From positions 9,462 through 73,461 of the forward strand of contig WGAY01000036.1 in assembly GCA_015494585.1 (NCBI GenBank): 64,000 nt of DNA. The letters run 5' to 3'. A model generated the notes under the pieces. The model was not told the DNA's origin. It did no database searches and saw nothing but the letters and a program-made list of their open reading frames with translations. Below are positions 1-64,000 of this stretch, piece after piece; within the stretch, counting starts at the first letter, position 1, and each line of letters begins with the position of its first letter. The translations under genes were made by a program, and so were the position numbers. This DNA is from Candidatus Omnitrophota bacterium (GTDB taxonomy: Bacteria; Omnitrophota; Gorgyraeia; S143-82).

Positions 1-437
1 CCCCTAAGATAAACAACAAACATATCCCCTTCTTTCTCAAGAGAATATACCCTGTTTCCCAAAAGAGTTGATATCGACCTTTTGGCAATTTGCTGTCTGA
101 AGAAATCAACTACATCCTTCGCCTTGCCTGAAGCAGGAAAGATGCGACCATCCTCTTCCTTTAGAGCCAATCCGTTCTCCTCGAAAAACCTTATCGCATC
201 CTCATTTGAAAATGACATAAAGGCAGGCTTAAAAAATCGCCCGTATTCCCTGAATCTTTCCAGAAACTCCGGCCCAAACAAGGTATTGGTAATATTACAC
301 CTACCACCACCACTTATCAGGAGTTTACAGCCTATATCCTTATTCTGTTCAATAAGAGAAACCTGCCAGCCCTTATCTGCAGCGGATATCGCGGCCATAA
401 GCCCTGCAGGGCCAGCGCCGATTATACCAACTCTCAT
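1..437 (-). CDS. HI0933/BaiN-like NAD(P)/FAD-dependent flavoprotein (C-terminus runs off the window start)
   Basis: The reverse-strand frame is open from ATG at 437..435 to position 1. It translates to MRVGIIGAGPAGLMAAISAADKGWQVSLIEQNKDIGCKLLISGGGRCNITNT..., i.e. a GxGxxG Rossmann dinucleotide motif followed by the GGGRCN motif typical of the HI0933 family. It is absent from the ORF track because it is truncated by the edge. Confidence 0.8.
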   Translation of the reverse strand, partial: MRVGIIGAGPAGLMAAISAADKGWQVSLIEQNKDIGCKLLISGGGRCNITNTLFGPEFLERFREYGRFFKPAFMSFSNEDAIRFFEENGLALKEEDGRIFPASGKAKDVVDFFRQQIAKRSISTLLGNRVYSLEKEGDMFVVYLR

Positions 438-461
438 AACATCTTTTTGATACCTTCAAAA

Positions 462-2492
<2,031 letters not shown>

Positions 2493-2539
2493 TTATTTGA
2501 AAATACACGGGCAAAGGCCCTATCCTCTGTATCTCCTAC

Positions 2540-2548
2540 ATTATATCA
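2540..2548 (-). promoter_or_regulatory. Extended -10 promoter element (TGaTATAAT) about 72 nt upstream of ligA
   Basis: The minus-sense sequence reads ggttcTGTGATATAATgtagg. The identical 16-mer GGTTCTGTGATATAAT recurs at 11283-11298 upstream of the moxR leader. Confidence 0.4.
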
Positions 2549-2691
2549 CAGAACCTTGCCTTACAACCAAAGACAGGAAAGCAAGGATTTTGTCACTCAA
2601 ATGTCACTCATTTTGTCATCACTTGTGAGACTGATTTTTCCTGAAAGAATTAGTCTCACTAGGAGAGAGGGGGAAATATAAGGGGAGAAGA

Positions 2692-5478
2692 CTAAAATAT
2701 TATCGAATAGAAGATAATCCCACCCTTCGGGCCTGGTCTCTGAGCTTCTTCGCCTGACATCTGATAGAGATTGTCCCTTAATTTGAATATCTCTTTGAAA
2801 AATAGTCCTATCTTTGTATCCAATCTTAGGGCACGCTGACGGGCATAGTATTTAAACTCTTGGATAATCCCGCCCCCTTGTGAACTGTCTTTTTCCTGGG
2901 AAGAAAGGATATTTTTTTCTGTAAGGACCTCGGCTAGCATTACTGTCTTGGCATCTGCTGAGACGATTTTCTGCATTATTGTATCTACATCATCCATAAC
3001 TGCCATTACATCATCTACAGCAAGATAATTCTCTAATGCCTCCTCTACTGCACCTCTATCATTATCGGAAAAGGCCAATGTTAGCTCGTAATAGAGTCCC
3101 TTTGCCTCTTCAGATACAGATACCTCCTTTACTCCCGAAACCCCCTTGAGGTCCTCCTCGAATTCTTTTCGTTCTTTCTGAATCAGTTTATCCCACTTCC
3201 TATTTGCTTTGACATACGCGGTAAGGATCTTATTATATGAAGGGAATTCATTGGCAAAAAAGGCCCGTACTTTATAATGGATATCCTCTGGTCCCTTCTC
3301 AAGTATCGCTTTGGCCCTTTCTGAAAGTGATTTCCCTTGCAAATATCTATCTAACAGCCCGGGATCCTTCCGGAACTTCCTCTCAAAGACCTCGTGTAAA
3401 AATGCTAGGATAGCTGCATTCTTCAAATCTTCCTCAGACATAAATCCCCTACCATAGATGGCATTATAATATTCAGGATTACCCTTGCCTAGTATAGCCT
3501 CAAACAGCCCCTTATAGAGGGCTATGTTGTCTCTATCGTTATAACCAAAGAGGTCAAAGGCAACCTCTTCTATCTCGTAAAGTCCAACCGAGGAAAACAC
3601 AACATCTATATCCCTATCTGAAACAAGCCCATTTAATCCTTTCTCTTCTTTGACAAAATCAATTATTGCTGACTTGACTTCTCCCAGTTCATCCTCAGAG
3701 AAGACTTCAGTTAATCTCTTTACCTCTACCACCTCCTCCAGTTCCTCACCCTTGCTCTCAATACTAGCCAGAAGTCTTCCCATCCCTGGCTCAAAGACAA
3801 CATCTACAGAACCAATGTTGTTCCCCTTATCCTTTCTCTTCTCTAAGAGGGAATAGATGTAATAGGCCAATAATGTACCTGTGCTTACTCCAAGTCCTGC
3901 CCATATAAGGGCTGTTGGCATTGGTTCCTCCTTGACAAAGCCTGCGGATTTTAAGAAGTTGTATGCAATATCTAAGTCCTTGCCGTTTACTCGCTCCTGT
4001 GTAAAATAGGCCGCCTCACCACTAGTGAGAGGAGGCAACTTGTATACGTAGATACGATGGCCATTCCAGTTCATCACATCTTTTAAAATGGCCTTCCTCT
4101 GGAGACGACCAAAAAACAGGTCCCCGGTTATGTCAGGGAATTCAACATCTATAGTGATAACAAATCTCTCTCCTCTCAGCAGATCTACGAAGATTATGTC
4201 CTTATGAAGGTCCAATAATTGCTTTATCTCATAGGCAATCTTATACACATCGCCCCCTGCCACTGCTGGCATTGGCATTCCAAAGAGATAGTAAAGTCCG
4301 GCTGCAGAGGCAATCAAGACTAGTCCAGCAAGCCCCTTTAAGGTTGGCTTTATCTCTGCCTTTCTCTTTTCTTCTATAGTTTGTCTGCCTTTATCAGGCG
4401 AATATTGGGGGGCAGTCTTATCTATTTTTTCATTTTGGGCAGGGTTCTGAGCAAGGAACTCGAAAGTCTCCTCTACATCAGGGACCTCTTTTGGCTTCAG
4501 GCGTTGTTTTGTATCCAGGACAATACCGCCGCCGTAAAACTGCCAATCATCACCATAGGAATCCCAGAGACTGCGTTTATACATAATCACATACTGATCA
4601 AGATACTCTCTAGGAGTCCAATGGGATGTGGACTGCAGCCCGTCTATCTCTCCACTATCAGCAAGCTCTGAAAAGGCAAAGTCTATTTTATCCCTAGCAA
4701 ATTTCTTGTACCACTGGGCAATTATGCATGCATTGTATACCTGGCGTAGGAGGGTATACTTTACATCACTGTTCACCAATTCTATTAATCTGGGTAGTAA
4801 TTTTTCCTTTATCAGTCCTTCTGCATACCTGTCAAATTTTTTCTGGTACTCATCGGCATCAGCTGGCGTATGTATCTGAAACTTTACATCAAAGGTGGCA
4901 TTCTTTATACAGAATCCTGTCCTAGACATAAAGGACTCTATTTCTCCAGGTACTATCCAGAACCTTGGGTCAAACTGCCAGTTGTCTTTTTCAGGGGCAA
5001 TGGATGCACCATAGTCCAATAGATCATCCCAGATTCCCAGCTCCTGAGAGAGCTGTTTCACATCCTCTTTAAGCTTTACATCTGAATACATCAAGACCTT
5101 GCCTATATCAGTATAGAGGAGCTCATGACCGATAACCTGCAAATCGTTCAGGTTAACATTCAGGTTGACCCATAGCTGGGTATCGGGTATGGCCAGGGCC
5201 AGTAAAAAGAATTTTATGTTTTCTTTTCTCTGCCTTTCATCTATCCCCCTATTCCTGGAGTGTTTCCAGGCAAATATTATGTTCCCACCATCGTTGCTTA
5301 CATCCTTAAGATCTATCCCTATCAAATAGGTAGTGGGGACATATCCTAGCACCTGAGAGACATCAGGATAGTCAAATGTCACTACAACAGGGTTAGCATA
5401 AACTGGATAGGCATTAAATATCAAAGAAATACTGATGACCACCACAAACAACCAGTAACCTAACTTCCTACACCGCAT
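2692..5478 (-). CDS. Hypothetical large membrane protein (928 aa): signal peptide, two internal TM segments, no recognisable catalytic motif
   Basis: The N-terminus MRCRKLGYWLFVVVISISLIFNAYPVYA is signal-like. Hydrophobic segments lie at about residue 385 (LAGLVLIASAAGLYYLF) and about residue 520 (ALIWAGLGVSTGTLLAYYIY). The frame is long and clean with protein-like composition. Confidence 0.65.
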   Translation of the reverse strand: MRCRKLGYWLFVVVISISLIFNAYPVYANPVVVTFDYPDVSQVLGYVPTTYLIGIDLKDVSNDGGNIIFAWKHSRNRGIDERQRKENIKFFLLALAIPDTQLWVNLNVNLNDLQVIGHELLYTDIGKVLMYSDVKLKEDVKQLSQELGIWDDLLDYGASIAPEKDNWQFDPRFWIVPGEIESFMSRTGFCIKNATFDVKFQIHTPADADEYQKKFDRYAEGLIKEKLLPRLIELVNSDVKYTLLRQVYNACIIAQWYKKFARDKIDFAFSELADSGEIDGLQSTSHWTPREYLDQYVIMYKRSLWDSYGDDWQFYGGGIVLDTKQRLKPKEVPDVEETFEFLAQNPAQNEKIDKTAPQYSPDKGRQTIEEKRKAEIKPTLKGLAGLVLIASAAGLYYLFGMPMPAVAGGDVYKIAYEIKQLLDLHKDIIFVDLLRGERFVITIDVEFPDITGDLFFGRLQRKAILKDVMNWNGHRIYVYKLPPLTSGEAAYFTQERVNGKDLDIAYNFLKSAGFVKEEPMPTALIWAGLGVSTGTLLAYYIYSLLEKRKDKGNNIGSVDVVFEPGMGRLLASIESKGEELEEVVEVKRLTEVFSEDELGEVKSAIIDFVKEEKGLNGLVSDRDIDVVFSSVGLYEIEEVAFDLFGYNDRDNIALYKGLFEAILGKGNPEYYNAIYGRGFMSEEDLKNAAILAFLHEVFERKFRKDPGLLDRYLQGKSLSERAKAILEKGPEDIHYKVRAFFANEFPSYNKILTAYVKANRKWDKLIQKERKEFEEDLKGVSGVKEVSVSEEAKGLYYELTLAFSDNDRGAVEEALENYLAVDDVMAVMDDVDTIMQKIVSADAKTVMLAEVLTEKNILSSQEKDSSQGGGIIQEFKYYARQRALRLDTKIGLFFKEIFKLRDNLYQMSGEEAQRPGPKGGIIFYSIIF

Positions 5479-5542
5479 ACAGCCTCCCTATTCTTCCACA
5501 ACTATTGCATCCCCCTGTAATCCCATCCGTTCCCTTGACTGA

Positions 5543-5570
5543 AGTATAGTAGAAAATAGCCGAAAGTCAA
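5543..5570 (-). promoter_or_regulatory. Sigma70-like promoter for the 928 aa gene
   Basis: Minus-sense TTGACT, a 16 nt spacer, then TATACT. It lies about 60 nt upstream of ATG 5478. Confidence 0.35.
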
Positions 5571-5588
5571 TTTCGAGGAGAAAAATGA

Positions 5589-6428
5589 TTATCTCTCGCA
5601 AGACAGACAATTGAACTGTATTGAATCAAAGAGGACCTGTTCGCATTCTTTTCTTTTGCAGCGTATCTTACCTAGAGAATTTATCTCCTTACCTTCCAAA
5701 GAATTATAAAATCGCAGTCTGCCTGTTGGGCCAAAATGGGTATAGGGGAGGACCACCCGAAAGCGCGGGATATCGCACTTCAGATATAGCAGTACCGCCC
5801 TGCCCGTGTTTATGACCTTGCAGACATTCCCCCTTACCAGCCTCACATAGCCCTTAAATCTCTCCGCCTCCTCGGGAGGGATTATAGGCCTATCTGCCCA
5901 GACTCCCTTTCTCTCCCGTATCACCTCTAATTGGGCAGAACAAAATCGTCGTGCATATTTTTCGTTTGGCCACATAAAGAACATATAGGCCAATCCCTCT
6001 TTCAACAGTTTTTCATTAACAAGTGTATTATTGACCCAGACATAGGCCAATAGTCTCCCATATTTATCCCTTTTTACCTTATCGAATTCTAGTCTTATCT
6101 GCTTGCCTTTTACTAATTTTTTGTTAAACTCCCTTGCCTCTCGCGAAAACGGTTGAAATACCTCAACCCACATACCATTTTTATGAATCCTGCATTCAGG
6201 TGTATCTATCCCAAGATATCGAACCTTTTCCCCTGTATTAAGGATAACTGTATCACCATCTATTACATCAACTACAAACAGGGATCTATGCAAAACAAAG
6301 AGACGAGATAAAAGGAAAAAAATCGCTATAATCGCGATGAAGATAAAAAGGAAGGGAAATAACCTTTTTCTATTGACCAAATATCTAAATACCTTTTTTG
6401 AGGACACGAGAATAACAAAAGACGGCAA
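5589..6428 (-). CDS. Membrane-anchored thermonuclease (SNase-like) with a Cys-rich C-terminal extension
   Basis: An N-terminal TM segment (FLFIFIAIIAIFFLL) is followed by the micrococcal-nuclease core motifs VIDGDTV...RYLGIDTPE...YGRLLAYVW. The C-terminal roughly 90 aa carry CKVIN...CKRKECEQ...CLSCER. Confidence 0.8.
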   Translation of the reverse strand: MPSFVILVSSKKVFRYLVNRKRLFPFLFIFIAIIAIFFLLSRLFVLHRSLFVVDVIDGDTVILNTGEKVRYLGIDTPECRIHKNGMWVEVFQPFSREAREFNKKLVKGKQIRLEFDKVKRDKYGRLLAYVWVNNTLVNEKLLKEGLAYMFFMWPNEKYARRFCSAQLEVIRERKGVWADRPIIPPEEAERFKGYVRLVRGNVCKVINTGRAVLLYLKCDIPRFRVVLPYTHFGPTGRLRFYNSLEGKEINSLGKIRCKRKECEQVLFDSIQFNCLSCER

Positions 6429-6472
6429 AGGAAATTATCAAAATCCATGAAACACCCATAAAAAACCAACCA

Positions 6473-6817
6473 CTAATTGTCATCTTTAGCCCCTTTATTC
6501 TTCTTAACTTCTATCTTTATTTTACATATTATACCCCTGATATTCAAGACTATCTCACCCCCATCGGCTGAAAAGTAATGCAAAGGCCCTAGATGCTGTC
6601 CCACTTCTATGACTGTATTACCCAAGAGTACTCGCGGTTTCCCTTCTCTGGGGATAACAATAAGGACTTCGTTTGGATTTTTTTTCAAAGGCCTGAATAT
6701 ATCCCTTACCCCGGAAGTAACATCTTTATCTGTAACACCATCCTGCGAGGCAAATGCAAATCGAATACAGAAAAGGCAGAGAAAAAGAAACAACACCAAG
6801 GTTTTCCTCTGGAGCAT
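6473..6817 (-). CDS. Hypothetical small secreted protein
   Basis: 114 aa with a clear signal peptide (MLQRKTLVLFLFLCLFCIRFAFAS). No motif recognised. Confidence 0.5.
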   Translation of the reverse strand: MLQRKTLVLFLFLCLFCIRFAFASQDGVTDKDVTSGVRDIFRPLKKNPNEVLIVIPREGKPRVLLGNTVIEVGQHLGPLHYFSADGGEIVLNIRGIICKIKIEVKKNKGAKDDN

Positions 6818-6846
6818 GGCAGTTCCCCCTTACCTAATAAATCCCA

Positions 6847-7452
6847 TCATAACTTCAACTGATCTGGTTTATATTTAAATATAACTGTTATGTCCAACAA
6901 TAGTCGTTCTTTTTTCTGAAGTTCTGCCCAGCTTATCTCCATACTCTCAAGCTGATAGACCAAGTTCTTATTCAATACACGGAAGAAATCCTGAAGCTTA
7001 TCCGAATCAACATAGGCCTTTATCTTTACTGGGACAAGTACCAAATTGAGATTGTCTTTCTGCTCGTATCGTATCTTACCTATCTTCAGATACACATCGT
7101 ATATTCCAACCTCATGCAACAGAGTAAGCAAAGTATCGAATACCTCATTATTAACATATGGGGTATCCATCCCCATATAATCTTCAACTTTATCTTTTAA
7201 TTCCTTATAACGACGCAAAAGACGGCGATAATTTATAACCAGTTCATCTCCTCTCCTGCGCCAGATCTGCTCTTGATCATATATGTATTGACTCCTCAAA
7301 AGGATAAACATTGCCGGCGAAATAATAAAAGCGAAAAACAATACAGTAAAAAGCAAAAGTGAATAATTGAGGAATTTGTTTACAAAAGAAATCTGTTTTT
7401 GTTTTATATGTAAAATCAAATCAGTCCAAGGATAGAATCGTCTCGCAATCAT
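6847..7452 (-). CDS. Hypothetical single-pass membrane protein (201 aa), translationally coupled to the upstream 201 aa paralogue-sized gene
   Basis: One TM segment at about residues 28-52, then a charged helical stretch and a C-terminal domain. Its start overlaps the stop of the upstream gene by 4 nt (ATGA). Confidence 0.55.
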   Translation of the reverse strand: MIARRFYPWTDLILHIKQKQISFVNKFLNYSLLLFTVLFFAFIISPAMFILLRSQYIYDQEQIWRRRGDELVINYRRLLRRYKELKDKVEDYMGMDTPYVNNEVFDTLLTLLHEVGIYDVYLKIGKIRYEQKDNLNLVLVPVKIKAYVDSDKLQDFFRVLNKNLVYQLESMEISWAELQKKERLLLDITVIFKYKPDQLKL

Positions 7453-8054
7453 AACATGCCCTTTGGTTCAAAAATAATAAGGTAAGACATAGTCTGGTTT
7501 GCATCGTCAACCATTCCTTGCCTTATCCTTACCCTCTTGACAAAATTTGACATATCAGTAAGAGAAATCGCCGCCCTTAACTCATGGAACTTGCGATTAA
7601 AATAGTCTAGGTCATGTTTATCGTCTAACAAAACCATCCCCCTAATCATGAGAAGATGGCGCTTTGCCTTTTTCCCACGAACCCATCTTATATCTCTCAC
7701 CCATGCATTCTCAGGAAGATATTTGTATAGAAATGGCCACAGTTCTTCCCAAAATTTAGTAAACTCCTGTCGTCTGAGAAATGAAGAATACTGAAGTATA
7801 TACTGTTTTTTGATCTCCAATTGCATTAGGAGTTTTTCTGCAAACCTGTACCTAGATCTATATATATCCAATAATTTGAAATGGCGATAGATATTGCGCG
7901 AAGGACGGATTAACAGGTAATAAGAAGTCAACACTAATATCGTAACCAAACCGATCTTCCACAATAAAGAGATCAAAACCCTATTAATCTGTTTCAGATT
8001 TGTATAGTATGTAGAGAAATTGACGATTTTCATATTGTGCCACCTGAATTTCAT
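7449..8054 (-). CDS. Hypothetical single-pass membrane protein (201 aa)
   Basis: TM segment at about residues 26-48 (VLISLLWKIGLVTILVLTSYYLL), followed by a basic, helical region. Same size and topology as the downstream neighbour; the architecture resembles PilN/PilO or GspL/GspM. Confidence 0.55.
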   Translation of the reverse strand: MKFRWHNMKIVNFSTYYTNLKQINRVLISLLWKIGLVTILVLTSYYLLIRPSRNIYRHFKLLDIYRSRYRFAEKLLMQLEIKKQYILQYSSFLRRQEFTKFWEELWPFLYKYLPENAWVRDIRWVRGKKAKRHLLMIRGMVLLDDKHDLDYFNRKFHELRAAISLTDMSNFVKRVRIRQGMVDDANQTMSYLIIFEPKGML

Positions 8055-8057
8055 TTA

Positions 8058-8669
8058 TTATACCACAGGATTCTCGACAATCGTAGCCTGGGAATCAAGA
8101 TTTACAGAGACTGAGATCATATCACCACGCGAAAGGACACCAATACCAGGAGGGGTACCTGTACTAATAATATCGCCCGGATATAATGTCATAATATGGG
8201 ACACAAAAGATATCAAATAAGGGATATCAAAAATCATATCCTCACTGGATGAATCCTGAACCAGCTGGCCATTGAGGAAGGTTCGCAGCCGTAGCCTGCT
8301 AAAATCTTCTTCCTTTGTTATCGTTATTCGTTTCTCTGCAATTGGACAAAAAGAATCAAACCCCTTAGCCCTGGTCCATTGGCCATCTTTCTTCTGTAAA
8401 TCCCGCGCTGTAACATCGTTTAAAGCTATCACACCCGAGATTACAGATAATACATCCTCGCGACGGAGGTCCTTACACCTTTTAGAGATGATAACCGCTA
8501 TCTCGCCCTCGTAATCCACACGACCTACACCAGCTGGGAGGACGATAGGATGTCCGTTCTTCGTTACAGCACTATCTGGTTTCAAAAATAATACAGGCTC
8601 TTCCGGTATATCCATATTTAATTCAGAGGCATGCTCTTTATAATTCAAACCAACTAAGATTATCTTCAT
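8058..8669 (-). CDS. Fumarylacetoacetate hydrolase (FAH) family protein
   Basis: LFLKPDSAV...HPIVLP...DYEGEIAVIIS...LYPGDIISTGTPPGIG. This is the classic FAH-fold 2-keto-4-pentenoate hydratase/isomerase signature. Confidence 0.85.
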   Translation of the reverse strand: MKIILVGLNYKEHASELNMDIPEEPVLFLKPDSAVTKNGHPIVLPAGVGRVDYEGEIAVIISKRCKDLRREDVLSVISGVIALNDVTARDLQKKDGQWTRAKGFDSFCPIAEKRITITKEEDFSRLRLRTFLNGQLVQDSSSEDMIFDIPYLISFVSHIMTLYPGDIISTGTPPGIGVLSRGDMISVSVNLDSQATIVENPVV

Positions 8670-8670
8670 A

Positions 8671-9333
8671 TTATGCCTCTTTCAAAAACAAGAACAAGAC
8701 TTGTACTTTCTCTTCCCCGGTCTTTACAACGACAGCGTTTATATAAAGCATCTTAGGACGCCTGCTTACCGGCAGGGCTATCTCACAGGCAAATTCATCA
8801 GGAACTATTTCGGAAGAATCTATAATCCTCTTAATCCAGGAGGAAAACACATCATTGGCCGAAAGATTCAATATCCCTGAAAACTTATACTCATCCTGCT
8901 CTATCTCAAATAGTGCCTGAGCCCTGGGATTGAGACGAAAGAAGTCTTTCTCTAGGTCAATCCATATAACTGGCTCCTCCATTCGCCTAAGGATCAGGGA
9001 CAAGGCCCTGTAGTAAAGAAGTACCCTTTCCTGCCTTAGCCTTTCAAATTCGCCAACCTTTCTAATCGCAGAGTTTAGCTGAGATAATATGCGACCGTAT
9101 ACATCAGAACTTTTATAAGCCAAATCTTTTGAAAAATCACCATTCGAAAGGGATTCTACCAAACTAGAGATTTCTTTCAAAAATACATAAGACTTCCAGA
9201 AAGAAAATATTTCTACACTCAATAGAAGTATCACTATCGGAATAAAAATAAAAAGGTGTTGAATTATTGAAAGCACCAGTAAAACAATACAGAAAAATAA
9301 TATCAAGCTATGGAGGATTATATATAACAACAT
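8671..9333 (-). CDS. Membrane HAMP/PAS-like sensor module without an output domain
   Basis: Two N-terminal TM helices, a HAMP-like linker (LVESLSNGDFSKDLAYKSSDVYGRILSQLNSAIRKV), and a small PAS-like C-terminal domain. No kinase or GGDEF output domain is present. Confidence 0.45.
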   Translation of the reverse strand: MLLYIILHSLILFFCIVLLVLSIIQHLFIFIPIVILLLSVEIFSFWKSYVFLKEISSLVESLSNGDFSKDLAYKSSDVYGRILSQLNSAIRKVGEFERLRQERVLLYYRALSLILRRMEEPVIWIDLEKDFFRLNPRAQALFEIEQDEYKFSGILNLSANDVFSSWIKRIIDSSEIVPDEFACEIALPVSRRPKMLYINAVVVKTGEEKVQVLFLFLKEA

Positions 9334-9335
9334 AA

Positions 9336-10019
9336 CTAGCGAGAGAAATTTTTTATGCTTTCATCTGTTCCCACAACTATTAAGACATCGCTGTCTTCAA
9401 GGATATCATCTGCCTTTGGCATATCATTTATGATTTCGCGATAGGCCCGTTCACCTGATTCGGTTATCTCTGGTACTTTTTTCTTTATAGCGATGATGTT
9501 GATGTGGTACCTATTACGTAATTGCAATTCTTTTATGCTCTTGCCTATGAACTTCTCTGGAACTTTAATTTCAGCAAGGCTGTGGCCGGATGCCAGCGGA
9601 ATATGTTTTTCAATATGAGAGGTCAACATACTGTTGGCAACCATAACCCCCATTTCCTCTTCTAAATTTATTATCCTGTCGACTTCCATATATTTTAATA
9701 TCTGGGCCTGCAAATTATCCATTGCCCGAGCAAATATGTTTCTGACGCCCATCTTTTTCAATACACTAGTGGTAAGCAGATTCGCCTCAACATTATCTCC
9801 TATACATACAATAGCCGCATCTACATTATCAACCCCTATTGCCTTAAGGGCCTTCTCGTCCGTCGAATCGATACTGACCGCAACCGATACATAATCCTTT
9901 ATGTCCTCAACCTTCTCTTTATCAACATCTATAGCGATAACCTCCACTCCTTTATCGCTCAAGGTATGCGCTATAGTTGAGCCAAATCTTCCCAGTCCAA
10001 TAACTGCTATTTGTCTCAT
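9336..10019 (-). CDS. TrkA/KtrA-type K+ transport regulatory protein (RCK_N + RCK_C)
   Basis: MRQIAVIGLGRFGSTIAHTLSDKGVEVIAIDVD is the Rossmann NAD-binding RCK N-domain. At 227 aa it is KtrA-sized. Confidence 0.85.
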   Translation of the reverse strand: MRQIAVIGLGRFGSTIAHTLSDKGVEVIAIDVDKEKVEDIKDYVSVAVSIDSTDEKALKAIGVDNVDAAIVCIGDNVEANLLTTSVLKKMGVRNIFARAMDNLQAQILKYMEVDRIINLEEEMGVMVANSMLTSHIEKHIPLASGHSLAEIKVPEKFIGKSIKELQLRNRYHINIIAIKKKVPEITESGERAYREIINDMPKADDILEDSDVLIVVGTDESIKNFSR

Positions 10020-10030
10020 TCTTCATCTCC

Positions 10031-11017
10031 TTAAGGAACAGGAACCTCTTCTAGAATTTTTTTGATTATATCATCTGAAACCATTCCTTCGGCCTCGGCT
10101 TCATAGCTTACTATCACTCTATGTCTCAGGATATCATAACAGATAGCCTTGACATCTTCGGGCAGTACAAAGGCCCTTCCATACATAAATGCCCAGGCCC
10201 GTGCTGCTATGGCGAGATAGATACTTGCACGAGGCGATGCTCCATAAGTAATCAAATTCTTCAGCCCATCTAGGCCATATTTTTCAGGGAACCTGGTTGC
10301 ATTCACTATATCTACTATATATCTTTTAACCTTATCGTCTATATATAACTCCCTTACTATCTTTTGCAGAGATAATATTTCTTCCAAAGAAAAAACCTTT
10401 TCTACTGTAGGCATCTCCCATCCCGACATTCGATCCAAGATAAGGATCTCTTCTTCTTTAGTAGGATAGGATATTTTCAACTTTAACATAAACCTGTCAA
10501 CCTGGGCCTCTGGAAGGGGATATGTGCCCTCTTGTTCTATTGGGTTCTGGGTAGCAAACACAATAAACGGCAGTGGAAGTCTATAGGTATTATCTCCTAT
10601 CGTTACCTGCCGCTCCTGCATTGCCTCAAGTAATGCGCTCTGTACCTTGGCCGGGGCTCTGTTTACTTCATCAGCCAATATTACATTGGCAAATACTGGT
10701 CCCTTTTTCACAGAAAATTCACTTCGACCAGGATTATATATAAGGGTCCCTATAATGTCAGCGGGCAATAGATCCGGTGTAAACTGGATACGCTGAAAGT
10801 CGCCACTTATACAATCGGCCAATGTCTTGACCGCTAGGGTCTTTGCAAGCCCAGGGACGCCTTCTATCAAAACGTGTCCATTGGATATCAACGCCAGTAT
10901 CAACCGCGAAATAAGGTACTTCTGCCCCACCACTACCTTGGAAATCTCCATATCCAATCTACGAAGTAGGGCAGATTCCTTTTCAACAATTGCTGTCAAT
11001 TCCTTTATATCGCTCAT
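10031..11017 (-). CDS. MoxR-family AAA+ ATPase
   Basis: Walker A (GVPGLAKT) and Walker B (VILADEVNRAP), plus the MoxR-specific ALLEAMQERQVTIG segment. Confidence 0.9.
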   Translation of the reverse strand: MSDIKELTAIVEKESALLRRLDMEISKVVVGQKYLISRLILALISNGHVLIEGVPGLAKTLAVKTLADCISGDFQRIQFTPDLLPADIIGTLIYNPGRSEFSVKKGPVFANVILADEVNRAPAKVQSALLEAMQERQVTIGDNTYRLPLPFIVFATQNPIEQEGTYPLPEAQVDRFMLKLKISYPTKEEEILILDRMSGWEMPTVEKVFSLEEILSLQKIVRELYIDDKVKRYIVDIVNATRFPEKYGLDGLKNLITYGASPRASIYLAIAARAWAFMYGRAFVLPEDVKAICYDILRHRVIVSYEAEAEGMVSDDIIKKILEEVPVP

Positions 11018-11036
11018 AATATCCCCCTCGTATTTT

Positions 11037-11330
11037 TAATCCGGATTATGCATTAGACGTCTCCATCTTTGCTTGCATTCAATTTCTTTTATCATTAATT
11101 AATTTCAAATCAACCGTTTTATCCCTGTGCTAAATAAAACTCAAATCTCAAAGCCAAAAAGTAAAATCCACAACTAAAATCCCTAAAACTGCTATCTATA
11201 TAGCTATCAACACTATTCTTAACCAGTACGGTTTATTCACATTATAGCTTTCAATTTTTTTATTCCTCTGTCAATAAATTCTATTATATCACAGAACCGC
11301 TATTAGATATTCTGGGATTATTATACCATC
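11037..11330 (-). repeat. Copy C of a roughly 300 bp repeated intergenic leader-like element
   Basis: It shares the CCCAGAATAT...AAAAGTAAAATCCACAACTAAAAT...CTAATGCATAATCCGG architecture with copies at 14056-14412 and 24495-24778. It ends 20 nt before the moxR ATG. Confidence 0.6.
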
Positions 11331-11356
11331 TCGATATCTATTTAAAAGACGCTAAA

Positions 11357-12082
11357 TTAAGGAAATCGCCTTTTAAAGGATGGGATAACATGGTAGCTTA
11401 GGAAATCTTCTAAAAGGCCGTTTAACAAAAGAGAATCTTTTTTTGAAAAAACCACCTTTACTGCTTTATCCAGTGGCATCTTCTCTATTGTCTTGATAGA
11501 CATAACCATCCCAGCAGACAATCTGGTTGCACCTGGATCCCTATCCTTGCAACTCTGACACAACAAACCACCTTGACTATGGCTAAACCATGCTTGCTTT
11601 ATATCCCTTTTCAAACAGGCGACACAACCATCTAGATAGGGTCTGAATCCTACTAGATCAAGGAGTTTTATTTCAAAGACACGAGATAAGATAGGTCTTG
11701 GAATACGACCTACTAGTTCCAGACAACTCAGAAGCATCTCAAACAGGGCACTATTTGTCTGTCCAATAGGAGAAACCAAGTCAACCAGACGCATAAGACT
11801 GCCTGCTGCCTTATAGTCCTCTGGCCTAACTGCCCCAATGTAGGAACGAATTAAATCACATTTGGAAACAAGGTGCAGAGACGACACCCTGGAGGGATAA
11901 AAAAACACTTCATTCAGTGTGAATATGTCAACAGAGGATCCAAACTTTTTGGGGTCTTTCCTTATCCCTTTCAATATACCGCTGAACTTGCCCACGTCCG
12001 GGGAATAAAATACCGCTACAATGGAGGTCTCTCTTATTGGATATCTTCGAAGGACCAAGCCAACTGTCTTCTTAACTGCCAT
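11357..12082 (-). CDS. recO: DNA repair protein RecO
   Basis: N-terminal OB-fold sequence (GLVLRRYPIRETSIVAVFYSPDVGKFSGILKG) and a C-terminal Cys4 zinc motif (CVAC...CQSC). Confidence 0.85.
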   Translation of the reverse strand: MAVKKTVGLVLRRYPIRETSIVAVFYSPDVGKFSGILKGIRKDPKKFGSSVDIFTLNEVFFYPSRVSSLHLVSKCDLIRSYIGAVRPEDYKAAGSLMRLVDLVSPIGQTNSALFEMLLSCLELVGRIPRPILSRVFEIKLLDLVGFRPYLDGCVACLKRDIKQAWFSHSQGGLLCQSCKDRDPGATRLSAGMVMSIKTIEKMPLDKAVKVVFSKKDSLLLNGLLEDFLSYHVIPSFKRRFP

Positions 12083-13124
12083 CCTCTGGGAAAATCCCTT
12101 TTTTAAACTGCTCTACTATCTTTTCTATATAGACGCGGCGTTCAACAGAACTTGGGTGGGTAGCCCAGAAATCCTTTATCATACTCTCAGGCACCTCTAC
12201 CGCAAACCTCTCCCATATATCTTTCCCCACTTCTATATCATAACCCGCACGATATGCAAAATACAGCCCCCAGTAATCGGCCTGTCTCTCTAGATCTCTG
12301 GAAAATCCACTTTGGATAGCACCTGTTCCCATGTTGGCTATCTCTCCTCCCACTCCAGGCAGGACTTCATCTAATTTGGCCCCGATAACCGCTCCTAAAA
12401 GCCCTGTTATCAGGTTTACCCCTCCCCCTTTGGAATGATGCGACAGCAGGATATGGGCAAGCTCATGTCCAAGAACAACCGCCAACTCATCATCTGATTG
12501 AATAAAGCGCATCATCCCGTATGTAACAATTACTGCCTTGGGCGTTGCCATCGAGTTTATCTGGGCATCAGAAGACATATAAAAATCTACCTCTACAGGC
12601 CTCCAGTCTAAACGAACCACTCGCTTATACTCTCTGCCCTTCCAAAGAGTTAGTTCCACAAAGCTATTAGGTAAAAAATAATCCAATGCTCGTTTAAAGG
12701 CATCATAGCTGCTGACAGAATATCCCCCTACTGCCAATAACATACTGCCAGGTATTATATCGATATTCTCAGCAGAACTGCCCTCTACTGTAGCACAGAC
12801 TATAGGAAACCGATCATCAGGAAGATCATAGGCTATGCGCATCTGTTCACTATTGTCCGATATTATAAGGCCTATATATGGAAAGTTGCCTCTATAAAAG
12901 CGCTTTGGCAAGGCCTTGACAAGCCTGTATCCTACGCTTGCAACTCGCCTCCATAGAGAAACCCTATACCGTACCGCCCTGGCTGCAAGGTCTCTTTGAT
13001 AAAGGCGCACCTCTTCTTCACTGGCCTTTGGCCCCTCATAGACGCATCCTGAAAGGACAAAGGCAATACCAATGGTTAGAGAAAATAGGCCCAATTTGTA
13101 TCTTCTATAGTAAAAGCATCCCAT
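12072..13124 (-). CDS. M48-family zinc metallopeptidase lipoprotein
   Basis: Lipobox (LSGC), an HEXXH motif (VVLGHELAHILLSHH) and a downstream E (ERQADYWG) typical of M48 peptidases. Confidence 0.8.
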   Translation of the reverse strand: MGCFYYRRYKLGLFSLTIGIAFVLSGCVYEGPKASEEEVRLYQRDLAARAVRYRVSLWRRVASVGYRLVKALPKRFYRGNFPYIGLIISDNSEQMRIAYDLPDDRFPIVCATVEGSSAENIDIIPGSMLLAVGGYSVSSYDAFKRALDYFLPNSFVELTLWKGREYKRVVRLDWRPVEVDFYMSSDAQINSMATPKAVIVTYGMMRFIQSDDELAVVLGHELAHILLSHHSKGGGVNLITGLLGAVIGAKLDEVLPGVGGEIANMGTGAIQSGFSRDLERQADYWGLYFAYRAGYDIEVGKDIWERFAVEVPESMIKDFWATHPSSVERRVYIEKIVEQFKKGIFPEDGS

Positions 13125-13444
13125 AAGACATCCTCAATTTCCCTGTCCCCTACATCTACGACTGAAAAATGGTAACACATATTATCCGGCAGCCGTTTCT
13201 CTTTAATAAAGAATAAGGCGGTTTTGATTATAGTTTCTTTCTTTTTTTGTGTTATGCTCTCAAATGCCCTGGCAAAACTACCCTTCCCCCTATGCCTGAC
13301 CTCTATAAAGTATATATCTCTCTTTCCCCTTTGGGCGATTATATCTATCTCTCCACCCCTTATACGATAATTCCTTCCGAGTATACGGAATCTGTTGGTC
13401 TCTAGAAATCGCACTGCTATGTCTTCGTACTGCTTGCCTACCAC
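13076..13444 (-). CDS. yraN: YraN/UPF0102 family endonuclease
   Basis: GRNYRIRGGEIDIIAQ...YFIEVRHRG motif. The rnhB-yraN adjacency is classic. Confidence 0.85.
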   Translation of the reverse strand: MVGKQYEDIAVRFLETNRFRILGRNYRIRGGEIDIIAQRGKRDIYFIEVRHRGKGSFARAFESITQKKKETIIKTALFFIKEKRLPDNMCYHFSVVDVGDREIEDVLWDAFTIEDTNWAYFL

Positions 13445-14070
13445 AATGTAATCTGAGAAACAGGTTCGTAACTGCGTCTATGTACCCTAGAAGGGCCTAA
13501 TCTATTTATTATCCTTATATGCTCTGCAGTCGCATAACCCTTGTGACGAGAAAAACCATATTCTGGATACAGGACATCTAACCCTCTCATAATCCCGTCC
13601 CTGACTACCTTGGCTAATATAGATGCGCAAGAGATCTCAGGAACCAGTATATCTCCCTTTACTACCGATTGACAACATCCTGATAGATCAGAAGGCAGAT
13701 CTATACTATCCTTACCATCTATTAACACCTCAAACCAATCATCTAGTTGCTTATACTTCTCCAAAAACCTATCCAGGGACCTGGACATTCCCAACAATGT
13801 AGCACGCCTTATATTTAATCTATCAATGGTATATACATCCACTATCTCTACTGCCCAATATACGTTTTCAACTATGTACCTAAATGCACGAAGGCGTTGA
13901 GAATTATTAAGCCTTTTGGAATCTGTAATCTTTATATCCTCTGGAAAGTCAAACCCTTCGGGTAGGGCCACAGACGCACATACCAATGGACCTGCCAATG
14001 GTCCTCTGCCCGCCTCATCAATTCCTATAATCAAGCCTGCTCCTTTACTAGATAAACTCGGATTATCCAT
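13438..14070 (-). CDS. rnhB: Ribonuclease HII (the true start is possibly TTG at 14034)
   Basis: GIDEAGRGPLAGPLV active-site motif. The first 12 codons (MDNPS...) derive from the repeat element. An AAAGGAG Shine-Dalgarno sits 5 nt before an in-frame TTG, giving MIIGIDEAGRG. Confidence 0.9.
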   Translation of the reverse strand: MDNPSLSSKGAGLIIGIDEAGRGPLAGPLVCASVALPEGFDFPEDIKITDSKRLNNSQRLRAFRYIVENVYWAVEIVDVYTIDRLNIRRATLLGMSRSLDRFLEKYKQLDDWFEVLIDGKDSIDLPSDLSGCCQSVVKGDILVPEISCASILAKVVRDGIMRGLDVLYPEYGFSRHKGYATAEHIRIINRLGPSRVHRRSYEPVSQITLW

Positions 14071-14412
14071 TAGAATTCTTTATCTTCCATCGCCCTGTTA
14101 ATCAAACCTCTCTTCCCTCATCCAAATATAACTCAAATCTAAAATCTCAAAAGTCAAATCCACAGCTTAAAACCTTAAATCTTTTTATTTTATCCCTTTT
14201 TCCATTACCCCTTTATCGTCGGCCAAGCTTCCAGTTCCTGCGCAACACCTTTCTCCCTGTAGATCTACCTGCCCTGTGTAAATTAAAATCAGCAATCAGC
14301 TTTTACTTTTGAGTTGTGGTTTTTAGTTTTGCGTTTTGAGTTTTTAGTTATTTTAATTTGTCCCACAACGAGTTCCACTATATTACAAATTCCTATTGCA
14401 TAATTTGGGAGT
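14056..14412 (-). repeat. Copy A of the roughly 300 bp repeated intergenic leader-like element
   Basis: Near-identical to copy B over more than 100 nt (TCTTCCATCG...CCAAATATAACTCAAATCTAAAATCTCAAAAGTCAAATCCACA). It contains the inverted motif TTTTGAGTTGTGGTTTTTAG. Confidence 0.65.
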
Positions 14413-14420
14413 ATCCTTTA

Positions 14421-15362
14421 TCAAGTCCCTAGATTTATTTTCACATAATATCTCTTCTTTAATTCCTGAACAAATTCATCCAGACGCTTTTCAAATTTCT
14501 TATTATAGATATAGTTATAAACCATCTCTCGCGCCTCACCAAGGCTCTTAGGACAATTCTTTCTTTTATCCTCAATCCTGAAAAGGATATATCCCGTCGA
14601 GACGCGTACAGGCAAGGGATACATCTCCACATCCGGCTTAAACAAGACCTCGGCTATTTCCTTAGATAAGTCCTTACGGGATTTCCATCCAGAGACCTGT
14701 CCCTTCCCATACTTTGCAGTGAGGTCTTTCCAAGTAAGACTTCCCTGCTTTAGTTTTATGTATTCATCCATTACCGCCGAATCAAAGGCCATCTCAGAAT
14801 CATCTTTAAACATACTGCGAGGGATAAAGATAGAGTCTAGTTTTACCATAGTAACAACACAGAAGTCTTTTTTATGTCTCTTATATTCCTTCTCAACCTC
14901 AATAGGGTTAATATATATACGTGAACGGACATATTTGGAAACAACCTTGCGGACCATAAGTTGTCTCTCTATCAAGTCATAAAGTTCCTGAAGTGTAAGA
15001 TGGGACTCTTTGAGAGAATCGATAAAGTCCTCTTCGGTGTTATATCTGGATTTTATCTGTTCTATACGCCTTTCAACGGCATCTGCAGGGACAGTTATAT
15101 CGTCTTCCTTGGCCTTCAAATATAGTAATTTTTCCTCTATAAGTCTCTCAAGGGCCCTCTTTTTTATTTCACCTTCATTCAAATCCTTATCAGTCAACTC
15201 TAACCTTTTAACAGGATTATACTGCCACAGACGAACCATCTTATCCAATTCAGACTCTGTGATAACCTCATCCCCCACTACTGCCAGGATCCTGTCAGCG
15301 AAAGCAGGAGCTGTAAAACAGAATAATAATACAAAAATAAGTCCAAACCATCTATGCTTCAT
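14421..15362 (-). CDS. SurA-like periplasmic chaperone / PpiC-type peptidyl-prolyl isomerase
   Basis: Signal peptide, a SurA N-domain-like segment (DRILAVVGDEVITESELDK) and a C-terminal parvulin-like region (PVRVSTGYILFRIEDK). Confidence 0.7.
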   Translation of the reverse strand: MKHRWFGLIFVLLFCFTAPAFADRILAVVGDEVITESELDKMVRLWQYNPVKRLELTDKDLNEGEIKKRALERLIEEKLLYLKAKEDDITVPADAVERRIEQIKSRYNTEEDFIDSLKESHLTLQELYDLIERQLMVRKVVSKYVRSRIYINPIEVEKEYKRHKKDFCVVTMVKLDSIFIPRSMFKDDSEMAFDSAVMDEYIKLKQGSLTWKDLTAKYGKGQVSGWKSRKDLSKEIAEVLFKPDVEMYPLPVRVSTGYILFRIEDKRKNCPKSLGEAREMVYNYIYNKKFEKRLDEFVQELKKRYYVKINLGT

Positions 15363-16005
15363 CTTTCCACCCCTGTTCTCCTACAAGCGGAACAAAGACA
15401 CACCGCATCTTGGAACCTATCTTTATCCGATTTTTTTCATCCTTTTGCACAACTAGCAGATCCTGGCTATACCTATCTCCAACTGGGATAACCATCTTCC
15501 CACTCCTCTTAAGCTGCCCTATCAGAGATGGTGGGACATTAGGAGCTGCCGCCGTTACGATTATTTTATCATAAGGAGTTTCATCTTCCCATCCTAGACT
15601 ACCGTCTCCAAGTCTAAAATAGATATTCCTATAGCCTAACTCATTGAGTATCTTTTTTGCCCTCTCCAAAAGCCCTGGTATCCTCTCAACCGTATATACC
15701 TGCCCGGACAGCCGTGCCAGGATGGCTGTTTGATAACCAGAACCAGTACCGATTTCTAATACCTTATCATCCTTCTTGAGATCCAGAAGTTGGGTCATTA
15801 CCGCTACCACATAAGGCTGGGAAATGGTCTGCCCAAAACCAATACTAACAGGGCCATCTTCATAGGCATATTTCTGCAATCCTTTAGGGACAAACTGTTC
15901 CCTTGGTACATTTAGAAATGCATCCAAGACCAAATCATCTGTTATCCCTCTGGCAATCAGTTGTTCTTCAACCATCCTTTTGCGAAGGATGGAAAACCTA
16001 TCCAA
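15352..16005 (-). CDS. pcm: Protein-L-isoaspartate O-methyltransferase
   Basis: VLEIGTGSGYQTAILARL SAM-binding motif and PCMT family layout. Confidence 0.9.
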   Translation of the reverse strand: MDRFSILRKRMVEEQLIARGITDDLVLDAFLNVPREQFVPKGLQKYAYEDGPVSIGFGQTISQPYVVAVMTQLLDLKKDDKVLEIGTGSGYQTAILARLSGQVYTVERIPGLLERAKKILNELGYRNIYFRLGDGSLGWEDETPYDKIIVTAAAPNVPPSLIGQLKRSGKMVIPVGDRYSQDLLVVQKDEKNRIKIGSKMRCVFVPLVGEQGWKDEA

Positions 16006-17131
16006 GCCTTGCCTCCTTATAAATCTCTGCCTCTGTCCAGTCTATAGCCCTTCTTATGTCTTCCATCCCTTCAACTGGCCAGGGAGAGTGCCTATCCACA
16101 AGCCTATAGTTTATATCCATAATATCCAGAAACCCGATCGTACCATTCAGAAAGAGATCTCCAAGGATATCGTTTGCAGTATTAAACACTGCAAGTGTAG
16201 ATCCTCCTTTTTTCATTGCCAAGATAGCCGTATCCAGAGAAGAAAATGTATCTCTATCCGGGTGGTAAAAGTCCCAGGAAAAAGCATTGTCCAGACCCGC
16301 AAAAGATAGTTCAGGATTTTCCCACCTCTCAGGGAAAGAAAGGGCATATTGTATGGGCAGGCGCATATCTGTTATACCTGCCTGAATGAAGACAGAACCG
16401 TCGATAAGCTCCACCATAGAGTGGCTGTGGGCCTGGGGATGGACGAGCACTGATATCTTATCTATATCAAAACCGAATAAAGCCCGTGCCTCTATCATCT
16501 CAAGGGCCTTGTTCATAAGAGTTGCTGAATCAAGACTGACCTTTTTGCCCATCTGCCAGCGTGGATGTCTTAATGCCATCTCCGGAGTAACGTCTCTTAA
16601 AAAATCCCTGCCTTTCCCAAAGAAAGGCCCGCCAGAACAGGTGAGGACTACTCTCTTTACATCAGAAATCCTATCGGGTATAATCTGCCATATCGCTGAC
16701 TGCTCGCTATCTATAGGCAATATATTTCTCCCCACAGCAGGCATCAATAAATCCAGGCCCATCACCAGACACTCCTTATTCGCCATAGCAATGGGCAAAT
16801 TCATATCCAGAATAGAAAAAAACAACTCGATCACTCCTCCCCCAGGAATAGCAAACACGACTATATCAGGAGGATAATCCCTCAAGGCATCCAGTAGTGC
16901 AGTCTGGCCGTGGAAGAATCTAGTTTTACCGACCCTATTAATGGAAGGAGATTTGCCAAACAATACTGCCCACCGACATGAAGGAAACCTATTCACAATC
17001 TCCTTCAAGGCCTCTTCTTGAACATAGGCGCTTACCCCAATCAGTTCAAGCCGATCAGGGAATCTCTTTATTATATCAAGTGTCGAGGTACCTATAGAAC
17101 CAGTAGCGCCTAGTAAAACAATTCGCTTCAT
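15998..17131 (-). CDS. dxr: 1-deoxy-D-xylulose 5-phosphate reductoisomerase
   Basis: MKRIVLLGATGSIGTSTLDII N-terminus, ...LANKE..., overall Dxr layout. Confidence 0.95.
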   Translation of the reverse strand: MKRIVLLGATGSIGTSTLDIIKRFPDRLELIGVSAYVQEEALKEIVNRFPSCRWAVLFGKSPSINRVGKTRFFHGQTALLDALRDYPPDIVVFAIPGGGVIELFFSILDMNLPIAMANKECLVMGLDLLMPAVGRNILPIDSEQSAIWQIIPDRISDVKRVVLTCSGGPFFGKGRDFLRDVTPEMALRHPRWQMGKKVSLDSATLMNKALEMIEARALFGFDIDKISVLVHPQAHSHSMVELIDGSVFIQAGITDMRLPIQYALSFPERWENPELSFAGLDNAFSWDFYHPDRDTFSSLDTAILAMKKGGSTLAVFNTANDILGDLFLNGTIGFLDIMDINYRLVDRHSPWPVEGMEDIRRAIDWTEAEIYKEARLG

Positions 17132-17150
17132 ATCAATCTGGATTCAATCT

Positions 17151-18005
17151 CTACATAACCAATATACGCGTTACATAGAAGTACACAATGGGTGAGGTAA
17201 AAAGCAAGCTGTCCAATAGGTCAAGGACACCCCCCATCCCAGGAAAGAGATTCCCAGAATCCTTGACATAACAATCACGCTTTATAAGGGACTCGGATAT
17301 ATCCCCCAACTGTCCAAATGTACCGATTAATCCCCCAAGCACTAAGGCATCAAATGGTGTAATAAACGGGATAAACAGACTAAAGACCTCCACGGCAATT
17401 ATAGCTGAAAGGAATCCCGCCCAGAATCCCTCCCAGGTCTTATTCGGACTTACCCTGGGCATAAACGGCCGGCGCCCAAATGACTTTCCAATAAGATAGG
17501 CCATAATATCACAGGCCTTCGTAGCAACTATTGTCATCGCCGAGAGTGCTACGCCCTCTGGAAGAAGCCTTAATCTGAGTAGGAAGGTAATCGTCCAAGA
17601 AATATAAAATATGCCAAACATACTTACAGCTATCCCCGCTGTCGCACCCTCATTTGCCCTTCTCCTTATCTGTAGCATAAATAAGGCAATAAGACCTGCT
17701 ATCACCAAAAATAGCTGCCAATCGCGATTCAGTTCAAAACCGTAATACAGAGACATAGGTATAAATGCAGCTACGGATAGGCCCAGATAATAGAAAGGAA
17801 ATATCCCCTTATTTTCTACCATTTTATAGAACTCGTGGACACCCAATACAGAAAGTACGGTAATTACGGCCATAAATATAAACTTAATAGAGATAAGTAA
17901 TGCAATTGCAACGAACCAGGTCACACTTATTAAGGTTCTTTTTTTCAGTTCAGACACCACCATATCTCCTTTTTCTATTGGAAAACTCTGCCAAGGCCTT
18001 GTCAA
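17151..18005 (-). CDS. cdsA: Phosphatidate cytidylyltransferase
   Basis: Polytopic membrane protein with the CTP_transf_1 signature (SxxKRxxxxKDxxxxxPGHGGxxDRxD-like: KTWEGF...IKRDCYVKDSGNLFPGMGGVLD). Confidence 0.9.
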   Translation of the reverse strand: MTRPWQSFPIEKGDMVVSELKKRTLISVTWFVAIALLISIKFIFMAVITVLSVLGVHEFYKMVENKGIFPFYYLGLSVAAFIPMSLYYGFELNRDWQLFLVIAGLIALFMLQIRRRANEGATAGIAVSMFGIFYISWTITFLLRLRLLPEGVALSAMTIVATKACDIMAYLIGKSFGRRPFMPRVSPNKTWEGFWAGFLSAIIAVEVFSLFIPFITPFDALVLGGLIGTFGQLGDISESLIKRDCYVKDSGNLFPGMGGVLDLLDSLLFTSPIVYFYVTRILVM

Positions 18006-18633
18006 ATTCTGTCTCTGAAAAATCAGGCCAGAGAATATCTGTAAAGTAAAACTCAGAGTAAGATGCCTGCCACAACAAAAAATTGCTCAAGCGCATCTCT
18101 CCACTGGTCCTTATAATCAAATCAGGATCTGGAATCCCTGCTGTATACAGATAAGAAGAAAATAGATCCTCTGTTATGTCTCCTTCCTTTAGCCTATCCC
18201 TGACAATGGCCCTAACTGCATTAACTAGCTCCTGCCTGGCACCATAATTAAAGCATATCTGCAGGCTCAAACCATCCTCATCCGCCAAGAATTTCTCTGC
18301 TGTCTCTATAGCCCTAACCAGATTAGTCGGTAGACCTTTTCTTTCACCGATGACCCTAAGACGCACCCTATTTTCTTTGAGGTCATTTCTTCTGCTGTTA
18401 AGGTACCTCTCAAAGGCCGAAAATAAAAATCCTACTTCCTCCTTAGGCCTGCGCCAATTCTCAGTCGAAAAGGCGTAAAGGGTCAGGTATTTAATTCCCT
18501 TAGTAGGGGCATAACGCAATAACTCCTCTATACGCTTTATACCTTCTTTGTGCCCGTTTATACGAGGAAGGCCGCGGGAAACTGCCCAGCGGCCATTGCC
18601 ATCCATGATAATAGCTATATGCTTTGGCACCAT
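17950..18633 (-). CDS. uppS: Undecaprenyl pyrophosphate synthase
   Basis: HIAIIMDGNGRWA...ENW.RP motifs of cis-prenyltransferases. Confidence 0.95.
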   Translation of the reverse strand: MVPKHIAIIMDGNGRWAVSRGLPRINGHKEGIKRIEELLRYAPTKGIKYLTLYAFSTENWRRPKEEVGFLFSAFERYLNSRRNDLKENRVRLRVIGERKGLPTNLVRAIETAEKFLADEDGLSLQICFNYGARQELVNAVRAIVRDRLKEGDITEDLFSSYLYTAGIPDPDLIIRTSGEMRLSNFLLWQASYSEFYFTDILWPDFSETEFDKALAEFSNRKRRYGGV

Positions 18634-18648
18634 AATATAAGAGAAAAA

Positions 18649-20226
18649 TCACGAATGCACAAGGGGATTAATATCTGGAAAGATGTTATTCTTTTCTTCT
18701 AAACGACTCAGAAATTCAATATCTATGCTTCCCGACTTAATATCTTCATAGAGACGGTTGAAATTATCAAGGTGCTGTTTGGTTCGTTTTACGGCATATT
18801 CTACATGTGTACCCGTATGCATTATAAAGGCCCAATCCGAACTCTGGGCAAGCAAGAGCTCTCGCAAGGCCTGCTTTAATGCCCGCTTTACATTTCCTTC
18901 AGCATAACCATAGGTGTTAACTAGCTCGGTCATACGCTCTGATGCCTTATGCAGGTGCTTGTATATCCAATCATTTGTTCCATCCAGCCAGACCTCACAA
19001 TATCCCTTCCATCCCCAGCTGGAGAAGGAAGGTGTAACCACCTGATTGCGCGGATACTCAGCGAGGTACTCCGACGGTGTAACAGTCTTTATTGTCTTCT
19101 GGTCGTAGTGAATCTTCTTGAATAAAAACTCAAGCCATAGCGGGCCTTCAAACCACCAGTGTCCAAATAATTCCGCATCATAAGGGGCAACTATTATCGG
19201 CTTCCTATCCATAAGCGAGGCCAGGTACTCTACCTGTTTTTCACGGTTAAACATGAAGTTACCTGCGTGCTCGGCTGCCCTGTGCATAGCCATATCCGGA
19301 TCATAAGGTTCCTTATGGTCGGTTTTTCCTGTTATTCTGTAGTACTTTATACCGGTATGCATCCTTAATCCAGTGGGCTGTATATACGGTCTTATATAGT
19401 CAAAATCAAGATCATATCCAATGTCTCTATAAAAATCGCGATACCAGTAATCTCCAGGATATCCCTCAACTGCAGACCAGACCTGTTTGGAAGACTCCAT
19501 ATCCCGACCAAAGGCAGCTACTCCATTTTTTGTATAAACAGGTGCATAGACCCCATACTTTGGTCTAGGCGTGCCATGAAGAATACCGTGTGATTCAACA
19601 AAGAAAAAGCGAATACCATTGTCTCTCAAAATCTCATCGTGCCCAGGTCTGTATCCACACTCAGGTAGCCATATGCCTTTAGGTTGTCGACCAAATACAC
19701 GCTTGTGTAGATCAACCGCAACAGCGACCTGGGCCCGTACAGAAGGCAGAGTAGTTTCCATCAATGGAAAAAACCCATGTGTAGCACCACAGGTGACTAT
19801 TTCCAAATAGCCTTTATCCTGATACTCCTTAAATGCATTTACAATATTTTTGCCATACTCAAAAAATGTATCCCGTGCCTCACAAAATCTATTCAAATAC
19901 ATAATTGCTAGTCGCTGAAACTCTGGCTGCCACCTAGTACGCTCCACCTCTTTATGAGAAAGCTCTATCAATTGTTCTAATCTCTTGAGGTATTTATCCT
20001 GGAGATGACTATCCATAAGCATAGAGATCAAAGGTGGAGTCATAGACATAGTAAGCCTGAAGTGAACCCCCTCCCTTTCAAGACGCTTAAACATCCAAAT
20101 AAGCGGGATATAGGTCTCAGAGATTGCCTCGAATAACCACTGTTCCTCTAGATAAAAATCATACTCTGGATGGCGTACATAGGGAAGATGTGCATGCAAC
20201 ATAAGACATAAATATCCTAGGGCCAT
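18649..20226 (-). CDS. GH57-family glycoside hydrolase (1,4-alpha-glucan branching enzyme-like)
   Basis: LHAHLPYVRHPEYDF...EEQWLFEAISETYIPL N-terminal GH57 signature. Confidence 0.8.
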   Translation of the reverse strand: MALGYLCLMLHAHLPYVRHPEYDFYLEEQWLFEAISETYIPLIWMFKRLEREGVHFRLTMSMTPPLISMLMDSHLQDKYLKRLEQLIELSHKEVERTRWQPEFQRLAIMYLNRFCEARDTFFEYGKNIVNAFKEYQDKGYLEIVTCGATHGFFPLMETTLPSVRAQVAVAVDLHKRVFGRQPKGIWLPECGYRPGHDEILRDNGIRFFFVESHGILHGTPRPKYGVYAPVYTKNGVAAFGRDMESSKQVWSAVEGYPGDYWYRDFYRDIGYDLDFDYIRPYIQPTGLRMHTGIKYYRITGKTDHKEPYDPDMAMHRAAEHAGNFMFNREKQVEYLASLMDRKPIIVAPYDAELFGHWWFEGPLWLEFLFKKIHYDQKTIKTVTPSEYLAEYPRNQVVTPSFSSWGWKGYCEVWLDGTNDWIYKHLHKASERMTELVNTYGYAEGNVKRALKQALRELLLAQSSDWAFIMHTGTHVEYAVKRTKQHLDNFNRLYEDIKSGSIDIEFLSRLEEKNNIFPDINPLVHS

Positions 20227-21440
20227 TATCTGGTCTCCTTTTGTACAACTGGGGTTATAACTATTTCGTCCACACCGTCTGCAGAAATACCTTTCACTGG
20301 GATAACCTGCATCCCATCTGGTAAGGCAAAGCGCAGGCTAAATGTGCCATCCGGTCTTAACTTTATCGGTACTCCTTGCACACTGACCTTAGCATCGGGT
20401 TCTGTTGCTCCATAGACGATAAGCTCGGTATTTACCACCATCCAGAACTTACGCGCTTTTTGTCCTTGTTGGGGTCCGTGTATAGAGGCTAGTTGTTCAC
20501 TGCCCCCCCATGAACTTACTGCTCCTGAACCGGCAGCGGAAAATAGCTGTTGGCTCCATAATTGGTGCATCTCAGCCGAACTAAGTCCTGCTCCAAGGCC
20601 TCCGAAACCAATGGATAATCCATATAGTTTAGAGAATAATTCCTCGGGCACTGCCCATTCCTCATCAGTTATCCAGGATGGACCATCCAGGGGAGTACTT
20701 ACTGCATTCGACCTGATTATCGGATAGAAGGAACCATCCCTGCTTACCCACCCCATTTCAGCTATCCAGGTCCTGCCTGGAGCGTTTACATTGATATACC
20801 ACTTCTCAGCTCCGTAAGGAATGGTTATATCAAAGAAGTAGTGGGCATTAGTACCATTGAAGTCAATATAACTGATGTCATAGACCCGCATAACAAAGCT
20901 AGCATCCTGTCTCTTATCTGGAGGGATAATATGCCTCTTTTCCTCTACAAATCCAGGCTGAAGTTCCCAATAAGAAAAGATCCACCAGGGGTCTCTAACC
21001 ATGAGTACAACCTTATTGTCCCCATAATATTGAGGCAGTTCCCGTATATCCTCCAGCTCGATGCCCTTATCCTGCTCATGTTCAGCAATATAATACTTGG
21101 CATCCTCTATCCTTTCCTGAGGGCTCAAAAGCACATCATCAATAGAAGAGACTACCTGTACGGCCGGAGCCCCTATAAGGATGTCCTTGGACTGAAGGCC
21201 ATCTAAAGCCTCGTTAGCTGGCAAGACCTTTTTTCTTATCCTGCGTTTTACGGTCTTGGCAACTGCCTTGACCTTCCTTGCCACGGCCTTGACCTTGCTT
21301 TTGGTACTGGCAGAGACCTTTGCCGTCTTTTTCTTCCCAGTACTAGCAGCCTTTGGCTTTCTCCCTCGCCTTACCGAACGTCTGCGACGTTCAGCAGTAG
21401 AAACAGTATCTTTAGATGTGGAATCTACCTTTCGAGGCAT
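20226..21440 (-). CDS. DUF4912-like protein with a lysine/arginine-rich histone-H1-like N-terminal tail
   Basis: Start chosen at ATG 21440, which is preceded by AGGGAGG 6 nt upstream; the longer ORF would overlap the upstream gene by 29 nt. About 90 aa of K/R/A-rich tail, then MVRDPWWIFSYWELQPG... Confidence 0.6.
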   Translation of the reverse strand: MPRKVDSTSKDTVSTAERRRRSVRRGRKPKAASTGKKKTAKVSASTKSKVKAVARKVKAVAKTVKRRIRKKVLPANEALDGLQSKDILIGAPAVQVVSSIDDVLLSPQERIEDAKYYIAEHEQDKGIELEDIRELPQYYGDNKVVLMVRDPWWIFSYWELQPGFVEEKRHIIPPDKRQDASFVMRVYDISYIDFNGTNAHYFFDITIPYGAEKWYINVNAPGRTWIAEMGWVSRDGSFYPIIRSNAVSTPLDGPSWITDEEWAVPEELFSKLYGLSIGFGGLGAGLSSAEMHQLWSQQLFSAAGSGAVSSWGGSEQLASIHGPQQGQKARKFWMVVNTELIVYGATEPDAKVSVQGVPIKLRPDGTFSLRFALPDGMQVIPVKGISADGVDEIVITPVVQKETR

Positions 21441-21480
21441 AATGCCCTCCCTTGTAGAGTTATTATACAAACCTTTGATA

Positions 21481-21897
21481 TTACTGCGCAGGTTGCGGTT
21501 GAGTGGCAATTTCCTGCTTTTTGTCTTCTGGCAATACCATTAAGGCATTCTTGAGATTCTCTTCTAATGTCTCTTTTAATCTGTTTAACTTCTCAAGTTC
21601 ATTCCTCAAATATTCTATCTCTTTCTTTGACTTGGAGATCTCTGCTTTGAGTTTCTTATTCTCGCTTATCAAGGCCTTATTTTTGCTCATTACCTCCTGG
21701 GCATCTTTTGTGGCCTGTTTAACTGTGGCCTCTAGTTCTCTAACCTTGTTTTCTATAGCCACTCTCTTCTGTTGTTCATCGGCAAGCATGGAATAGGCCT
21801 TCTTGGCCTTTACCGAAGAAAGTAGGCCAAATAACAAAGATAAAATTGTAACCAGAACTAAAATTACAACGCCCCATTTTTTGGTCTCTTCTACCAT
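21481..21897 (-). CDS. Hypothetical membrane-anchored coiled-coil protein
   Basis: N-terminal TM segment (WGVVILVLVTILSLLFGLLS), then a heptad-rich K/E region. Confidence 0.5.
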   Translation of the reverse strand: MVEETKKWGVVILVLVTILSLLFGLLSSVKAKKAYSMLADEQQKRVAIENKVRELEATVKQATKDAQEVMSKNKALISENKKLKAEISKSKKEIEYLRNELEKLNRLKETLEENLKNALMVLPEDKKQEIATQPQPAQ

Positions 21898-21908
21898 TGT
21901 CCCCCTCC

Positions 21909-22598
21909 TTATTTGAGTTCTTCTTCCTCACCCCTGACGACATTATTGCCCTCTATAGGCGTGGTATCTGGCTGTACTTTTTGCAGTTCAGGCAGTATTA
22001 CTATCTCCACCCTACGGTTTTTCTTTCGCCCTTCAGGAGTATCATTGGAAGCAATGGGTTTATACTCCCCATAGCCAATTGCAGTTAATCGATTAGGCGG
22101 AACGCCTTTTTTCTCTAGATAATGCAGGACATTTACTGCCCTGGCTAGTGAAAGCTCCCAATTCGACTTCCAACCAGAGTATTTTATCGGTTGATTGTCT
22201 GTATGTCCTTCGATCCCTATATTTCTATCGGCAATCTTATTAGTCAATATATAGGCAACCTTGTCGAGAACCGGATAGGCCTCTGGTTTGATATCTGCCT
22301 TTCCAGAATCGAACAAAATATCAGAGGTAAGGGTAATGACAATCCCTCTATTTGTAAGATTTAAACTAACATCTTTATTGGCTATCTCCTCTTTCAATCG
22401 CTTTTCCAAAAGGGCCTTTATCTTTTTTAGCTCTTCTAATTCGCTCTGCTTGATCTGAACCTCTTTTTGTGTCTCTGAGAGTTTGCTTTCTAGTTCAGAG
22501 ATTTTCTCAACATCCGAAGAGAGTCGCTTTTGTATAACAATCGAACAACCCGGGAAAAAGAAAACCCCTAAAAACAGTGCCAAAATCCACCTTATCAT
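21909..22598 (-). CDS. OmpA/MotB-domain lipoprotein with a coiled-coil linker
   Basis: Lipobox (FFPGCS), a coiled-coil segment, and a C-terminal OmpA-like peptidoglycan-binding motif (GHTDNQPI...NWELSLARA...NRRVEIVI). Confidence 0.8.
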   Translation of the reverse strand: MIRWILALFLGVFFFPGCSIVIQKRLSSDVEKISELESKLSETQKEVQIKQSELEELKKIKALLEKRLKEEIANKDVSLNLTNRGIVITLTSDILFDSGKADIKPEAYPVLDKVAYILTNKIADRNIGIEGHTDNQPIKYSGWKSNWELSLARAVNVLHYLEKKGVPPNRLTAIGYGEYKPIASNDTPEGRKKNRRVEIVILPELQKVQPDTTPIEGNNVVRGEEEELK

Positions 22599-22671
22599 AT
22601 TTCCCTCCTATATACTCAACATTTTCGTGAACAAATATGGTAACACAGGCCCATAAAAAAACAAGCAAAAT

Positions 22672-23073
22672 TGGTGGAGGTGCGGGGAATCGAACCCCGG
22701 TCCCTATCGCGGATGCAGGAGAGGCCCTACATGCTTAGTTGCCCTATTGGATTTCACTGCAGGCATGCCGGGCAACGGGCTTACCTGCAGCTAGCCTTTT
22801 AATACTCCTAAGGTACAAAGGCAAACTCCCTTAAGAGGCTGCTATAGTTCTCTGCTGTGCAGGCCTAACAGCAAACCCACACAACAGGCCTTGTTAATTA
22901 CCTAACAAGGGCTGGAGCAAAGGCCATAGGCATTGCACCTGCGTTTGCAATAGCCTCTGCCTCTGCAATGAGTGCTTCATCGGCACTTATTTTACGGGTT
23001 TTTTACGAGGCCACCCGAACCTCGGCATGCTCCTCTCGAGCACCTTTCGCATAGGTCGAGTCCGTACACCCCC
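22672..23073 (-). ncRNA. ssrA: tmRNA (ssrA)
   Basis: Minus-sense 5' end GGGGGUGUACGGACUCGACC and 3' end GGGUUCGAUUCCCCGCACCUCCACCA. The acceptor stem pairs 5' GGGGGUG with CACCUCC and includes the G3:U70 alanine identity pair. A T-arm-like GGGUUCGAUUCCC is present, as is an internal ORF-like segment GCAAACGCAGGU...UAA. Confidence 0.85.
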
Positions 23074-23171
23074 ATATTGTCAAAGTACAACAAAATCAAT
23101 AAGATTTGACCTTATATTATAATACACGGGGAGTGGTAAAAAAGCAATAAAATTTATCAGACGGAAACTGG

Positions 23172-24260
23172 TTATCTCTTAATAACTGAATCAATCAATA
23201 CATCCAATCCTTCGCTAAACCTACGGAAACTAAACCGCTCAACATAATCAGGAAGTAATTTCTTCTTTTCTGACAATGATCTCTTATCGCCTACTATCAT
23301 ATTCAAAAACTTTGCTATCGAATTACTGTCTCCCTCTCGAATCAGAAATCCGACATCCTCATTAACGACTTCCTGTAACCCCCCTACCCGCGTTGCCAGG
23401 ACAGGTATACCAAGCTCCATTGCCTCAAGGGCCGCTAGGCCAAAACCCTCCTGACGGGATGGCATCAAAAAGAGATCAATAGCCGACCAGAATAATGCCT
23501 TATCTAAGGCGGTAGACTGATAGCAAAAGACCTTGCCCTGCAAGCTAGGATCTTTTAGATATTCCTTTAACTGCCCATCATAACGGACATCACTGGTAGT
23601 AAAGAAAAGCAAACATACTCCTTCCACGCTTTTCATTGCCTCTAAAGCAATATCCCAGCCCTTCACAGGTGAAAGTCTAGACAGCATTCCAACGACTAAC
23701 CTGTCTTCTGGCAGACCAAGATTTTGCCTGGCAATATCCCGTACCTGCAAGACCTTCTTCTTCAATAAATTCATTTCATCGGGATCAAGGCAATTATACA
23801 GGACTTCTATGCGGCCACTGTCATATCCCAGTTCAGTAATAAGCCAATCCTTTACTGCAGAGGATACAGCGATTGTAATATTTCCTTGGCACCTGAAAAT
23901 CCTCCGGCCAAGATTAGAGGAATAAAGTCCATGGGCCGTTGTAATATATGGTACTTTCTTTTTTCTAGAAACAATTGCAGATAAAACCGAGGTTATGCGT
24001 GTATGGGCCCATAATAGATTTACCCCCTCGCGAGAAACTATCTCCTCAATTCTACGATAAAGCATCAAATTATGAAAAGAAAACGCATTTTTCCCCTTAA
24101 TAGGAATTATATAATGCCTAACTCTACTCGAACATAATCCACCAGCCGTAGCAAGTAGCACACTATGGCCTCTCTCCTCAAGGGCCCTTTTTGCGGTAAG
24201 GATGTAGCTGGTAATACCACCTGGATTTATGTGATTTGAAAGGATCAAAATTTTAGCCAT
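23172..24260 (-). CDS. GT4-family glycosyltransferase
   Basis: N-terminal GT-B fold and a C-terminal E(x7)E-like region (SRQEGFGLAALEAMELGIPVLAT). Confidence 0.85.
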   Translation of the reverse strand: MAKILILSNHINPGGITSYILTAKRALEERGHSVLLATAGGLCSSRVRHYIIPIKGKNAFSFHNLMLYRRIEEIVSREGVNLLWAHTRITSVLSAIVSRKKKVPYITTAHGLYSSNLGRRIFRCQGNITIAVSSAVKDWLITELGYDSGRIEVLYNCLDPDEMNLLKKKVLQVRDIARQNLGLPEDRLVVGMLSRLSPVKGWDIALEAMKSVEGVCLLFFTTSDVRYDGQLKEYLKDPSLQGKVFCYQSTALDKALFWSAIDLFLMPSRQEGFGLAALEAMELGIPVLATRVGGLQEVVNEDVGFLIREGDSNSIAKFLNMIVGDKRSLSEKKKLLPDYVERFSFRRFSEGLDVLIDSVIKR

Positions 24261-24263
24261 AGA

Positions 24264-24488
24264 TTATATCCAGCTTCCACAGACACTGCACTTCTGTGGA
24301 CCTTCTCCTTTTTTTTCACAAATGGCATTGCAATAAGGACATTTTTTGACATCTGCCCTAGAAATAGTGCGGTTGCTGTTATCACGACTTTTTTCTCTCC
24401 AGTAATCTCTTGCCCACAGATAAAAAAGAGCCCCTATCCATAGACTCAAAAAAAAGACTATCCATACAGCAAAAGGGACCTTTAACAT
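24264..24488 (-). CDS. Small membrane protein with a C-terminal zinc-ribbon
   Basis: One TM segment (VWIVFFLSLWIGALFYLW) and CPYC...CSVCG. Confidence 0.5.
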   Translation of the reverse strand: MLKVPFAVWIVFFLSLWIGALFYLWARDYWREKSRDNSNRTISRADVKKCPYCNAICEKKGEGPQKCSVCGSWI

Positions 24489-24494
24489 ATACCA

Positions 24495-24778
24495 ATTATC
24501 CCGGACTATGCATTAGGATTTCTTTTTCTTCCATCGATTTGTTAATCAATTCTCTTTCCTTATCCAAATATAACTCAAATCTAAAATCTCAAAAGTCAAA
24601 TCCACATCTTAAAACTTAAATCTTTTATTTTATCCTTTCTCTTCTCTTCATCGTCAGCTGAGCTTTTAATTCTTGCAATCCGTTTTTACCCTCCTTGGCT
24701 CCGCTTTCTCTTATACTCTATTTTAAAACAGTTTTGAGCTTTGAGTTGTGGTTTTTAGTTTTTAGTTAATATTAGTAT
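24495..24778 (-). repeat. Copy B of the roughly 300 bp repeated intergenic leader-like element
   Basis: Aligns with copy A from CCCAAATTATAC through GAGTTGTGGTTTTTAG to CTAATGCATAGTCCGG. Confidence 0.65.
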
Positions 24779-24787
24779 AATTTGGGG

Positions 24788-26119
24788 TTACAGTTTCTCG
24801 GCTGCAAGGGAGGCAATGTCACTTCGCTCACTCTTTGTCAACATAATATGTCCAAAAAGACGCTCTCCCCGCAGGCGCTGCACACAATAGCTCAACCCAT
24901 TGCTAGCAGCATCTAAATAAGGACTGTCTATTTGATAGGGATCTCCTGTAAGTACTATCTTGCTCCTCTCCCCGACTCTCGAGATAATAGTCTTTACCTC
25001 ATGGGGAGAAAGGTTCTGGGCCTCATCTATTAATATGTATTGAGAAGGAATGCTCCTCCCGCGCATATAGGTAAGGGCCTCTATTTCTATTATCCCCTCT
25101 TCCAGGAATTTTTCTACCTCTATCTTAGAAAATTCCTTATGTCTGCCTTTGTGCTGGCGGTTGTTTAAAATAAATTCCAAATTATCGTATATTGGTCCCA
25201 TCCAGTTTGATAGTTTCTCTTCCTTTGTACCAGGCAAATACCCTATGTCTCTTCCTAGAGGCATTACAGGACGTGACACAAGCATCCTAGTGTAACTCTC
25301 CTCATCTATAACTTTATGCAAACCCGCCGCCAGGGCAAGCAAGGTCTTTCCTGTCCCTGCCGCACCCACCAGGGTAACCAGCTTTATGCTTTCATCCAAA
25401 AGCAGATGGAAGGCCATTACCTGTTCCTTATTTCTAGGTTTTATAGACCATATGGCCCCAGCTTTGTTTACAAGCGGAACCAATTTATTCTTCTCTGCCT
25501 TATAGATAGCAATTCCACTGTGATTGGGATTGTCTTCGTCTCGAACTACAATAAATTCGTTTGCAAACAATTCTATCTCCTGCTGCAGGGATAATTCCCC
25601 CTTTGAGAATAGTGTATCCATCTCTGTAAACGGCAGATAGATCTCACGCCATCCCTTATAAAGTTCGTCAAATTCGACCCTATCCTTCACAAAATCCTCT
25701 GCCCGTATACCAAAGGCATTTGCCTTTACCCTTAGATTTATATCTTTAGTAATAAAAATAACCTCTGTACTTGGGTCCTCTTTTTGAAGCAGATAAACGG
25801 TCATAAGCATCCTGTTGTCCGCAAGGTCCGGGCTTATACGAAGTGCCCTAGCCGCTTCACTTAGATCCAAAAAAGAAGGTATTCTGAGTCTTCCTCCATT
25901 CTCAAGGGAGACTCCCTCAGAAAAATTCCCCTGGCGTCTAAATGTATCGAGGGTCCTTATCACATCACGGGCATTCCTCCCTAGCTCATCGTCAACCCTC
26001 TTAAATTTATCTAGCTCCTCTAGGACCTCTATGGGGAGAATCACCTCGTTTTTGCCAAAAGAAAATAGTGCATTACTAGAGTGCAACAATACATTGGTAT
26101 CAATCACAAATCTTTTCAT
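24788..26119 (-). CDS. PhoH2-type protein (N-terminal PIN domain + PhoH ATPase)
   Basis: PIN segment (MKRFVIDTNVLLHS...) and PhoH Walker A (LVGAAGTGKTLLALAAG). The internal ATG start was chosen so that the gene does not overlap hisF. Confidence 0.85.
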   Translation of the reverse strand: MKRFVIDTNVLLHSSNALFSFGKNEVILPIEVLEELDKFKRVDDELGRNARDVIRTLDTFRRQGNFSEGVSLENGGRLRIPSFLDLSEAARALRISPDLADNRMLMTVYLLQKEDPSTEVIFITKDINLRVKANAFGIRAEDFVKDRVEFDELYKGWREIYLPFTEMDTLFSKGELSLQQEIELFANEFIVVRDEDNPNHSGIAIYKAEKNKLVPLVNKAGAIWSIKPRNKEQVMAFHLLLDESIKLVTLVGAAGTGKTLLALAAGLHKVIDEESYTRMLVSRPVMPLGRDIGYLPGTKEEKLSNWMGPIYDNLEFILNNRQHKGRHKEFSKIEVEKFLEEGIIEIEALTYMRGRSIPSQYILIDEAQNLSPHEVKTIISRVGERSKIVLTGDPYQIDSPYLDAASNGLSYCVQRLRGERLFGHIMLTKSERSDIASLAAEKL

Positions 26120-26147
26120 CCCACTTCCCTTCTGTTGATATCGTAAA

Positions 26148-26909
26148 TCAAGCCTCTCTGACCTCAACCCCTCTAGTTTTGAGATAATCCTTTAGCTCAG
26201 ATATACTCAATTCATTATAGTGGAACAAAGATGCCGCAAGGGCTGCATCGGCTCCACCTTCTGTAAGGGCAGTATAAAAATCCTCCTTACTGCCTGCCCC
26301 ACCTGATGCAATGACTGGGATGGATACTGCTGAACTAACCGCACGTGTAAGTTCTATATCGTATCCCGCCTTAGTACCATCTCTATCCATGCTGGTCAAC
26401 AGGATCTCTCCCGCGCCTAAATCCTCCGCCCTCTTTGCCCACTCAACCGCATCCAGACCCGTATCTATTCTGCCCCCTTCAACAAATACATTCCAGGCCC
26501 CTTCCCTTACCTGTTTGGCATCTATAGCAACCACTATACATTGTCTCCCAAAGCGCCTTGCGCCATCCTTTATAAGAGAGGGATTACGCATAGCAGAAGT
26601 ATTAATAGAGACCTTATCCGCTCCAGCTAGAAGGAGATTTCGGATATCCTCTACAGTCCTTACCCCCCCACCAACCGTCAGAGGCATAAATACCTGCTCG
26701 GCTGTCCTCCTTACCACATCTATTATAATTCCTCTCTTTTCATAGCTTGCCGTTATATCCAGAAACACCAGTTCATCAGCTCCTTGCTCATCGTAGACAA
26801 CTGCATTTTCGACTGGATCGCCGGCATCCCTTAAGTCCAAAAAGTTTATCCCCTTTACCACACGTCCTTCCTTTACATCCAAACACGGTATTATACGCCT
26901 GGCCAGCAT
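26148..26909 (-). CDS. hisF: Imidazole glycerol phosphate synthase cyclase subunit
   Basis: [20 protein letters not shown]...VGGGV...ASGGAG. Confidence 0.95.
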
Positions 26910-26910
26910 T

Positions 26911-27495
26911 CTAATCCTCCAGAATATCCTTCATCATCTTCCGAACAAGAGACAGGGGAAAGCCCATCACATTATAAAAACAACCTTCTATTCTATTAAT
27001 AAAAGAGCCAGCAAATCCCTGTATGCCAAACCCTCCTGCCTTATCCAATACATCTTCTCGTCTTAAATATTCATCTATATCCTCATTTGACAAGGCATCC
27101 ATGAAAACCTTGGTTTTCTCTACGCCACATCTAACTTTATCACGATAAACCATATAAACACCCGTTAAAACCCAATGGGGATTTCTAGAGAGAAAATACA
27201 AAAATTCCTTTGCCTGAGACAAATCTGATGGCTTCCCAAATATCCTACCACAGAATACCACCGTATCTGCTGATATAAGCAGGGTATTCCTCTTTAAATT
27301 GCCAATTACTGACTCGGCCTTTACCCTGGCATTCTCCAACACCACTGACTCGGCTTGCCCCAGGTTTTCAGCAAAGTCTTTTTCCTTACACCCAGCTGGA
27401 ACAATCACATCAAAAGGCAAGCCAAAATAAGAAAACAGCTCCCTTCTTCTGGGAGAACCCGAAGCAAGAATAATCTCAACAGCATGCTTCAACAT
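26911..27495 (-). CDS. maf: Maf-like nucleoside triphosphate pyrophosphatase
   Basis: [13 protein letters not shown]...ADTVV...K.... Confidence 0.9.
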
Positions 27496-27496
27496 A

Positions 27497-28669
27497 TTAT
27501 CTACGCTTTAACTCCTCGATTTTCCTGTGAAGTAGAAATTTCTGTTGTGGAGAAAGTTGGGAAAGAAATACCCCCACCTGGTATACACCATCACCTATAT
27601 GCCGTTTCCATACGGTCTTAGCATCAACCAACAACCTCTCCCCATCACTAAATACTATTTCTAAATCATACAGCCCGCCTTCTTCTATCTCCACATTGGC
27701 AAAAAACATCATTCCCACTATACATATGTTTCTTGCCATTATCTTGTGTCCCTTACCAGAGGTATCGTAAAGCATAACGCGGACAGAATCTGTATCATCT
27801 AAATCCACCCTCTCCCAGTATCTCCTATTCCTAAAACTAATGCTTTTGTCTTGTTTCACAATAATACTAGTATCTCCACCTTTCTCTTTGGCCTGATACA
27901 GGGCATCATCTGCTACCCTGAAAAATTCCCTTACATTTGCATAGTCAGGAGAATATTCTACAATACCCGCACTAAAACTAAAGGAATTGTCTATACCTTC
28001 TATCTTAAATATCTCACTGTGTTCTCGTAATTTATTTTTTATGCTATCCAACCTCTCCTGAGCCAGTTCACCCGAACTACCAGGGAAAATAACCAGGAAT
28101 TCATCTCCACCATATCTAGTGACTATATCCGTAGGCTGAAGATTTTTCAAAAGGAATTTCCCAAACAGCCTCAGAAGCATATCCCCCTGAACACTTCCAA
28201 GACGCTCGTTCACCTTCTTAAAGTTATCTAAGTCAATAATTGCAATTGTCAAGGGCCTACTATGTTCTCTGATCTTTTCTATCTCATTCTCTAATACATC
28301 CAGCGCATAAAAGGTATTTCTTAATAGATCTTCTTCGTAACACCTGGAAATGTTTACTACTCGTTTGTTTCTCAGAGAAGCATAAAGTAATACGCCGATA
28401 GATATAAAAAATAATATCTTCGATGGAAGTAATCTTAGGGCCCATTCCCTGATCTGAACATCTACCAAGAACAACGTCTCAAAGAGTACATAGACCGAAA
28501 CAAGGCTAGACCAGAAAAGAGCGGGTTTCCCTCCCCACCACAAACCAACAAAGATTATAGGCAGACCGTAAAAATAATCTATTCCTAAGCCATAAGGACC
28601 TGCAGAGAGGGAAAACAAAAACAAACCCAGATATATGGCTGCAATAAAAAGAATCTGTCTTATATTCAT
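27497..28669 (-). CDS. Membrane diguanylate cyclase (GGDEF) with a C-terminal PilZ-like domain
   Basis: Polytopic N-terminal region, then RYGGDEFLVIF with an upstream RxxD-like segment. The C-terminal roughly 100 aa (RRYWERVDLD...LYDTSGKGHKI...) is PilZ-like. Confidence 0.75.
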   Translation of the reverse strand: MNIRQILFIAAIYLGLFLFSLSAGPYGLGIDYFYGLPIIFVGLWWGGKPALFWSSLVSVYVLFETLFLVDVQIREWALRLLPSKILFFISIGVLLYASLRNKRVVNISRCYEEDLLRNTFYALDVLENEIEKIREHSRPLTIAIIDLDNFKKVNERLGSVQGDMLLRLFGKFLLKNLQPTDIVTRYGGDEFLVIFPGSSGELAQERLDSIKNKLREHSEIFKIEGIDNSFSFSAGIVEYSPDYANVREFFRVADDALYQAKEKGGDTSIIVKQDKSISFRNRRYWERVDLDDTDSVRVMLYDTSGKGHKIMARNICIVGMMFFANVEIEEGGLYDLEIVFSDGERLLVDAKTVWKRHIGDGVYQVGVFLSQLSPQQKFLLHRKIEELKRR

Positions 28670-28896
28670 CTTATAAGCACCTCTACAACTTTATTTCTGC
28701 TCTTATGTCCTTTGACTATTTTAATACATCTTTTCGGAACATCCAAATATTCACTTAGGACATCGATTAACTGGGAATTGGCCTTATCGTCAAGAGGAGG
28801 TGCTGTTAAATATACCTTTAGAAGACCATTGTCCTGTCTGACGCTGATCTTTTTGGCCCGCGGTATAACTTTAACTTCAATAGTATATCTATTCAT
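28666..28896 (-). CDS. DUF167/YggU family protein
   Basis: 76 aa; the KVIPRAKK...LKVYLTAPPLDDKAN..LI layout matches YggU. Confidence 0.75.
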   Translation of the reverse strand: MNRYTIEVKVIPRAKKISVRQDNGLLKVYLTAPPLDDKANSQLIDVLSEYLDVPKRCIKIVKGHKSRNKVVEVLIR

Positions 28897-28912
28897 ATTG
28901 ATTCACATCTAA

Positions 28913-29983
28913 TCATTGACTCATTGCCTGGGTCAATGTAAATAATGGAAGGAACATAGAAATCACTATGAATCCGACAATCAATCCCATAGAAACTATC
29001 AAAAATGGTTCCAATATAGAAGTAAACGAGGAAACCATCAAATCTATCTCCTCGTCGTATATCTCGGCTATCTTCGATAACATCTCTGGTAGTGAGCCGG
29101 TCTCTTCTCCTATGCTTATCATCTCTACTACAAGAGGGGGAAATATAAAAGATTGAGCCTTTAGATAAGAACTTAGATCTTCTCCTTCCGAGACAACAAA
29201 TATAAGCCTTTGAATGATAGACTTAAACACGTCATTATTCACAGTACCTCTAACAACCTCCAAGGCGTCTATAACCGGCACACCACTTAGCAACAATGTA
29301 CCCAGGGTCTGAGAAAACCGACTTATATAGAACCTCTTCAATAGATTACCAATTAGAGGGATCCTCAGTTTAATCATATCCACTTTGTATTTAATCCTAG
29401 GAAACCGCAATAGAAACCTATAAACTGTCCATAGCGATAATATGAAGAGCAGGCCTATCCACCACTTACTTCTCAAAAAATCAGATACACCAAGCAAAAA
29501 TTTTGTCGGTAGAGGGAGGGCCTGATCATACTCCTTAAACATCTTCATAAAGGTAGGGACAACTACTGTCATTATTATAAAGACAATCAAAAACGCAACT
29601 AATAGAATAAAAGCAGGATATATAAGAGCAGAAAAGACCTTTTTGTTAGTCCTTTCTTGTTTCTCCAAGAACACCGCTAGACGCTGAAAAATATCATCTA
29701 GAATTCCTCCAACCTCAGCTACCTTTATCATATTCACATAGTAATCGGGAAAGATTTTGGGATAACGCTGCATCACCTCTGAGAGTTTTTCGCCCTGTTC
29801 CACTTGAAGTGCAATTGAACGCACTATCGATGAGAAATAGGGATCAGCCATTTGATTGGCAAGGGTATGAAGGGCTCGAACAAGTGGCAGCCCTGCCCTT
29901 AACATTATAGACAATTGGCGGGTAAAGTAAACAAGCTGCCCAGAAGTTATCCTTCCAGACAGCTTGGTCAAAAACTTCAACAT
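28913..29983 (-). CDS. Type II secretion / type IV pilus platform protein (GspF/PilC family)
   Basis: Two T2SSF-like repeats (QLSIMLRAGLPLVRAL and FSQTLGTLLLSGVPVIDAL) with three TM regions. Confidence 0.8.
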   Translation of the reverse strand: MLKFLTKLSGRITSGQLVYFTRQLSIMLRAGLPLVRALHTLANQMADPYFSSIVRSIALQVEQGEKLSEVMQRYPKIFPDYYVNMIKVAEVGGILDDIFQRLAVFLEKQERTNKKVFSALIYPAFILLVAFLIVFIIMTVVVPTFMKMFKEYDQALPLPTKFLLGVSDFLRSKWWIGLLFILSLWTVYRFLLRFPRIKYKVDMIKLRIPLIGNLLKRFYISRFSQTLGTLLLSGVPVIDALEVVRGTVNNDVFKSIIQRLIFVVSEGEDLSSYLKAQSFIFPPLVVEMISIGEETGSLPEMLSKIAEIYDEEIDLMVSSFTSILEPFLIVSMGLIVGFIVISMFLPLFTLTQAMSQ

Positions 29984-29996
29984 GTTCGCTGTATTA

Positions 29997-31283
29997 TTAT
30001 TTTACTTCATCGCCCACTTTGATTGGCTGGTCGGAGTAGAATTTGATTATATCCGCAGCACAGACATCATCTTTTAACATCTTTACCTTTACCCTGGCTA
30101 TCTTACTTCCACCTCTAAGCACATCAAACTCCATTCCTTCAACAACGCCATCATTCTTTCCCAGATCTATGACTACAAAATTATGGGCCTCATTTACATT
30201 TAGAATCTTGCCTCCCTTTATTTCAGAATTAGATGAAGTAGAACTCTCAGAAGAAATTGCAGGCTTTTCTTCCCCTACTATTATCGGAGGTAGACTAACT
30301 ACTTTACTCTTAGAAAGGTTTTTAGATGCATCCACCTGAATCTTGCCCATCTTATCTGTAAGGGTTAATATCTTGTCTATGCTGTCTCTAACAACTGTAT
30401 TCATATCTTCAATATGACGTTTCAGGATATCCCTCTCCTCTTCTTTCCTCGCTAGTTCTTTTTCAAGGTATGTTTCACTCTTGGTTAACTTCACAACCTT
30501 ATTCTTAATAAGGTCATTTTCTTTCTGTATTTTCTCCAAGAGCTCGCTCATAGCACGTCTATCTTCTTTTTCCCGCACATAATCCCTAGTTAATATGTTT
30601 ATCATTCTCTTACTGTACTCAAGCTGGCGCAATAGTTCCATATTTTCAGACTGCAATTGGGAATACTTCAGCTCTAACTCCAATTTCTTTTGAATGGCCT
30701 CTTTCCTGGCAACTTCTTTTTCTCTTAATTCACTCTCTAACTTTTCAACCTTGGCCTCAAGTTCTGCCTTACGCTTTACCACATCCGCCCAGAATTCATC
30801 GGAAATAGTCTCTTGTTGGGTCTCTTTTCTACCAACCGATTTTGCCTTCTCCAACTGGGCCTTTAGATCCCCTATTTCTTCCTTCTTGGCATCCAACTGC
30901 TCTTCTAAACTGTTGATCTTTTCCTTTAAAGACACCTTTTCTTTAAGTACAGAATTATATTTTTCTTCCCACTTGCCCTTCTCGAGTTTCATAGAAGATA
31001 TCTGACTCTTATAAGTAGAGATGTCTTTTTTCAATCTTGAAATCTCATCATTAAGGCGAGCTATCTTTTGTTGTAAGGCCTGTTTTTCGCCAGCTAATCT
31101 CTTTGTAGTTTCGTCATAGCGTTGTTTCCAGGATATAATTCCCTTTTTGGCATTATTATAATCTAGGTAAAATTTTGCAGCAACTCCACCAAAGATAACG
31201 GCCAATAGAACAGCTACACTAGCAAACAGGGCTTCTCTATTCATCCTATCCCCCTTTTTAAACCCTCTCCAGTTAGTCAACAA
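29997..31283 (-). CDS. Membrane-anchored long coiled-coil protein with a Ser-rich linker and a small C-terminal beta-domain
   Basis: N-terminal TM segment, about 250 aa of heptad-rich E/K/L sequence, the linker SSESSTSSNSE, then the C-terminal motif VIDLGKNDGVVEGMEFDVL. Confidence 0.5.
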   Translation of the reverse strand: MLTNWRGFKKGDRMNREALFASVAVLLAVIFGGVAAKFYLDYNNAKKGIISWKQRYDETTKRLAGEKQALQQKIARLNDEISRLKKDISTYKSQISSMKLEKGKWEEKYNSVLKEKVSLKEKINSLEEQLDAKKEEIGDLKAQLEKAKSVGRKETQQETISDEFWADVVKRKAELEAKVEKLESELREKEVARKEAIQKKLELELKYSQLQSENMELLRQLEYSKRMINILTRDYVREKEDRRAMSELLEKIQKENDLIKNKVVKLTKSETYLEKELARKEEERDILKRHIEDMNTVVRDSIDKILTLTDKMGKIQVDASKNLSKSKVVSLPPIIVGEEKPAISSESSTSSNSEIKGGKILNVNEAHNFVVIDLGKNDGVVEGMEFDVLRGGSKIARVKVKMLKDDVCAADIIKFYSDQPIKVGDEVK

Positions 31284-31340
31284 CAGAAAAGCAATCCGAA
31301 ATAGATATCAACCACCTGCGGCATTATTATAACAAAAAGC

Positions 31341-32564
31341 CTACAGTTGGGCAAAGACATTTCGCATAACAAGGCTGGCTGCACCCAATGCCACTGCATC
31401 CTCACCTAACCTAGAAGGCAATATCCTCACCGAAGATGCCATTTCGTGAAAGGCCCAATGGTCTATTGTTTCTTTTACCACATCTATTAGGTCGCTACCA
31501 AGCCTCTCTATACCGCCACCTATCACAAGGACCTGAGGATTCAACAGATTTATCAAAAATGCCGCCTTAAGACCGAGACACTTAGCCTTTTCTCTCACAA
31601 CACTCCTGGTCAAAGGGTCCAAACGTTTTACTGCTTCGACGATCATATCAAAATTTAATTTCGAAATATCCCCCTGTGTCATCTCCATAAGGACAGACAT
31701 ATCTTCCCGTTTCTGGCCAAGTCTCTTACGCAATTCAGAGATTATCCCCAGGTCAGAATCCGTCCTGGTTAGAAAACACATATCCCCATTTTCAGGGACA
31801 GCCTCCTCAGGATTGTATAGAGTAAGCTCACCAGCCCCTCCTGTAGAACCGCGATACAGATCCCCTCCAAGTATCATCCCACAACCTACCCCAGAGAACA
31901 TATAGACAAGATTATCGATAAAGGAATCCATATAAAACCAGTACTCCCCAAAGGCCGAAACTGTTGCGTCGTTTTCTACCAGAACTGGCAGGTTAAACTC
32001 CCTCTCTATATAATCTTTCAAGGGGACATAGATAGAGATATATTCATATTTGTCATCACTTATCTTTTCAGGCCACTTTATTGCCCCGCTCTGACGATCC
32101 ACAATACCACCTATCCCTATACCAATACCCTTTATCTTACCTCTGTCCCCTTTAAAATCCCCTATCACCTCTTTTATTATCTCCTTTATCGTCGGAACGA
32201 TATTCCTTATATCCATCTTCTCAGGGGTCTTTTTCACCTGTGACAATATCTGTCCATCTATGTTGGTAACAACACCAACTAAGTTATGTAAATTTACCCC
32301 TATTCCAACGACATAACTGGCATCTGGATTCAGGTCCAAAAGGACTGGTCTGCGCCCGCCTTGAGAAATATCTAGCTCTTTTTCTACGATAAAGTCATTT
32401 TCGAGGAAGTGATTTACATAATTTGTTACAGTAACTACATTTAGGCCCACCAGATTTGAAATCTCTGCCTTGGTAAGTGGCCCTCCTTTGCGCAATGCCT
32501 CAAGGATAGCAACATTACGACGAGCCCTCTCATTAAACCTCGTAACTTCTTTTAATGACTCCAT
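31341..32564 (-). CDS. ROK-family transcriptional regulator (NagC/XylR-like)
   Basis: N-terminal wHTH (ILEALRKGGPLTKAEISNLVGLNVVTV) followed by a ROK sugar-kinase-like domain. Confidence 0.85.
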   Translation of the reverse strand: MESLKEVTRFNERARRNVAILEALRKGGPLTKAEISNLVGLNVVTVTNYVNHFLENDFIVEKELDISQGGRRPVLLDLNPDASYVVGIGVNLHNLVGVVTNIDGQILSQVKKTPEKMDIRNIVPTIKEIIKEVIGDFKGDRGKIKGIGIGIGGIVDRQSGAIKWPEKISDDKYEYISIYVPLKDYIEREFNLPVLVENDATVSAFGEYWFYMDSFIDNLVYMFSGVGCGMILGGDLYRGSTGGAGELTLYNPEEAVPENGDMCFLTRTDSDLGIISELRKRLGQKREDMSVLMEMTQGDISKLNFDMIVEAVKRLDPLTRSVVREKAKCLGLKAAFLINLLNPQVLVIGGGIERLGSDLIDVVKETIDHWAFHEMASSVRILPSRLGEDAVALGAASLVMRNVFAQL

Positions 32565-32667
32565 ATCCTACCTCTTTCTAATTCCCCAAACATCCCCCAC
32601 TGTATATTTCACAATTTCATTGTTAACCTTAAATTAAAAATGCTTAAAAACTTTTAATCTTATTATA

Positions 32668-35142
32668 TTAAAATTTTCTCTCATACACAAGCCTAAAAAT
32701 ATGTCGGGTATCCAAAGAAGACATATACCAGTCACTATCCTCGTCATAATTTGCATATTCGCCATACAAAAACCTTACATAACTATCCTGACCAGACGAC
32801 CATTGTACCCCCAAAAAGAAATTATTATGGCCTTCGCAATCTAGCCTGTGCTCCTTATTATATACGTACAAATCATACAAACGCGTGTAGACATAGGAAA
32901 TCCACAACTCAAGTCCCTTAACAGGACGGAATATGATATCTGCACCTACATGATTAACGGTATCGTCTATACCTGTTGCAAATTTATTATTGTTTTTCGC
33001 AAAAGAGGTCCTTATCTCCAACCATTCAAATGGTGTGAAAAGAAGGTGTGCCCTAACAATACTGTAATAATCATAGGGAGGCAAACCAAAGATGCTTTGG
33101 TCATATAAAAACGGCACCATAGAATCCCACAACACACCGTCGTGAGAGACATCGGTAACATAGGTGTCATAGAACAGTAGGCGCGGAAAATTCATAGGGT
33201 CATTTGTATATTCAAGCGAGGCATCAAGGGTTGTCTGATATTGCTTGAATTCATACCTGGCCCCAATAGAGAAGTGCCCAATAGATGGGTCTTTATCTGC
33301 CTCTATCGCGCTGTTTTGTATATGCGAGGCATCTTCACTGTAATAATCGCTTAAGGCATAGACATTATCTGCATATATTAAAGGGTCTTTTCCAGACGTT
33401 GTATCGGGTAGGAATTTATACCACAGCAGTCCTTTTGTCTCTAAATTATCAAACAATTTCTTGTCTAACTCTAACCTGATAAGTGTCTCTATTGGCCTAC
33501 CTGCATCGCTGTGGACGTTTCTGATAAAGGCATCTGTAAAGACCCCCATAAGGTTCCCTCGATAATAGGCAAGAAAAGAAAACCTACCTCTATCCATTCC
33601 ATCTCCATAGGCCATATAATAATCTTCATCATTCAGGTCAGGTGTTTCAAAATAAAGGTGTTTTGTTCGTTCCGTCTCTACACGAGTATATCTATAGTTT
33701 GAAAGGCCGGGATAAAAGCTGTCATCCATATATAATGCTGATATACCTATATTAGTCACATTACCTGGATGTAAGGGCCTATTTTTCAGGGAAAAACCAT
33801 ATGCCCAACCATTGAAGCTGGTATTATAACCATTGGCTTCACTTACATCATGAAAACTCCTGGCTATCTCCATACTCAAAAGGAAAAGTTTCCAAGAGAA
33901 CATTCCATCTATACCAATAACATTATTTCTAGCCTCAATATTATCCTTTTCATCAAACCCAAATTTTCCTGTATACACCAATCCCAAATACGCATCCTTC
34001 GAAAAAAGTAATTTAGATCGAACAGCGGCATCTGCACTATTAAGATCACCTATATCATCCCAATATGTCATTGGAAAGGCCAAGGCCGATTCTAATTCTA
34101 TAAAATCACTGGAAAACGAAAACCTGGCCCCTCTCAAATACAGAAGACGCCTCCACTGACTATCTCTTGCATAGGCAGAGATATTTCTTACCCATTGCCC
34201 AGACTGGACAGGAGAACCACTCCTGGCAAATACCCTACTCGGTTGATAAGTGTCAATCCAGGGGCTCTCTTCCCAATCCCTCTTATTATTTGACAGACGC
34301 AATACATCGTCTGTCGTCAGGGCCTCTCTTTCATCTGACAAGGCAAAGGCTTTAAAGTATAGACCGGCATTATTATACTCCAGCCAGAGCTTGCGTATAA
34401 TATTCCATCTTTCATCTATCTTCTCACCTCCTATTGGCTCAAAATATGTCCACCAATCATAGAGCCCTTTTGGGGTATAAGAGGTCAATCTGCCATCGAC
34501 CACTTTTATCTCATCAAAGTTAAGGACATTACCTAGATTAGTGCGAAATATCTCATTCATCGTCCTACCCGTGGCAAAGATATATTTCAACTTCACATCC
34601 GCATAATCGCTACCAGTAGTCGAAACCACATGTGAGTGGACCAGCCCAAGATAAGACCATGGATCCACTACCAATTGAGAATAGAGATTAAGTATTGGAT
34701 TGACCTTATAATCTAAATTTATTCTAAGTCCAGAGTACACTTTAGGGTCATATGTGTTTTCCCTCTCCTCTCCCCATAGATACCGCCAAGATTTCTGATA
34801 GGGTATAGAGTTTTTATCTGGATTGGTGTCCTTCCAGAAGATATCTCCATGGCTATCAATTTCAAAGGCACTATAAATAGAACCTGAAACGTTTAGAGTG
34901 GGATAACTAGTTCTTTTTGCCCCCTGACTTGTATCCTCAAAATCGTTGTTCCTAGTAAAACGATCTATTTTGGCAGGACCTTTATACCGCAGCTCATATT
35001 TCTCAAGCAAGGCTGCCATCTTCGCAAGGCGCTGATTTTCCACATTATTCTCAAGGCAAAGTCCATCGCCAAGGATAAAAAAAGCAGCAGCCCATATACA
35101 AAAAGACAAACCAAAAACTCTAAAAGAAGCCCCCCCCACCAT
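32668..35142 (-). CDS. Putative large outer-membrane beta-barrel protein (porin/uptake channel)
   Basis: Start at internal ATG 35142 gives a signal peptide (MVGGASFRVFGLSFCIWAAAFFILG). The protein is aromatic-rich (Y/W/F/N/D) with alternating hydrophobic patterning and a C-terminal ...LVYERKF ending in Phe, typical of OMP beta-barrels. Confidence 0.5.
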   Translation of the reverse strand: MVGGASFRVFGLSFCIWAAAFFILGDGLCLENNVENQRLAKMAALLEKYELRYKGPAKIDRFTRNNDFEDTSQGAKRTSYPTLNVSGSIYSAFEIDSHGDIFWKDTNPDKNSIPYQKSWRYLWGEERENTYDPKVYSGLRINLDYKVNPILNLYSQLVVDPWSYLGLVHSHVVSTTGSDYADVKLKYIFATGRTMNEIFRTNLGNVLNFDEIKVVDGRLTSYTPKGLYDWWTYFEPIGGEKIDERWNIIRKLWLEYNNAGLYFKAFALSDEREALTTDDVLRLSNNKRDWEESPWIDTYQPSRVFARSGSPVQSGQWVRNISAYARDSQWRRLLYLRGARFSFSSDFIELESALAFPMTYWDDIGDLNSADAAVRSKLLFSKDAYLGLVYTGKFGFDEKDNIEARNNVIGIDGMFSWKLFLLSMEIARSFHDVSEANGYNTSFNGWAYGFSLKNRPLHPGNVTNIGISALYMDDSFYPGLSNYRYTRVETERTKHLYFETPDLNDEDYYMAYGDGMDRGRFSFLAYYRGNLMGVFTDAFIRNVHSDAGRPIETLIRLELDKKLFDNLETKGLLWYKFLPDTTSGKDPLIYADNVYALSDYYSEDASHIQNSAIEADKDPSIGHFSIGARYEFKQYQTTLDASLEYTNDPMNFPRLLFYDTYVTDVSHDGVLWDSMVPFLYDQSIFGLPPYDYYSIVRAHLLFTPFEWLEIRTSFAKNNNKFATGIDDTVNHVGADIIFRPVKGLELWISYVYTRLYDLYVYNKEHRLDCEGHNNFFLGVQWSSGQDSYVRFLYGEYANYDEDSDWYMSSLDTRHIFRLVYERKF

Positions 35143-35159
35143 ATCTTTCTTCTTAAATA

Positions 35160-36461
35160 TCAGTCCTTTATACTCCCCAGGGATATCTCTTTCTGGGCTA
35201 GAATCGAGGATGTCCACAACTGCTTGAGGACCTTGTAGGCCTTTTTGGGTCTTCTCACATTAAGCCCTGTATCAGGATCAATTTTTCTGGACAAGGCAAC
35301 TATTCCCCACCACTCTTCATTCATATTCATATTATTGTCACAGGCTATATCGTGATAGTATCCTCCACAAGACCAATCCCCCCGCTGATCATGCCTGTAC
35401 CAGGCCTTGGGGTCATAAGGGTCACTCTTCCACCACTCATCTGTCCACTCAAATACTATTCCTCCGACGACATTCCCTCTACCTGTACTGGCTGCTAGAT
35501 TCCGTTCTATTTCACGCCAGAGATCGGCTATGTACTCGGCCTGTATATCCTGATTTTCCTCCCTATGCAGGGAATCAAAAGAATCAGCACCAAATTCCAT
35601 AACAAAGAATGGCTTATCAGGGAAAAATCTTTTCATATCCCTCCAGATATGTCCAAAGCTCTTTCCGGTAAACAAGGTTACACCCACCAGGTCTATATTT
35701 TTACAGACCTTTCCAGCAACATCCAGTCCCCTTGGCCCACCATTCCCCAACGCAACGAGCCTCTTGCCATCTATCTTTTTTATTTCCTTTGCAATCTCAT
35801 CCACAAAACTGTAGTAAATCTCGGCCTGCCTTTCCCTGCGCTTAGCAGGATCCCGTATTTTAAGAAGGTCTTTGGTAATCCAGGCATTGATGTTCTCAGG
35901 CCCAAAGGAAAAGTTGTTTTCATTGCCCAGTACCCACATAATTATGCCAGGCTCATCCTTTAAGGCCCTAACCATCTCCAACACAGACTGTTTTACCTTT
36001 CTCCTAAACTTGGGATCCCCATAATTCGGGCTATTCCAGAAACCCAGCCAGTGTCCCATAATCGTATAGATCCCATATTTCTCATAGAGGATATGTATAA
36101 ACTCCTTTGTCTGCTGGATGTCTTTGCCTGGCTGGTAAAACCGCACGGCATTTGCTCCAAGTTCCTTTATCAAGGGGGCATCGAGCTTCAAGACCTCTTT
36201 ATGAGAAAAAATATCGTACTCCCAGTTCTTGCCAATGGGTACTGGTTGATAAACCACCCCCCGCAATATAAAGGGCTTTCCATATACATAGAGAACACAG
36301 CCTTTGGAGGTCTTTTTTATACTTGATATCTCTGTTTCTCTGGCCTCGCCGCAAGAAGTCTGAAATATTGAGAAAAGAAAGAGAAACAGGAAAATAAAAA
36401 GAGGGCCTTCTCGGCCCTCTTTTATAGACTTAACAAAAGTAATTATTGGATTATTCCTCAT
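35160..36461 (-). CDS. Clan GH-A (GH5-like TIM-barrel) glycoside hydrolase lipoprotein
   Basis: Lipobox (QTSC). Putative acid/base WVLGNENNF and nucleophile VMEFGAD. Paralogous to 37714..39627. Confidence 0.65.
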   Translation of the reverse strand: MRNNPIITFVKSIKEGREGPLFIFLFLFLFSIFQTSCGEARETEISSIKKTSKGCVLYVYGKPFILRGVVYQPVPIGKNWEYDIFSHKEVLKLDAPLIKELGANAVRFYQPGKDIQQTKEFIHILYEKYGIYTIMGHWLGFWNSPNYGDPKFRRKVKQSVLEMVRALKDEPGIIMWVLGNENNFSFGPENINAWITKDLLKIRDPAKRRERQAEIYYSFVDEIAKEIKKIDGKRLVALGNGGPRGLDVAGKVCKNIDLVGVTLFTGKSFGHIWRDMKRFFPDKPFFVMEFGADSFDSLHREENQDIQAEYIADLWREIERNLAASTGRGNVVGGIVFEWTDEWWKSDPYDPKAWYRHDQRGDWSCGGYYHDIACDNNMNMNEEWWGIVALSRKIDPDTGLNVRRPKKAYKVLKQLWTSSILAQKEISLGSIKD

Positions 36462-37611
36462 ACACTATATCATCCAGATAAAAGGTACAACCCTCGGGAT
36501 TGACATCCGCGTTAGTAACCCAGCAAAAACCACCGATTATGTAGGACATATCCTTACCCGAGAGATCAATTGTATACTTTTTCCATTCCTTACTCAATAC
36601 TATTGGCCCTATCTCTGCTGAATCAGAATCAGAGTAGTTATTCTGTATACCACCGACCTTAAATGCCTCTATTCGCTCTCCTCCTTTGGCTCCACGGGCC
36701 CAGAAAGTGAGCTTCCTGGCCTTGCTAAGGTCATAACCCTTATCCAATTGCCCCCAATTATTTGCAGGCTCAAGCCAATATACACCGGCCCATCTGGCCC
36801 CTCTTGATGCCTTTGCGGTATAGACGAATTTTATACAGGTATCTCCACTATGGGGATCCTCCTCAGAAGCATCGTTCATCTTTATATCAGAATAGTCGCC
36901 CATAAATCCAGAAGGCACAAAGTGATTCTCTACTGAACGTTTGTCAATATAGACAGCGAAGGGCATTGGTTCAGGACCCTTTGTCTCAGCCTTTAGATTG
37001 GGGTCATATTCAAATTTTATATCGTCTAGATAGAATGTGCATCCATCCGGATTCTGGCCAGCCTGAAGTGTAAAGGCAAAACCGCCACTTATGTAAGATA
37101 GATCTGCTCCAACCAGATTGATTTCGTATTTCTTCCACTCATCTGTAAGCTGGATAGGCCCGATCTTCACATCCGCTGTATCTTCATAAACCTTTCCGTT
37201 TATACCACCCACCTTAAATTCTGCTATTATCTCGTCTCCATACTCACCCTTCGCCCAGAAGGTAAGTTTATTCATAGAAGATAGATCAAAACCGCCCTGC
37301 TTTGTCCCCCAGTTGTTGGGAGGATTCTGCCAATATACACCTGCCCAACCCTGTCCTTGAGACTTATCCGCAGTGTAGACTACCTGTATGCAGGTCTTAC
37401 CAGAATGTACATCCTCGGAATAGGCCTCATTTAAACGTATATCGCCGTAGTCTCCCATATACCCAGAAGGCACATAATGATTCTCAGGAGATCCCTTATC
37501 CGTATATATAACAAAGGTATCTCCTTTTGGAATCTTAATCCCTTCTGCCTGCGCCGCATATCCCAGTATTGCCCCTGTAACAAACAACACTGCCAGCAAC
37601 ATTCTACGCAT
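36451..37611 (-). CDS. Secreted protein made of two tandem CBM-like domains of about 180 aa each
   Basis: Signal peptide, then two repeats sharing ENH(Y/F)VPSG(Y/F)MGDY.DI..N...E.D.HSG.TCI..VYTA......WAGVYW..P.NNWG......DLS....LTFWA.G......I..FKVGGI. Confidence 0.6.
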   Translation of the reverse strand: MRRMLLAVLFVTGAILGYAAQAEGIKIPKGDTFVIYTDKGSPENHYVPSGYMGDYGDIRLNEAYSEDVHSGKTCIQVVYTADKSQGQGWAGVYWQNPPNNWGTKQGGFDLSSMNKLTFWAKGEYGDEIIAEFKVGGINGKVYEDTADVKIGPIQLTDEWKKYEINLVGADLSYISGGFAFTLQAGQNPDGCTFYLDDIKFEYDPNLKAETKGPEPMPFAVYIDKRSVENHFVPSGFMGDYSDIKMNDASEEDPHSGDTCIKFVYTAKASRGARWAGVYWLEPANNWGQLDKGYDLSKARKLTFWARGAKGGERIEAFKVGGIQNNYSDSDSAEIGPIVLSKEWKKYTIDLSGKDMSYIIGGFCWVTNADVNPEGCTFYLDDIVYEE

Positions 37612-37713
37612 ACCTTACCTCCTCTTTAATGGTTTCCCCAAACCTTTCATTGATTCTTATATTTTAATATAGACCTCACAATTAGTCAAAAACAAAATAA
37701 AAATTTTAAAAAA

Positions 37714-39627
37714 CTATTCCCTCCAGGCCTTACGAAGATAATAGAATACCTGACGAGGAGAACGTTTAAACGGGGAATCCTTTCCATCGCCCTGGCCAAA
37801 CCATCCCAGCCATTCTTCATACATATAGCCGTCTATAAATGGACCTGGCCATCTGGACTCTGTGTTATGCACGAATGGCTCATAGCCCTTCCACCATTCA
37901 TCTAGATATTCAAAAGCAAACCCCCCGATGGAATTTCCCACGCCGTCATACTCGGCAGAATTGAACAAGATATCCTCCCAGCACCCCAGGTAATAAAGCG
38001 CCTGGGCCCTTTCTATTTCCTCCCTAGACATTGCCTTTGCATAGGCAGGGCAACCATACTCGGTTATCATTAAGGCCTTTCCAGGGGCCAGTCTGTGGCC
38101 TAGTTCCCAGACATCACCAAAACCTGAATTCCCCCTGTAGGCATTCAGCCCATATATGTCCACATCAGGACAGTACTTAGCAAACTTATCGAAATAGAGC
38201 ATATCTCCATTGCATATGGCCACTGGCCTGGTAGGATCCATCTCTTTGATTATTTTTGCAACCTTATTGACAAATCTATAATAGGCCTCTGGATTTTTCT
38301 TTGCATTGTTGGCAACTCCATAATTATTCTCGTTACCCAAGAGCCAGAACAGGACATAAGGTTCATCCTTAAATTCATTAACCATCTTCTTGACGCTCTC
38401 TATCATATTCTTCTGGTGCACAGGATTAGAATAATCAGTGCCCTCATCCCAGCTTGCCCCGCTACCAATGGTATACATCCCCAGAAAGTCTCCCATGACC
38501 ACGCGAATGCCAAACCTCCTGTACAAATCTCTCAACAATTTCTTGTTCACCTCATCTGGATGGTGATATATGCGCAAGGTATTTACACCCATTGCCCTTA
38601 AAATAGAAAAATCCCCAACCGCATACTCGTCTGAATCCTGTCTATTGTTCTTATTCCAGTCTATCCAGGCATCGTAAGGGCCATCAGGCAAACCATTCCC
38701 GTTATAGTCATAGTACATCCAATTCTTCATTGTCCCGTTATCCGGGCTTTGGCCTATCTTGGTAGGGGAGTAAGTTACTCCCTTAATGATATAAGGGTGT
38801 CCGTCGACCTGTAACTGCCAATGACCATTGTCATATCTAACCAACTTAGTGCGTTTACCCCCTTTGATCTCTACTATCTTATGTGCCCTTAGATTTATCT
38901 TTTTAGGGAAGACATCTTTTTCTGAGGCAATTTCAATAATCTGTCCAGGATTTACTACGGCCTTATCGTTCAATATGTTGTTATCCTGACCATTCTTGAT
39001 AAAGATACTGGCCCCTACTAATTTCATTTTTAGCTCTGGATAACGTCTTAATAAAAATTTTATCCTGTACAACGAAGTAGGGCCAATATACCAAGGGGTA
39101 TGCCAATAGGTCCAGCCATAGACACCAGGATAATGGATAACTATAGCATAATAGGCCTTTATTGCGTGAGACAGAAGACCCGCTCGTTCTAATATCTGGG
39201 CTATATAAAACTGCTTAACCCCCGGAGGCTCTGGTGCAGAACACCAAACAAAAAAACTTGCCAATGGATCCTGGCCATAGAGAAAATTCCAGTGGTTGCC
39301 TCTTAAGTAACCTTGCTTTCTATATTCTTGATATTTAGGGTCCCATCTAAAACTGGTAGTGTTTGGATATATCCCCTCCCCAACTGCCTTAGAAAGGCCT
39401 TCCTGATCCTTTATTATATATTTATAATTCTCTGTTCCTATTCCCTTAAACTCTCCATATTTTTTGTAATCGACAATACGCTCTAAGCCATAATCGTATA
39501 GACCGAATTTCGGCAACGGCAACTTTTCCACATAAGGCAAAAAATTCTGTGTGCCCTTGCAACCAACAAAACTAACACCTATCAAAAAGGTTGTAATCAA
39601 ACCCAATATTATAAAAACCTTATTCAC
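37714..39627 (-). CDS. Clan GH-A (GH5-like) glycoside hydrolase lipoprotein with an N-terminal extension
   Basis: Lipobox (VGCKG). FWLLGNENNYG and MITEYGCPAY catalytic motifs; paralogue of 35160..36461. Confidence 0.65.
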   Translation of the reverse strand: MNKVFIILGLITTFLIGVSFVGCKGTQNFLPYVEKLPLPKFGLYDYGLERIVDYKKYGEFKGIGTENYKYIIKDQEGLSKAVGEGIYPNTTSFRWDPKYQEYRKQGYLRGNHWNFLYGQDPLASFFVWCSAPEPPGVKQFYIAQILERAGLLSHAIKAYYAIVIHYPGVYGWTYWHTPWYIGPTSLYRIKFLLRRYPELKMKLVGASIFIKNGQDNNILNDKAVVNPGQIIEIASEKDVFPKKINLRAHKIVEIKGGKRTKLVRYDNGHWQLQVDGHPYIIKGVTYSPTKIGQSPDNGTMKNWMYYDYNGNGLPDGPYDAWIDWNKNNRQDSDEYAVGDFSILRAMGVNTLRIYHHPDEVNKKLLRDLYRRFGIRVVMGDFLGMYTIGSGASWDEGTDYSNPVHQKNMIESVKKMVNEFKDEPYVLFWLLGNENNYGVANNAKKNPEAYYRFVNKVAKIIKEMDPTRPVAICNGDMLYFDKFAKYCPDVDIYGLNAYRGNSGFGDVWELGHRLAPGKALMITEYGCPAYAKAMSREEIERAQALYYLGCWEDILFNSAEYDGVGNSIGGFAFEYLDEWWKGYEPFVHNTESRWPGPFIDGYMYEEWLGWFGQGDGKDSPFKRSPRQVFYYLRKAWRE

Positions 39628-40213
39628 AATCAGCCTCTTTCAATTTGCGTATCTTTGCCTCTGACTCATCTCTTACCTTCCAGTACCATCCACGCGGATC
39701 CCAGTTCTGCGCAAGAGGAAATTCCTTTATTGCCCTACGAAAATAATCCACGGCCTCTTTGCACCTGCCCTGTTTTTCATAGGCCTCTCCTATCACATAA
39801 TAGGCCGTTCCAACTGCATTTAACTCCTTATACTTGTCCTCCTCTCCGGTCCTAGGGAACTGACCATTTAAGGACTCTTGTTGTTGCCTTGCTATCTCAT
39901 TAAATCTGTCTATCAACCTCTGGGCAATCTTGATAGCATCAGCAAAGGCCCCTTTACCAAGCGCAGACCAGGCTTTAGTCAGCAATTGATCCGCCTCAAG
40001 ATTTTGTAGTTCTTCCTCGCTGATCTCAAAATGCACCTCTCTACTCTCTCCATCCCCTGTGATAAGTTTTGATTTATCGAATTGAGGAGCACCTTTAGCC
40101 GCAGGAAGAAGCCTTGGTCTGGAAAAGAGTTCTCTCTCAAAATCCTTTCTACAACCAATAAAAGACAACGGCACTAAAATACAGACAACCCACAAAACTA
40201 ATCTGAAAAACAC
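39620..40213 (-). CDS. TPR-like lipoprotein
   Basis: Lipobox (IGCRK) and TPR-like helical repeats (AIKIAQRLIDRFNE...YVIGEAYEKQGRCKEAVDYFRRAIKEF). Confidence 0.5.
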   Translation of the reverse strand: MFFRLVLWVVCILVPLSFIGCRKDFERELFSRPRLLPAAKGAPQFDKSKLITGDGESREVHFEISEEELQNLEADQLLTKAWSALGKGAFADAIKIAQRLIDRFNEIARQQQESLNGQFPRTGEEDKYKELNAVGTAYYVIGEAYEKQGRCKEAVDYFRRAIKEFPLAQNWDPRGWYWKVRDESEAKIRKLKEADCE

Positions 40214-40228
40214 CTAACACTCCCCTTC

Positions 40229-41083
40229 TTACTGTCCCGTGAGGGCACCAGCAGTTATACCCTTTATTATATGCCTCTGCATCAATAGGTAAACGATTAT
40301 AACCGGAACAACGGTTATGGTCATACCCGCCATCAAGAGGGGATAATCCACGAGATGGACCCCCTGAAAGACCATTAATCCTCTTGGCAGAGGCATCTTC
40401 GCCTTATCCTGTAATATCAACATTGCGAGCAAGTATTCATTCCATACCATAAGAGTATTAAATATAATCACTACGGCCAGGGCAGGCCTTGCTAAGGGTA
40501 GAGCTACGTGAAGCCATATCCCCAGCCTGGAACAGCCATCTATACGCGCTGCATCTTCTAGATCCCGTGGTAGCTTATCAAAAAATGTCTTTAGCAAAAA
40601 TATCGCAAACGGCAACCCCATATTTATCTGGGGCAAGATATAACCAATCCTTGTATTCACCAGGCCCAGCATCTTGAGCAACACAAATAGAGCAATAAAT
40701 GCACCAGGGATCGGAATCATCATACTCGCTATCAAGAGGATGTAAAAGAAATTCTTAAAGGGAAATTCTAGCCTGGAAAAGGCATAGGCCGCCAGAGAAG
40801 AGAAAAGGACAATAGCAGTTACCACAACCACTGTATAAAAAAGGCTATTTAAAAAGTATTGTCCAAAACCGCCCTTGGTCCATGCGTAATAGAAATTCTC
40901 CCAGTGTTGCTGGGCAGGCCATAGACTCATATCCTTAAATACCGAAATCTTTGTCTTCAGGGCAGAGACAAACATCCACCAAAGAGGGAATAAACAAGAC
41001 AACGCCACTGCAGTAAGTACTAGATAAGATAGACTCAATTTGACAAATCTCTGCAGTCTATAAAATAGGGATTCGGACATCAT
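40229..41083 (-). CDS. Carbohydrate ABC transporter permease (MalG/UgpE-like)
   Basis: Six TM segments and the EAA-like loop (DLEDAARIDGCSRLGIWLHVALPLARP). Confidence 0.9.
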   Translation of the reverse strand: MMSESLFYRLQRFVKLSLSYLVLTAVALSCLFPLWWMFVSALKTKISVFKDMSLWPAQQHWENFYYAWTKGGFGQYFLNSLFYTVVVVTAIVLFSSLAAYAFSRLEFPFKNFFYILLIASMMIPIPGAFIALFVLLKMLGLVNTRIGYILPQINMGLPFAIFLLKTFFDKLPRDLEDAARIDGCSRLGIWLHVALPLARPALAVVIIFNTLMVWNEYLLAMLILQDKAKMPLPRGLMVFQGVHLVDYPLLMAGMTITVVPVIIVYLLMQRHIIKGITAGALTGQ

Positions 41084-41087
41084 ATTT

Positions 41088-41975
41088 TTATTCTCTCTTC
41101 ATCTTATTAGATACCCACAACTGCAACATCGATACAGTCAATAGAATAAGCCCAAAGGCAATCCCCTGGGCACAGGCATAACCAAACCTACCAGCACCCT
41201 GCATAGATGCCAGGATCCTTGTCACTGGCACCTCTGTATGATAGCCTGGACCACCATTTGTAGTGGCAGCGATTATATCGTAAATCTGCATACTACCCAA
41301 AATCGTCAATATGGAAACCAATATGAATACAGGTATCATAAGCGGCACAGTAATGTACCAAAACCTCTGCCAGGCATTGGCACCATCGACCCTTGCGGCC
41401 TCATATATTTGTTGGGGAATATTCTGAAGCCCTGCTAAAAAGATAACAAAACCCCAACCAAAGCCCCGCCACATATGCACAGCCGCAACCGCATTCAAGG
41501 CCGTCTTTGGATCAGCAAGCCAGTCCCTTACTAAGTGTTTTAGGCCCATATGGACCAGTGCTACATTCAAGATACCATCAGGATATCTAAATATCCACTT
41601 CCATATCAAACCAATAACAATCCCCGACAACACAGGGGGCAGGTAAAATATGACTCTGTAGACATGACCGCCCTTTATATCATTGGCACATAACAAGGCA
41701 AGTATCAGGGCAATACCATTTTGAATAGTCAACGCCAAAAAGGTAATCCAGGCCGCATTCATGACAGAACTCCACCATACCTTATCCTGGGTAAAGACCT
41801 CTACAAAATTGGCAAGACCGACAAACTGCATATTCGAAGAGATCCCATCCCAGGACATCAAAGATAACTGAAAGACCTTAAAAAAGGGATACAACCCAAA
41901 TACCAGAAACAAAAGCAAGGCAGGCAGTATAAATAGATAATTTGTCAAGGTATACCATCTCTTTACCATAATCAC
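41088..41975 (-). CDS. Carbohydrate ABC transporter permease (MalF/UgpA-like)
   Basis: EAA loop (IYEAARVDGANAWQRFWYITVPLMIP). Confidence 0.9.
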   Translation of the reverse strand: MIMVKRWYTLTNYLFILPALLLFLVFGLYPFFKVFQLSLMSWDGISSNMQFVGLANFVEVFTQDKVWWSSVMNAAWITFLALTIQNGIALILALLCANDIKGGHVYRVIFYLPPVLSGIVIGLIWKWIFRYPDGILNVALVHMGLKHLVRDWLADPKTALNAVAAVHMWRGFGWGFVIFLAGLQNIPQQIYEAARVDGANAWQRFWYITVPLMIPVFILVSILTILGSMQIYDIIAATTNGGPGYHTEVPVTRILASMQGAGRFGYACAQGIAFGLILLTVSMLQLWVSNKMKRE

Positions 41976-41981
41976 ACCAAA

Positions 41982-43349
41982 TCAACTAGCCGTATTGTTC
42001 TGCTTTTGTCTCTTCTTTTCCATCTGGCGAGCCTTGACCTTCTGAACCTCTTCTGCTACTTGTTTAGCGGTCTTTTCTCCCGTAATAATAGACTGAAGGC
42101 CCTTGTCAAAGGCCTCTACAACCACTGAATCCTCTTGAACCGGAAAGTTTCTCGGATGATAAACATATTTCATTCCACTCAAAAATCCCTTTAACTCTTC
42201 CGGTACAGACTCGAGACACCCCCTGACCGCCGGTATGCTCAAGGTCTCTTTGGCCAGCCTTACCTGTTGCTCTTTCTGGGTAAGCCAATTCAGAAATTCA
42301 ACGGCCATCTGGCTTTTATCAGACTTAGCATTTACAGCAAACCATGTCCCAGCACCACCCCAAACCCCTCTGGGATTAGCATTAGAGACCTTAGGCGGAA
42401 GTATTATTCCTATTTCTATCTCGGGATTCATATCCTTATACACATGAACCGCCCATGAACCATTGAAAGCAAAGGCGTCCTTTTCTAGAGCAAACTCCAG
42501 TTCTGCATCTTTATTGGATTTTATTACCACCCCTGACGCAAACACCCCTGCACGAGCCATTCGCTCTATTATGGAGAAGACCTTTATCCAATCGGGATCT
42601 GTATATGGAACATCGCCCCTATAGGTGGCAATCATCTTCTCCTCACCCATAATATTCCAGGCAAAATTAGAGGCCATACAATCTATAAGCCAAGGTTCGC
42701 TAAAACCGCTTACCAGCCCCTGATATCCGGCCTTTTTTACGGCTTCTACCGCAGCCAAAAATTCATCCAGGGTCTGAGGTGGATTTTGAGGGTCTAGTCC
42801 CGCTTCACGAAAAATCTTTTTGTTATATATATATTGGATATTAATTACGTCTATGGGCACCCCATAGATTCCACTCTCTACACCAAACTCATTCCCGGAG
42901 ACAAAAGAAACGCTCTTTAATGCCTCAGGAAAAAACCTGCCCTTCCACTCCTGGTTGTTCTTTTCCATATAGGAATCTAGCTTTAAGACATGGCCTGCCT
43001 TTACAAAGTTTGCAAAGTCACGTTTACTGCCCAGTATACCGTATATCTCTGGGAGAGTATTGGTCTGGGCTGATGCAATTATTTTCTGATTATAGGCCTC
43101 CGAAGGTGCAAAGACTTCCATCTTTACATAAACACCTGTCTTTTCGTAATACTCTCTAGCCAGTTCATTAAGGGCATCTTCCTTATCCGTTAGCCAATGC
43201 CACATAACAACCGTTTTGGACGGATCCGCATTTATCTTATTTTTAGGGGAAAGGCTACAACCTGAAATAAGTAAGAAGGGAAGGAAAGACATAAAAATAC
43301 CCGCAGATATAATCAGCCGTTTCATAAATTTCTCCTTTCGATTTGTCAT
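41982..43349 (-). CDS. Extracellular solute-binding protein (family 1) lipoprotein for the sugar ABC importer
   Basis: Lipobox (LISGCS). About 450 aa with the MalE-like layout (WHWLTDKEDA...). Confidence 0.85.
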   Translation of the reverse strand: MTNRKEKFMKRLIISAGIFMSFLPFLLISGCSLSPKNKINADPSKTVVMWHWLTDKEDALNELAREYYEKTGVYVKMEVFAPSEAYNQKIIASAQTNTLPEIYGILGSKRDFANFVKAGHVLKLDSYMEKNNQEWKGRFFPEALKSVSFVSGNEFGVESGIYGVPIDVINIQYIYNKKIFREAGLDPQNPPQTLDEFLAAVEAVKKAGYQGLVSGFSEPWLIDCMASNFAWNIMGEEKMIATYRGDVPYTDPDWIKVFSIIERMARAGVFASGVVIKSNKDAELEFALEKDAFAFNGSWAVHVYKDMNPEIEIGIILPPKVSNANPRGVWGGAGTWFAVNAKSDKSQMAVEFLNWLTQKEQQVRLAKETLSIPAVRGCLESVPEELKGFLSGMKYVYHPRNFPVQEDSVVVEAFDKGLQSIITGEKTAKQVAEEVQKVKARQMEKKRQKQNNTAS

Positions 43350-43365
43350 ACGCTAATGTACGACA
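43344..43365. promoter_or_regulatory. Candidate operator: inverted repeat TGTCATAC-N6-GTACGACA upstream of the ABC transporter operon
   Basis: 8 bp arms with one mismatch, 6 bp spacer. Located between promoter-like elements and the RBS (AAAGGAGAAATTT) of the solute-binding-protein gene. Confidence 0.3.
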
Positions 43366-43446
43366 TACACAAGGGCGGAGTATACTTTACCATAGTAAGA
43401 TTGTGGCGTCAATAGTATCGTAAAGATATAGAACAGATATGGCCTG

Positions 43447-44766
43447 CTATTCTAAATATGCCAATTTTCTCTCATAATCCCACTTAGGATAATCCTTAAA
43501 AGGTACAAAATGGATATTGGTATTTATTCCCTTTCTCGATCGTATCGCCTCAGCCATTGTTCCGGCATATAGAAGAAGATCGCCTTTTATAGAATCTGTC
43601 TTTAACTGAAAAAAGATATCGACACCATCCAGGCCCTTTTTCATCTTAAAGGCACCTGTACACCTGGACGCCAGAGCCTCTGTAGAATACAACAAATCTT
43701 TGACCTCCTCCACATACAAAGTCTCTCCAGCTATTTCCAGAGATCTGGGTTTACCCCAGAGGAGGCACAAAGGCCAACGAAGGCCTTCGTCTTCTATACC
43801 ATAACGCGCCACTGCCTCTTCATAGCTCATTAGTCTCACAATCTCCTCTCCGCCATATCTGAGTAAAGGCATCGCTGTATCAAATAACGTCGAGATCACT
43901 AGCCTACTCCCCAACTCTTCCATAAGGAACATTTGCGGACTGTATTGAAATACCATCGGGTAAAATCCATAACCAAAGTCCTCTTCCCGACGAATTATTT
44001 CCTTACGCACCTTGACAGTAAAAGGCGTCTCAAAACACACATTAAGCCCTAACTCTGCCATACCAAAAGAAGAAAATATATCTCTTATTCCAAATGTCTT
44101 TTCAAGATAGATACGATAAGATTCAGGAAATGGCTCCTCCCCTATTATTAGTTTCAAAGCAGTTCCTGCGGCCGCCTCTTTAAAACCCATCTCCAGTAGA
44201 TTTTTCACAAAGGTATTATCCCCGATGAGGATAATCTGGGAAAAATGCCTTCCAAACCGCTTGGCTACTTCTATCGCAGTATCCTCTCTTACACTAGTAT
44301 TTATCACCGAACAAAGAGAGCTGGTTACATATATCCCCATCGACAATGTATTGATTATTAAGGTGGGAACCTTTGCAACACCAAAAAAGAGGTCCAATAA
44401 TAGATCTTGCTGCAACTCTGAGTAGTCGAGCTCCTTTTTAGCAACAACACCAAAAGAAAAAAGTCCACCAGCTCCAGAACTCGGAATAAGCGAAAGAGGC
44501 ACAGGACGATTTTTATATCCAGGAAGGACGAAATCCATCTCGCCAATATGAACTAACCTCTCCTTCTCCAAGACAGGCAATGAAAGGAAGTCTCTATACG
44601 AACCTAAGGGATAGCTAATACCTTCCTCTTTTAAGAACCTCTGGTATCCAGCGGACAAAGAAATTATGCGATTTGCCCTTTTGAGAATAGAGACAGGGGA
44701 AGGATGAATCCCTAATCGAGGGAGCCTCTGGCGGAACAGCCATTTCAACAGATAATATTTCCGCAT
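43447..44766 (-). CDS. PaaK/CapK-like adenylate-forming enzyme (phenylacetate-CoA-ligase superfamily), putative
   Basis: 439 aa with a degenerate P-loop-like IPSSGAGGLFSF and a PaaK-like two-domain size. The assignment is by architecture only. Confidence 0.4.
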   Translation of the reverse strand: MRKYYLLKWLFRQRLPRLGIHPSPVSILKRANRIISLSAGYQRFLKEEGISYPLGSYRDFLSLPVLEKERLVHIGEMDFVLPGYKNRPVPLSLIPSSGAGGLFSFGVVAKKELDYSELQQDLLLDLFFGVAKVPTLIINTLSMGIYVTSSLCSVINTSVREDTAIEVAKRFGRHFSQIILIGDNTFVKNLLEMGFKEAAAGTALKLIIGEEPFPESYRIYLEKTFGIRDIFSSFGMAELGLNVCFETPFTVKVRKEIIRREEDFGYGFYPMVFQYSPQMFLMEELGSRLVISTLFDTAMPLLRYGGEEIVRLMSYEEAVARYGIEDEGLRWPLCLLWGKPRSLEIAGETLYVEEVKDLLYSTEALASRCTGAFKMKKGLDGVDIFFQLKTDSIKGDLLLYAGTMAEAIRSRKGINTNIHFVPFKDYPKWDYERKLAYLE

Positions 44767-44778
44767 ATGAATCTAAAT

Positions 44779-45477
44779 TTAACTCTTAAAATATTCATAG
44801 AATGCAGGTGCAGTTTCTAATACCGTCTTCTCTGCCTCAGGAAGATACAAAACATAGGGATACACCGTACCCATACATTCAACCGGACCACCTACCTGAG
44901 TAAATCTTACCCCTGTTTTAGATAGAAGCTTCTCCAGGGACTTCTCCATCAAGGCCGTCCACCAATTGATACTATTTGCCTTTGAGTATTTATAGGCGGC
45001 CTTATAGAGGCCAAAGACCATTGGCCTATAGCGTCGATTATCTTTGTTAGGATGATTATCTAGATAACTGTCTACCTCGTAATAGAGTGCATCTCCTTGT
45101 CTCTGTCTAAACCCTTTCGATATAACAAGTCTAGAAATCTCAACCGCATTCTCTTCCATTAAACGAATCTTCAGATCTTCAGGGACATGCCGTTCGATTG
45201 GTGCCGCTAATTTTACAGAAAACATAGGAATAAGTCGCATATAACCTATTAAGAAATCTCCTGCAAAGGCACCAAAATGGACAGAAATATCATCCCAATC
45301 ATCTAACTCCGTTTGATCAGGATAATCTTCCTCTCGGATAAAACCACATTCATAACAATATACCTGAAAGCGCAAAGGCCCAGCAAGGCTTGCCACCTCC
45401 TCCAAGGAAAGCTGGCGAAAACAAAACGAAAGCCCCCCTATCTTCTCTATACTTTTATACATCTCCCCCATAATCAC
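44779..45477 (-). CDS. LuxI/FeeM-like N-acyl amino acid synthase-type GNAT acyltransferase (PEP-CTERM/exosortase-associated family)
   Basis: LRFQVYCYECGFI...DDWDDISVHFGAF...LIGYMRLIP...EISRLVISKGFRQRQ matches autoinducer-synthase-like acyltransferases of the exosortase-associated family. Confidence 0.6.
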   Translation of the reverse strand: MIMGEMYKSIEKIGGLSFCFRQLSLEEVASLAGPLRFQVYCYECGFIREEDYPDQTELDDWDDISVHFGAFAGDFLIGYMRLIPMFSVKLAAPIERHVPEDLKIRLMEENAVEISRLVISKGFRQRQGDALYYEVDSYLDNHPNKDNRRYRPMVFGLYKAAYKYSKANSINWWTALMEKSLEKLLSKTGVRFTQVGGPVECMGTVYPYVLYLPEAEKTVLETAPAFYEYFKS

Positions 45478-45514
45478 AGGTTAGCACCCTTTTTATCAAC
45501 TAGCAATAAAAAAA

Positions 45515-45588
45515 TGGCGGTGACTGGACTCGAACCAGTGACGCCGCGGGTATGAGCCGCGTGCTCTGACCACCTGAGCTACACCGCC
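45515..45588 (-). tRNA. tRNA-Met (CAT anticodon, elongator or Ile2-lysidine type)
   Basis: Minus-sense GGCGGTGTAGCTCAGGTGGTCAGAGCACGCGGCTCATACCCGCGGCGTCACTGGTTCGAGTCCAGTCACCGCCA gives a cloverleaf with anticodon loop CTCATAC. G1:C72 and a C29:G41 pair argue against initiator type. Followed by T7. Confidence 0.85.
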
Positions 45589-45617
45589 ATATGTAAGTTT
45601 TTATTATATCTTCTAGT

Positions 45618-45650
45618 AAAGAAAAAGGCCAGCAATTTCTTGCTGGCCCT
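45618..45650 (-). terminator. Rho-independent terminator after the PEP-CTERM gene
   Basis: Minus-sense GGCCAGCAA-gaaa-TTGCTGGCC, a perfect 9 bp stem, followed by TTTTTCTTT. Confidence 0.6.
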
Positions 45651-45672
45651 TTGACAATCTCCTAAATACAAA

Positions 45673-46545
45673 TTACCTTCTTCTCCTCCTAAGGACTAGA
45701 CCAACCAGACCAAATCCAAGAAGGAGCGCACTTGCAGGCTCTGGAACCATATCAGAATCAGCATACGTATTTGCCTGCTGGGTCCCTGCACCTGTAACTA
45801 TCCAACCCAGCCTTGTATTATCTGGTTTGGTATTAAAGTCTACACGAATGTCAGAGCCATCCTGCTGAGTATTGGTATCAAAATAATCCTGCCAAAGCCC
45901 ACCAATTACATCGAAGTACGCACTACCATTACCTGTCAGATTAACATAGTCGAAGTTGTTTTTCATAGTAAAATTATAACCATATTGGTCTGACAGGATA
46001 TGTCCTTGCAAATCTAGTAGTAACTCACCATTGGTTACAGTTGGGAATGTAGCTGTACCTGTGCGAGCACTTGGTCCCTGAACAGTGTAATCCTTAGAAT
46101 AATCTCTATAGATCAATGCTCTTCCACCCACCGAATAGGTGTATCCCTGGGCAGAAATATCGATATCATCAAATCCATAATAAAACATCGTAATCTCATA
46201 AGGAGCCGTATACTTATTGAAGACTACTGTATCGCCACTCAAACCCGTTGGGTCAAAGAATCCATCATTATTCGTATCCTGAACAATGTAAGCAATACGA
46301 CCTATTCCAAAGCTGTCCTCCTGACCATCTCCACTGGGCAACTGAGGCAAAGGAGATCCTCCAGAACCATCATATGGATTGTCGTTGATGGGCATCCACT
46401 TGCCGGCCTGGGCATCATAATTATATAACCTACCCCAGTCGTGAAGGTCGTCAAAAAATATACGAGTAGGGATAGCGTGGGCCACCGCCTGCCAGCCCAA
46501 GAACAACACACCCAGCACACTTGCTAAAGCCAATCTCTTTATCAT
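45673..46545 (-). CDS. PEP-CTERM sorting-signal protein (exosortase substrate)
   Basis: Signal peptide (MIKRLALASVLGVLFLGWQAVAHA), a G/Y/D/T-rich body, and a C-terminal VPEPASALLLGFGLVGLVLRRRRR (PEP motif, TM helix, Arg cluster). Confidence 0.8.
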   Translation of the reverse strand: MIKRLALASVLGVLFLGWQAVAHAIPTRIFFDDLHDWGRLYNYDAQAGKWMPINDNPYDGSGGSPLPQLPSGDGQEDSFGIGRIAYIVQDTNNDGFFDPTGLSGDTVVFNKYTAPYEITMFYYGFDDIDISAQGYTYSVGGRALIYRDYSKDYTVQGPSARTGTATFPTVTNGELLLDLQGHILSDQYGYNFTMKNNFDYVNLTGNGSAYFDVIGGLWQDYFDTNTQQDGSDIRVDFNTKPDNTRLGWIVTGAGTQQANTYADSDMVPEPASALLLGFGLVGLVLRRRRR

Positions 46546-46789
46546 CTCTTACCTCCTTTTTTACCACGCTTTCTATTTCCTTTTTTAGCCAATGTAAATA
46601 CACATCAACGGCTATTATTTATAATGCATACTCTGTGCCAATTCCCAAAAATCCTCATCAATGTCATAACATACTTAGATATAAATAGGTTACAGAGAAC
46701 ACTAAATGGAGCACAAGGAGATGGCTCCAATTTAATATGTATATTTTTTTTACATTATGCTATTAAAAGATACATTGGGGCCATTAAAA

Positions 46790-47227
46790 TCATTCAATAG
46801 AAACCTTACCAGACAATGCTGAAACACATACATCCCTGGCCTTGCCCATATCATTACTCACCTCTAAACAGACCCTTGTCTGGGCCTCTCCAGAGGGGAA
46901 AAATACCACTTCATTGCCACCCTGCCAAGCTACATCCAGTCCTTTTGGCAGACAATATCTCTTATCAAGAGCCGTCCACTGTTCCTGGTCTTCTCGAAGA
47001 CTTACCGTCAAACAAGAAGAGGTGTCCAATTCCACCTTTGTCCATCTCCTCCTGGAGATGGCTTCCATCCTTGCATAGTTAAACAGGGCAACACTTCCTC
47101 TCAATGCCGACTTAAGTCGCATCCTTTGAGATCCGCCCCTCAAAAAAGGAATCCCTACCCCCAGCATTATGGTAATAATTGCAAGCACAACCAGTATCTC
47201 TATTAGAGTAAAGCCAGCTCTCGCCAT
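46790..47227 (-). CDS. GspH-like minor pseudopilin (prepilin-type N-terminal methylation domain)
   Basis: MARAGFTLIEILVVLAIITIMLGV N-terminus (G|FTLIE cleavage/methylation motif). Confidence 0.7.
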   Translation of the reverse strand: MARAGFTLIEILVVLAIITIMLGVGIPFLRGGSQRMRLKSALRGSVALFNYARMEAISRRRWTKVELDTSSCLTVSLREDQEQWTALDKRYCLPKGLDVAWQGGNEVVFFPSGEAQTRVCLEVSNDMGKARDVCVSALSGKVSIE

Positions 47228-47228
47228 C

Positions 47229-47666
47229 TTACCAATTGGTTATATCGTCTTTTTCACCTTTGTCATCCTTGCCGTTTTGGCCAAAGGAGTAGAGGTCGAA
47301 CTTATATTTGTGATGGACTCCAGGATAGGTATACACATAAGGGTTGCCCCAGGGATCAACAAATTCCCCTTTATCATTCAATTGATCCTCCTTGAACTCC
47401 ATATAAGGGCCGTACCAATCTGGATTATCCTCGTTATCACTCAATGCCTTTACCACGTCTGCTATATCACCCCTAGGATATGATCCCATATCTTCCTGAT
47501 ACTGCTCTAGCGCTGACTCAAGTGCGGCTATCTCTGCCTTGGCTCGAGAGATGGTGGCCCTTCTGCGGGCAGCCTGATTGGCGGTGGTAATAAGTCCTGC
47601 CAGTATCATAATTATGGCAATAACGACTAACAGCTCTATAAGGGTAAAGGCTCTCTTCATCCCCAC
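47229..47666 (-). CDS. gspG: Type II secretion major pseudopilin GspG-like
   Basis: KRAFTLIELLVVIAIIMILAGL...RAKAEIAALESAL..Y..D.G.YP...NPYVYTYPG...FDLYSFGQNGKDDKGEKDDITNW matches GspG/PulG conserved blocks. Confidence 0.85.
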   Translation of the reverse strand: MGMKRAFTLIELLVVIAIIMILAGLITTANQAARRRATISRAKAEIAALESALEQYQEDMGSYPRGDIADVVKALSDNEDNPDWYGPYMEFKEDQLNDKGEFVDPWGNPYVYTYPGVHHKYKFDLYSFGQNGKDDKGEKDDITNW

Positions 47667-47675
47667 GCTCCTTTC

Positions 47676-48506
47676 CTATAGAGGCTCAAGTACCCTATCT
47701 ATAATGGGCAGGGCCGTCTCGATGTGCCTTATCGGCATCAGATGGATTCCATCACACAATGGACGAATAGCCTCAATTATTTCCAGGGCCATCTTCTGCC
47801 CACAGGCGATCTTATCCTTTGCTGAGGATATGCGTTCTATCATCCCCTCAGGGACATATATGCCAGGGATATTCTCGTTCATATAAACGGCCATTCGCTC
47901 TGAACGCAGTGGAATAATCCCTGCAAGGATGGGCAGCCCTAGTCTTTTCGTCCTTTCTATAAAACGCTCAAATCTATCTATATCATAGACCGCCTGGGTC
48001 TGGAAAAAACGCGCCCCTGCCTTGGCCTTCGCCTCCATCTTGGCAAATTCCACATCCATATCATCTGCACCAGGGTTTGCGGCCGCACCCGTACAGATGG
48101 AAGTATTTTCAGCAATCCAGCGAATAAGAGAAACGGTATCCATATCAAAGACAGCACTGGCACCTGGATGGTCACCTATATGCGTGGGATCCCCTCCCAG
48201 GATAAGCATATTTTCTATACCGAAGCTGGCCAGACCATAGATATCCCCCTTAATGGCAAGTTCATTTCTATCCCTACAGGTATACTGGACAATCGGATTA
48301 ACCCCATATCTTAATGCCCACAATCCAGCCGCCCATGGACTCATCTTTAGATTTGCACCAGGCATGTCGGTTATATTTACTGCATCCACCTTATCTTTGA
48401 CCAGGGAAAATTCCCTGACCATTTCTTCAATATCCATCCCACTGACAGGGTTTATCTCAATAGTAATGAGAAAATCTTTTTGACGGCTTAGATCAGATAT
48501 CTTCAT
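47676..48506 (-). CDS. metF: Methylenetetrahydrofolate reductase
   Basis: MTHFR TIM-barrel layout (ITIEINPVSG...VNITD...QYTCRDRN...LILGGDP...FFQTQAVYD). Confidence 0.85.
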   Translation of the reverse strand: MKISDLSRQKDFLITIEINPVSGMDIEEMVREFSLVKDKVDAVNITDMPGANLKMSPWAAGLWALRYGVNPIVQYTCRDRNELAIKGDIYGLASFGIENMLILGGDPTHIGDHPGASAVFDMDTVSLIRWIAENTSICTGAAANPGADDMDVEFAKMEAKAKAGARFFQTQAVYDIDRFERFIERTKRLGLPILAGIIPLRSERMAVYMNENIPGIYVPEGMIERISSAKDKIACGQKMALEIIEAIRPLCDGIHLMPIRHIETALPIIDRVLEPL

Positions 48507-49380
48507 CTAATCCTTTATCTCCCAATTTCTGGGCCACCAATAGGTAGAGATTCTCCATAAGTACTGCCGAAGTAACCGGACCAACTCCTCCTGGCACAGG
48601 GGTTATTAACTCAGCCCTATCTTTAGCTGTATCGAACTCAATGTCTCCCACCATCTTGCCACTGACAAAGTTGATTCCAACGTCTATGACCACAGTCCCT
48701 TCTCTAATCCACTCTCCTTTCACCAGACCGGCCTTGCCCACTGCAGAGACCAGGATCTCGGCCCTGGAGATATGTTCTGGTAAAAGTCCCCTGTCGTAGG
48801 TAGGATAATGACAGACTGTAACGGTTGCCCGTCTCTGGGCGAGGATCAGACTAAGGGGCCGTCCTACTACCGCACCCTGGCCGATGATAACCACTTCCTT
48901 TCCATACAAGTCCACCCCTATTGCATCCAGGATGTGAACTACGGCGCGTGGTGTAGTTGGAAAAATCGTATCCTCCTGACGAAACATCAGTCCAAAGACA
49001 TTCTCAGGGGAAAGGCCTTCGACATCTTTTTCTTTCTTTAACAACTTTAAGGAATTAAAGACATCGACCCCTGGCGGCATAGGTGTATGCAGTATCACTC
49101 CATCTACTACCTCGTCTCTGTTTGCCATAAGCACTGCATTGTTGAGTTCCTCCTGATATGGACCAACCCGACGATGCCTATACTCTACTCCAAGCCTCTG
49201 GGCCAATCTTTGCTGGGAACGAATATAGGCAGCGGTGTCAGGGTTTGAGCCTGATTCTATCCCCAATAGGGTTGGTTTCCGTCCTAAAAGCTCAGATGCC
49301 TTTTTTATTTTCGGCATTAGATCTTCAATAATACTGTTCGCTATGGCTCTGCCATCTATTATATTGCCGTTTACAACCAT
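48493..49380 (-). CDS. folD: Bifunctional methylenetetrahydrofolate dehydrogenase/cyclohydrolase
   Basis: MVVNGNIIDGRAIA...GKEVVIIGQGAVVGRPLS...GGVGPVT. The internal ATG at 49380 was chosen as start (typical FolD N-terminus). Confidence 0.9.
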   Translation of the reverse strand: MVVNGNIIDGRAIANSIIEDLMPKIKKASELLGRKPTLLGIESGSNPDTAAYIRSQQRLAQRLGVEYRHRRVGPYQEELNNAVLMANRDEVVDGVILHTPMPPGVDVFNSLKLLKKEKDVEGLSPENVFGLMFRQEDTIFPTTPRAVVHILDAIGVDLYGKEVVIIGQGAVVGRPLSLILAQRRATVTVCHYPTYDRGLLPEHISRAEILVSAVGKAGLVKGEWIREGTVVIDVGINFVSGKMVGDIEFDTAKDRAELITPVPGGVGPVTSAVLMENLYLLVAQKLGDKGLDEDI

Positions 49381-49421
49381 AAAACACCATCCAGACCTCT
49401 GGTTTTCAAAATCCAATCATC

Positions 49422-49850
49422 TTACACTATCAAAACCGGACAGGAAAGGTAGTCAAGGACCATGCTAAGCAATTTATGCGGGGGCTGGAGGGCGGTTCGC
49501 TTCTTGGTCTCCCTCCCTACCACTACCATGTCGACTTCATACTTTTTAGCAAAATCCAGGACAGTTTTCTCCAGGTTGCCTTCTTCCTGTTCTAGCAATA
49601 TCTTTACATCCTGGTCTTTCGCCATTTCCTCTATTGCGTAAAGGTACTTCCAGCCGTCTTCACTGAGTTCGACATAGGCCTCGCTCTCAGTCTTATGGAG
49701 ATGCTTTACCATAACCTTTATCACATTGGGAGCGATAATGTTAAGGGCTATTATGCGAGCCGCAAGGGGCCTCGCAATCTCTATCGCTACCTTTGCGGCC
49801 TTGAAACTCTCCTCTGAACCTTTTACCAACAATAAGACATTGTTTATCAT
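49422..49850 (-). CDS. Universal stress protein family
   Basis: UspA alpha/beta fold with ...DMVVVGRE... and a C-terminal ...VLIV. Confidence 0.75.
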   Translation of the reverse strand: MINNVLLLVKGSEESFKAAKVAIEIARPLAARIIALNIIAPNVIKVMVKHLHKTESEAYVELSEDGWKYLYAIEEMAKDQDVKILLEQEEGNLEKTVLDFAKKYEVDMVVVGRETKKRTALQPPHKLLSMVLDYLSCPVLIV

Positions 49851-49854
49851 AATC

Positions 49855-50475
49855 CTACGATCGTTTCCTTGCCATTATTGTCTTTACCATCTTCTGGCGG
49901 ATAAACATCTCCCGGTCATTCTCCTCCAGAACGTCTTCTATCCACTTCTTTATCCTGCTATAAAGCGGGATAAAAAAGACATCCAGGGCATTCACACGCC
50001 TCTGGGTCTTTTTGATCTCTCGCGCAAGTTCATCTACAATATACCGTTTTTCAATATACTTTACAAGCAAATCCTGAATCTCAGGCACCATTGCCAGGGC
50101 CTGATCCATCTCTAAAGTAGAAAAGGCCAGTCCTGGGCGTGGAATATTTCTCTTGCTTATATCAATACGCGGTACTCGCACGCCCATGACACTGTGGTAA
50201 ACCACCTCCACCTCTAATAAGGCATTGCTCTGCAGGATAAACAGCTCCTCTCTTTCCTGACCCAGGGATATTCCTCCCCTCTTAAACTGGCGATAAAATG
50301 CCCTTAATTTGGTATGAAGGTCTTCATATACGGCCTGCATCTGGGCAACCTCTTTCATAAACTCGCTCATCAAGGCCTCACGCTTTTTCTCTAGGAGACC
50401 ATATCCATCCCTGGATATCTTGAGATTTTCCTTTACCTTTTGGAGATTACTGCGGGTAGGAGTGAGATTTTCCAT
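49855..50475 (-). CDS. atpD: V/A-type ATP synthase subunit D
   Basis: MENLTPTRSNLQKVKENLKISRDGYGLLEKKREALMSEF is a long coiled-coil central-stalk subunit. Confidence 0.9.
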   Translation of the reverse strand: MENLTPTRSNLQKVKENLKISRDGYGLLEKKREALMSEFMKEVAQMQAVYEDLHTKLRAFYRQFKRGGISLGQEREELFILQSNALLEVEVVYHSVMGVRVPRIDISKRNIPRPGLAFSTLEMDQALAMVPEIQDLLVKYIEKRYIVDELAREIKKTQRRVNALDVFFIPLYSRIKKWIEDVLEENDREMFIRQKMVKTIMARKRS

Positions 50476-50492
50476 AACCAGACCTGCCTATA

Positions 50493-51884
50493 TCAGTCTC
50501 TATTGTAATATTTTTCTATCTGTTCCTTTGTCAGCCTATGAAGCTGGTTTTCTGGCAATATAGACAAGACCTCCCATGCTATATTAAGGGTCTGTTCAAG
50601 ACTACGGTTCTCATCATAACCCTGGGAAAGGAACCTTTTTTCAAACTTCTCTCCAAACTCCAAGAATTTCTTATCCCTTTCACTCAATTCCTCCTCCCCG
50701 ACGATATCAGCAAGGCTTCTTATCCATTGCACCTCTGCATAACTTGCATAAAGCTGATTGGCCACATTGGGATGGTCTTCTCTGGTCCGTCCCTTGCCTA
50801 TCGCATCCTTCATAAGACGAGACAAACTCGGCGGCAGGTCAATGGGAGGATATATTCCCTTTTGATAAAGGGCACGCGAAAGGACTATCTGTCCCTCTGT
50901 GATATAGCCGGTAAGGTCCGGGATAGGATGGGATATATCCATATTTGGCATTGTTAAAAATGGTATCAGGGTTACAGAACCCTCTCTATCCTTTACCCTG
51001 CCACAACGCTCATATAGCGAGGCAAGGTCAGTGTACATATAGCCTGGATAGCCCTTCCTGGAAGGGACCTCATCCCTTGCCGCTGAGAGTTCCCTTAAAG
51101 ACTCACAGTAATTAGTCATATCTCCTATTATCACCAATACATGCCTGCCCTTCTCAAAGGCAAGGTATTCTGCCAGGGTCAAGGCGCATCTAGGGGTAAT
51201 AATCCTCTCCTCAGGAGGGTCATCGGCCAGATTTAAAAACATCGTCACCTTATCCATATTTGCAGTATTCTCCAAGACATCCCTGAAAAATAGGGCCTCA
51301 TCAAAACGAATGCCCATCGCGGCAAATACAATGGCGAATTTCTCAGCCTTTCCAGAAACAGAGGCCTGTTTTATTATCTGGGCAACAATCTCATTATGGG
51401 GGAGGCCAGAACCTGAGAATATAGGTAGCTTTTGTCCTCTAACGAGGGTATTCATTGCATCGATAGCACTGATCCCGGTCTGTATGATGTCACGGGGATA
51501 GTCGCGTGACATTGGATTAATAGCAAGACCATTTATATCTACTTCCTTATCTATAGTAGGAAGCGGATAATCATCTATAGGCTTGCCCGTACCATTGAAA
51601 ACCCTGCCTAGCATCTCTTCAGAAACACCGAGTTTAAACGGTTGTCCCAGAAACTTTGCCTTTGCTTTACTGGTAGAGATGCCAGCCGTTCCCTCAAAAA
51701 CCTGAACGATTATCGCCTCCCTGCCGGCCTCAAGGACACGCCCAAGCCTACGTGAGCCATCGCCTATATCGAACTCAACCATCTCGCCATAGAACACCCC
51801 ATTTATAGGCTCCAGTACCGCTATGGCACCGCGTAGTTCCTTGAATCTAGAAGACTCCTTTACCCCTTCAAATATTAACTCCAT
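50493..51884 (-). CDS. atpB: V/A-type ATP synthase subunit B
   Basis: Non-catalytic nucleotide-binding subunit ([10 protein letters not shown]...IVFAAMGI...[20 protein letters not shown]). Confidence 0.9.
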
Positions 51885-53634
51885 ACTTTGCCCCTATCTC
51901 TCTAAAGGCCTCATCCAGTCTCTCTCTAAACCTATCAAACTCTTCCAGCTTATCGTTTGAAATCTCCTCCTTTAACCTCATTATCTGAGCAAATTCCTCC
52001 ATCTCAATGATTGTCAGGACATGGATGCCCACATCCAAGAGCTCTTTGGCACTGTCATAGAAAAACAAGATAAGGTCTATTATCTTGAGGCCTTTCTCTG
52101 GTGAAGAAAAACTATCCGAACTATATGCATTCTGCTGGAGAAAACCGAAGCGTACCAACCTGGCTATCTCTATAACCAATCTCTGGGAATCGGGCAAGGC
52201 ATCAACTCCTATAAGCTGGGCCACCCGTTCAAGCCTATCTGCCTCCTGCAAAAGGGCCATTATGCGCGTGCGCAACTGGCCCCAATCTGCACCCTTGACA
52301 TTCTCTCTCCACCAATCAGTAAGGTCATCTACATAGCCACTATAGCTGTCTATCCAATTGATGGAAGGGAAGTGCCTCTGTCCAGCAAGCCTCTTATCCA
52401 ATGCCCAGAATGTGCGCACGAATCGCTTGGTATGCATGGTCACTGGCTCTGAGAAATCCCCTCCTGGGGGAGATACCGCACCTATCACTGTAATAGATCC
52501 CCTTTTGCCGCTCAGTGCCTCTGCATAGCCGGCCCGTTCATAGAATTCCCCCAGGCGCGAGGCCAGATACGCAGGATATCCTTCTTCGGCAGGCATCATC
52601 TCTAACCTCCCAGCTATCTCACGCAATGCCTCTGCCCAACGACTCGTGGAATCTGCCATCAGTGCAACACTATAGCCCTGGTCCCTGAAGTACTCGGCCA
52701 TAGTGATACCTGTATAGACACTTGCCTCGCGTGCCGCAACCGGCATATTAGAGGTATTGGCTATTATTATAGTCCTCTCAATTAAAGGCCTTCCTGTGCG
52801 CGGATCCTGAAGTTCAGGGAATTCCTCTAATACCTGAGTAATCTCATTGCCCCTCTCACCACAACCTATGTAGATAATAATATCCGCCGACGCCCACTTC
52901 GCAAGCTGATGTTGGGTAATCGTCTTACCAGTACCAAACCCACCTGGTATAGCCGCTACCCCTCCAACCGCAACCGGAAACAGGAAGTCTATCACCCTCT
53001 GCCCGGTTATAAGGGGCACATTCGGCCTGAGTCTCTTTAAAACCGGCCGTTTCTTCCGTACGGGCCAACGATGATACATCGGGAGGGCAATCTCTTTACT
53101 GCCCAAATCTATCTTAACAACAATATCCTCGAGCCTGTATTTACCTTCGCTGGCGACCCAGAGGACCTTGCCTTTTATGTCTGGTGGCAGCAGGATCCTG
53201 TGTTTAATAAGAGAAGTCTCCTCAACCTCGCCTATAATATGGCCTGGCCCAACCACATCTCCTTCCCTGACCTGCGGAGTAAAGGCCCACATCCTCTCTC
53301 TGGAAAGGCTCTGTGTCTGTACCCCGTTTTCGACAAATATTCCACAGGCCTGGCGAATGTCCTTTAACGGCCTTTGTATACCATCGAATATATTTCCCAG
53401 AAGACCTGGCCCAAGTTCGACAGATAAAGGATATCCCTTATCCTCAATCTCATCACCAGGAGAAATGCCAGTGGTGTCCTCATATACCTGGATAACCGCC
53501 TTATCTCCCCTTATCCCGACTATCTCACCAACCAATCCGGCCCTGCCTACCGAGACCTGATTTCCAACAGGACTGGTTGAAAGCCCACCTGCTATTACCA
53601 CCGGCCCATTAACAGACCAGACATATCCCCGCAT
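51868..53634 (-). CDS. atpA: V/A-type ATP synthase subunit A
   Basis: Catalytic subunit with P-loop ([10 protein letters not shown]) and the insert region typical of A subunits. Confidence 0.9.
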
Positions 53635-53681
53635 CTTACACTCCTGCTAATCGAAAATAAAACCTTCAATAGGGATAATCT

Positions 53682-56600
53682 TTATTTCTTCCCTATCTCA
53701 CAAATTATCTCCCTTATTCCACCTGACCTGAGCAGATATGCAAGCTGCCCCTCTAACCTATTGCCTTCTACAGAAAAGACCTTTCCTTCTTGGTTGCTAA
53801 TTACCTCTATCCGCATTACCCCAACGCCATCGGAATAACAATTGTATCTCTTAGGATTCTTATATACAACTAAAGTTTTTCCAAACAACTGGAAGGCAAA
53901 ACTGTTCGCCGGCAGAGCTCCCCTAGCAGGGACCTTTCTGGACTCACTGGTAAATAGCCATTCAGGCAGCTTGGGTGAAAATTCAAACACAAGCTGGCCA
54001 TTTTCATCTACCCAGAAGAACTTATCCCCTACACACATCAACATCCAAACGTGAATCCACTCCACAGTAGAGCCAGTCAACCTTGCAACAAAACCCCTAC
54101 CCCATTGAGACTCGTCCGGGAAAGCACTACTGACAATAAAAGAGGAGTTCTCCAGGATACTGCGGCCATAGACCTCTGGTCTTTGGAAACATATCACAGT
54201 CTTGAGTATATCCGAGAAAAATGGCTTACCAATATCTGATTTCAATAACTCTAGGAGATATTTATACTCCATATGCAGCCAGATAGACTCATTTTCAAGC
54301 CAGCCAGGCGTAAATACAGCCGAACGGCCTATCTCAAGGCTCTCATTCTTTAGAGATGCACAGACCTTATACATCTCAAGTTCCTGGTCAAATAGAGGGC
54401 TCTTTTTTACCGCATCGTATAACTTCCTCGCTTTATCTTTATCGTTCAGGATACGCAGATAGTGGACCTGCCCCTCGAGGAACCAAGGCAAAATATGTTG
54501 AGAAAAACGAGTTACGCGCACTGCAGGTTGGCCAGAGACGTGAGTTTTGCCTTCTATCTCCTCCCACTCCTCTGCTATATAATAAAAATAGGTATTTACT
54601 AAACCACTTTTTTTGTCAATTGCTCTCTCTATTGCCTTTAAAAAGATCTTCTCCGCTGTTTCAAGATATACCAATAGATCGTCCAGAGCCAGAGAGTTCT
54701 CTTTTCCGGAAAGCCCCCAAAACACCTTTTCTCTATAGGCCTCACGGAGCTTGCCTTCCTCTTGCCAGTATTCCATCCCCAGTTCTTTATCGAACAATTT
54801 ATTGATCTGCTCATCTATAAGAGATGCTATTTCCTCCGGTAGATTGACGCTGGGGAAAAATCCCTTATACCTTAACACAAGGTCCTTCAGGAACCTTATA
54901 AGGCGCAATACCTCCATTGTTTCAGAAGAAGAGGAGCCTATCAACCCAGGCAAACCATTTAACGAGTCGTACCAATTAGGCTTATCTGCCTCCATCTCTA
55001 TCCCCACGCCATAGGGATCTAGATTCATCACCTTGGCCGCAAGAAGCGTCAATAGTTTCACAAATAGACTTGTATAATAGACATCACCTTTTCCATAAAG
55101 GGTCCTTACTTTATTTTTATATTGCGGCCTCTCGGAGATAAGCTTGGACTTATCTTTATCCTTTCGAACAGCCTTGTACTGCCTGACACCATTCTTTGTT
55201 AAAACAAATTTCTCATCCCGCCTAGCAACATAGTATTCAGAATCAAAGAAGGTATATGTCTTATCCTCAAAGAACAACCTCTTCTCCTCATCCGGAAAAA
55301 CAGCCAGATAAGATTCTATAAGATCTATATTATAGGTCCAATGGTCTGTCCAGAAACCCTCTCTATGTTCCGCGTCTTCAATCCTTTCGCATTCAGACAA
55401 AAGCCTCTTTAAGAACCTCTCCTCGCCACCTCTTATCTTTATATTCTTCTCCTTTATAAACGAAAACAACTGTCCAGGAGAAAACTCCGTCCTGACCAAA
55501 AAATCCCTCAGTACAGGCAAGGCCTTTGCATTGACAAATCCAGATAACCATTTCTCAAGCTCCGCAGGGCCTTGTCTTAGTACAAACCTTACACCATTTA
55601 TCTGGAGGGGATTGTATCCGTCTAGTCGCAGCAGATTCATAAACAGCTTAACATTGCTATCTCCAACCTCGGGATGGAAAAAGACATCCAAACGGCGATT
55701 TTGATTCATATCCCGGTAGTTTCCATTTCCTTGGGATAGAAATGTAGGCTCCAAATTAAAGTTATTGTAATCCCTCTCCAGGTCACCGTGCTTTCTGCCG
55801 TAGACGTAAAATATATGGTGACCATTTAGAGTAGGCAATTTTATCGGATATCCACCCCTTAAAAGATTATCCAGATAACTTTGGGCCGTATATTTATCGA
55901 ACTCAACAAAAGAGCTTACAGTGAAGACCTCATCCATAATACCAGAAACCAGGTTCCTATTTTCTATCCTCTTATTCAAGATATATTCAGAAGAAGACAA
56001 CGCAAGTCTGGCAAATCGAGATGCTTCTCTCTCTCCAGAGGCATGGCCGATAAGGGTTACAAATTCCGCCTCTCCGGAAGGCGGGATCTTTACCCTCTGA
56101 AAGGAAAAGGCACAAGGCAGCTTATTCTGAAGCATCTGCTCATCCGGATAAAGGAATCTTTTGTCCTCTAAAAACTCTTCAGGATAATCAAAATCAAGCA
56201 CAGAACCAAAGATTGTATCTGGATCAGAGATAATCCGCAGGGCATTGGTCTTACCCTTTGATAATGCATAAGAAAAGTAAAAATTGCCCTTCTCTACCTT
56301 TACAACCTCTGGCCTATCGTCTAATTCTACCCTTACCTTGTAGAAGCCCAGGAAGTCATCTATATGCCTGGCCTGCATCCAGGCCTCTGCTGTCCTGAAC
56401 ATATTTTTGACAATGAACTGATTTAAGCCGTAAGGCAGGATTACTGGCATCCCATCCAGGACCTCCAGGCTCATAGGCCTTGAATTGGAAAGATTTCGTA
56501 TAGAGACAACCCTAACCAAAGCAGGTAGTCTCTCTCCTGGCAACGTAAAATATACAACTGAAATCTTCATCCCCAATGTCTTATTTACCTCTTCTATTTC

Positions 56601-56978
56601 TAACTCATAAGGCCTAATCGTCATTCTTTGCTTCACTGCCTGGGCCCGCGAGGCTATACCTGATTGAAATGGCTCATAAAAGATAAAATCTGAATCCCTT
56701 TGAAACTTTACAAAGGTACGAAATCCATATCGGGAAACGGTTTGATAGGCCTTATTTGCAGGATAAAACTCCATAATCGCCCCATCCTTGCCACTTATCC
56801 CAAAGCTGGATATAGCCTGCCCACGATTCACATAAAAGGCCCATAAGGGAATGCCATAAAGCCCAGCTATTCCCGGGAAGAAACTCGAAAAGGGACGAGC
56901 CAAATTATACTCGTCAATGACAAACCCGCCATCAGGCAAGACCGTATAAACTGGTTCTTTATCCGACCAGGCATCCAT
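53682..56978 (-). CDS. Hypothetical 1098 aa cytoplasmic protein, possibly a glycoside phosphorylase/hydrolase-like (alpha/alpha)6-type enzyme
   Basis: No signal peptide. Segments such as FGISGKDGAIMEFYPANKAYQ and NGNYRDMNQNRRLDVFFHPEVGD faintly resemble GH94/GH36-like phosphorylase cores. Low confidence. Confidence 0.3.
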   Translation of the reverse strand: MDAWSDKEPVYTVLPDGGFVIDEYNLARPFSSFFPGIAGLYGIPLWAFYVNRGQAISSFGISGKDGAIMEFYPANKAYQTVSRYGFRTFVKFQRDSDFIFYEPFQSGIASRAQAVKQRMTIRPYELEIEEVNKTLGMKISVVYFTLPGERLPALVRVVSIRNLSNSRPMSLEVLDGMPVILPYGLNQFIVKNMFRTAEAWMQARHIDDFLGFYKVRVELDDRPEVVKVEKGNFYFSYALSKGKTNALRIISDPDTIFGSVLDFDYPEEFLEDKRFLYPDEQMLQNKLPCAFSFQRVKIPPSGEAEFVTLIGHASGEREASRFARLALSSSEYILNKRIENRNLVSGIMDEVFTVSSFVEFDKYTAQSYLDNLLRGGYPIKLPTLNGHHIFYVYGRKHGDLERDYNNFNLEPTFLSQGNGNYRDMNQNRRLDVFFHPEVGDSNVKLFMNLLRLDGYNPLQINGVRFVLRQGPAELEKWLSGFVNAKALPVLRDFLVRTEFSPGQLFSFIKEKNIKIRGGEERFLKRLLSECERIEDAEHREGFWTDHWTYNIDLIESYLAVFPDEEKRLFFEDKTYTFFDSEYYVARRDEKFVLTKNGVRQYKAVRKDKDKSKLISERPQYKNKVRTLYGKGDVYYTSLFVKLLTLLAAKVMNLDPYGVGIEMEADKPNWYDSLNGLPGLIGSSSSETMEVLRLIRFLKDLVLRYKGFFPSVNLPEEIASLIDEQINKLFDKELGMEYWQEEGKLREAYREKVFWGLSGKENSLALDDLLVYLETAEKIFLKAIERAIDKKSGLVNTYFYYIAEEWEEIEGKTHVSGQPAVRVTRFSQHILPWFLEGQVHYLRILNDKDKARKLYDAVKKSPLFDQELEMYKVCASLKNESLEIGRSAVFTPGWLENESIWLHMEYKYLLELLKSDIGKPFFSDILKTVICFQRPEVYGRSILENSSFIVSSAFPDESQWGRGFVARLTGSTVEWIHVWMLMCVGDKFFWVDENGQLVFEFSPKLPEWLFTSESRKVPARGALPANSFAFQLFGKTLVVYKNPKRYNCYSDGVGVMRIEVISNQEGKVFSVEGNRLEGQLAYLLRSGGIREIICEIGKK

Positions 56979-57055
56979 AAAATAACTCCTATATTATCAA
57001 ATAGTTGGTTTTTGACAAAATCTCCTGTAAGCGCTTTCAATACCATCAAAAAAAA

Positions 57056-57133
57056 TGGCGGGGACGACGGGATTTGAACCCGCGATCTCCAGATCGACAA
57101 TCTGGCATTCTAACCAGGCTGAACTACGTCCCC
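57056..57133 (-). tRNA. tRNA-Asp (GTC)
   Basis: Minus-sense GGGGACGTAGTTCAGCCTGGTTAGAATGCCAGATTGTCGATCTGGAGATCGCGGGTTCAAATCCCGTCGTCCCCGCCA. The anticodon loop is TTGTCGA, CCA is encoded, and the gene is followed by T8. Confidence 0.85.
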
Positions 57134-57235
57134 GCAGCTAGTTATACAGTTAACCACAAAAAGGACAAACAGGCAAGAAATTTTTCATATTAAGGACAAA
57201 ATAACATCCTTATCTCAAAGAATAACAGGAATCCC

Positions 57236-57264
57236 TTGTATATATGGAAACACTAAGTTATAAT
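57236..57264 (+). promoter_or_regulatory. Sigma70-like promoter for rng (TTGTAT, 17 nt spacer, TATAAT)
   Basis: Perfect -10 hexamer with a 17 nt spacer. The 90 nt leader before the rng ATG is consistent with autoregulated RNase E/G leaders. Confidence 0.4.
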
Positions 57265-57354
57265 AAATATTTAGGTTTAACCTGAACTATATTTTGTTGC
57301 TAAAACTTAGCGAATTATATTTTAGTTTAACATATACAAATTTCAAGGATTTTT

Positions 57355-58833
57355 ATGGCACGCGAGATATTGGCTAGCTTAGATGAACAGGAAAAACGCA
57401 TAGTTATACTGGACAACGGCAGGATCGAAGACTATTTCTTTGAAAGGGCAGGTCAGCAACACCTGGTAAACAACATATACAAAGGAATAGTGGAGGACGT
57501 TACTCCTGCCCTGGGTGCGGTCTTTGTCAATATTGGTCTGGAAAGAAAGGGATTTCTCTATATGGATGAGCCCGCAGATACTATCTTTGGACTCTCTCAG
57601 AAGAAAAAGGGGCAGACCATCGGGGAGGTAGCAGAAAAGGGGAATGTAGTGTTAGTACAGGTTTCAAAAGAACCCTTTGGATCAAAGGGGGCTCGCTTGA
57701 CGACCAACATCACCATCCCTGGCAAACACATAGTTATTATGCCATATTCCCAGGTACGCGGGGTATCTAAAAAAATAGTCGATGAAAAGGAGAGAAAACG
57801 CCTAAAGGAGATAATCCACAGCATAAAGGCGCCCTATGGGTTTATCGTAAGGACAGCGGCTATTGGTGCCAGCAAACGAGATATAGAAAAAGACGCCAAT
57901 AACTTAATAAAACAATGGAAAAGCCTCTACAGAAAGGCAGTAAGGACAAATCCGCCGGCATTGATATTCGAAGAGCAGGACATAATATTCAAAGTAGTCC
58001 GCGACTACTTCGATGAATCGGTGGATAGGTTGGTAATAGATAACCGCAGGGAATTCTTGAGGCTAAGGTCGTTTATAAAGGCAGTTTCTCCCCGCCTTGC
58101 AGAAAGAGTAGAGCTCTACAATGCCAATGTTCCACTATTTGAATTGCGCGGTATAGAACAACAGATAGAAGAGATATACAATACAATGGTAGCCCTACCA
58201 GGGGGAGGGTACCTAATCATTGAAGAGACAGAGGCACTAACAGTGATAGACGTCAACAGTGGCAAGTTCAAAGCAGTAAAACGCAACCAGGAAGAAATGG
58301 CCTTTATAGTAAACTGTGAAGCCGCACAGGAAATAGGCAGGCAACTGCGCCTCAGGGACATCGGCGGAATCATCGTAATAGATTTTATTGATATGAAGGT
58401 CCAGGCCCATAAAAATGAGGTGCTATCCGTACTGAAAACCGCCCTTGCCAGGGACAAGGCAAAATCTGAAATTATCTCTGTCTCTCCCCTTGGACTGGTA
58501 GAGATGACGCGAGAGAGGACTGAGAGGACAAGCGAGGCAAGGACATTTTCTACATGTCCCTGTTGTAGTGGACGCGGCAAGATAATGTCGCCGCAGACAG
58601 TTGCAATAGGCTTGTTTAGGAAACTAAGATATATGTTGCGTCAAGATAGACGACGAAAAAAACGGGCTATAGTAAAGGCCCACAAACAGGTAATAGAATA
58701 CTTAAAGACTCAACGGAACATCCTGCTGGACATAAGCAAAAAATACAACACAGAATGCCAATTCATCACAGATAAGGAAATAAGCCCAGACCAATATAAT
58801 CTGGAGGTAATCAATATTGCCAGACGTAGATAA
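57355..58833 (+). CDS. rng: Ribonuclease G/E family endoribonuclease
   Basis: N-terminal S1 domain, a catalytic DNase-I-like region with ...TVIDVNSG..., and a Zn-link CPxCxGxG (CPCCSGRG). Confidence 0.85.
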   Translation: MAREILASLDEQEKRIVILDNGRIEDYFFERAGQQHLVNNIYKGIVEDVTPALGAVFVNIGLERKGFLYMDEPADTIFGLSQKKKGQTIGEVAEKGNVVLVQVSKEPFGSKGARLTTNITIPGKHIVIMPYSQVRGVSKKIVDEKERKRLKEIIHSIKAPYGFIVRTAAIGASKRDIEKDANNLIKQWKSLYRKAVRTNPPALIFEEQDIIFKVVRDYFDESVDRLVIDNRREFLRLRSFIKAVSPRLAERVELYNANVPLFELRGIEQQIEEIYNTMVALPGGGYLIIEETEALTVIDVNSGKFKAVKRNQEEMAFIVNCEAAQEIGRQLRLRDIGGIIVIDFIDMKVQAHKNEVLSVLKTALARDKAKSEIISVSPLGLVEMTRERTERTSEARTFSTCPCCSGRGKIMSPQTVAIGLFRKLRYMLRQDRRRKKRAIVKAHKQVIEYLKTQRNILLDISKKYNTECQFITDKEISPDQYNLEVINIARRR

Positions 58834-59824
58834 AAAGATAAAAGCCGGTATTATAGGGGTTACAGGCCATACAGGGGAAGAACTCCTGCGCCTGCTTCTT
58901 CGCCATCCATCCGTGGAAATAACATATCTTGCTAGTCGTCAAAATCACGGTCCTGTCAAAGAGATATATCCGTGGACTCCACAAGGACTTGTTATATCTG
59001 AAATAGACATATCAAAAATAAAGGCATCCTGCGACTGCGTCTTCCTTGCCCTACCCCATACAGTATCGCAAGAGTTCGCTGCCCAGCTTTATCCAGATGT
59101 AGTAGTAATAGACCTAAGTGCTGACTTTCGATTAAAAGATCCCAATACATATGAGAAATGGTATAAGACAAAACACCTCTATCCAAATCTCCTAAAAGAC
59201 TCCGTATACGGTCTGCCAGAAATATTCAAAGAACAAATCAAGACAGCCAAGCTAATAGCAAATCCAGGCTGCTATCCAACATCTGTAATCCTTGGACTAT
59301 ATCCTCTAGTAAAAGAAAGACTCATAAAAAGCGTATTTATCGATGCTAAGTCAGGGGCAAGCGGTGCAGGGAAAAAATTATCGAACAATCTTCTCTTCGT
59401 CTCTCTTAGTGGTGAACTAAAGCCATACAAGGTAAATCAACACCAGCATATACCCGAAATACTGCAAATACTAGGCCTTCATGAAGAAGGAATCATCTTT
59501 GTACCGCACATAGTAGGAATAGAACGAGGAATTATTTCAACGATGTATGTCTCCTTAACCTATGGTAAAAGCCAGGAAGAAATAGGACAACTCTATGAAC
59601 AATACTATCGACATTCTCACTTTGTAAAGCTACTAGGTGAAGACCTACCCTCTTTCAGGGGAGTAGCCCATACAAATCAATGCCACATTTCAATTCGCTC
59701 GGTCGCACCCGATATGGTTATCGTAATCTCTGCAATAGACAACCTAATAAAGGGTGCAAGTGGCCAGGCGATTCAGAATATGAATCTTATTTTTGGTCTG
59801 GACGAAAAGGAGGGATTGCTGTGA
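58817..59824 (+). CDS. argC: N-acetyl-gamma-glutamyl-phosphate reductase
   Basis: IKAGIIGVTGHTGEELLRLLLRHP and the active-site block NPGCYPT. TTG start; overlaps the rng stop by 17 nt. Confidence 0.9.
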   Translation: MPDVDKKIKAGIIGVTGHTGEELLRLLLRHPSVEITYLASRQNHGPVKEIYPWTPQGLVISEIDISKIKASCDCVFLALPHTVSQEFAAQLYPDVVVIDLSADFRLKDPNTYEKWYKTKHLYPNLLKDSVYGLPEIFKEQIKTAKLIANPGCYPTSVILGLYPLVKERLIKSVFIDAKSGASGAGKKLSNNLLFVSLSGELKPYKVNQHQHIPEILQILGLHEEGIIFVPHIVGIERGIISTMYVSLTYGKSQEEIGQLYEQYYRHSHFVKLLGEDLPSFRGVAHTNQCHISIRSVAPDMVIVISAIDNLIKGASGQAIQNMNLIFGLDEKEGLL

Positions 59825-61008
59825 TCAAATGGGTCCCTAGAGGAGTTTGCGCGCCAGAAGGATTCCAGGCAGGGGGGATTTCTTGTGGGATAAAAAAGGA
59901 GGGCCAGAAGGATCTTGCGCTGGTAATGTGCGAAGACGATATATGCAATGTAGCCGCTGTCTTCACCACAAACAGCATAGTAGCCCATCCTGTAAAGATA
60001 TCAAAAGAACGGATAAAAAACGGCTTTGCCCGCGCTGTATTGATAAACAGCGGCAATGCAAACTGTTGTACAGGCGAAGAAGGATACAAGGCTGCTATAA
60101 ACATCTCCAAAAAACTGGCAAAACTCATATACGACGAAGAAAAACACATCTTGATAGCATCTACAGGCATAATAGGCGTTCCGTTTCCAGAGAAAAAGAT
60201 ATTGGATAACCTTCCCTCCCTCGTCGAAAACACAGATACCGTAGGCCATACGTCTGCGGCAATGGCAATAATGACAACCGACACCTTTTCAAAAGAGGCC
60301 GCGGTAACCGCCACCACCCCTAAGGGTAAAATAACTATCGGTGGAATGGCAAAAGGGGCAGGGATGATATTCCCACATATGGCGACTATGATCGCCGTTT
60401 TAACTACCGATGTAAACATATCCACTGCCCTATTAAAATCAGCGCTAAAAGAGGCCGTCAATGAAACCTTCAATCGCATATCCGTTGACGGCGATATGAG
60501 CACAAACGATTCGGTATTCATATTGGCCAATAGCAGAGGGCTACACATAACCTCAAAGAAATCAAAAGAATACCGTATATTCGTAGAAAGTCTGAAAACC
60601 CTCTGCATGCGCCTTGCAGAAATGATAGTTAGAGACGGTGAAGGGGCTACCAGGTTTGTACGCATTACCGTTCAGGGTGCTTCCAGTCAAGACGAAGCCG
60701 TAAAGGTCGCCGAAAAAGTTGCTACATCCGCACTATTTAAGTGCTCTGTGTTCGGGGGAAAGATAGTCTGGGGAAGAATAGCCGCAGCAGTTGGTGCAGC
60801 CAGCAAACACGTCGAAGAAAAAAAGCTGGAGATAATCGCCAACAAACATATAGTCTTCAAAAAAGGCAAACCTATGATAACTCGCACCAAGGCCCTACTA
60901 ATTGACAAAGACCTGGATATAACTATAGACCTGCATCACGGTAAATTCTCTTATTATAAATTCACCTGCGATTTTTCTCCAAACTACGTACTCATCAATA
61001 AAGAATAA
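59821..61008 (+). CDS. argJ: Bifunctional glutamate N-acetyltransferase / amino-acid acetyltransferase
   Basis: GTG start overlapping the argC stop (GTGA), preceded by AAGGAGGGA. GFQAGGISCGIKK...TNS...ATML motifs; the autoproteolytic site is ...ATMIAVLTTD. Confidence 0.9.
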   Translation: MIKWVPRGVCAPEGFQAGGISCGIKKEGQKDLALVMCEDDICNVAAVFTTNSIVAHPVKISKERIKNGFARAVLINSGNANCCTGEEGYKAAINISKKLAKLIYDEEKHILIASTGIIGVPFPEKKILDNLPSLVENTDTVGHTSAAMAIMTTDTFSKEAAVTATTPKGKITIGGMAKGAGMIFPHMATMIAVLTTDVNISTALLKSALKEAVNETFNRISVDGDMSTNDSVFILANSRGLHITSKKSKEYRIFVESLKTLCMRLAEMIVRDGEGATRFVRITVQGASSQDEAVKVAEKVATSALFKCSVFGGKIVWGRIAAAVGAASKHVEEKKLEIIANKHIVFKKGKPMITRTKALLIDKDLDITIDLHHGKFSYYKFTCDFSPNYVLINKE

Positions 61009-61010
61009 AA

Positions 61011-61955
61011 ATGGAAGGAATCTCTCTATCCATTCATGCAGCGATCGGTGCGGTATTTCAGGTCCTGATACTCTCCTCCGTGGGGTATACACTGGCAAAA
61101 AGACAGGTTATAGATAGACATAGTCTGAAAGTGATAAGCAGACTACTCACCGATGTATTTTTGCCGGCATTCATAATATATCACACAGTAAATGGCCTGT
61201 CAGAGACAACCTTAAAACACTGGTACCTCTTCCCACTTCTGGGACTAATAATCTTGATAGCAGCTATGCTAATCGCCTGGCTCACGAGTATCGTCTTTAA
61301 GATACGGGCAAAAAAACTATTTCTAGCAACAATAGGCTTTCAGAATTGTGGGTATATGCCACTCATAATGGCTGGAATTCTATTCCCACCCCAGCAAGCA
61401 AAGATTATCTATACATGGATCTTCCTATTTCTAATAGGATTTAACCTGCTGGTATGGACGCTCGGCGTATTTTTAGTCAGCGGCACTATGCCAGGCAAAG
61501 AGAGCATAAAAAAGATATTCAACCTTCCCTTTATATCTACAGTTATAGCTATAGTAATTGGTCTGAACCACCTGCAGGGCTATATCCCTGAACCTGCAAT
61601 GTCAATATTAGAAATCCTATCTAGGCCGGTCCTGCCCCTATCTATGCTGGTAATGGGAGGCATACTCGGGCTAAACTGTATGACCTGTAACCTCGATCGC
61701 AAAACCCTTATGTTATCAGTCATAGTAAAACTCCTTGCACTGCCGCTCTTGGGCCTATTGGTACTCAATACACTTTTTAGCAATCTAGAGCATCTTTTGC
61801 GCTGGTTCATTCTGGTAGAACTATCCGTGCCAAGTGCTGTCTCCTTAGCCGTGATATCCGAATCCTATGGCGGCGATACCCCGTTTATAAGCCAGGTTCT
61901 GTTTTATACCCACATCCTGAGCATAATAACACTGCCAATATTTCTGTCTGTGTAA
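61011..61955 (+). CDS. Auxin-efflux-carrier (AEC) family membrane transporter
   Basis: About ten TM segments in the two-repeat AEC layout. Confidence 0.75.
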   Translation: MEGISLSIHAAIGAVFQVLILSSVGYTLAKRQVIDRHSLKVISRLLTDVFLPAFIIYHTVNGLSETTLKHWYLFPLLGLIILIAAMLIAWLTSIVFKIRAKKLFLATIGFQNCGYMPLIMAGILFPPQQAKIIYTWIFLFLIGFNLLVWTLGVFLVSGTMPGKESIKKIFNLPFISTVIAIVIGLNHLQGYIPEPAMSILEILSRPVLPLSMLVMGGILGLNCMTCNLDRKTLMLSVIVKLLALPLLGLLVLNTLFSNLEHLLRWFILVELSVPSAVSLAVISESYGGDTPFISQVLFYTHILSIITLPIFLSV

Positions 61956-62045
61956 AGGCTTTGCTTCAGTACAAAATAATGCAATAATTATATAGATAGA
62001 CAACACATTATAAACCTGAACAAACCTTCAAAAAAGGAGGGTAAT

Positions 62046-62216
62046 ATGAAAACCATTCTCACATTAATCATCCTCATACTGGACATAATAGCCATCTTAG
62101 ACGTTGTAAAAAGCTCCAAAGACACCGTTAAAAAAGCCCTGTGGATTGCGGTCATCATCTTCTTCCCGCTCATAGGAATGATAGTGTATTTCTTAATAGG
62201 CCAAGGAAAGGCATAG
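62046..62216 (+). CDS. Small membrane protein of the PLD-nuclease N-terminal-domain (PLDc_N-like) family, 56 aa
   Basis: Not in the ORF track (under 60 aa). Strong RBS AAAAGGAGGG 7 nt upstream. MKTILTLIILILDIIAILDVVKSSKDTVKKALWIAVIIFFPLIGMIVYFLIGQGKA carries the WxxxIxxxPxxGxxxYxxxG signature. Confidence 0.55.
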   Translation: MKTILTLIILILDIIAILDVVKSSKDTVKKALWIAVIIFFPLIGMIVYFLIGQGKA

Positions 62217-62227
62217 GGGAAAAAACT

Positions 62228-62262
62228 CGCTGCCTGAATAAAATTATTCAGGCGGTAGAACT
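62228..62262 (+). terminator. Hairpin terminator downstream of the AEC transporter and the small ORF
   Basis: CCTGAATAA-aa-TTATTCAGG stem extendable to 12-13 bp with G:U pairs, followed by the T-rich CTTATTCCTTCTTTT. It lies between convergent transcription units. Confidence 0.4.
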
Positions 62263-62760
62263 TATTCCTTCTTTTAATATGATTTACTCTAACTTTCAGC
62301 CAACTTTGACCCCCTAAAATCATAACTTTCTGGTAATAAATAAGAAAGGACAAATCAGATAGACGTAGGCACTAGGTTTCCTTGACTTGTATATAGGATT
62401 CTTGGCGGGATTGCGCAGCCTGTTGCCTTAAACGCAAAATGCGCTTCCTCCGGTAGCTCTGTGCGCATGATTATCTCTTTTCCCTTTACTCTAAAGCTTA
62501 CCACCTTTATCTGTTCTACTTTCCTGATTATCTCTCTATAGCTTAAATCCTCATCTATCTCTTTTAGCTTCCTCGTAAGATATACCTTTATCTGCAGGAC
62601 CCAAAAACATACAAATACATGCGCCCTTATCCTGCGCTCTATATAGTGACATCTCAGCTCTATCCCTAACTCACTCTATAGATCAGCTACTTTCTCATTT
62701 TAACCCTTTTCTTTGTGACGGGGAGAAGTACATTGACACTGCTGTTTTGAATTTCTAATC

Positions 62761-64000
62761 TCACGTATCCAGACCAATTCGGCGGTATATTTCTCCGATG
62801 TTCTTTACAAATCTGTCAGGTGAAAATATATTCTCCAGCTCATCTTCGCTTATGTGTTTTAAGATCTCCTTGTCAGACTTGACGAGCGATAGGAAGTCCG
62901 TGCCTTCATTCCAGGACATCATAGCATTGCGCTGGACCCATTCGTATGCCTTCATCCTCTCGACTCCCTTGTCCATCAATGCCGAGAGCAGACTTTGGGA
63001 ATAGATTAACCCATTAGTAAGATTTAGATTCCTTTTTATATTCTCTGGATAGACATTCAGATTCTCGAGTAGGCCCTTTAATTTTGAAAGCATATAATCC
63101 ACTAATATAGTGGCATCCGGAAATACCACCCTTTCAACTGATGAATGGCTTATATCTCTCTCGTGCCATAATGCAACATCTTCCATTGCCGCCAGGGCAT
63201 AGGAGCGTAATAGTCTTGCCTGCCCGGTCAACCGCTCTGAAAGTATCGGGTTGCGTTTGTGGGGCATTGCAGAAGAGCCCTTTTGCCCCTTTTTAAACGG
63301 TTCTTCTGCCTCCAGTACCTCTGTCCTCTGAAGGTGCCTTATCTCTATTGCGAACCGTTCAATGCTTGCGCCAAGCAGAGCAAGCGAAGTAATATAGGAT
63401 GCATGCCTGTCCCTGGGAACCACCTGTGTAGTGATAGAGCAGGGTTTTATTCCAAGTTTTTCGCACACATAGGCCTCTATCTGGGGCGGATTATGTGCAA
63501 AATTTCCAACCGCGCCTGAGAGCTTGCCCACTGCCACATCCTCTAGGGCCAATAGGATACGCCGTTTTGCCCTGGCAAGCTCATCGTAAAACAATGCAAA
63601 CTTCAGACCAAAGGTAATAGGCTCTGCATGTACTCCATGCGTGCGGCCTATACATATAAGGTCTTTGTAAGAAATGGCCTTTTGCCTGACAACAGACAAC
63701 AGCTTATCTATATCCTTCAAAATAATCTCTGTAGCCTGTTTAATCTGAACCGCAAAGGCAGTATCTATTAAGTCATTTGAAGTCAGTCCCTTGTGAAAAT
63801 AGGCCGCATACTCCCCTAGAGACTCTGAAACATTCTGAATAAAGGCAACGATATCATGATTGGTTACATTTTCCAACTCACTTATCCTCTTCACATCAAA
63901 GCTTGCCCTCTTCCTCATCTCTGCAACTACGTTTTCAGGAAAGAGCTTCAACACCACTGCCTGGGCTTCGGCAGTCAAAAGCTCTATCTCAAGCATAAGG
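62761..64000 (-). CDS. purB: Adenylosuccinate lyase (N-terminus probably beyond the window end)
   Basis: Fumarate-lyase signature GSSAMPHKRNP and the PurB C-terminal domain. Confidence 0.85.
   Translation of the reverse strand, partial: LMLEIELLTAEAQAVVLKLFPENVVAEMRKRASFDVKRISELENVTNHDIVAFIQNVSESLGEYAAYFHKGLTSNDLIDTAFAVQIKQATEIILKDIDKLLSVVRQKAISYKDLICIGRTHGVHAEPITFGLKFALFYDELARAKRRILLALEDVAVGKLSGAVGNFAHNPPQIEAYVCEKLGIKPCSITTQVVPRDRHASYITSLALLGASIERFAIEIRHLQRTEVLEAEEPFKKGQKGSSAMPHKRNPILSERLTGQARLLRSYALAAMEDVALWHERDISHSSVERVVFPDATILVDYMLSKLKGLLENLNVYPENIKRNLNLTNGLIYSQSLLSALMDKGVERMKAYEWVQRNAMMSWNEGTDFLSLVKSDKEILKHISEDELENIFSPDRFVKNIGEIYRRIGLDT

Follow-up and report, generated by a model that had tools for sequence, protein, structure and literature searches.

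What is the repeated noncoding sequence that stands ahead of several genes in this Candidatus Omnitrophota bacterium? In the window, the 64-kb stretch of DNA analyzed here, three intergenic segments resemble each other, and the first-pass annotation that noticed them proposed structured 5' leaders, small RNAs, or a MITE-like element. Its basic observation, that the three segments are homologous and lie in one sense, is borne out by BLASTN, repeat-family detection, and alignment. Copy A matches copy B with 82.6% identity over 184 nt (BLASTN, E = 9e-45) and copy C with 76% identity over 83 nt (E = 1e-11), and BLASTN finds no fourth copy in the 64-kb window. The boundaries of the three copies were refined by comparison with about 40 copies found elsewhere, and the resulting spans and internal modules are listed in Table 1. 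All the flanking genes are co-directional on the minus strand: a surA-like gene and rnhB for copy A, a PIN-PhoH gene and the gene of a zinc-ribbon protein for copy B, and recO and moxR for copy C. Copy B stands upstream of the zinc-ribbon/GT4 genes, ending 11 nt ahead of the gene for the zinc-ribbon small membrane protein. The copies are 277 to 353 bp long, and a long open reading frame (ORF) is absent from them.

Table 1 Element copies, their modules, sites empty in the window, and the probable rnhB start (window coordinates; TIR, terminal inverted repeat)
Feature	Position	Strand	Remarks
Copy A, putative full-length MITE, 353 bp	14057..14409	-	Between surA-like gene and rnhB
Copy A 5' TIR	14393-14409	-	CCCAAATTATGCAATAG, exact
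Copy A P module	14349-14390	-	TATAGT at 14377-14382; TATAAT in most copies
Copy A A-rich arm R5	14306-14348	-	Module map
Copy A middle module M1	14181-14282	-	Module map
Copy A T-rich arm R3	14122-14173	-	Module map
Copy A S module	14074-14121	-	Module map
Copy A 3' TIR	14057-14073	-	CTAATGGATAATCCGAG
Copy B, 287 bp	24500..24786	-	Starts 1-2 nt past PIN-PhoH gene stop
Copy B 5' end, short	within 24500..24786	-	CCCAAATTATACTAATATTAAC; P module absent
Copy B R5	24740-24762	-	Module map
Copy B R3	24564-24621	-	Module map
Copy B S module	24520-24549	-	Module map
Copy B 3' TIR	24500-24516	-	CTAATGCATAGTCCGGG
Copy C, diverged copy, 277 bp	11040..11316	-	Between recO and moxR
Copy C 5' TIR	11300-11316	-	CCCAGAATATCTAATAG, 13/17 positions
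Copy C extended -10-like box	11283-11293	-	TGTGATATAAT
Copy C R3	11132-11172	-	Module map
Copy C 3' TIR	11040-11056	-	CTAATGCATAATCCGGA; ends 22 nt ahead of moxR ATG
Empty target site ATAAA	8054..8058	-	24-nt spacer after FAA-hydrolase gene
Empty site	23158..23181	-	Between GT4 glycosyltransferase gene stop and tmRNA promoter
Probable true rnhB start, TTG	14032..14034	-	AAGGAG 5 nt ahead; 22 nt downstream of copy A end

The shared start CCCARAWTAT and the shared end CTAATGCATAATCCGG that had been pointed out for all three segments are real and constitute a 17-bp terminal inverted repeat (TIR), one arm each. The 5' end of the element reads CCCAAATTATGCAATAG and the 3' end CTAATGCATAATCCGGG, whose reverse complement is CCCGGATTATGCATTAG; the two ends agree at 14 of 17 positions. 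Allowing up to 3 mismatches, the TIR pattern is matched six times in the window compared to 1.23 matches expected by chance; none of 100 shuffles reaches six, and five of the six ends of the window copies fit it at this threshold. Between the TIRs, a subfamily of ~350 bp keeps a fixed module order, namely, 5' TIR, P, R5, a variable middle, R3, S, and 3' TIR. R5 is an A-rich arm of CTMAAAA heptads with AAAACCACAACTCAAA, R3 is a T-rich arm, TGTGGATTTGACTTTTGAGATTTTAGATTTGAG, and the middle, which is exchanged or lost from one copy to another, is occupied by M1, by a hairpin module H, or by other sequence. Many of the copies of this subfamily are deletion derivatives. The motif AAAAYCCACAACTMAAA, described earlier as present in both orientations in each segment, is so in copies A and B, while copy C has it in one orientation only; it is the subterminal inverted repeat of the element, made of the imperfect arms R5 and R3.

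How far does this repeat extend beyond the window? One representative genome per species was scanned with the most conserved core, GGATTTNACTTTTNNNNTTTNAGATTTGA, giving 26 matches, 23 of which fall in a single Candidatus Omnitrophota MAG (JALVWL01), many of them adjoining contig ends. Three pattern-scan matches labeled Patescibacteria were set aside as unrelated: only their GATTTGA heptad repeats fit, and the terminal repeats are absent. The JALVWL MAG holds at least 23 copies, and BLAST of copy A against the fetched loci brings up some 40, whole or fragmentary, with the 17-bp ends found again at the borders of about 40 copies in this MAG. Every full-length match begins near position 12 to 17 of the query and stops at 367, and full-length copies in this MAG are 80 to 89% identical to copy A over query positions 12 to 367. 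The MAG belongs to a species that is sister to the one in the window: synteny joins contig L014 of the MAG to window positions 22228 to 27500 at 80 to 89% nucleotide identity, and the MoxR of the MAG is 95% identical to that of the window. The comparison with relatives that had been suggested for this unit thus reveals a dispersed repeat with many copies, not a leader family of three members. In other assemblies of the window's own organism, contigs break inside the repeat.

Direct evidence for mobility of the window-type element comes from two sites at which the sister species has a copy and the window has none. On one contig of the related MAG (L150, positions 3131 to 3505), a 375-bp full-length copy sits exactly at the site matching window positions 8054 to 8058, between the stop codon of the FAA-hydrolase gene and the ribosome-binding site of the next gene, with ATAAA and ATAGA as its flanks. 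Removal of the element and one pentamer from L150 gives the window sequence except for two substitutions. On contig L014 (positions 6683 to 7055), the GT4 gene and the tmRNA promoter are separated by a 373-bp copy; in the window, the spacer at this place is 22 nt long. Both junctions of copy B are present at the orthologous site of L014, meaning that this insertion is older than the species split, and the orthologous 3' end of copy C lies ahead of moxR in the related MAG. Both insertions, B and C, are old, and their degraded target duplications (see below) are consistent with this; other copies are polymorphic between the two species. In more distant relatives, whose MoxR is 79% identical, the trkH/moxR spacer measures 60 to 75 nt, and no terminal repeat occurs in 11 kb.

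To extend the family further, a metagenome collection was scanned for the 5' end CCCAAATTATGCAATAGG, which yielded 112 loci. Paired ends in these loci are mostly 162 bp apart and in some cases 51 to 208 bp apart, with a single pair spanning 1,468 bp. The internal modules of the window type are absent from all 112 loci, which suggests that only this Omnitrophota lineage has the 350-bp form. Exact 5-bp duplications flank 48 of the 61 short elements in the metagenome loci, compared to 10.4 expected and a maximum of 19 in 1,000 permutations of the partners; the duplicated pentamers are TTAAA (17 elements), TTTAA (12), TTTAT (6), and others. Among 11 full copies of the MAG, five have exact 5-bp direct repeats (ATGAA, TTTAT twice, TTAAT, and ATAAT), the flanks of the others agree at 3 to 4 of 5 positions, and a copy nested inside another shows an exact ATTAA duplication. 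The element thus inserts at AT-rich pentamers (TTAAA, TTTAA, TTTAT, ATAAT, and ATAAA), which are duplicated on both sides. Window copies A, B, and C have no intact duplication, with 2 to 3 of 5 positions in agreement; their status as insertions therefore rests on family membership and on the comparison with the sister species.

Which transposase could move an element that encodes none? The 1,468-bp pair (L083, positions 5672 to 7139) has a perfect 17-mer at both ends and a single ORF of 429 amino acids, predicted to be an IS1380-family DDE transposase from its matches to NCBIfam NF033539 (IS1380-family transposase; 238.9 bits, cutoff 180, E = 7.6e-71) and Pfam DDE_Tnp_1_4 (PF13701; E = 1.9e-45). 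This protein has 4,574 homologues at E ≤ 1e-30, two of which gave access to nine further autonomous copies (L141 to L149). The left end of all nine is CCCAAATTATGCAATAG, and the right end of six (L144 to L149) is CCCGGATTATGCAATAG, which shows the AAA/GG asymmetry also seen in the window copies. In the autonomous copies, the transposase gene points toward the CCGGG end, and exact 5-bp duplications are found at L141, L142, and L144 (ATTAT, ATTAT, and TTTAA, respectively). The 5' end of copy A exactly matches the left end of ten autonomous elements, and the 3' ends of the window copies are 1 to 2 mismatches away from the right end of the insertion sequence (IS). The short element and the IS have only these 17-bp ends in common, their internal modules sharing nothing. 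No IS1380 transposase with such ends is present in the window or in the ~130 kb fetched from the related MAG. Across the fetched loci, TBLASTN with the IS1380 transposase gives matches in L083 and L032 only, and an all-against-all ORF comparison reveals no multicopy protein. The hosts of the autonomous copies have 25 to 36% G+C, versus 43% here.

Taken together, we read the three segments, with a probability of about 0.9, as copies of a nonautonomous DNA transposon (MITE) mobilized in trans by an IS1380-family DDE transposase. The element has TIRs matching those of an IS, a partner transposase of the IS1380 family, and duplications of 4 to 5 bp; it is small and without a transposase gene, is dispersed in many copies, and is present or absent at orthologous sites. 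Of the three readings offered at the outset, it is the MITE that the IS1380 TIRs, the 5-bp duplications, and the filled and empty sites support. In the mechanism that we propose, an IS1380-family transposase whose own element shares the 17-bp ends would mobilize the MITE in trans, and the MITE would insert into AT-rich pentamers, with duplication of the 5-bp target. In this compact Omnitrophota genome, such pentamers lie in the very short gaps that separate a stop codon from the following ribosome-binding site, which explains why copies end 0 to 60 nt ahead of a start codon. The intergenic location, the palindromic and modular mosaic form, and the many copies would also fit palindromic repeats of the REP/BIME or ERIC type, which spread through a RAYT enzyme (TnpA-REP) or recombination and not through a DDE transposase. 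We give this idea almost no credence: exact 5-bp duplications, and 17-bp TIRs identical to those of an element bearing an IS1380 transposase, are foreign to REP/RAYT systems, and a nonexhaustive look at the fetched loci showed no RAYT gene.

The first-pass annotation favored a different reading, in which the segments are paralogues, either structured cis-regulatory RNA leaders or small RNAs, with a long hairpin as their fold. The copies do lie in probably transcribed regions between co-directional genes, and their arms are partly complementary; hairpins of the arms only have z scores of -0.9 to -6 relative to shuffled arms (-1.3 for copy A), a stability to be expected of any palindromic MITE. 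When whole elements are folded, however, they do no better than shuffles (z = +2.2, +0.3, and -0.6), and RNAalifold, applied to both arms in 14 copies, yields -7.45 kcal/mol without a single compensatory pair and misses the long hairpin. At the gathering score, Rfam recognizes only the tmRNA and two tRNAs in the window and nothing in the elements, and around copies A and C there is no match even at E ≤ 1. Moreover, the middle module is exchanged or lost from copy to copy, and terminal repeats together with target duplications account for both the ends and the palindromic form. Since folding energy, covariation, and Rfam lend no support to the long imperfect hairpin, and the unit has turned out to be bounded by the terminal repeat of an IS, we consider the structured-leader and small-RNA readings very improbable.

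A related question is whether the terminal block encodes a leader peptide (MHNPG-stop) through which translation of the gene behind it is regulated. An ATG is found there in 27 of 30 copies, and 18 have a five-codon ORF ending in TAA or TGA. The micro-ORFs reported previously can indeed be read, as MHNPD-stop in copy C, as MHSPG-stop in copy B, and in frame with rnhB in copy A. However, ATG-CAT-AAT-CCG-GG is the 3' TIR itself, and codon 5 and the stop codon fall in the duplicated target pentamer, as where ATAAT gives GGA-TAA. Nine ATG copies read through 7, 8, 9, 12, or >29 codons, TTG replaces ATG in the right end of the autonomous IS and in the 162-bp relatives, and a Shine-Dalgarno sequence is absent ahead of the ATG in copies A, B, and C. 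A leader peptide is therefore hardly credible, and the micro-ORF does not stand as a uORF; it arises incidentally where the end of the element meets its target, and in copy A it runs into rnhB in frame by chance. The in-frame upstream ATG of rnhB (14068 to 14070) lies inside the 3' TIR of copy A and is thus derived from the element, and the position of the TIR boundary points to the TTG listed in Table 1 as the probable start of this gene.

Another question concerns the orientation of the copies. The same orientation relative to the downstream gene, noted for the three window copies, extends to 26 of 28 copies for which the next downstream ORF of at least 100 amino acids was determined (binomial p = 3e-6). 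From the end of the element to a downstream gene on the same strand, the distance is usually 8 to 60 nt, and the upstream gene is also on the same strand in 13 of 15 copies. In contrast to these MITEs in sense, the autonomous IS copies are antisense to their neighbors in 9 of 9 cases. Copies end close to start codons because the spacers that receive them are very short (~25 nt; 24 nt at positions 8054 to 8058). As for the bias itself, we infer that it reflects selection, since a sense copy leaves the co-transcription of the flanking genes unbroken. By analogy with known IS1380 elements, an outward promoter may also come with a copy in sense, but promoter delivery seems a less conservative reading than selection to avoid polar or antisense effects within operon spacers.

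The promoter idea can be taken further, to a MITE that was co-opted after its origin as a portable promoter or 5'-untranslated-region cassette, with the heptad-repeat arms as protein-binding sites. The prevailing sense orientation just ahead of start codons and the opposite orientation of the autonomous copies would suit such a role. So would a TATAAT box in the P module, whose spacing from the 5' end is constant and which is perfect in about 12 of 16 copies, often as TGTGATATAAT, and a weak outward pair in which TGGAAG or TGGAAA is followed after 16 nt by a CATAAT that ends 5 nt before the 3' end. Precedent comes from the IS1380 elements ISEcp1 and ISPme1, which have strong outward promoters at their 3' end, the end toward which the transposase gene reads (PMC9330008). 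On the other side, promoters are not enriched in the consensus scan, where the only site of the elements to score 9 of 12 or better straddles the flank of copy C; a strong recurring sigma-70-type promoter is not found in the element, the recurring pairs being weak (8 to 9 of 12), so that the promoter step is conjecture. Consensus scans in either orientation find no terminator-like site inside the elements. The TATAAT box is conserved no better than the rest of the element (80 to 90% identical between copies), insertion into ~25-nt spacers suffices to explain the closeness to start codons, and the downstream genes are functionally unrelated. We hence regard co-option as unlikely. A more ambitious version, which we find decidedly doubtful, would make the 350-bp subfamily a portable expression cassette with an inward promoter (P module) and/or an outward one (CATAAT of the 3' repeat). 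Phased heptads (CTCAAAA/TTTTGAG) would be bound by a common regulator, joining dozens of unrelated genes into one MITE-borne regulon.

How does this MITE compare to repeats known from other bacteria? The Correia (NEMIS) elements of Neisseria are likewise short, noncoding, bounded by TIRs, present in many copies, and found near gene starts; they are co-transcribed with their neighbors, are credited with promoter and processing signals, and are in part full length and in part internally deleted. The TIRs of Correia elements measure 26 bp, their target duplication is TA, and to our knowledge no parent IS has been identified for them, whereas the element described here has 17-bp TIRs of the IS1380 type, 5-bp duplications, and an identified partner family. 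The BOX elements of Streptococcus pneumoniae and the ERIC sequences share the modular mosaic build, the intergenic location in transcribed spacers, and the hairpin potential; we know of no defined transposase partner or regular target duplication for either, while both are present here. The Tn3-derived TIMEs resemble our element in being nonautonomous, in having only terminal repeats in common with an autonomous transposon, and in their 5-bp duplications, and they form mosaic nonautonomous transposons (PMC4133298), with which an ATPase gene bracketed by two copies on L014 may be compared. They differ in their ends, which are 38-bp GGGG ends of Tn3 rather than the 17-bp CCC ends of IS1380 found here.

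The IS1380 family itself, including ISEcp1, ISPme1, and their truncated remnants ahead of genes, is similar to the window elements in several respects. Its ends begin with CC, and its AT-rich targets are duplicated as direct repeats of 4 to 5 bp (PMC12116815); in the window elements, it is the CCGGG end, the one toward which the transposase gene reads, that faces the downstream host gene, just as where ISEcp1 and ISPme1 provide outward promoters (PMC9330008); and IS1380 elements are overrepresented in co-oriented positions between genes (PMC9208149). Unlike them, the window elements carry no transposase gene within their 277 to 353 bp and share only the 17-bp ends. The promoter demonstrated for ISEcp1 and ISPme1 is conjectural in the window elements, and the host here is an uncultured Omnitrophota lineage, not a proteobacterial plasmid.

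In the literature, we found no description of MITEs in Omnitrophota or of an IS1380-derived MITE family with these ends. As a mobile repeat, the element is of an ordinary type; what is new is its presence in a lineage of uncultured Omnitrophota. Its recognition explains a repeat that fragments Omnitrophota assemblies, whose contigs end inside it, and allows gene starts to be corrected, as for rnhB, where the annotated ATG sits inside the element. It also defines, for a phylum without genetics, a transposon system made up of a 17-bp end, a 5-bp AT-rich target, and a partner transposase of the IS1380 family. Finally, the near-exclusive sense orientation of the copies upstream of genes makes them a testable case of either selection against polarity or promoter delivery by a MITE.

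The autonomous IS1380-family insertion sequences that share the 17-bp ends (loci L141 to L149) all lie antisense to both neighbouring genes (9 of 9), and the orientation bias of the window-type MITEs is the opposite of theirs. The same ends, almost perfect, also bound a second MITE subfamily, 162 bp long, whose cargo is unrelated. This shorter MITE is abundant in one metagenome set (Ga02568xx), on contigs of 25 to 40% G+C, and one copy, bearing an exact duplication of ATTAA, sits nested within a window-type element. In many copies of the window-type element, a hairpin module of ~100 nt (GGAGAATGAAGGA ... TCCTTCATTCTCCATGCTCC), forming a perfect inverted repeat of up to 31 bp, takes the place of the M1 middle module. 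The hairpin module is at times duplicated and is present also beside contig ends; possibly it is a nested repeat in its own right. One element copy is followed, immediately past its 3' end, by the 12-mer TTTCGGTTGTCA three times in tandem.

Coordinates of features discussed in the text (L numbers, fetched loci)
Feature	Location	Remark
Hairpin module	L007 1-110; L006 6574-6672; L014 5103-5330; others	
162-bp MITE	L014 3239-3399; ~45 metagenome loci, e.g., L070 160-321	
12-mer array	L017 5746-5790	
Copy B site, sister species	L014 3217-5362	orthologue of window 24500-24786
ATPase gene	L014 3634-4965	443 aa
Start region of longest rnhB ORF	window 14032-14070	minus strand
Tandem 3' terminal repeats	L150 1-166; L151 1-160	upstream of sister-species moxR
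Heptad arrays	L005 6721-6753; L018 5875-5907; L024 2241-2280	GATTTGA/GATTTTTGA
tmRNA gene	window 22672-23073	minus strand; Rfam, 176 bits

The core pattern also matched short heptad arrays in one "Patescibacteria group" MAG. These were set aside: they have neither terminal repeats nor any similarity beyond the heptads, and thus they are probably unrelated low-complexity repeats.

Within the window, the 3' repeat of the transposon contains the ATG that opens the longest rnhB ORF. Translation more probably starts at the TTG at 14034, which has an AAGGAG ribosome-binding site. In one public assembly (L002), rnhB is divided into two gene calls. For the tmRNA encoded in the window, the predicted tag peptide, ADEALIAEAEAIANAGAMPMAFAPALVR, is unusually long.

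The sister-species orthologue of the copy B site contains two direct element copies flanking an ATPase gene that the window lacks, and TTTAT adjoins the inner end of each copy. The arrangement looks like either a circle of element plus gene that integrated via element-element recombination or a composite transposon. In the sister species, moxR is preceded by two tandem 3' terminal repeats that stand 5 nt apart, which suggests a second insertion beside the copy C orthologue; the site upstream of moxR may therefore be an insertion hot spot.

Follow-up and report, generated by a model that had tools for sequence, protein, structure and literature searches.

RESULTS

Organization of the Locus

The window, by which we mean the whole 64-kb stretch of Omnitrophota DNA that was analyzed, carries on its minus strand the genes and features listed in Table 1. 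The original prediction had placed here a PEP-CTERM protein, an acyltransferase, and a ligase with a tRNA-Met between them, and ORF calls together with an ARAGORN tRNA search found every predicted feature where it was expected. The ligase gene starts 12 nucleotides past the acyltransferase stop codon. The arrangement is kept in a relative, L003, with 42–52% identical proteins, although the downstream genes there differ from those of the window; the block conserved between the two also holds FolD, MTHFR, two pseudopilins, and the tRNA. With scores above the curated cutoffs and the gene arrangement seen again in this relative, the matches lie far beyond chance. A search with the acyltransferase in a collection of genome contigs gave one near-identical short contig only.

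Table 1. Predicted features of the locus in window coordinates
Feature	Position	Strand	Basis
PepA-like predicted secreted protein with PEP-CTERM sorting tail, 290 aa	45673..46545	-	TIGR02595, PF07589
PEP-CTERM domain, residues 267-290	roughly 45676-45747	-	TIGR02595/PF07589
Intrinsic-terminator-like hairpin	45623..45652	-	13-bp stem, then T run
tRNA, anticodon CAT	45514..45589	-	ARAGORN
Predicted acyltransferase, N-acyl amino acid synthase-type, 232 aa	44779..45477	-	TIGR03694
Predicted divergent PaaK-type (ANL superfamily) adenylate-forming ligase, 439 aa	43447..44766	-	weak profiles and predicted fold

The hairpin stands behind the PEP-CTERM gene and has an equivalent at positions 9115–9150 of L003; its resemblance to an intrinsic terminator suggests that the PEP-CTERM gene is transcribed apart from the two enzyme genes. 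In the tRNA, bases 1 and 72 are paired, which indicates an elongator rather than an initiator type. Methionine and lysidine-Ile2 identities both fit its anticodon. Given that the tRNA lies directly upstream of the acyltransferase gene and holds that position in a relative whose proteins share 52% identity, one could imagine that the acyltransferase uses Met-tRNA, like FemAB-type or aminoacyl-phospholipid enzymes. This idea is barely credible, as the acyltransferase fold is LuxI/FeeM-like and unlike that of FemAB, and a single-copy housekeeping tRNA is often found beside a gene and calls for no functional explanation. Although a tRNA(CAT) occupies the same position in L001, L002, and L003, a tRNA-Met was found in none of 56 other cassette loci; for this reason we rejected it as a functional part and regard it as a lineage-specific passenger without a role in the system.

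The PEP-CTERM Protein

The 290-residue protein ends in VPEPASALLLGFGLVGLVLRRRRR, and this tail scores 26.4 bits on TIGR02595 (cutoff 16, residues 267–290 of 290) and 24.6 bits on PF07589 (gathering score 20.7). It shows the extreme C-terminal position, the PEP motif, the hydrophobic helix, and the basic cluster of such domains, so that the sorting signal proposed originally is a true PEP-CTERM domain by both models; when all ORFs of the window were compared, this was the sole one with such a tail. Read by eye from the sequence, the N terminus resembles a signal peptide (MIKRLALASVLGVLFLGWQAVAHA, then IPT), and a hydrophobic N terminus ending in A-x-A is common to the alignment of the PepA-like family. 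Like PepA, the flocculation-associated PEP-CTERM protein modeled by NF033554 (PMC9850573), the protein has a predicted signal peptide and a PEP-CTERM tail, and it aligns to this model over its full length (residues 6–290 on profile positions 4–260 of 261), but at 50.5 bits it does not reach the cutoff of 80. For a typical protein of the PepA-like neighbor family the score is 45.5 bits. On these profile scores we class the protein as PepA-like only and not as an equivalog. It is 52% identical to its orthologue in L003 and belongs to neighbor family c3, found in 39 ligase loci. A profile search gave no solved structural relatives of the PepA-like family, and a keyword search of the PepA report (PMC9850573) returned no mention of an acyltransferase or a biosynthetic ligase.

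The Acyltransferase

The 232-residue protein scores 147.9 bits on TIGR03694 (cutoff 111.95, E = 3.1e-43, residues 34–229). The motifs quoted for it in the original prediction, LRFQVYCYECGFI, DDWDDISVHF, and EISRLVI, are present as given, and every residue at the invariant columns of two family alignments is retained (R36, Y40, E43, E57, D59, D62, R81, E113, S115, R116, R124, R126, and D129). With an AF2 model (pLDDT 85), Foldseek returned RpaI, LasI, BjaI, FeeM, and TofI as the top PDB matches, with E-values of 8.7e-9 for RpaI and 1.2e-7 for FeeM. The protein remains under the gathering scores of both PF00765, the LuxI-type acyl-homoserine-lactone synthase model (13.0 bits, E = 0.077, against 24), and PF21926, the FeeM N-acyl amino acid synthase model (20.3 bits against 27); it thus shares the fold of FeeM but falls in the sister family TIGR03694. 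The TIGR03694 score and a fold nearest to LuxI-type enzymes and FeeM bear out the earlier description of an exosortase-associated, autoinducer-synthase-like acyltransferase, and on HMM scores we rejected both a generic GNAT, the outcome that would have counted against that description, and a LuxI quorum-sensing enzyme. By sequence the protein is classed with the N-acyl amino acid synthase-type enzymes of the PEP-CTERM/exosortase-associated family TIGR03694.

Quorum sensing was nevertheless considered, because the acyltransferase finds its top structural matches among LuxI-type synthases and gives a faint Autoind_synth match. The closest structures, RpaI and BjaI, are likewise LuxI-fold acyltransferases paired with an acid-activating ligase. 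RpaI and BjaI use S-adenosylmethionine, make homoserine lactones for quorum sensing, and depend on a separate CoA ligase. Under this reading the window enzyme would turn S-adenosylmethionine into an acyl- or aryl-homoserine lactone, an unusual acyl-CoA would come from the ligase, and the PEP-CTERM gene would be an unrelated neighbor. We consider this very unlikely: PF00765 gives only 13 bits whereas TIGR03694 is clearly passed, no LuxR-type regulator is adjacent, and PepA-like proteins and exosortase/EpsI co-occur far too regularly for unrelated genes. Members of the family are instead reported, in two papers citing Craig et al. 2011 (PMC7293339, PMC4897644), to make long-chain N-acyl amino acids, and unlike RpaI and BjaI the window enzyme would then not be a homoserine lactone maker. 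The same sources describe synthase genes as often adjoining PEP-CTERM/exosortase genes, and in Methylomonas LW13 disruption of the synthase of an exosortase system led to loss of a polysaccharide band (PMC11072679).

The window protein resembles these exosortase-linked synthases in exceeding the TIGR03694 cutoff, keeping the invariant residues, and lying adjacent to a PEP-CTERM gene. It differs in its surroundings, as relatives have an exosortase and EpsI within 10 kb whereas the window fragment has no exosortase nearby, and the cassette here has shrunk to three genes, with a tRNA breaking it up. The hosts also differ, a cultured Proteobacterium in the known cases and an Omnitrophota MAG here.

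The Ligase

The third protein scores 27.1 bits on TIGR02155 (PaaK), under the cutoff of 646, and gives no Pfam AMP-binding match. The best of 50 members of its family reaches E = 8.6e-13 on TIGR02155, and a profile search with the ligase matched PaaK at 6e-16, with matches to PaaK, LuxE, and F390 otherwise weak. An AF2 model (pLDDT 75) was matched by Foldseek to BT_0428 (4rvn), NatL2 (6tm4), AjiA1 (6wuq), and PaaK1 (2y27) with a TM-score of about 0.62 and an E-value of about 1e-17. The protein keeps SSG 96–98, E238, R303, Y304, and the C-terminal K434, with two conservative substitutions (D308E and R339K); position 308 is Asp in 96% of the ligase family, and we count the Glu of the window protein against the explanation favored below. 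A two-domain fold, nucleotide-binding motifs, and the C-terminal lysine are those of ANL/PaaK-type enzymes. By profile and predicted fold, the protein is a very distant PaaK-type adenylate-forming enzyme, which supports the PaaK/CapK-like adenylating enzyme of the original prediction.

Like PaaK and the PaaK-fold ligases BT_0428 (4rvn), NatL2 (6tm4), AjiA1 (6wuq), and LuxE (7xc6), the predicted ligase shows the two-domain ANL fold along its entire length and the motifs SSG, (F/M)G..E, RY..(D/E), and a C-terminal Lys, but its identity to them is only 14–18%. Its P-loop reads SSGxSGxFSFG rather than SSGTTGKP, and its genomic partners are synthases and PEP-CTERM proteins, whereas those of PaaK are paa catabolic genes. 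An exhaustive HMMER search of 1.84 billion representatives gave 722 matches at E ≤ 1e-3 and 356 at E ≤ 1e-10, making visible a family (the 356 cluster representatives) that has neither a Pfam nor an NCBIfam model; word-index searches had shown only 4–6 relatives. At least one member is labeled phenylacetate-CoA ligase by its source (JGI), a label that is probably misleading. No close relatives were found on annotated plasmids. Literature searches joining PEP-CTERM or exosortase with phenylacetate-CoA, AMP-dependent, or CoA ligases returned nothing relevant, and Haft et al. 2006 mention neither a ligase nor an acyltransferase.

Association of the Ligase with Synthases in Other Genomes

The original prediction had proposed conservation of the ligase-acyltransferase pair in relatives as a check. 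We collected 80 metagenome loci by the ligase only, using a tight 8-sequence sub-alignment; these represent one branch of the ligase family, separate from the window's own. A TIGR03694-type or FeeM-type synthase was found in 21 of the 27 ligase loci flanked on either side by 3 kb or more, in 17 of the 27 less than 600 bp from the ligase, and also in 17 together with a PepA-like protein; the remaining 6 loci had neither partner within 7 kb. After the ligases were collapsed at 70% identity, 14 of 20 loci retained a synthase and 10 of 20 a PepA-like protein as well. FeeM-type enzymes stand in for the TIGR03694 type beside the same ligase family in 19 loci.

The two predicted enzymes also occur as single polypeptides, in opposite orders: in P0017 a TIGR03694 domain (147.8 bits) precedes the ligase, and in P0114 the ligase precedes a FeeM domain. 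These fused proteins could be gene-calling artefacts. In L003 and L014, 4-nucleotide stop/start overlaps suggest translational coupling. In the reverse direction, a ligase was present (E ≤ 1e-131) in 5 of 6 loci chosen for the synthase, and 4 of the 6, including one from an Omnitrophota MAG, had an exosortase (PF09721) and EpsI within 10 kb, although these loci are the top matches of a profile built from ligase-adjacent synthases and are biased to that subfamily. The pair is thus kept far beyond close relatives.

Could the arrangement be an inherited Omnitrophota gene order without a functional link, the ligase being an unrelated CoA ligase of aromatic-acid catabolism? Lineage synteny does exist, as seen from the FolD, MTHFR, pseudopilin, and tRNA genes shared with L003. 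The association holds, however, across ligases of 40% median identity and after de-duplication, and at least four different gene orders occur among the ligase loci, which argues against mere inherited synteny. The ligase, moreover, scores 27 bits where the PaaK model requires 646, and its neighborhood lacks paa genes. We consider this reading extremely unlikely; the locus associations and the two fusions already contradict it.

Several other gene types recur in these neighborhoods. A canonical AMP-binding (plus carrier) plus PlsC enzyme, encoded by a separate gene, directly follows the synthase in several loci; ThiF-type adenylating enzymes recur beside cassette genes or fused to FeeM-like domains (NF011425); and LolCDE/LolA-like genes recur in larger versions of the cassette. 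This resembles the two steps of aminolipid synthesis, OlsB and then OlsA (reviewed in PMC11631085): the N-acyltransferase of the cassette is distantly OlsB-related and is followed, in relatives, by a fusion of a PlsC-type acyltransferase with an AMP-binding domain. The window lacks a PlsC-type gene.

DISCUSSION

The link between the acyltransferase and PEP-CTERM proteins has been described before (TIGR03694; Craig et al. 2011), and the ligase is the new part: we see in the locus an ordinary representative of a known system, in which a third component had gone unrecognized. We think it probable, taking the explanation as a whole, that the locus carries, in minimal form, a widespread cassette of three genes belonging to PEP-CTERM/exosortase systems, in which the synthase would act first and the ligase second, together with the PepA-like protein, in exosortase-linked surface building. 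The role of the acyltransferase follows from its family membership and the published work on that family, and its donor we take, from work on FeeM, to be an acyl carrier protein thioester. Conserved adjacency and fusions place the PaaK-type ligase in the same pathway. In the reading we prefer, it would adenylate the N-acyl amino acid at its free carboxylate, and the activated product might then be joined to a second amino acid, to a hydroxyl or amine on a lipid or sugar, or to CoA. To judge from the genetics of relatives, the final product would act together with the PepA-like secreted protein, whose PEP-CTERM tail would be cut off by an exosortase encoded elsewhere in the genome, and the two may build a cell-surface or exopolysaccharide matrix. 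The original reading, in which an acylated small molecule is linked to proteins sorted by exosortase, fits the synthase/PEP-CTERM link as given in PMC7293339 and PMC4897644.

The exosortase itself was not found among the ORFs of the window, as originally noted; the polytopic membrane ORFs are all assigned otherwise, to an AEC-family transporter, CdsA, and GspF. Nor was one found beyond either window edge, the left side being covered for about 9 kb. We count its absence from the window and the roughly 9 kb leftward against our preferred explanation.

The order of the two enzymes could also be the reverse, with the ligase converting a free fatty or aryl acid to an acyl-adenylate, CoA, or carrier thioester and the LuxI/FeeM-type enzyme then acylating an amino acid. 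Activation before transfer is the usual logic of pairs of a ligase and a GNAT-type acyltransferase, and the nearest characterized relatives of the ligase are CoA ligases (PaaK, BT_0428, and 2-hydroxyisobutyryl-CoA ligase) and LuxE. Fusions in both orders fit this order equally well. The CoA-dependent enzymes RpaI (8.7e-9) and BjaI are among the best structural matches of the acyltransferase, which we count against our preferred explanation, but RpaI, BjaI, LasI, and FeeM differ too little in Foldseek E-value to be told apart. Several observations speak for the ligase acting after the synthase. NatL2 and AjiA1, which are among the structures closest to the ligase, carry out ATP-dependent ester or amide formation without CoA, and the ThiF-type adenylating enzymes that recur as neighbors act on amino-acid-type carboxylates. 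In several loci the separate AMP-binding (plus carrier) plus PlsC enzyme could, moreover, already cover fatty-acid activation. Heterologously expressed synthases can take E. coli acyl-ACPs (PMC4897644), which suggests that a donor-activating ligase is not strictly needed, and acyl-ACP is named as the preferred donor in aminolipid synthesis, in which a role for adenylate-forming (acyl-AMP/acyl-CoA) ligases is described as not yet established (PMC11631085). On balance we regard the ligase-first order as possible but doubtful.

Synthase and ligase together might go further and produce a lipid whose reactive head group accepts the exosortase-cleaved PepA-like protein, giving covalent lipid anchoring. 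A comparable idea, covalent lipid anchoring, has been proposed for archaeosortase substrates. We consider this improbable; were it true, the lipid would be the acceptor that has long been sought for the exosortase reaction, and the LolCDE/LolA-like genes of larger cassettes would serve to bring the lipid, or the protein lipidated with it, to the outer membrane.

The role of the synthase in exosortase systems has been a standing question since the link was made in 2011, and the chemistry of the exosortase's attachment target adds to the interest of the cassette. An unnamed PaaK-type family emerges as a regular neighbor of these synthases, sometimes fused to them, and one PEP-CTERM protein family, the PepA-like proteins, travels with synthase and ligase; this makes the pathway experimentally approachable with a three-gene construct. 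For genome annotation, the 356 cluster representatives (E ≤ 1e-10) define a ligase family that Pfam and NCBIfam do not yet model. The predicted ligase also bears on the question, raised in a 2024 review (PMC11631085), of a part for adenylate-forming ligases in the synthesis of aminolipids or N-acyl amino acids.

Organization of the locus

All features named in the original prediction were present on the minus strand of the window, which comes from a Candidatus Omnitrophota metagenome-assembled genome (MAG), at the positions collected in the table.

Features of the cassette region in order of transcription
Feature	Position	Strand	Remarks
GspG-like pseudopilin gene	47229-47666	-	first in transcription order
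GspH-like pseudopilin gene	46790-47227	-	second in transcription order
PEP-CTERM protein, 290 aa	45673-46545	-	TIGR02595, PF07589
Strong terminator-like hairpin	45652-45623	-	between 290-aa gene and tRNA
tRNA, anticodon CAT	45514-45589	-	
Acyltransferase, 232 aa	44779-45477	-	TIGR03694
PaaK-type ligase, 439 aa	43447-44766	-	12 nt after acyltransferase
Sugar ABC transporter		-	next after ligase in transcription order

The tRNA and the terminator lie between the PEP-CTERM gene and the two-enzyme operon, separating them. The tRNA had been called a tRNA-Met; its location held, and its type could be narrowed to elongator, because base pair 1-72 is present and its anticodon stem does not have the three G-C pairs that mark initiators. 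With its CAU anticodon it is predicted to be either elongator Met or lysidine-modified Ile2. It occupies the same position in L001, L002 and L003, none of 56 other cassette loci carries a tRNA-Met, and we regard it as a lineage-specific passenger.

The pseudopilin pair (46790-47666, minus strand) lies directly upstream of the PEP-CTERM gene, as it does in L003 (7195-8032); such genes were not among the recurrent neighbors in the 80 metagenome loci described below, and the window also holds a GspF gene (28913-29983). Downstream of the cassette, a block on the minus strand (32668-43349) contains the sugar ABC transporter, a TPR protein and GH2-like proteins. Nearly all open reading frames of at least 110 aa are on the minus strand across 462-56978, an unusually long co-directional stretch of ~56 kb, and the orientation switches only after a tRNA-Asp (57056-57133). 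This stretch includes a tmRNA gene (22672-23073, minus strand) with a predicted tag peptide, ADEALIAEAEAIANAGAMPMAFAPALVR, that is long for a tmRNA tag, V-type ATPase subunit genes (49855-53634, minus strand; A, 51868-53634; B, 50493-51884; D, 49855-50475), and a gene for a 1098-aa protein (53682-56978, minus strand) weakly similar to GH149 beta-1,3-glucan phosphorylase (102 bits versus a cutoff of 1150).

The PEP-CTERM protein and the acyltransferase

The 290-aa protein ends in VPEPASALLLGFGLVGLVLRRRRR and scored above the cutoffs of both PEP-CTERM models (TIGR02595, 26.4 bits versus 16; PF07589, 24.6 versus 20.7), which bears out the sorting signal proposed for it. Its body aligned with PepA over the full length, but the 50.5 bits fell short of the cutoff of 80. 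PEP-CTERM proteins of the PepA type take part in floc formation (PMC9850573). No second PEP-CTERM-tailed protein was found among the open reading frames of the window. As predicted, the window contains no exosortase, its polytopic membrane proteins being an AEC-family transporter, CdsA and GspF.

The 232-aa protein matched TIGR03694 (PEP-CTERM/exosortase system-associated acyltransferase), the family proposed for it, with 147.9 bits against a cutoff of 111.95, and was below threshold on the FeeM and LuxI family models. An AlphaFold model built with 50 homologues as input (pLDDT 85) was nearest to the LuxI-type synthases RpaI, LasI, BjaI, TofI, MesI and EsaI and to FeeM, with generic GNATs behind, and the invariant residues of two family alignments are all retained. 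Given the LuxI/FeeM-like fold and these residues, the protein is not simply a generic GNAT. The family, whose members we call synthases, is already named by NCBI and JGI. As PMC7293339 and PMC4897644 state with reference to Craig, Cherry and Brady 2011, synthase genes often adjoin PEP-CTERM/exosortase genes; disruption of an exosortase-system synthase in Methylomonas sp. LW13 led to loss of a polysaccharide band (PMC11072679).

An unnamed family of PaaK-type ligases

The 439-aa protein scored only 27 bits against the PaaK model (cutoff 646) and had no match in a Pfam scan. Its structural model (pLDDT 75, pTM 0.76) matched PaaK-family ligases across the whole length, among them BT_0428, NatL2, AjiA1 and PaaK1 (TM ~0.62, E ~1e-17, 14-18% identity), and its profile matched the solved structures of PaaK (6e-16) and LuxE (4e-5). 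Fold and profile thus confirm the proposed PaaK/CapK-like adenylating enzyme as PaaK-type. The protein retains the SSG and (F/M)G..E motifs, Arg-303, Tyr-304 and the C-terminal Lys-434, with two conservative changes, D308E, confined to this species cluster, and R339K, also seen in other family members.

Word-index searches returned just 4-6 relatives, and a HMMER search run exhaustively over 1.84 billion cluster representatives recovered a family with 722 members at E<=1e-3, of which 356 reached E<=1e-10. None of 50 members scanned had a Pfam hit; the same 50 gave weak matches to PaaK, F390 synthetase, FlxY, DVU_1553 and LuxE models. Two members are fusions with a synthase, in either order: in P0017 the ligase comes after a TIGR03694 domain (147.8 bits), and in P0114 it precedes a FeeM domain. 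In a third, P0064 (771 aa), the fusion partner is the 7TM N-terminal part of a histidine kinase (PF16927), and hybrid histidine kinases recur beside the ligase in FeeM-type loci (L049, L050, L060, L068 and L070).

Conservation of the cassette

The divergent relative L003, whose proteins are 42-52% identical to those of the window, keeps the order FolD, MTHFR, GspG, GspH-like, PEP-CTERM protein, terminator, tRNA-CAT, acyltransferase and ligase; the last two share a 4-nt overlap, and what lies downstream differs from the window. Because this block includes housekeeping genes, by itself it indicates only lineage synteny. The deciding test was a metagenome scan for a branch representative of the ligase family, in which the ligase was the sole criterion and which yielded 80 loci, all of one branch other than the window's own. 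Clustering of all neighboring open reading frames placed a PepA-like PEP-CTERM family (~280 aa) in 39 of the 80 loci, a TIGR03694-type synthase in 32 and a FeeM-type synthase (PF21926, 113 bits) in 20; these are the three most frequent real neighbors of the ligase. Of the 27 loci flanked by 3 kb or more on each side, a synthase of either type was present in 21, 17 had both a synthase and a PepA-like protein, and the synthase-ligase distance was below 600 bp in 17. With ligases collapsed at 70% identity, a synthase was found in 14 of 20 clusters and both partners in 10 of 20.

At least four gene orders occur: PepA-like, synthase, ligase, as in the window; synthase, ligase and a convergent PepA-like gene; divergent synthases and, after them, LolA-like, LolCE, LolD, an uncharacterized protein, in some cases ThiF and Amidohydro_2, and finally the ligase; and the ligase with a convergent FeeM-type synthase. 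Larger cassettes (L019, L020, L029, L031, L032, L040, L041, L048, L059, L063, L066, L086 and L087) carry LolA-like, LolCE-like and LolD-like genes and an uncharacterized ~390-aa protein, often with ThiF-type and Amidohydro_2 enzymes immediately upstream of the ligase, which suggests lipid or lipoprotein export and further tailoring steps.

Starting from the synthase gave six independent loci, a biased sample because the profile was of ligase-adjacent synthases; five of the six had a ligase within 8 kb (E<=1e-131), and four, one from an Omnitrophota MAG, had an exosortase (PF09721) and EpsI within 10 kb. Several also held sigma-54 activators and GAF histidine kinases, kinds linked to PEP-CTERM regulation. 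The ligase-synthase pair, whose conservation in relatives was originally suggested as a check, is thus conserved in L003, in both samples and in the fusions, and both enzymes are also coupled with PepA-like proteins and exosortase loci. Directly 3' of the synthase, L086 (10717-13428), L087 (10739-12703) and L089 (10747-13437) encode a 650-900 aa protein that combines a PlsC-type acyltransferase domain with an AMP-binding domain, with or without a carrier domain; this architecture resembles Aas or OlsA and may point to an aminolipid with two chains.

Discussion

From knowledge of its family, the synthase would produce an N-acyl amino acid. The ligase may then adenylate the free carboxylate of this product, which would be joined to something else. 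We tentatively prefer this order, synthase then ligase, on four observations. Heterologously expressed synthases can use the host acyl-ACP pool, as with E. coli acyl-ACPs (PMC4897644), so that a ligase to activate the donor is not a strict requirement. The PaaK-fold enzymes NatL2 and AjiA1, among the closest structures, catalyze CoA-independent ligations; ThiF-type adenylating enzymes recur beside synthases or fused to them; and the only one of the six synthase-first loci without a PaaK-like ligase (L091) has two Mur-ligase-type genes nearby. The latter (11948-15759) encode adjacent proteins in which Mur-ligase domains are joined to a peptidyl-tRNA hydrolase domain, and might take over the carboxylate-activating step as a non-orthologous replacement. 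FeeM-type synthases match the N terminus of the NCBIfam model NF011425 (PRK14852), a 989-position "hypothetical protein" reference, and ThiF-type enzymes match positions 315-560 of the same model (L060, 6702-7652; L063, 3049-3927), implying a natural FeeM-ThiF fusion family.

The main rival, that the ligase activates the acyl donor, accords with what CoA ligases usually do and would suit an acyltransferase structurally near the CoA-dependent RpaI and BjaI. We consider it somewhat less likely. In relation to the PepA-like protein, the lipid product could act as matrix component, signal or anchor.

We found no paper tying a PaaK-like or CoA ligase to the exosortase/PEP-CTERM system in the literature, in which Craig 2011 was represented by the papers citing it. 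The protein identities, the folds and the conserved coupling of ligase, synthase, PepA-like protein and exosortase support the interpretation offered originally, that the genes serve synthesis of an acylated small molecule or modified exopolysaccharide linked to exosortase-sorted surface proteins. The window is an ordinary and unusually compact example of this known system, from a phylum that has received little study. What goes beyond current annotation is that the system regularly includes a third component, a PaaK-type ligase from an unnamed family, and that the partner PEP-CTERM protein belongs to one specific family. The system is testable with a three-gene construct.
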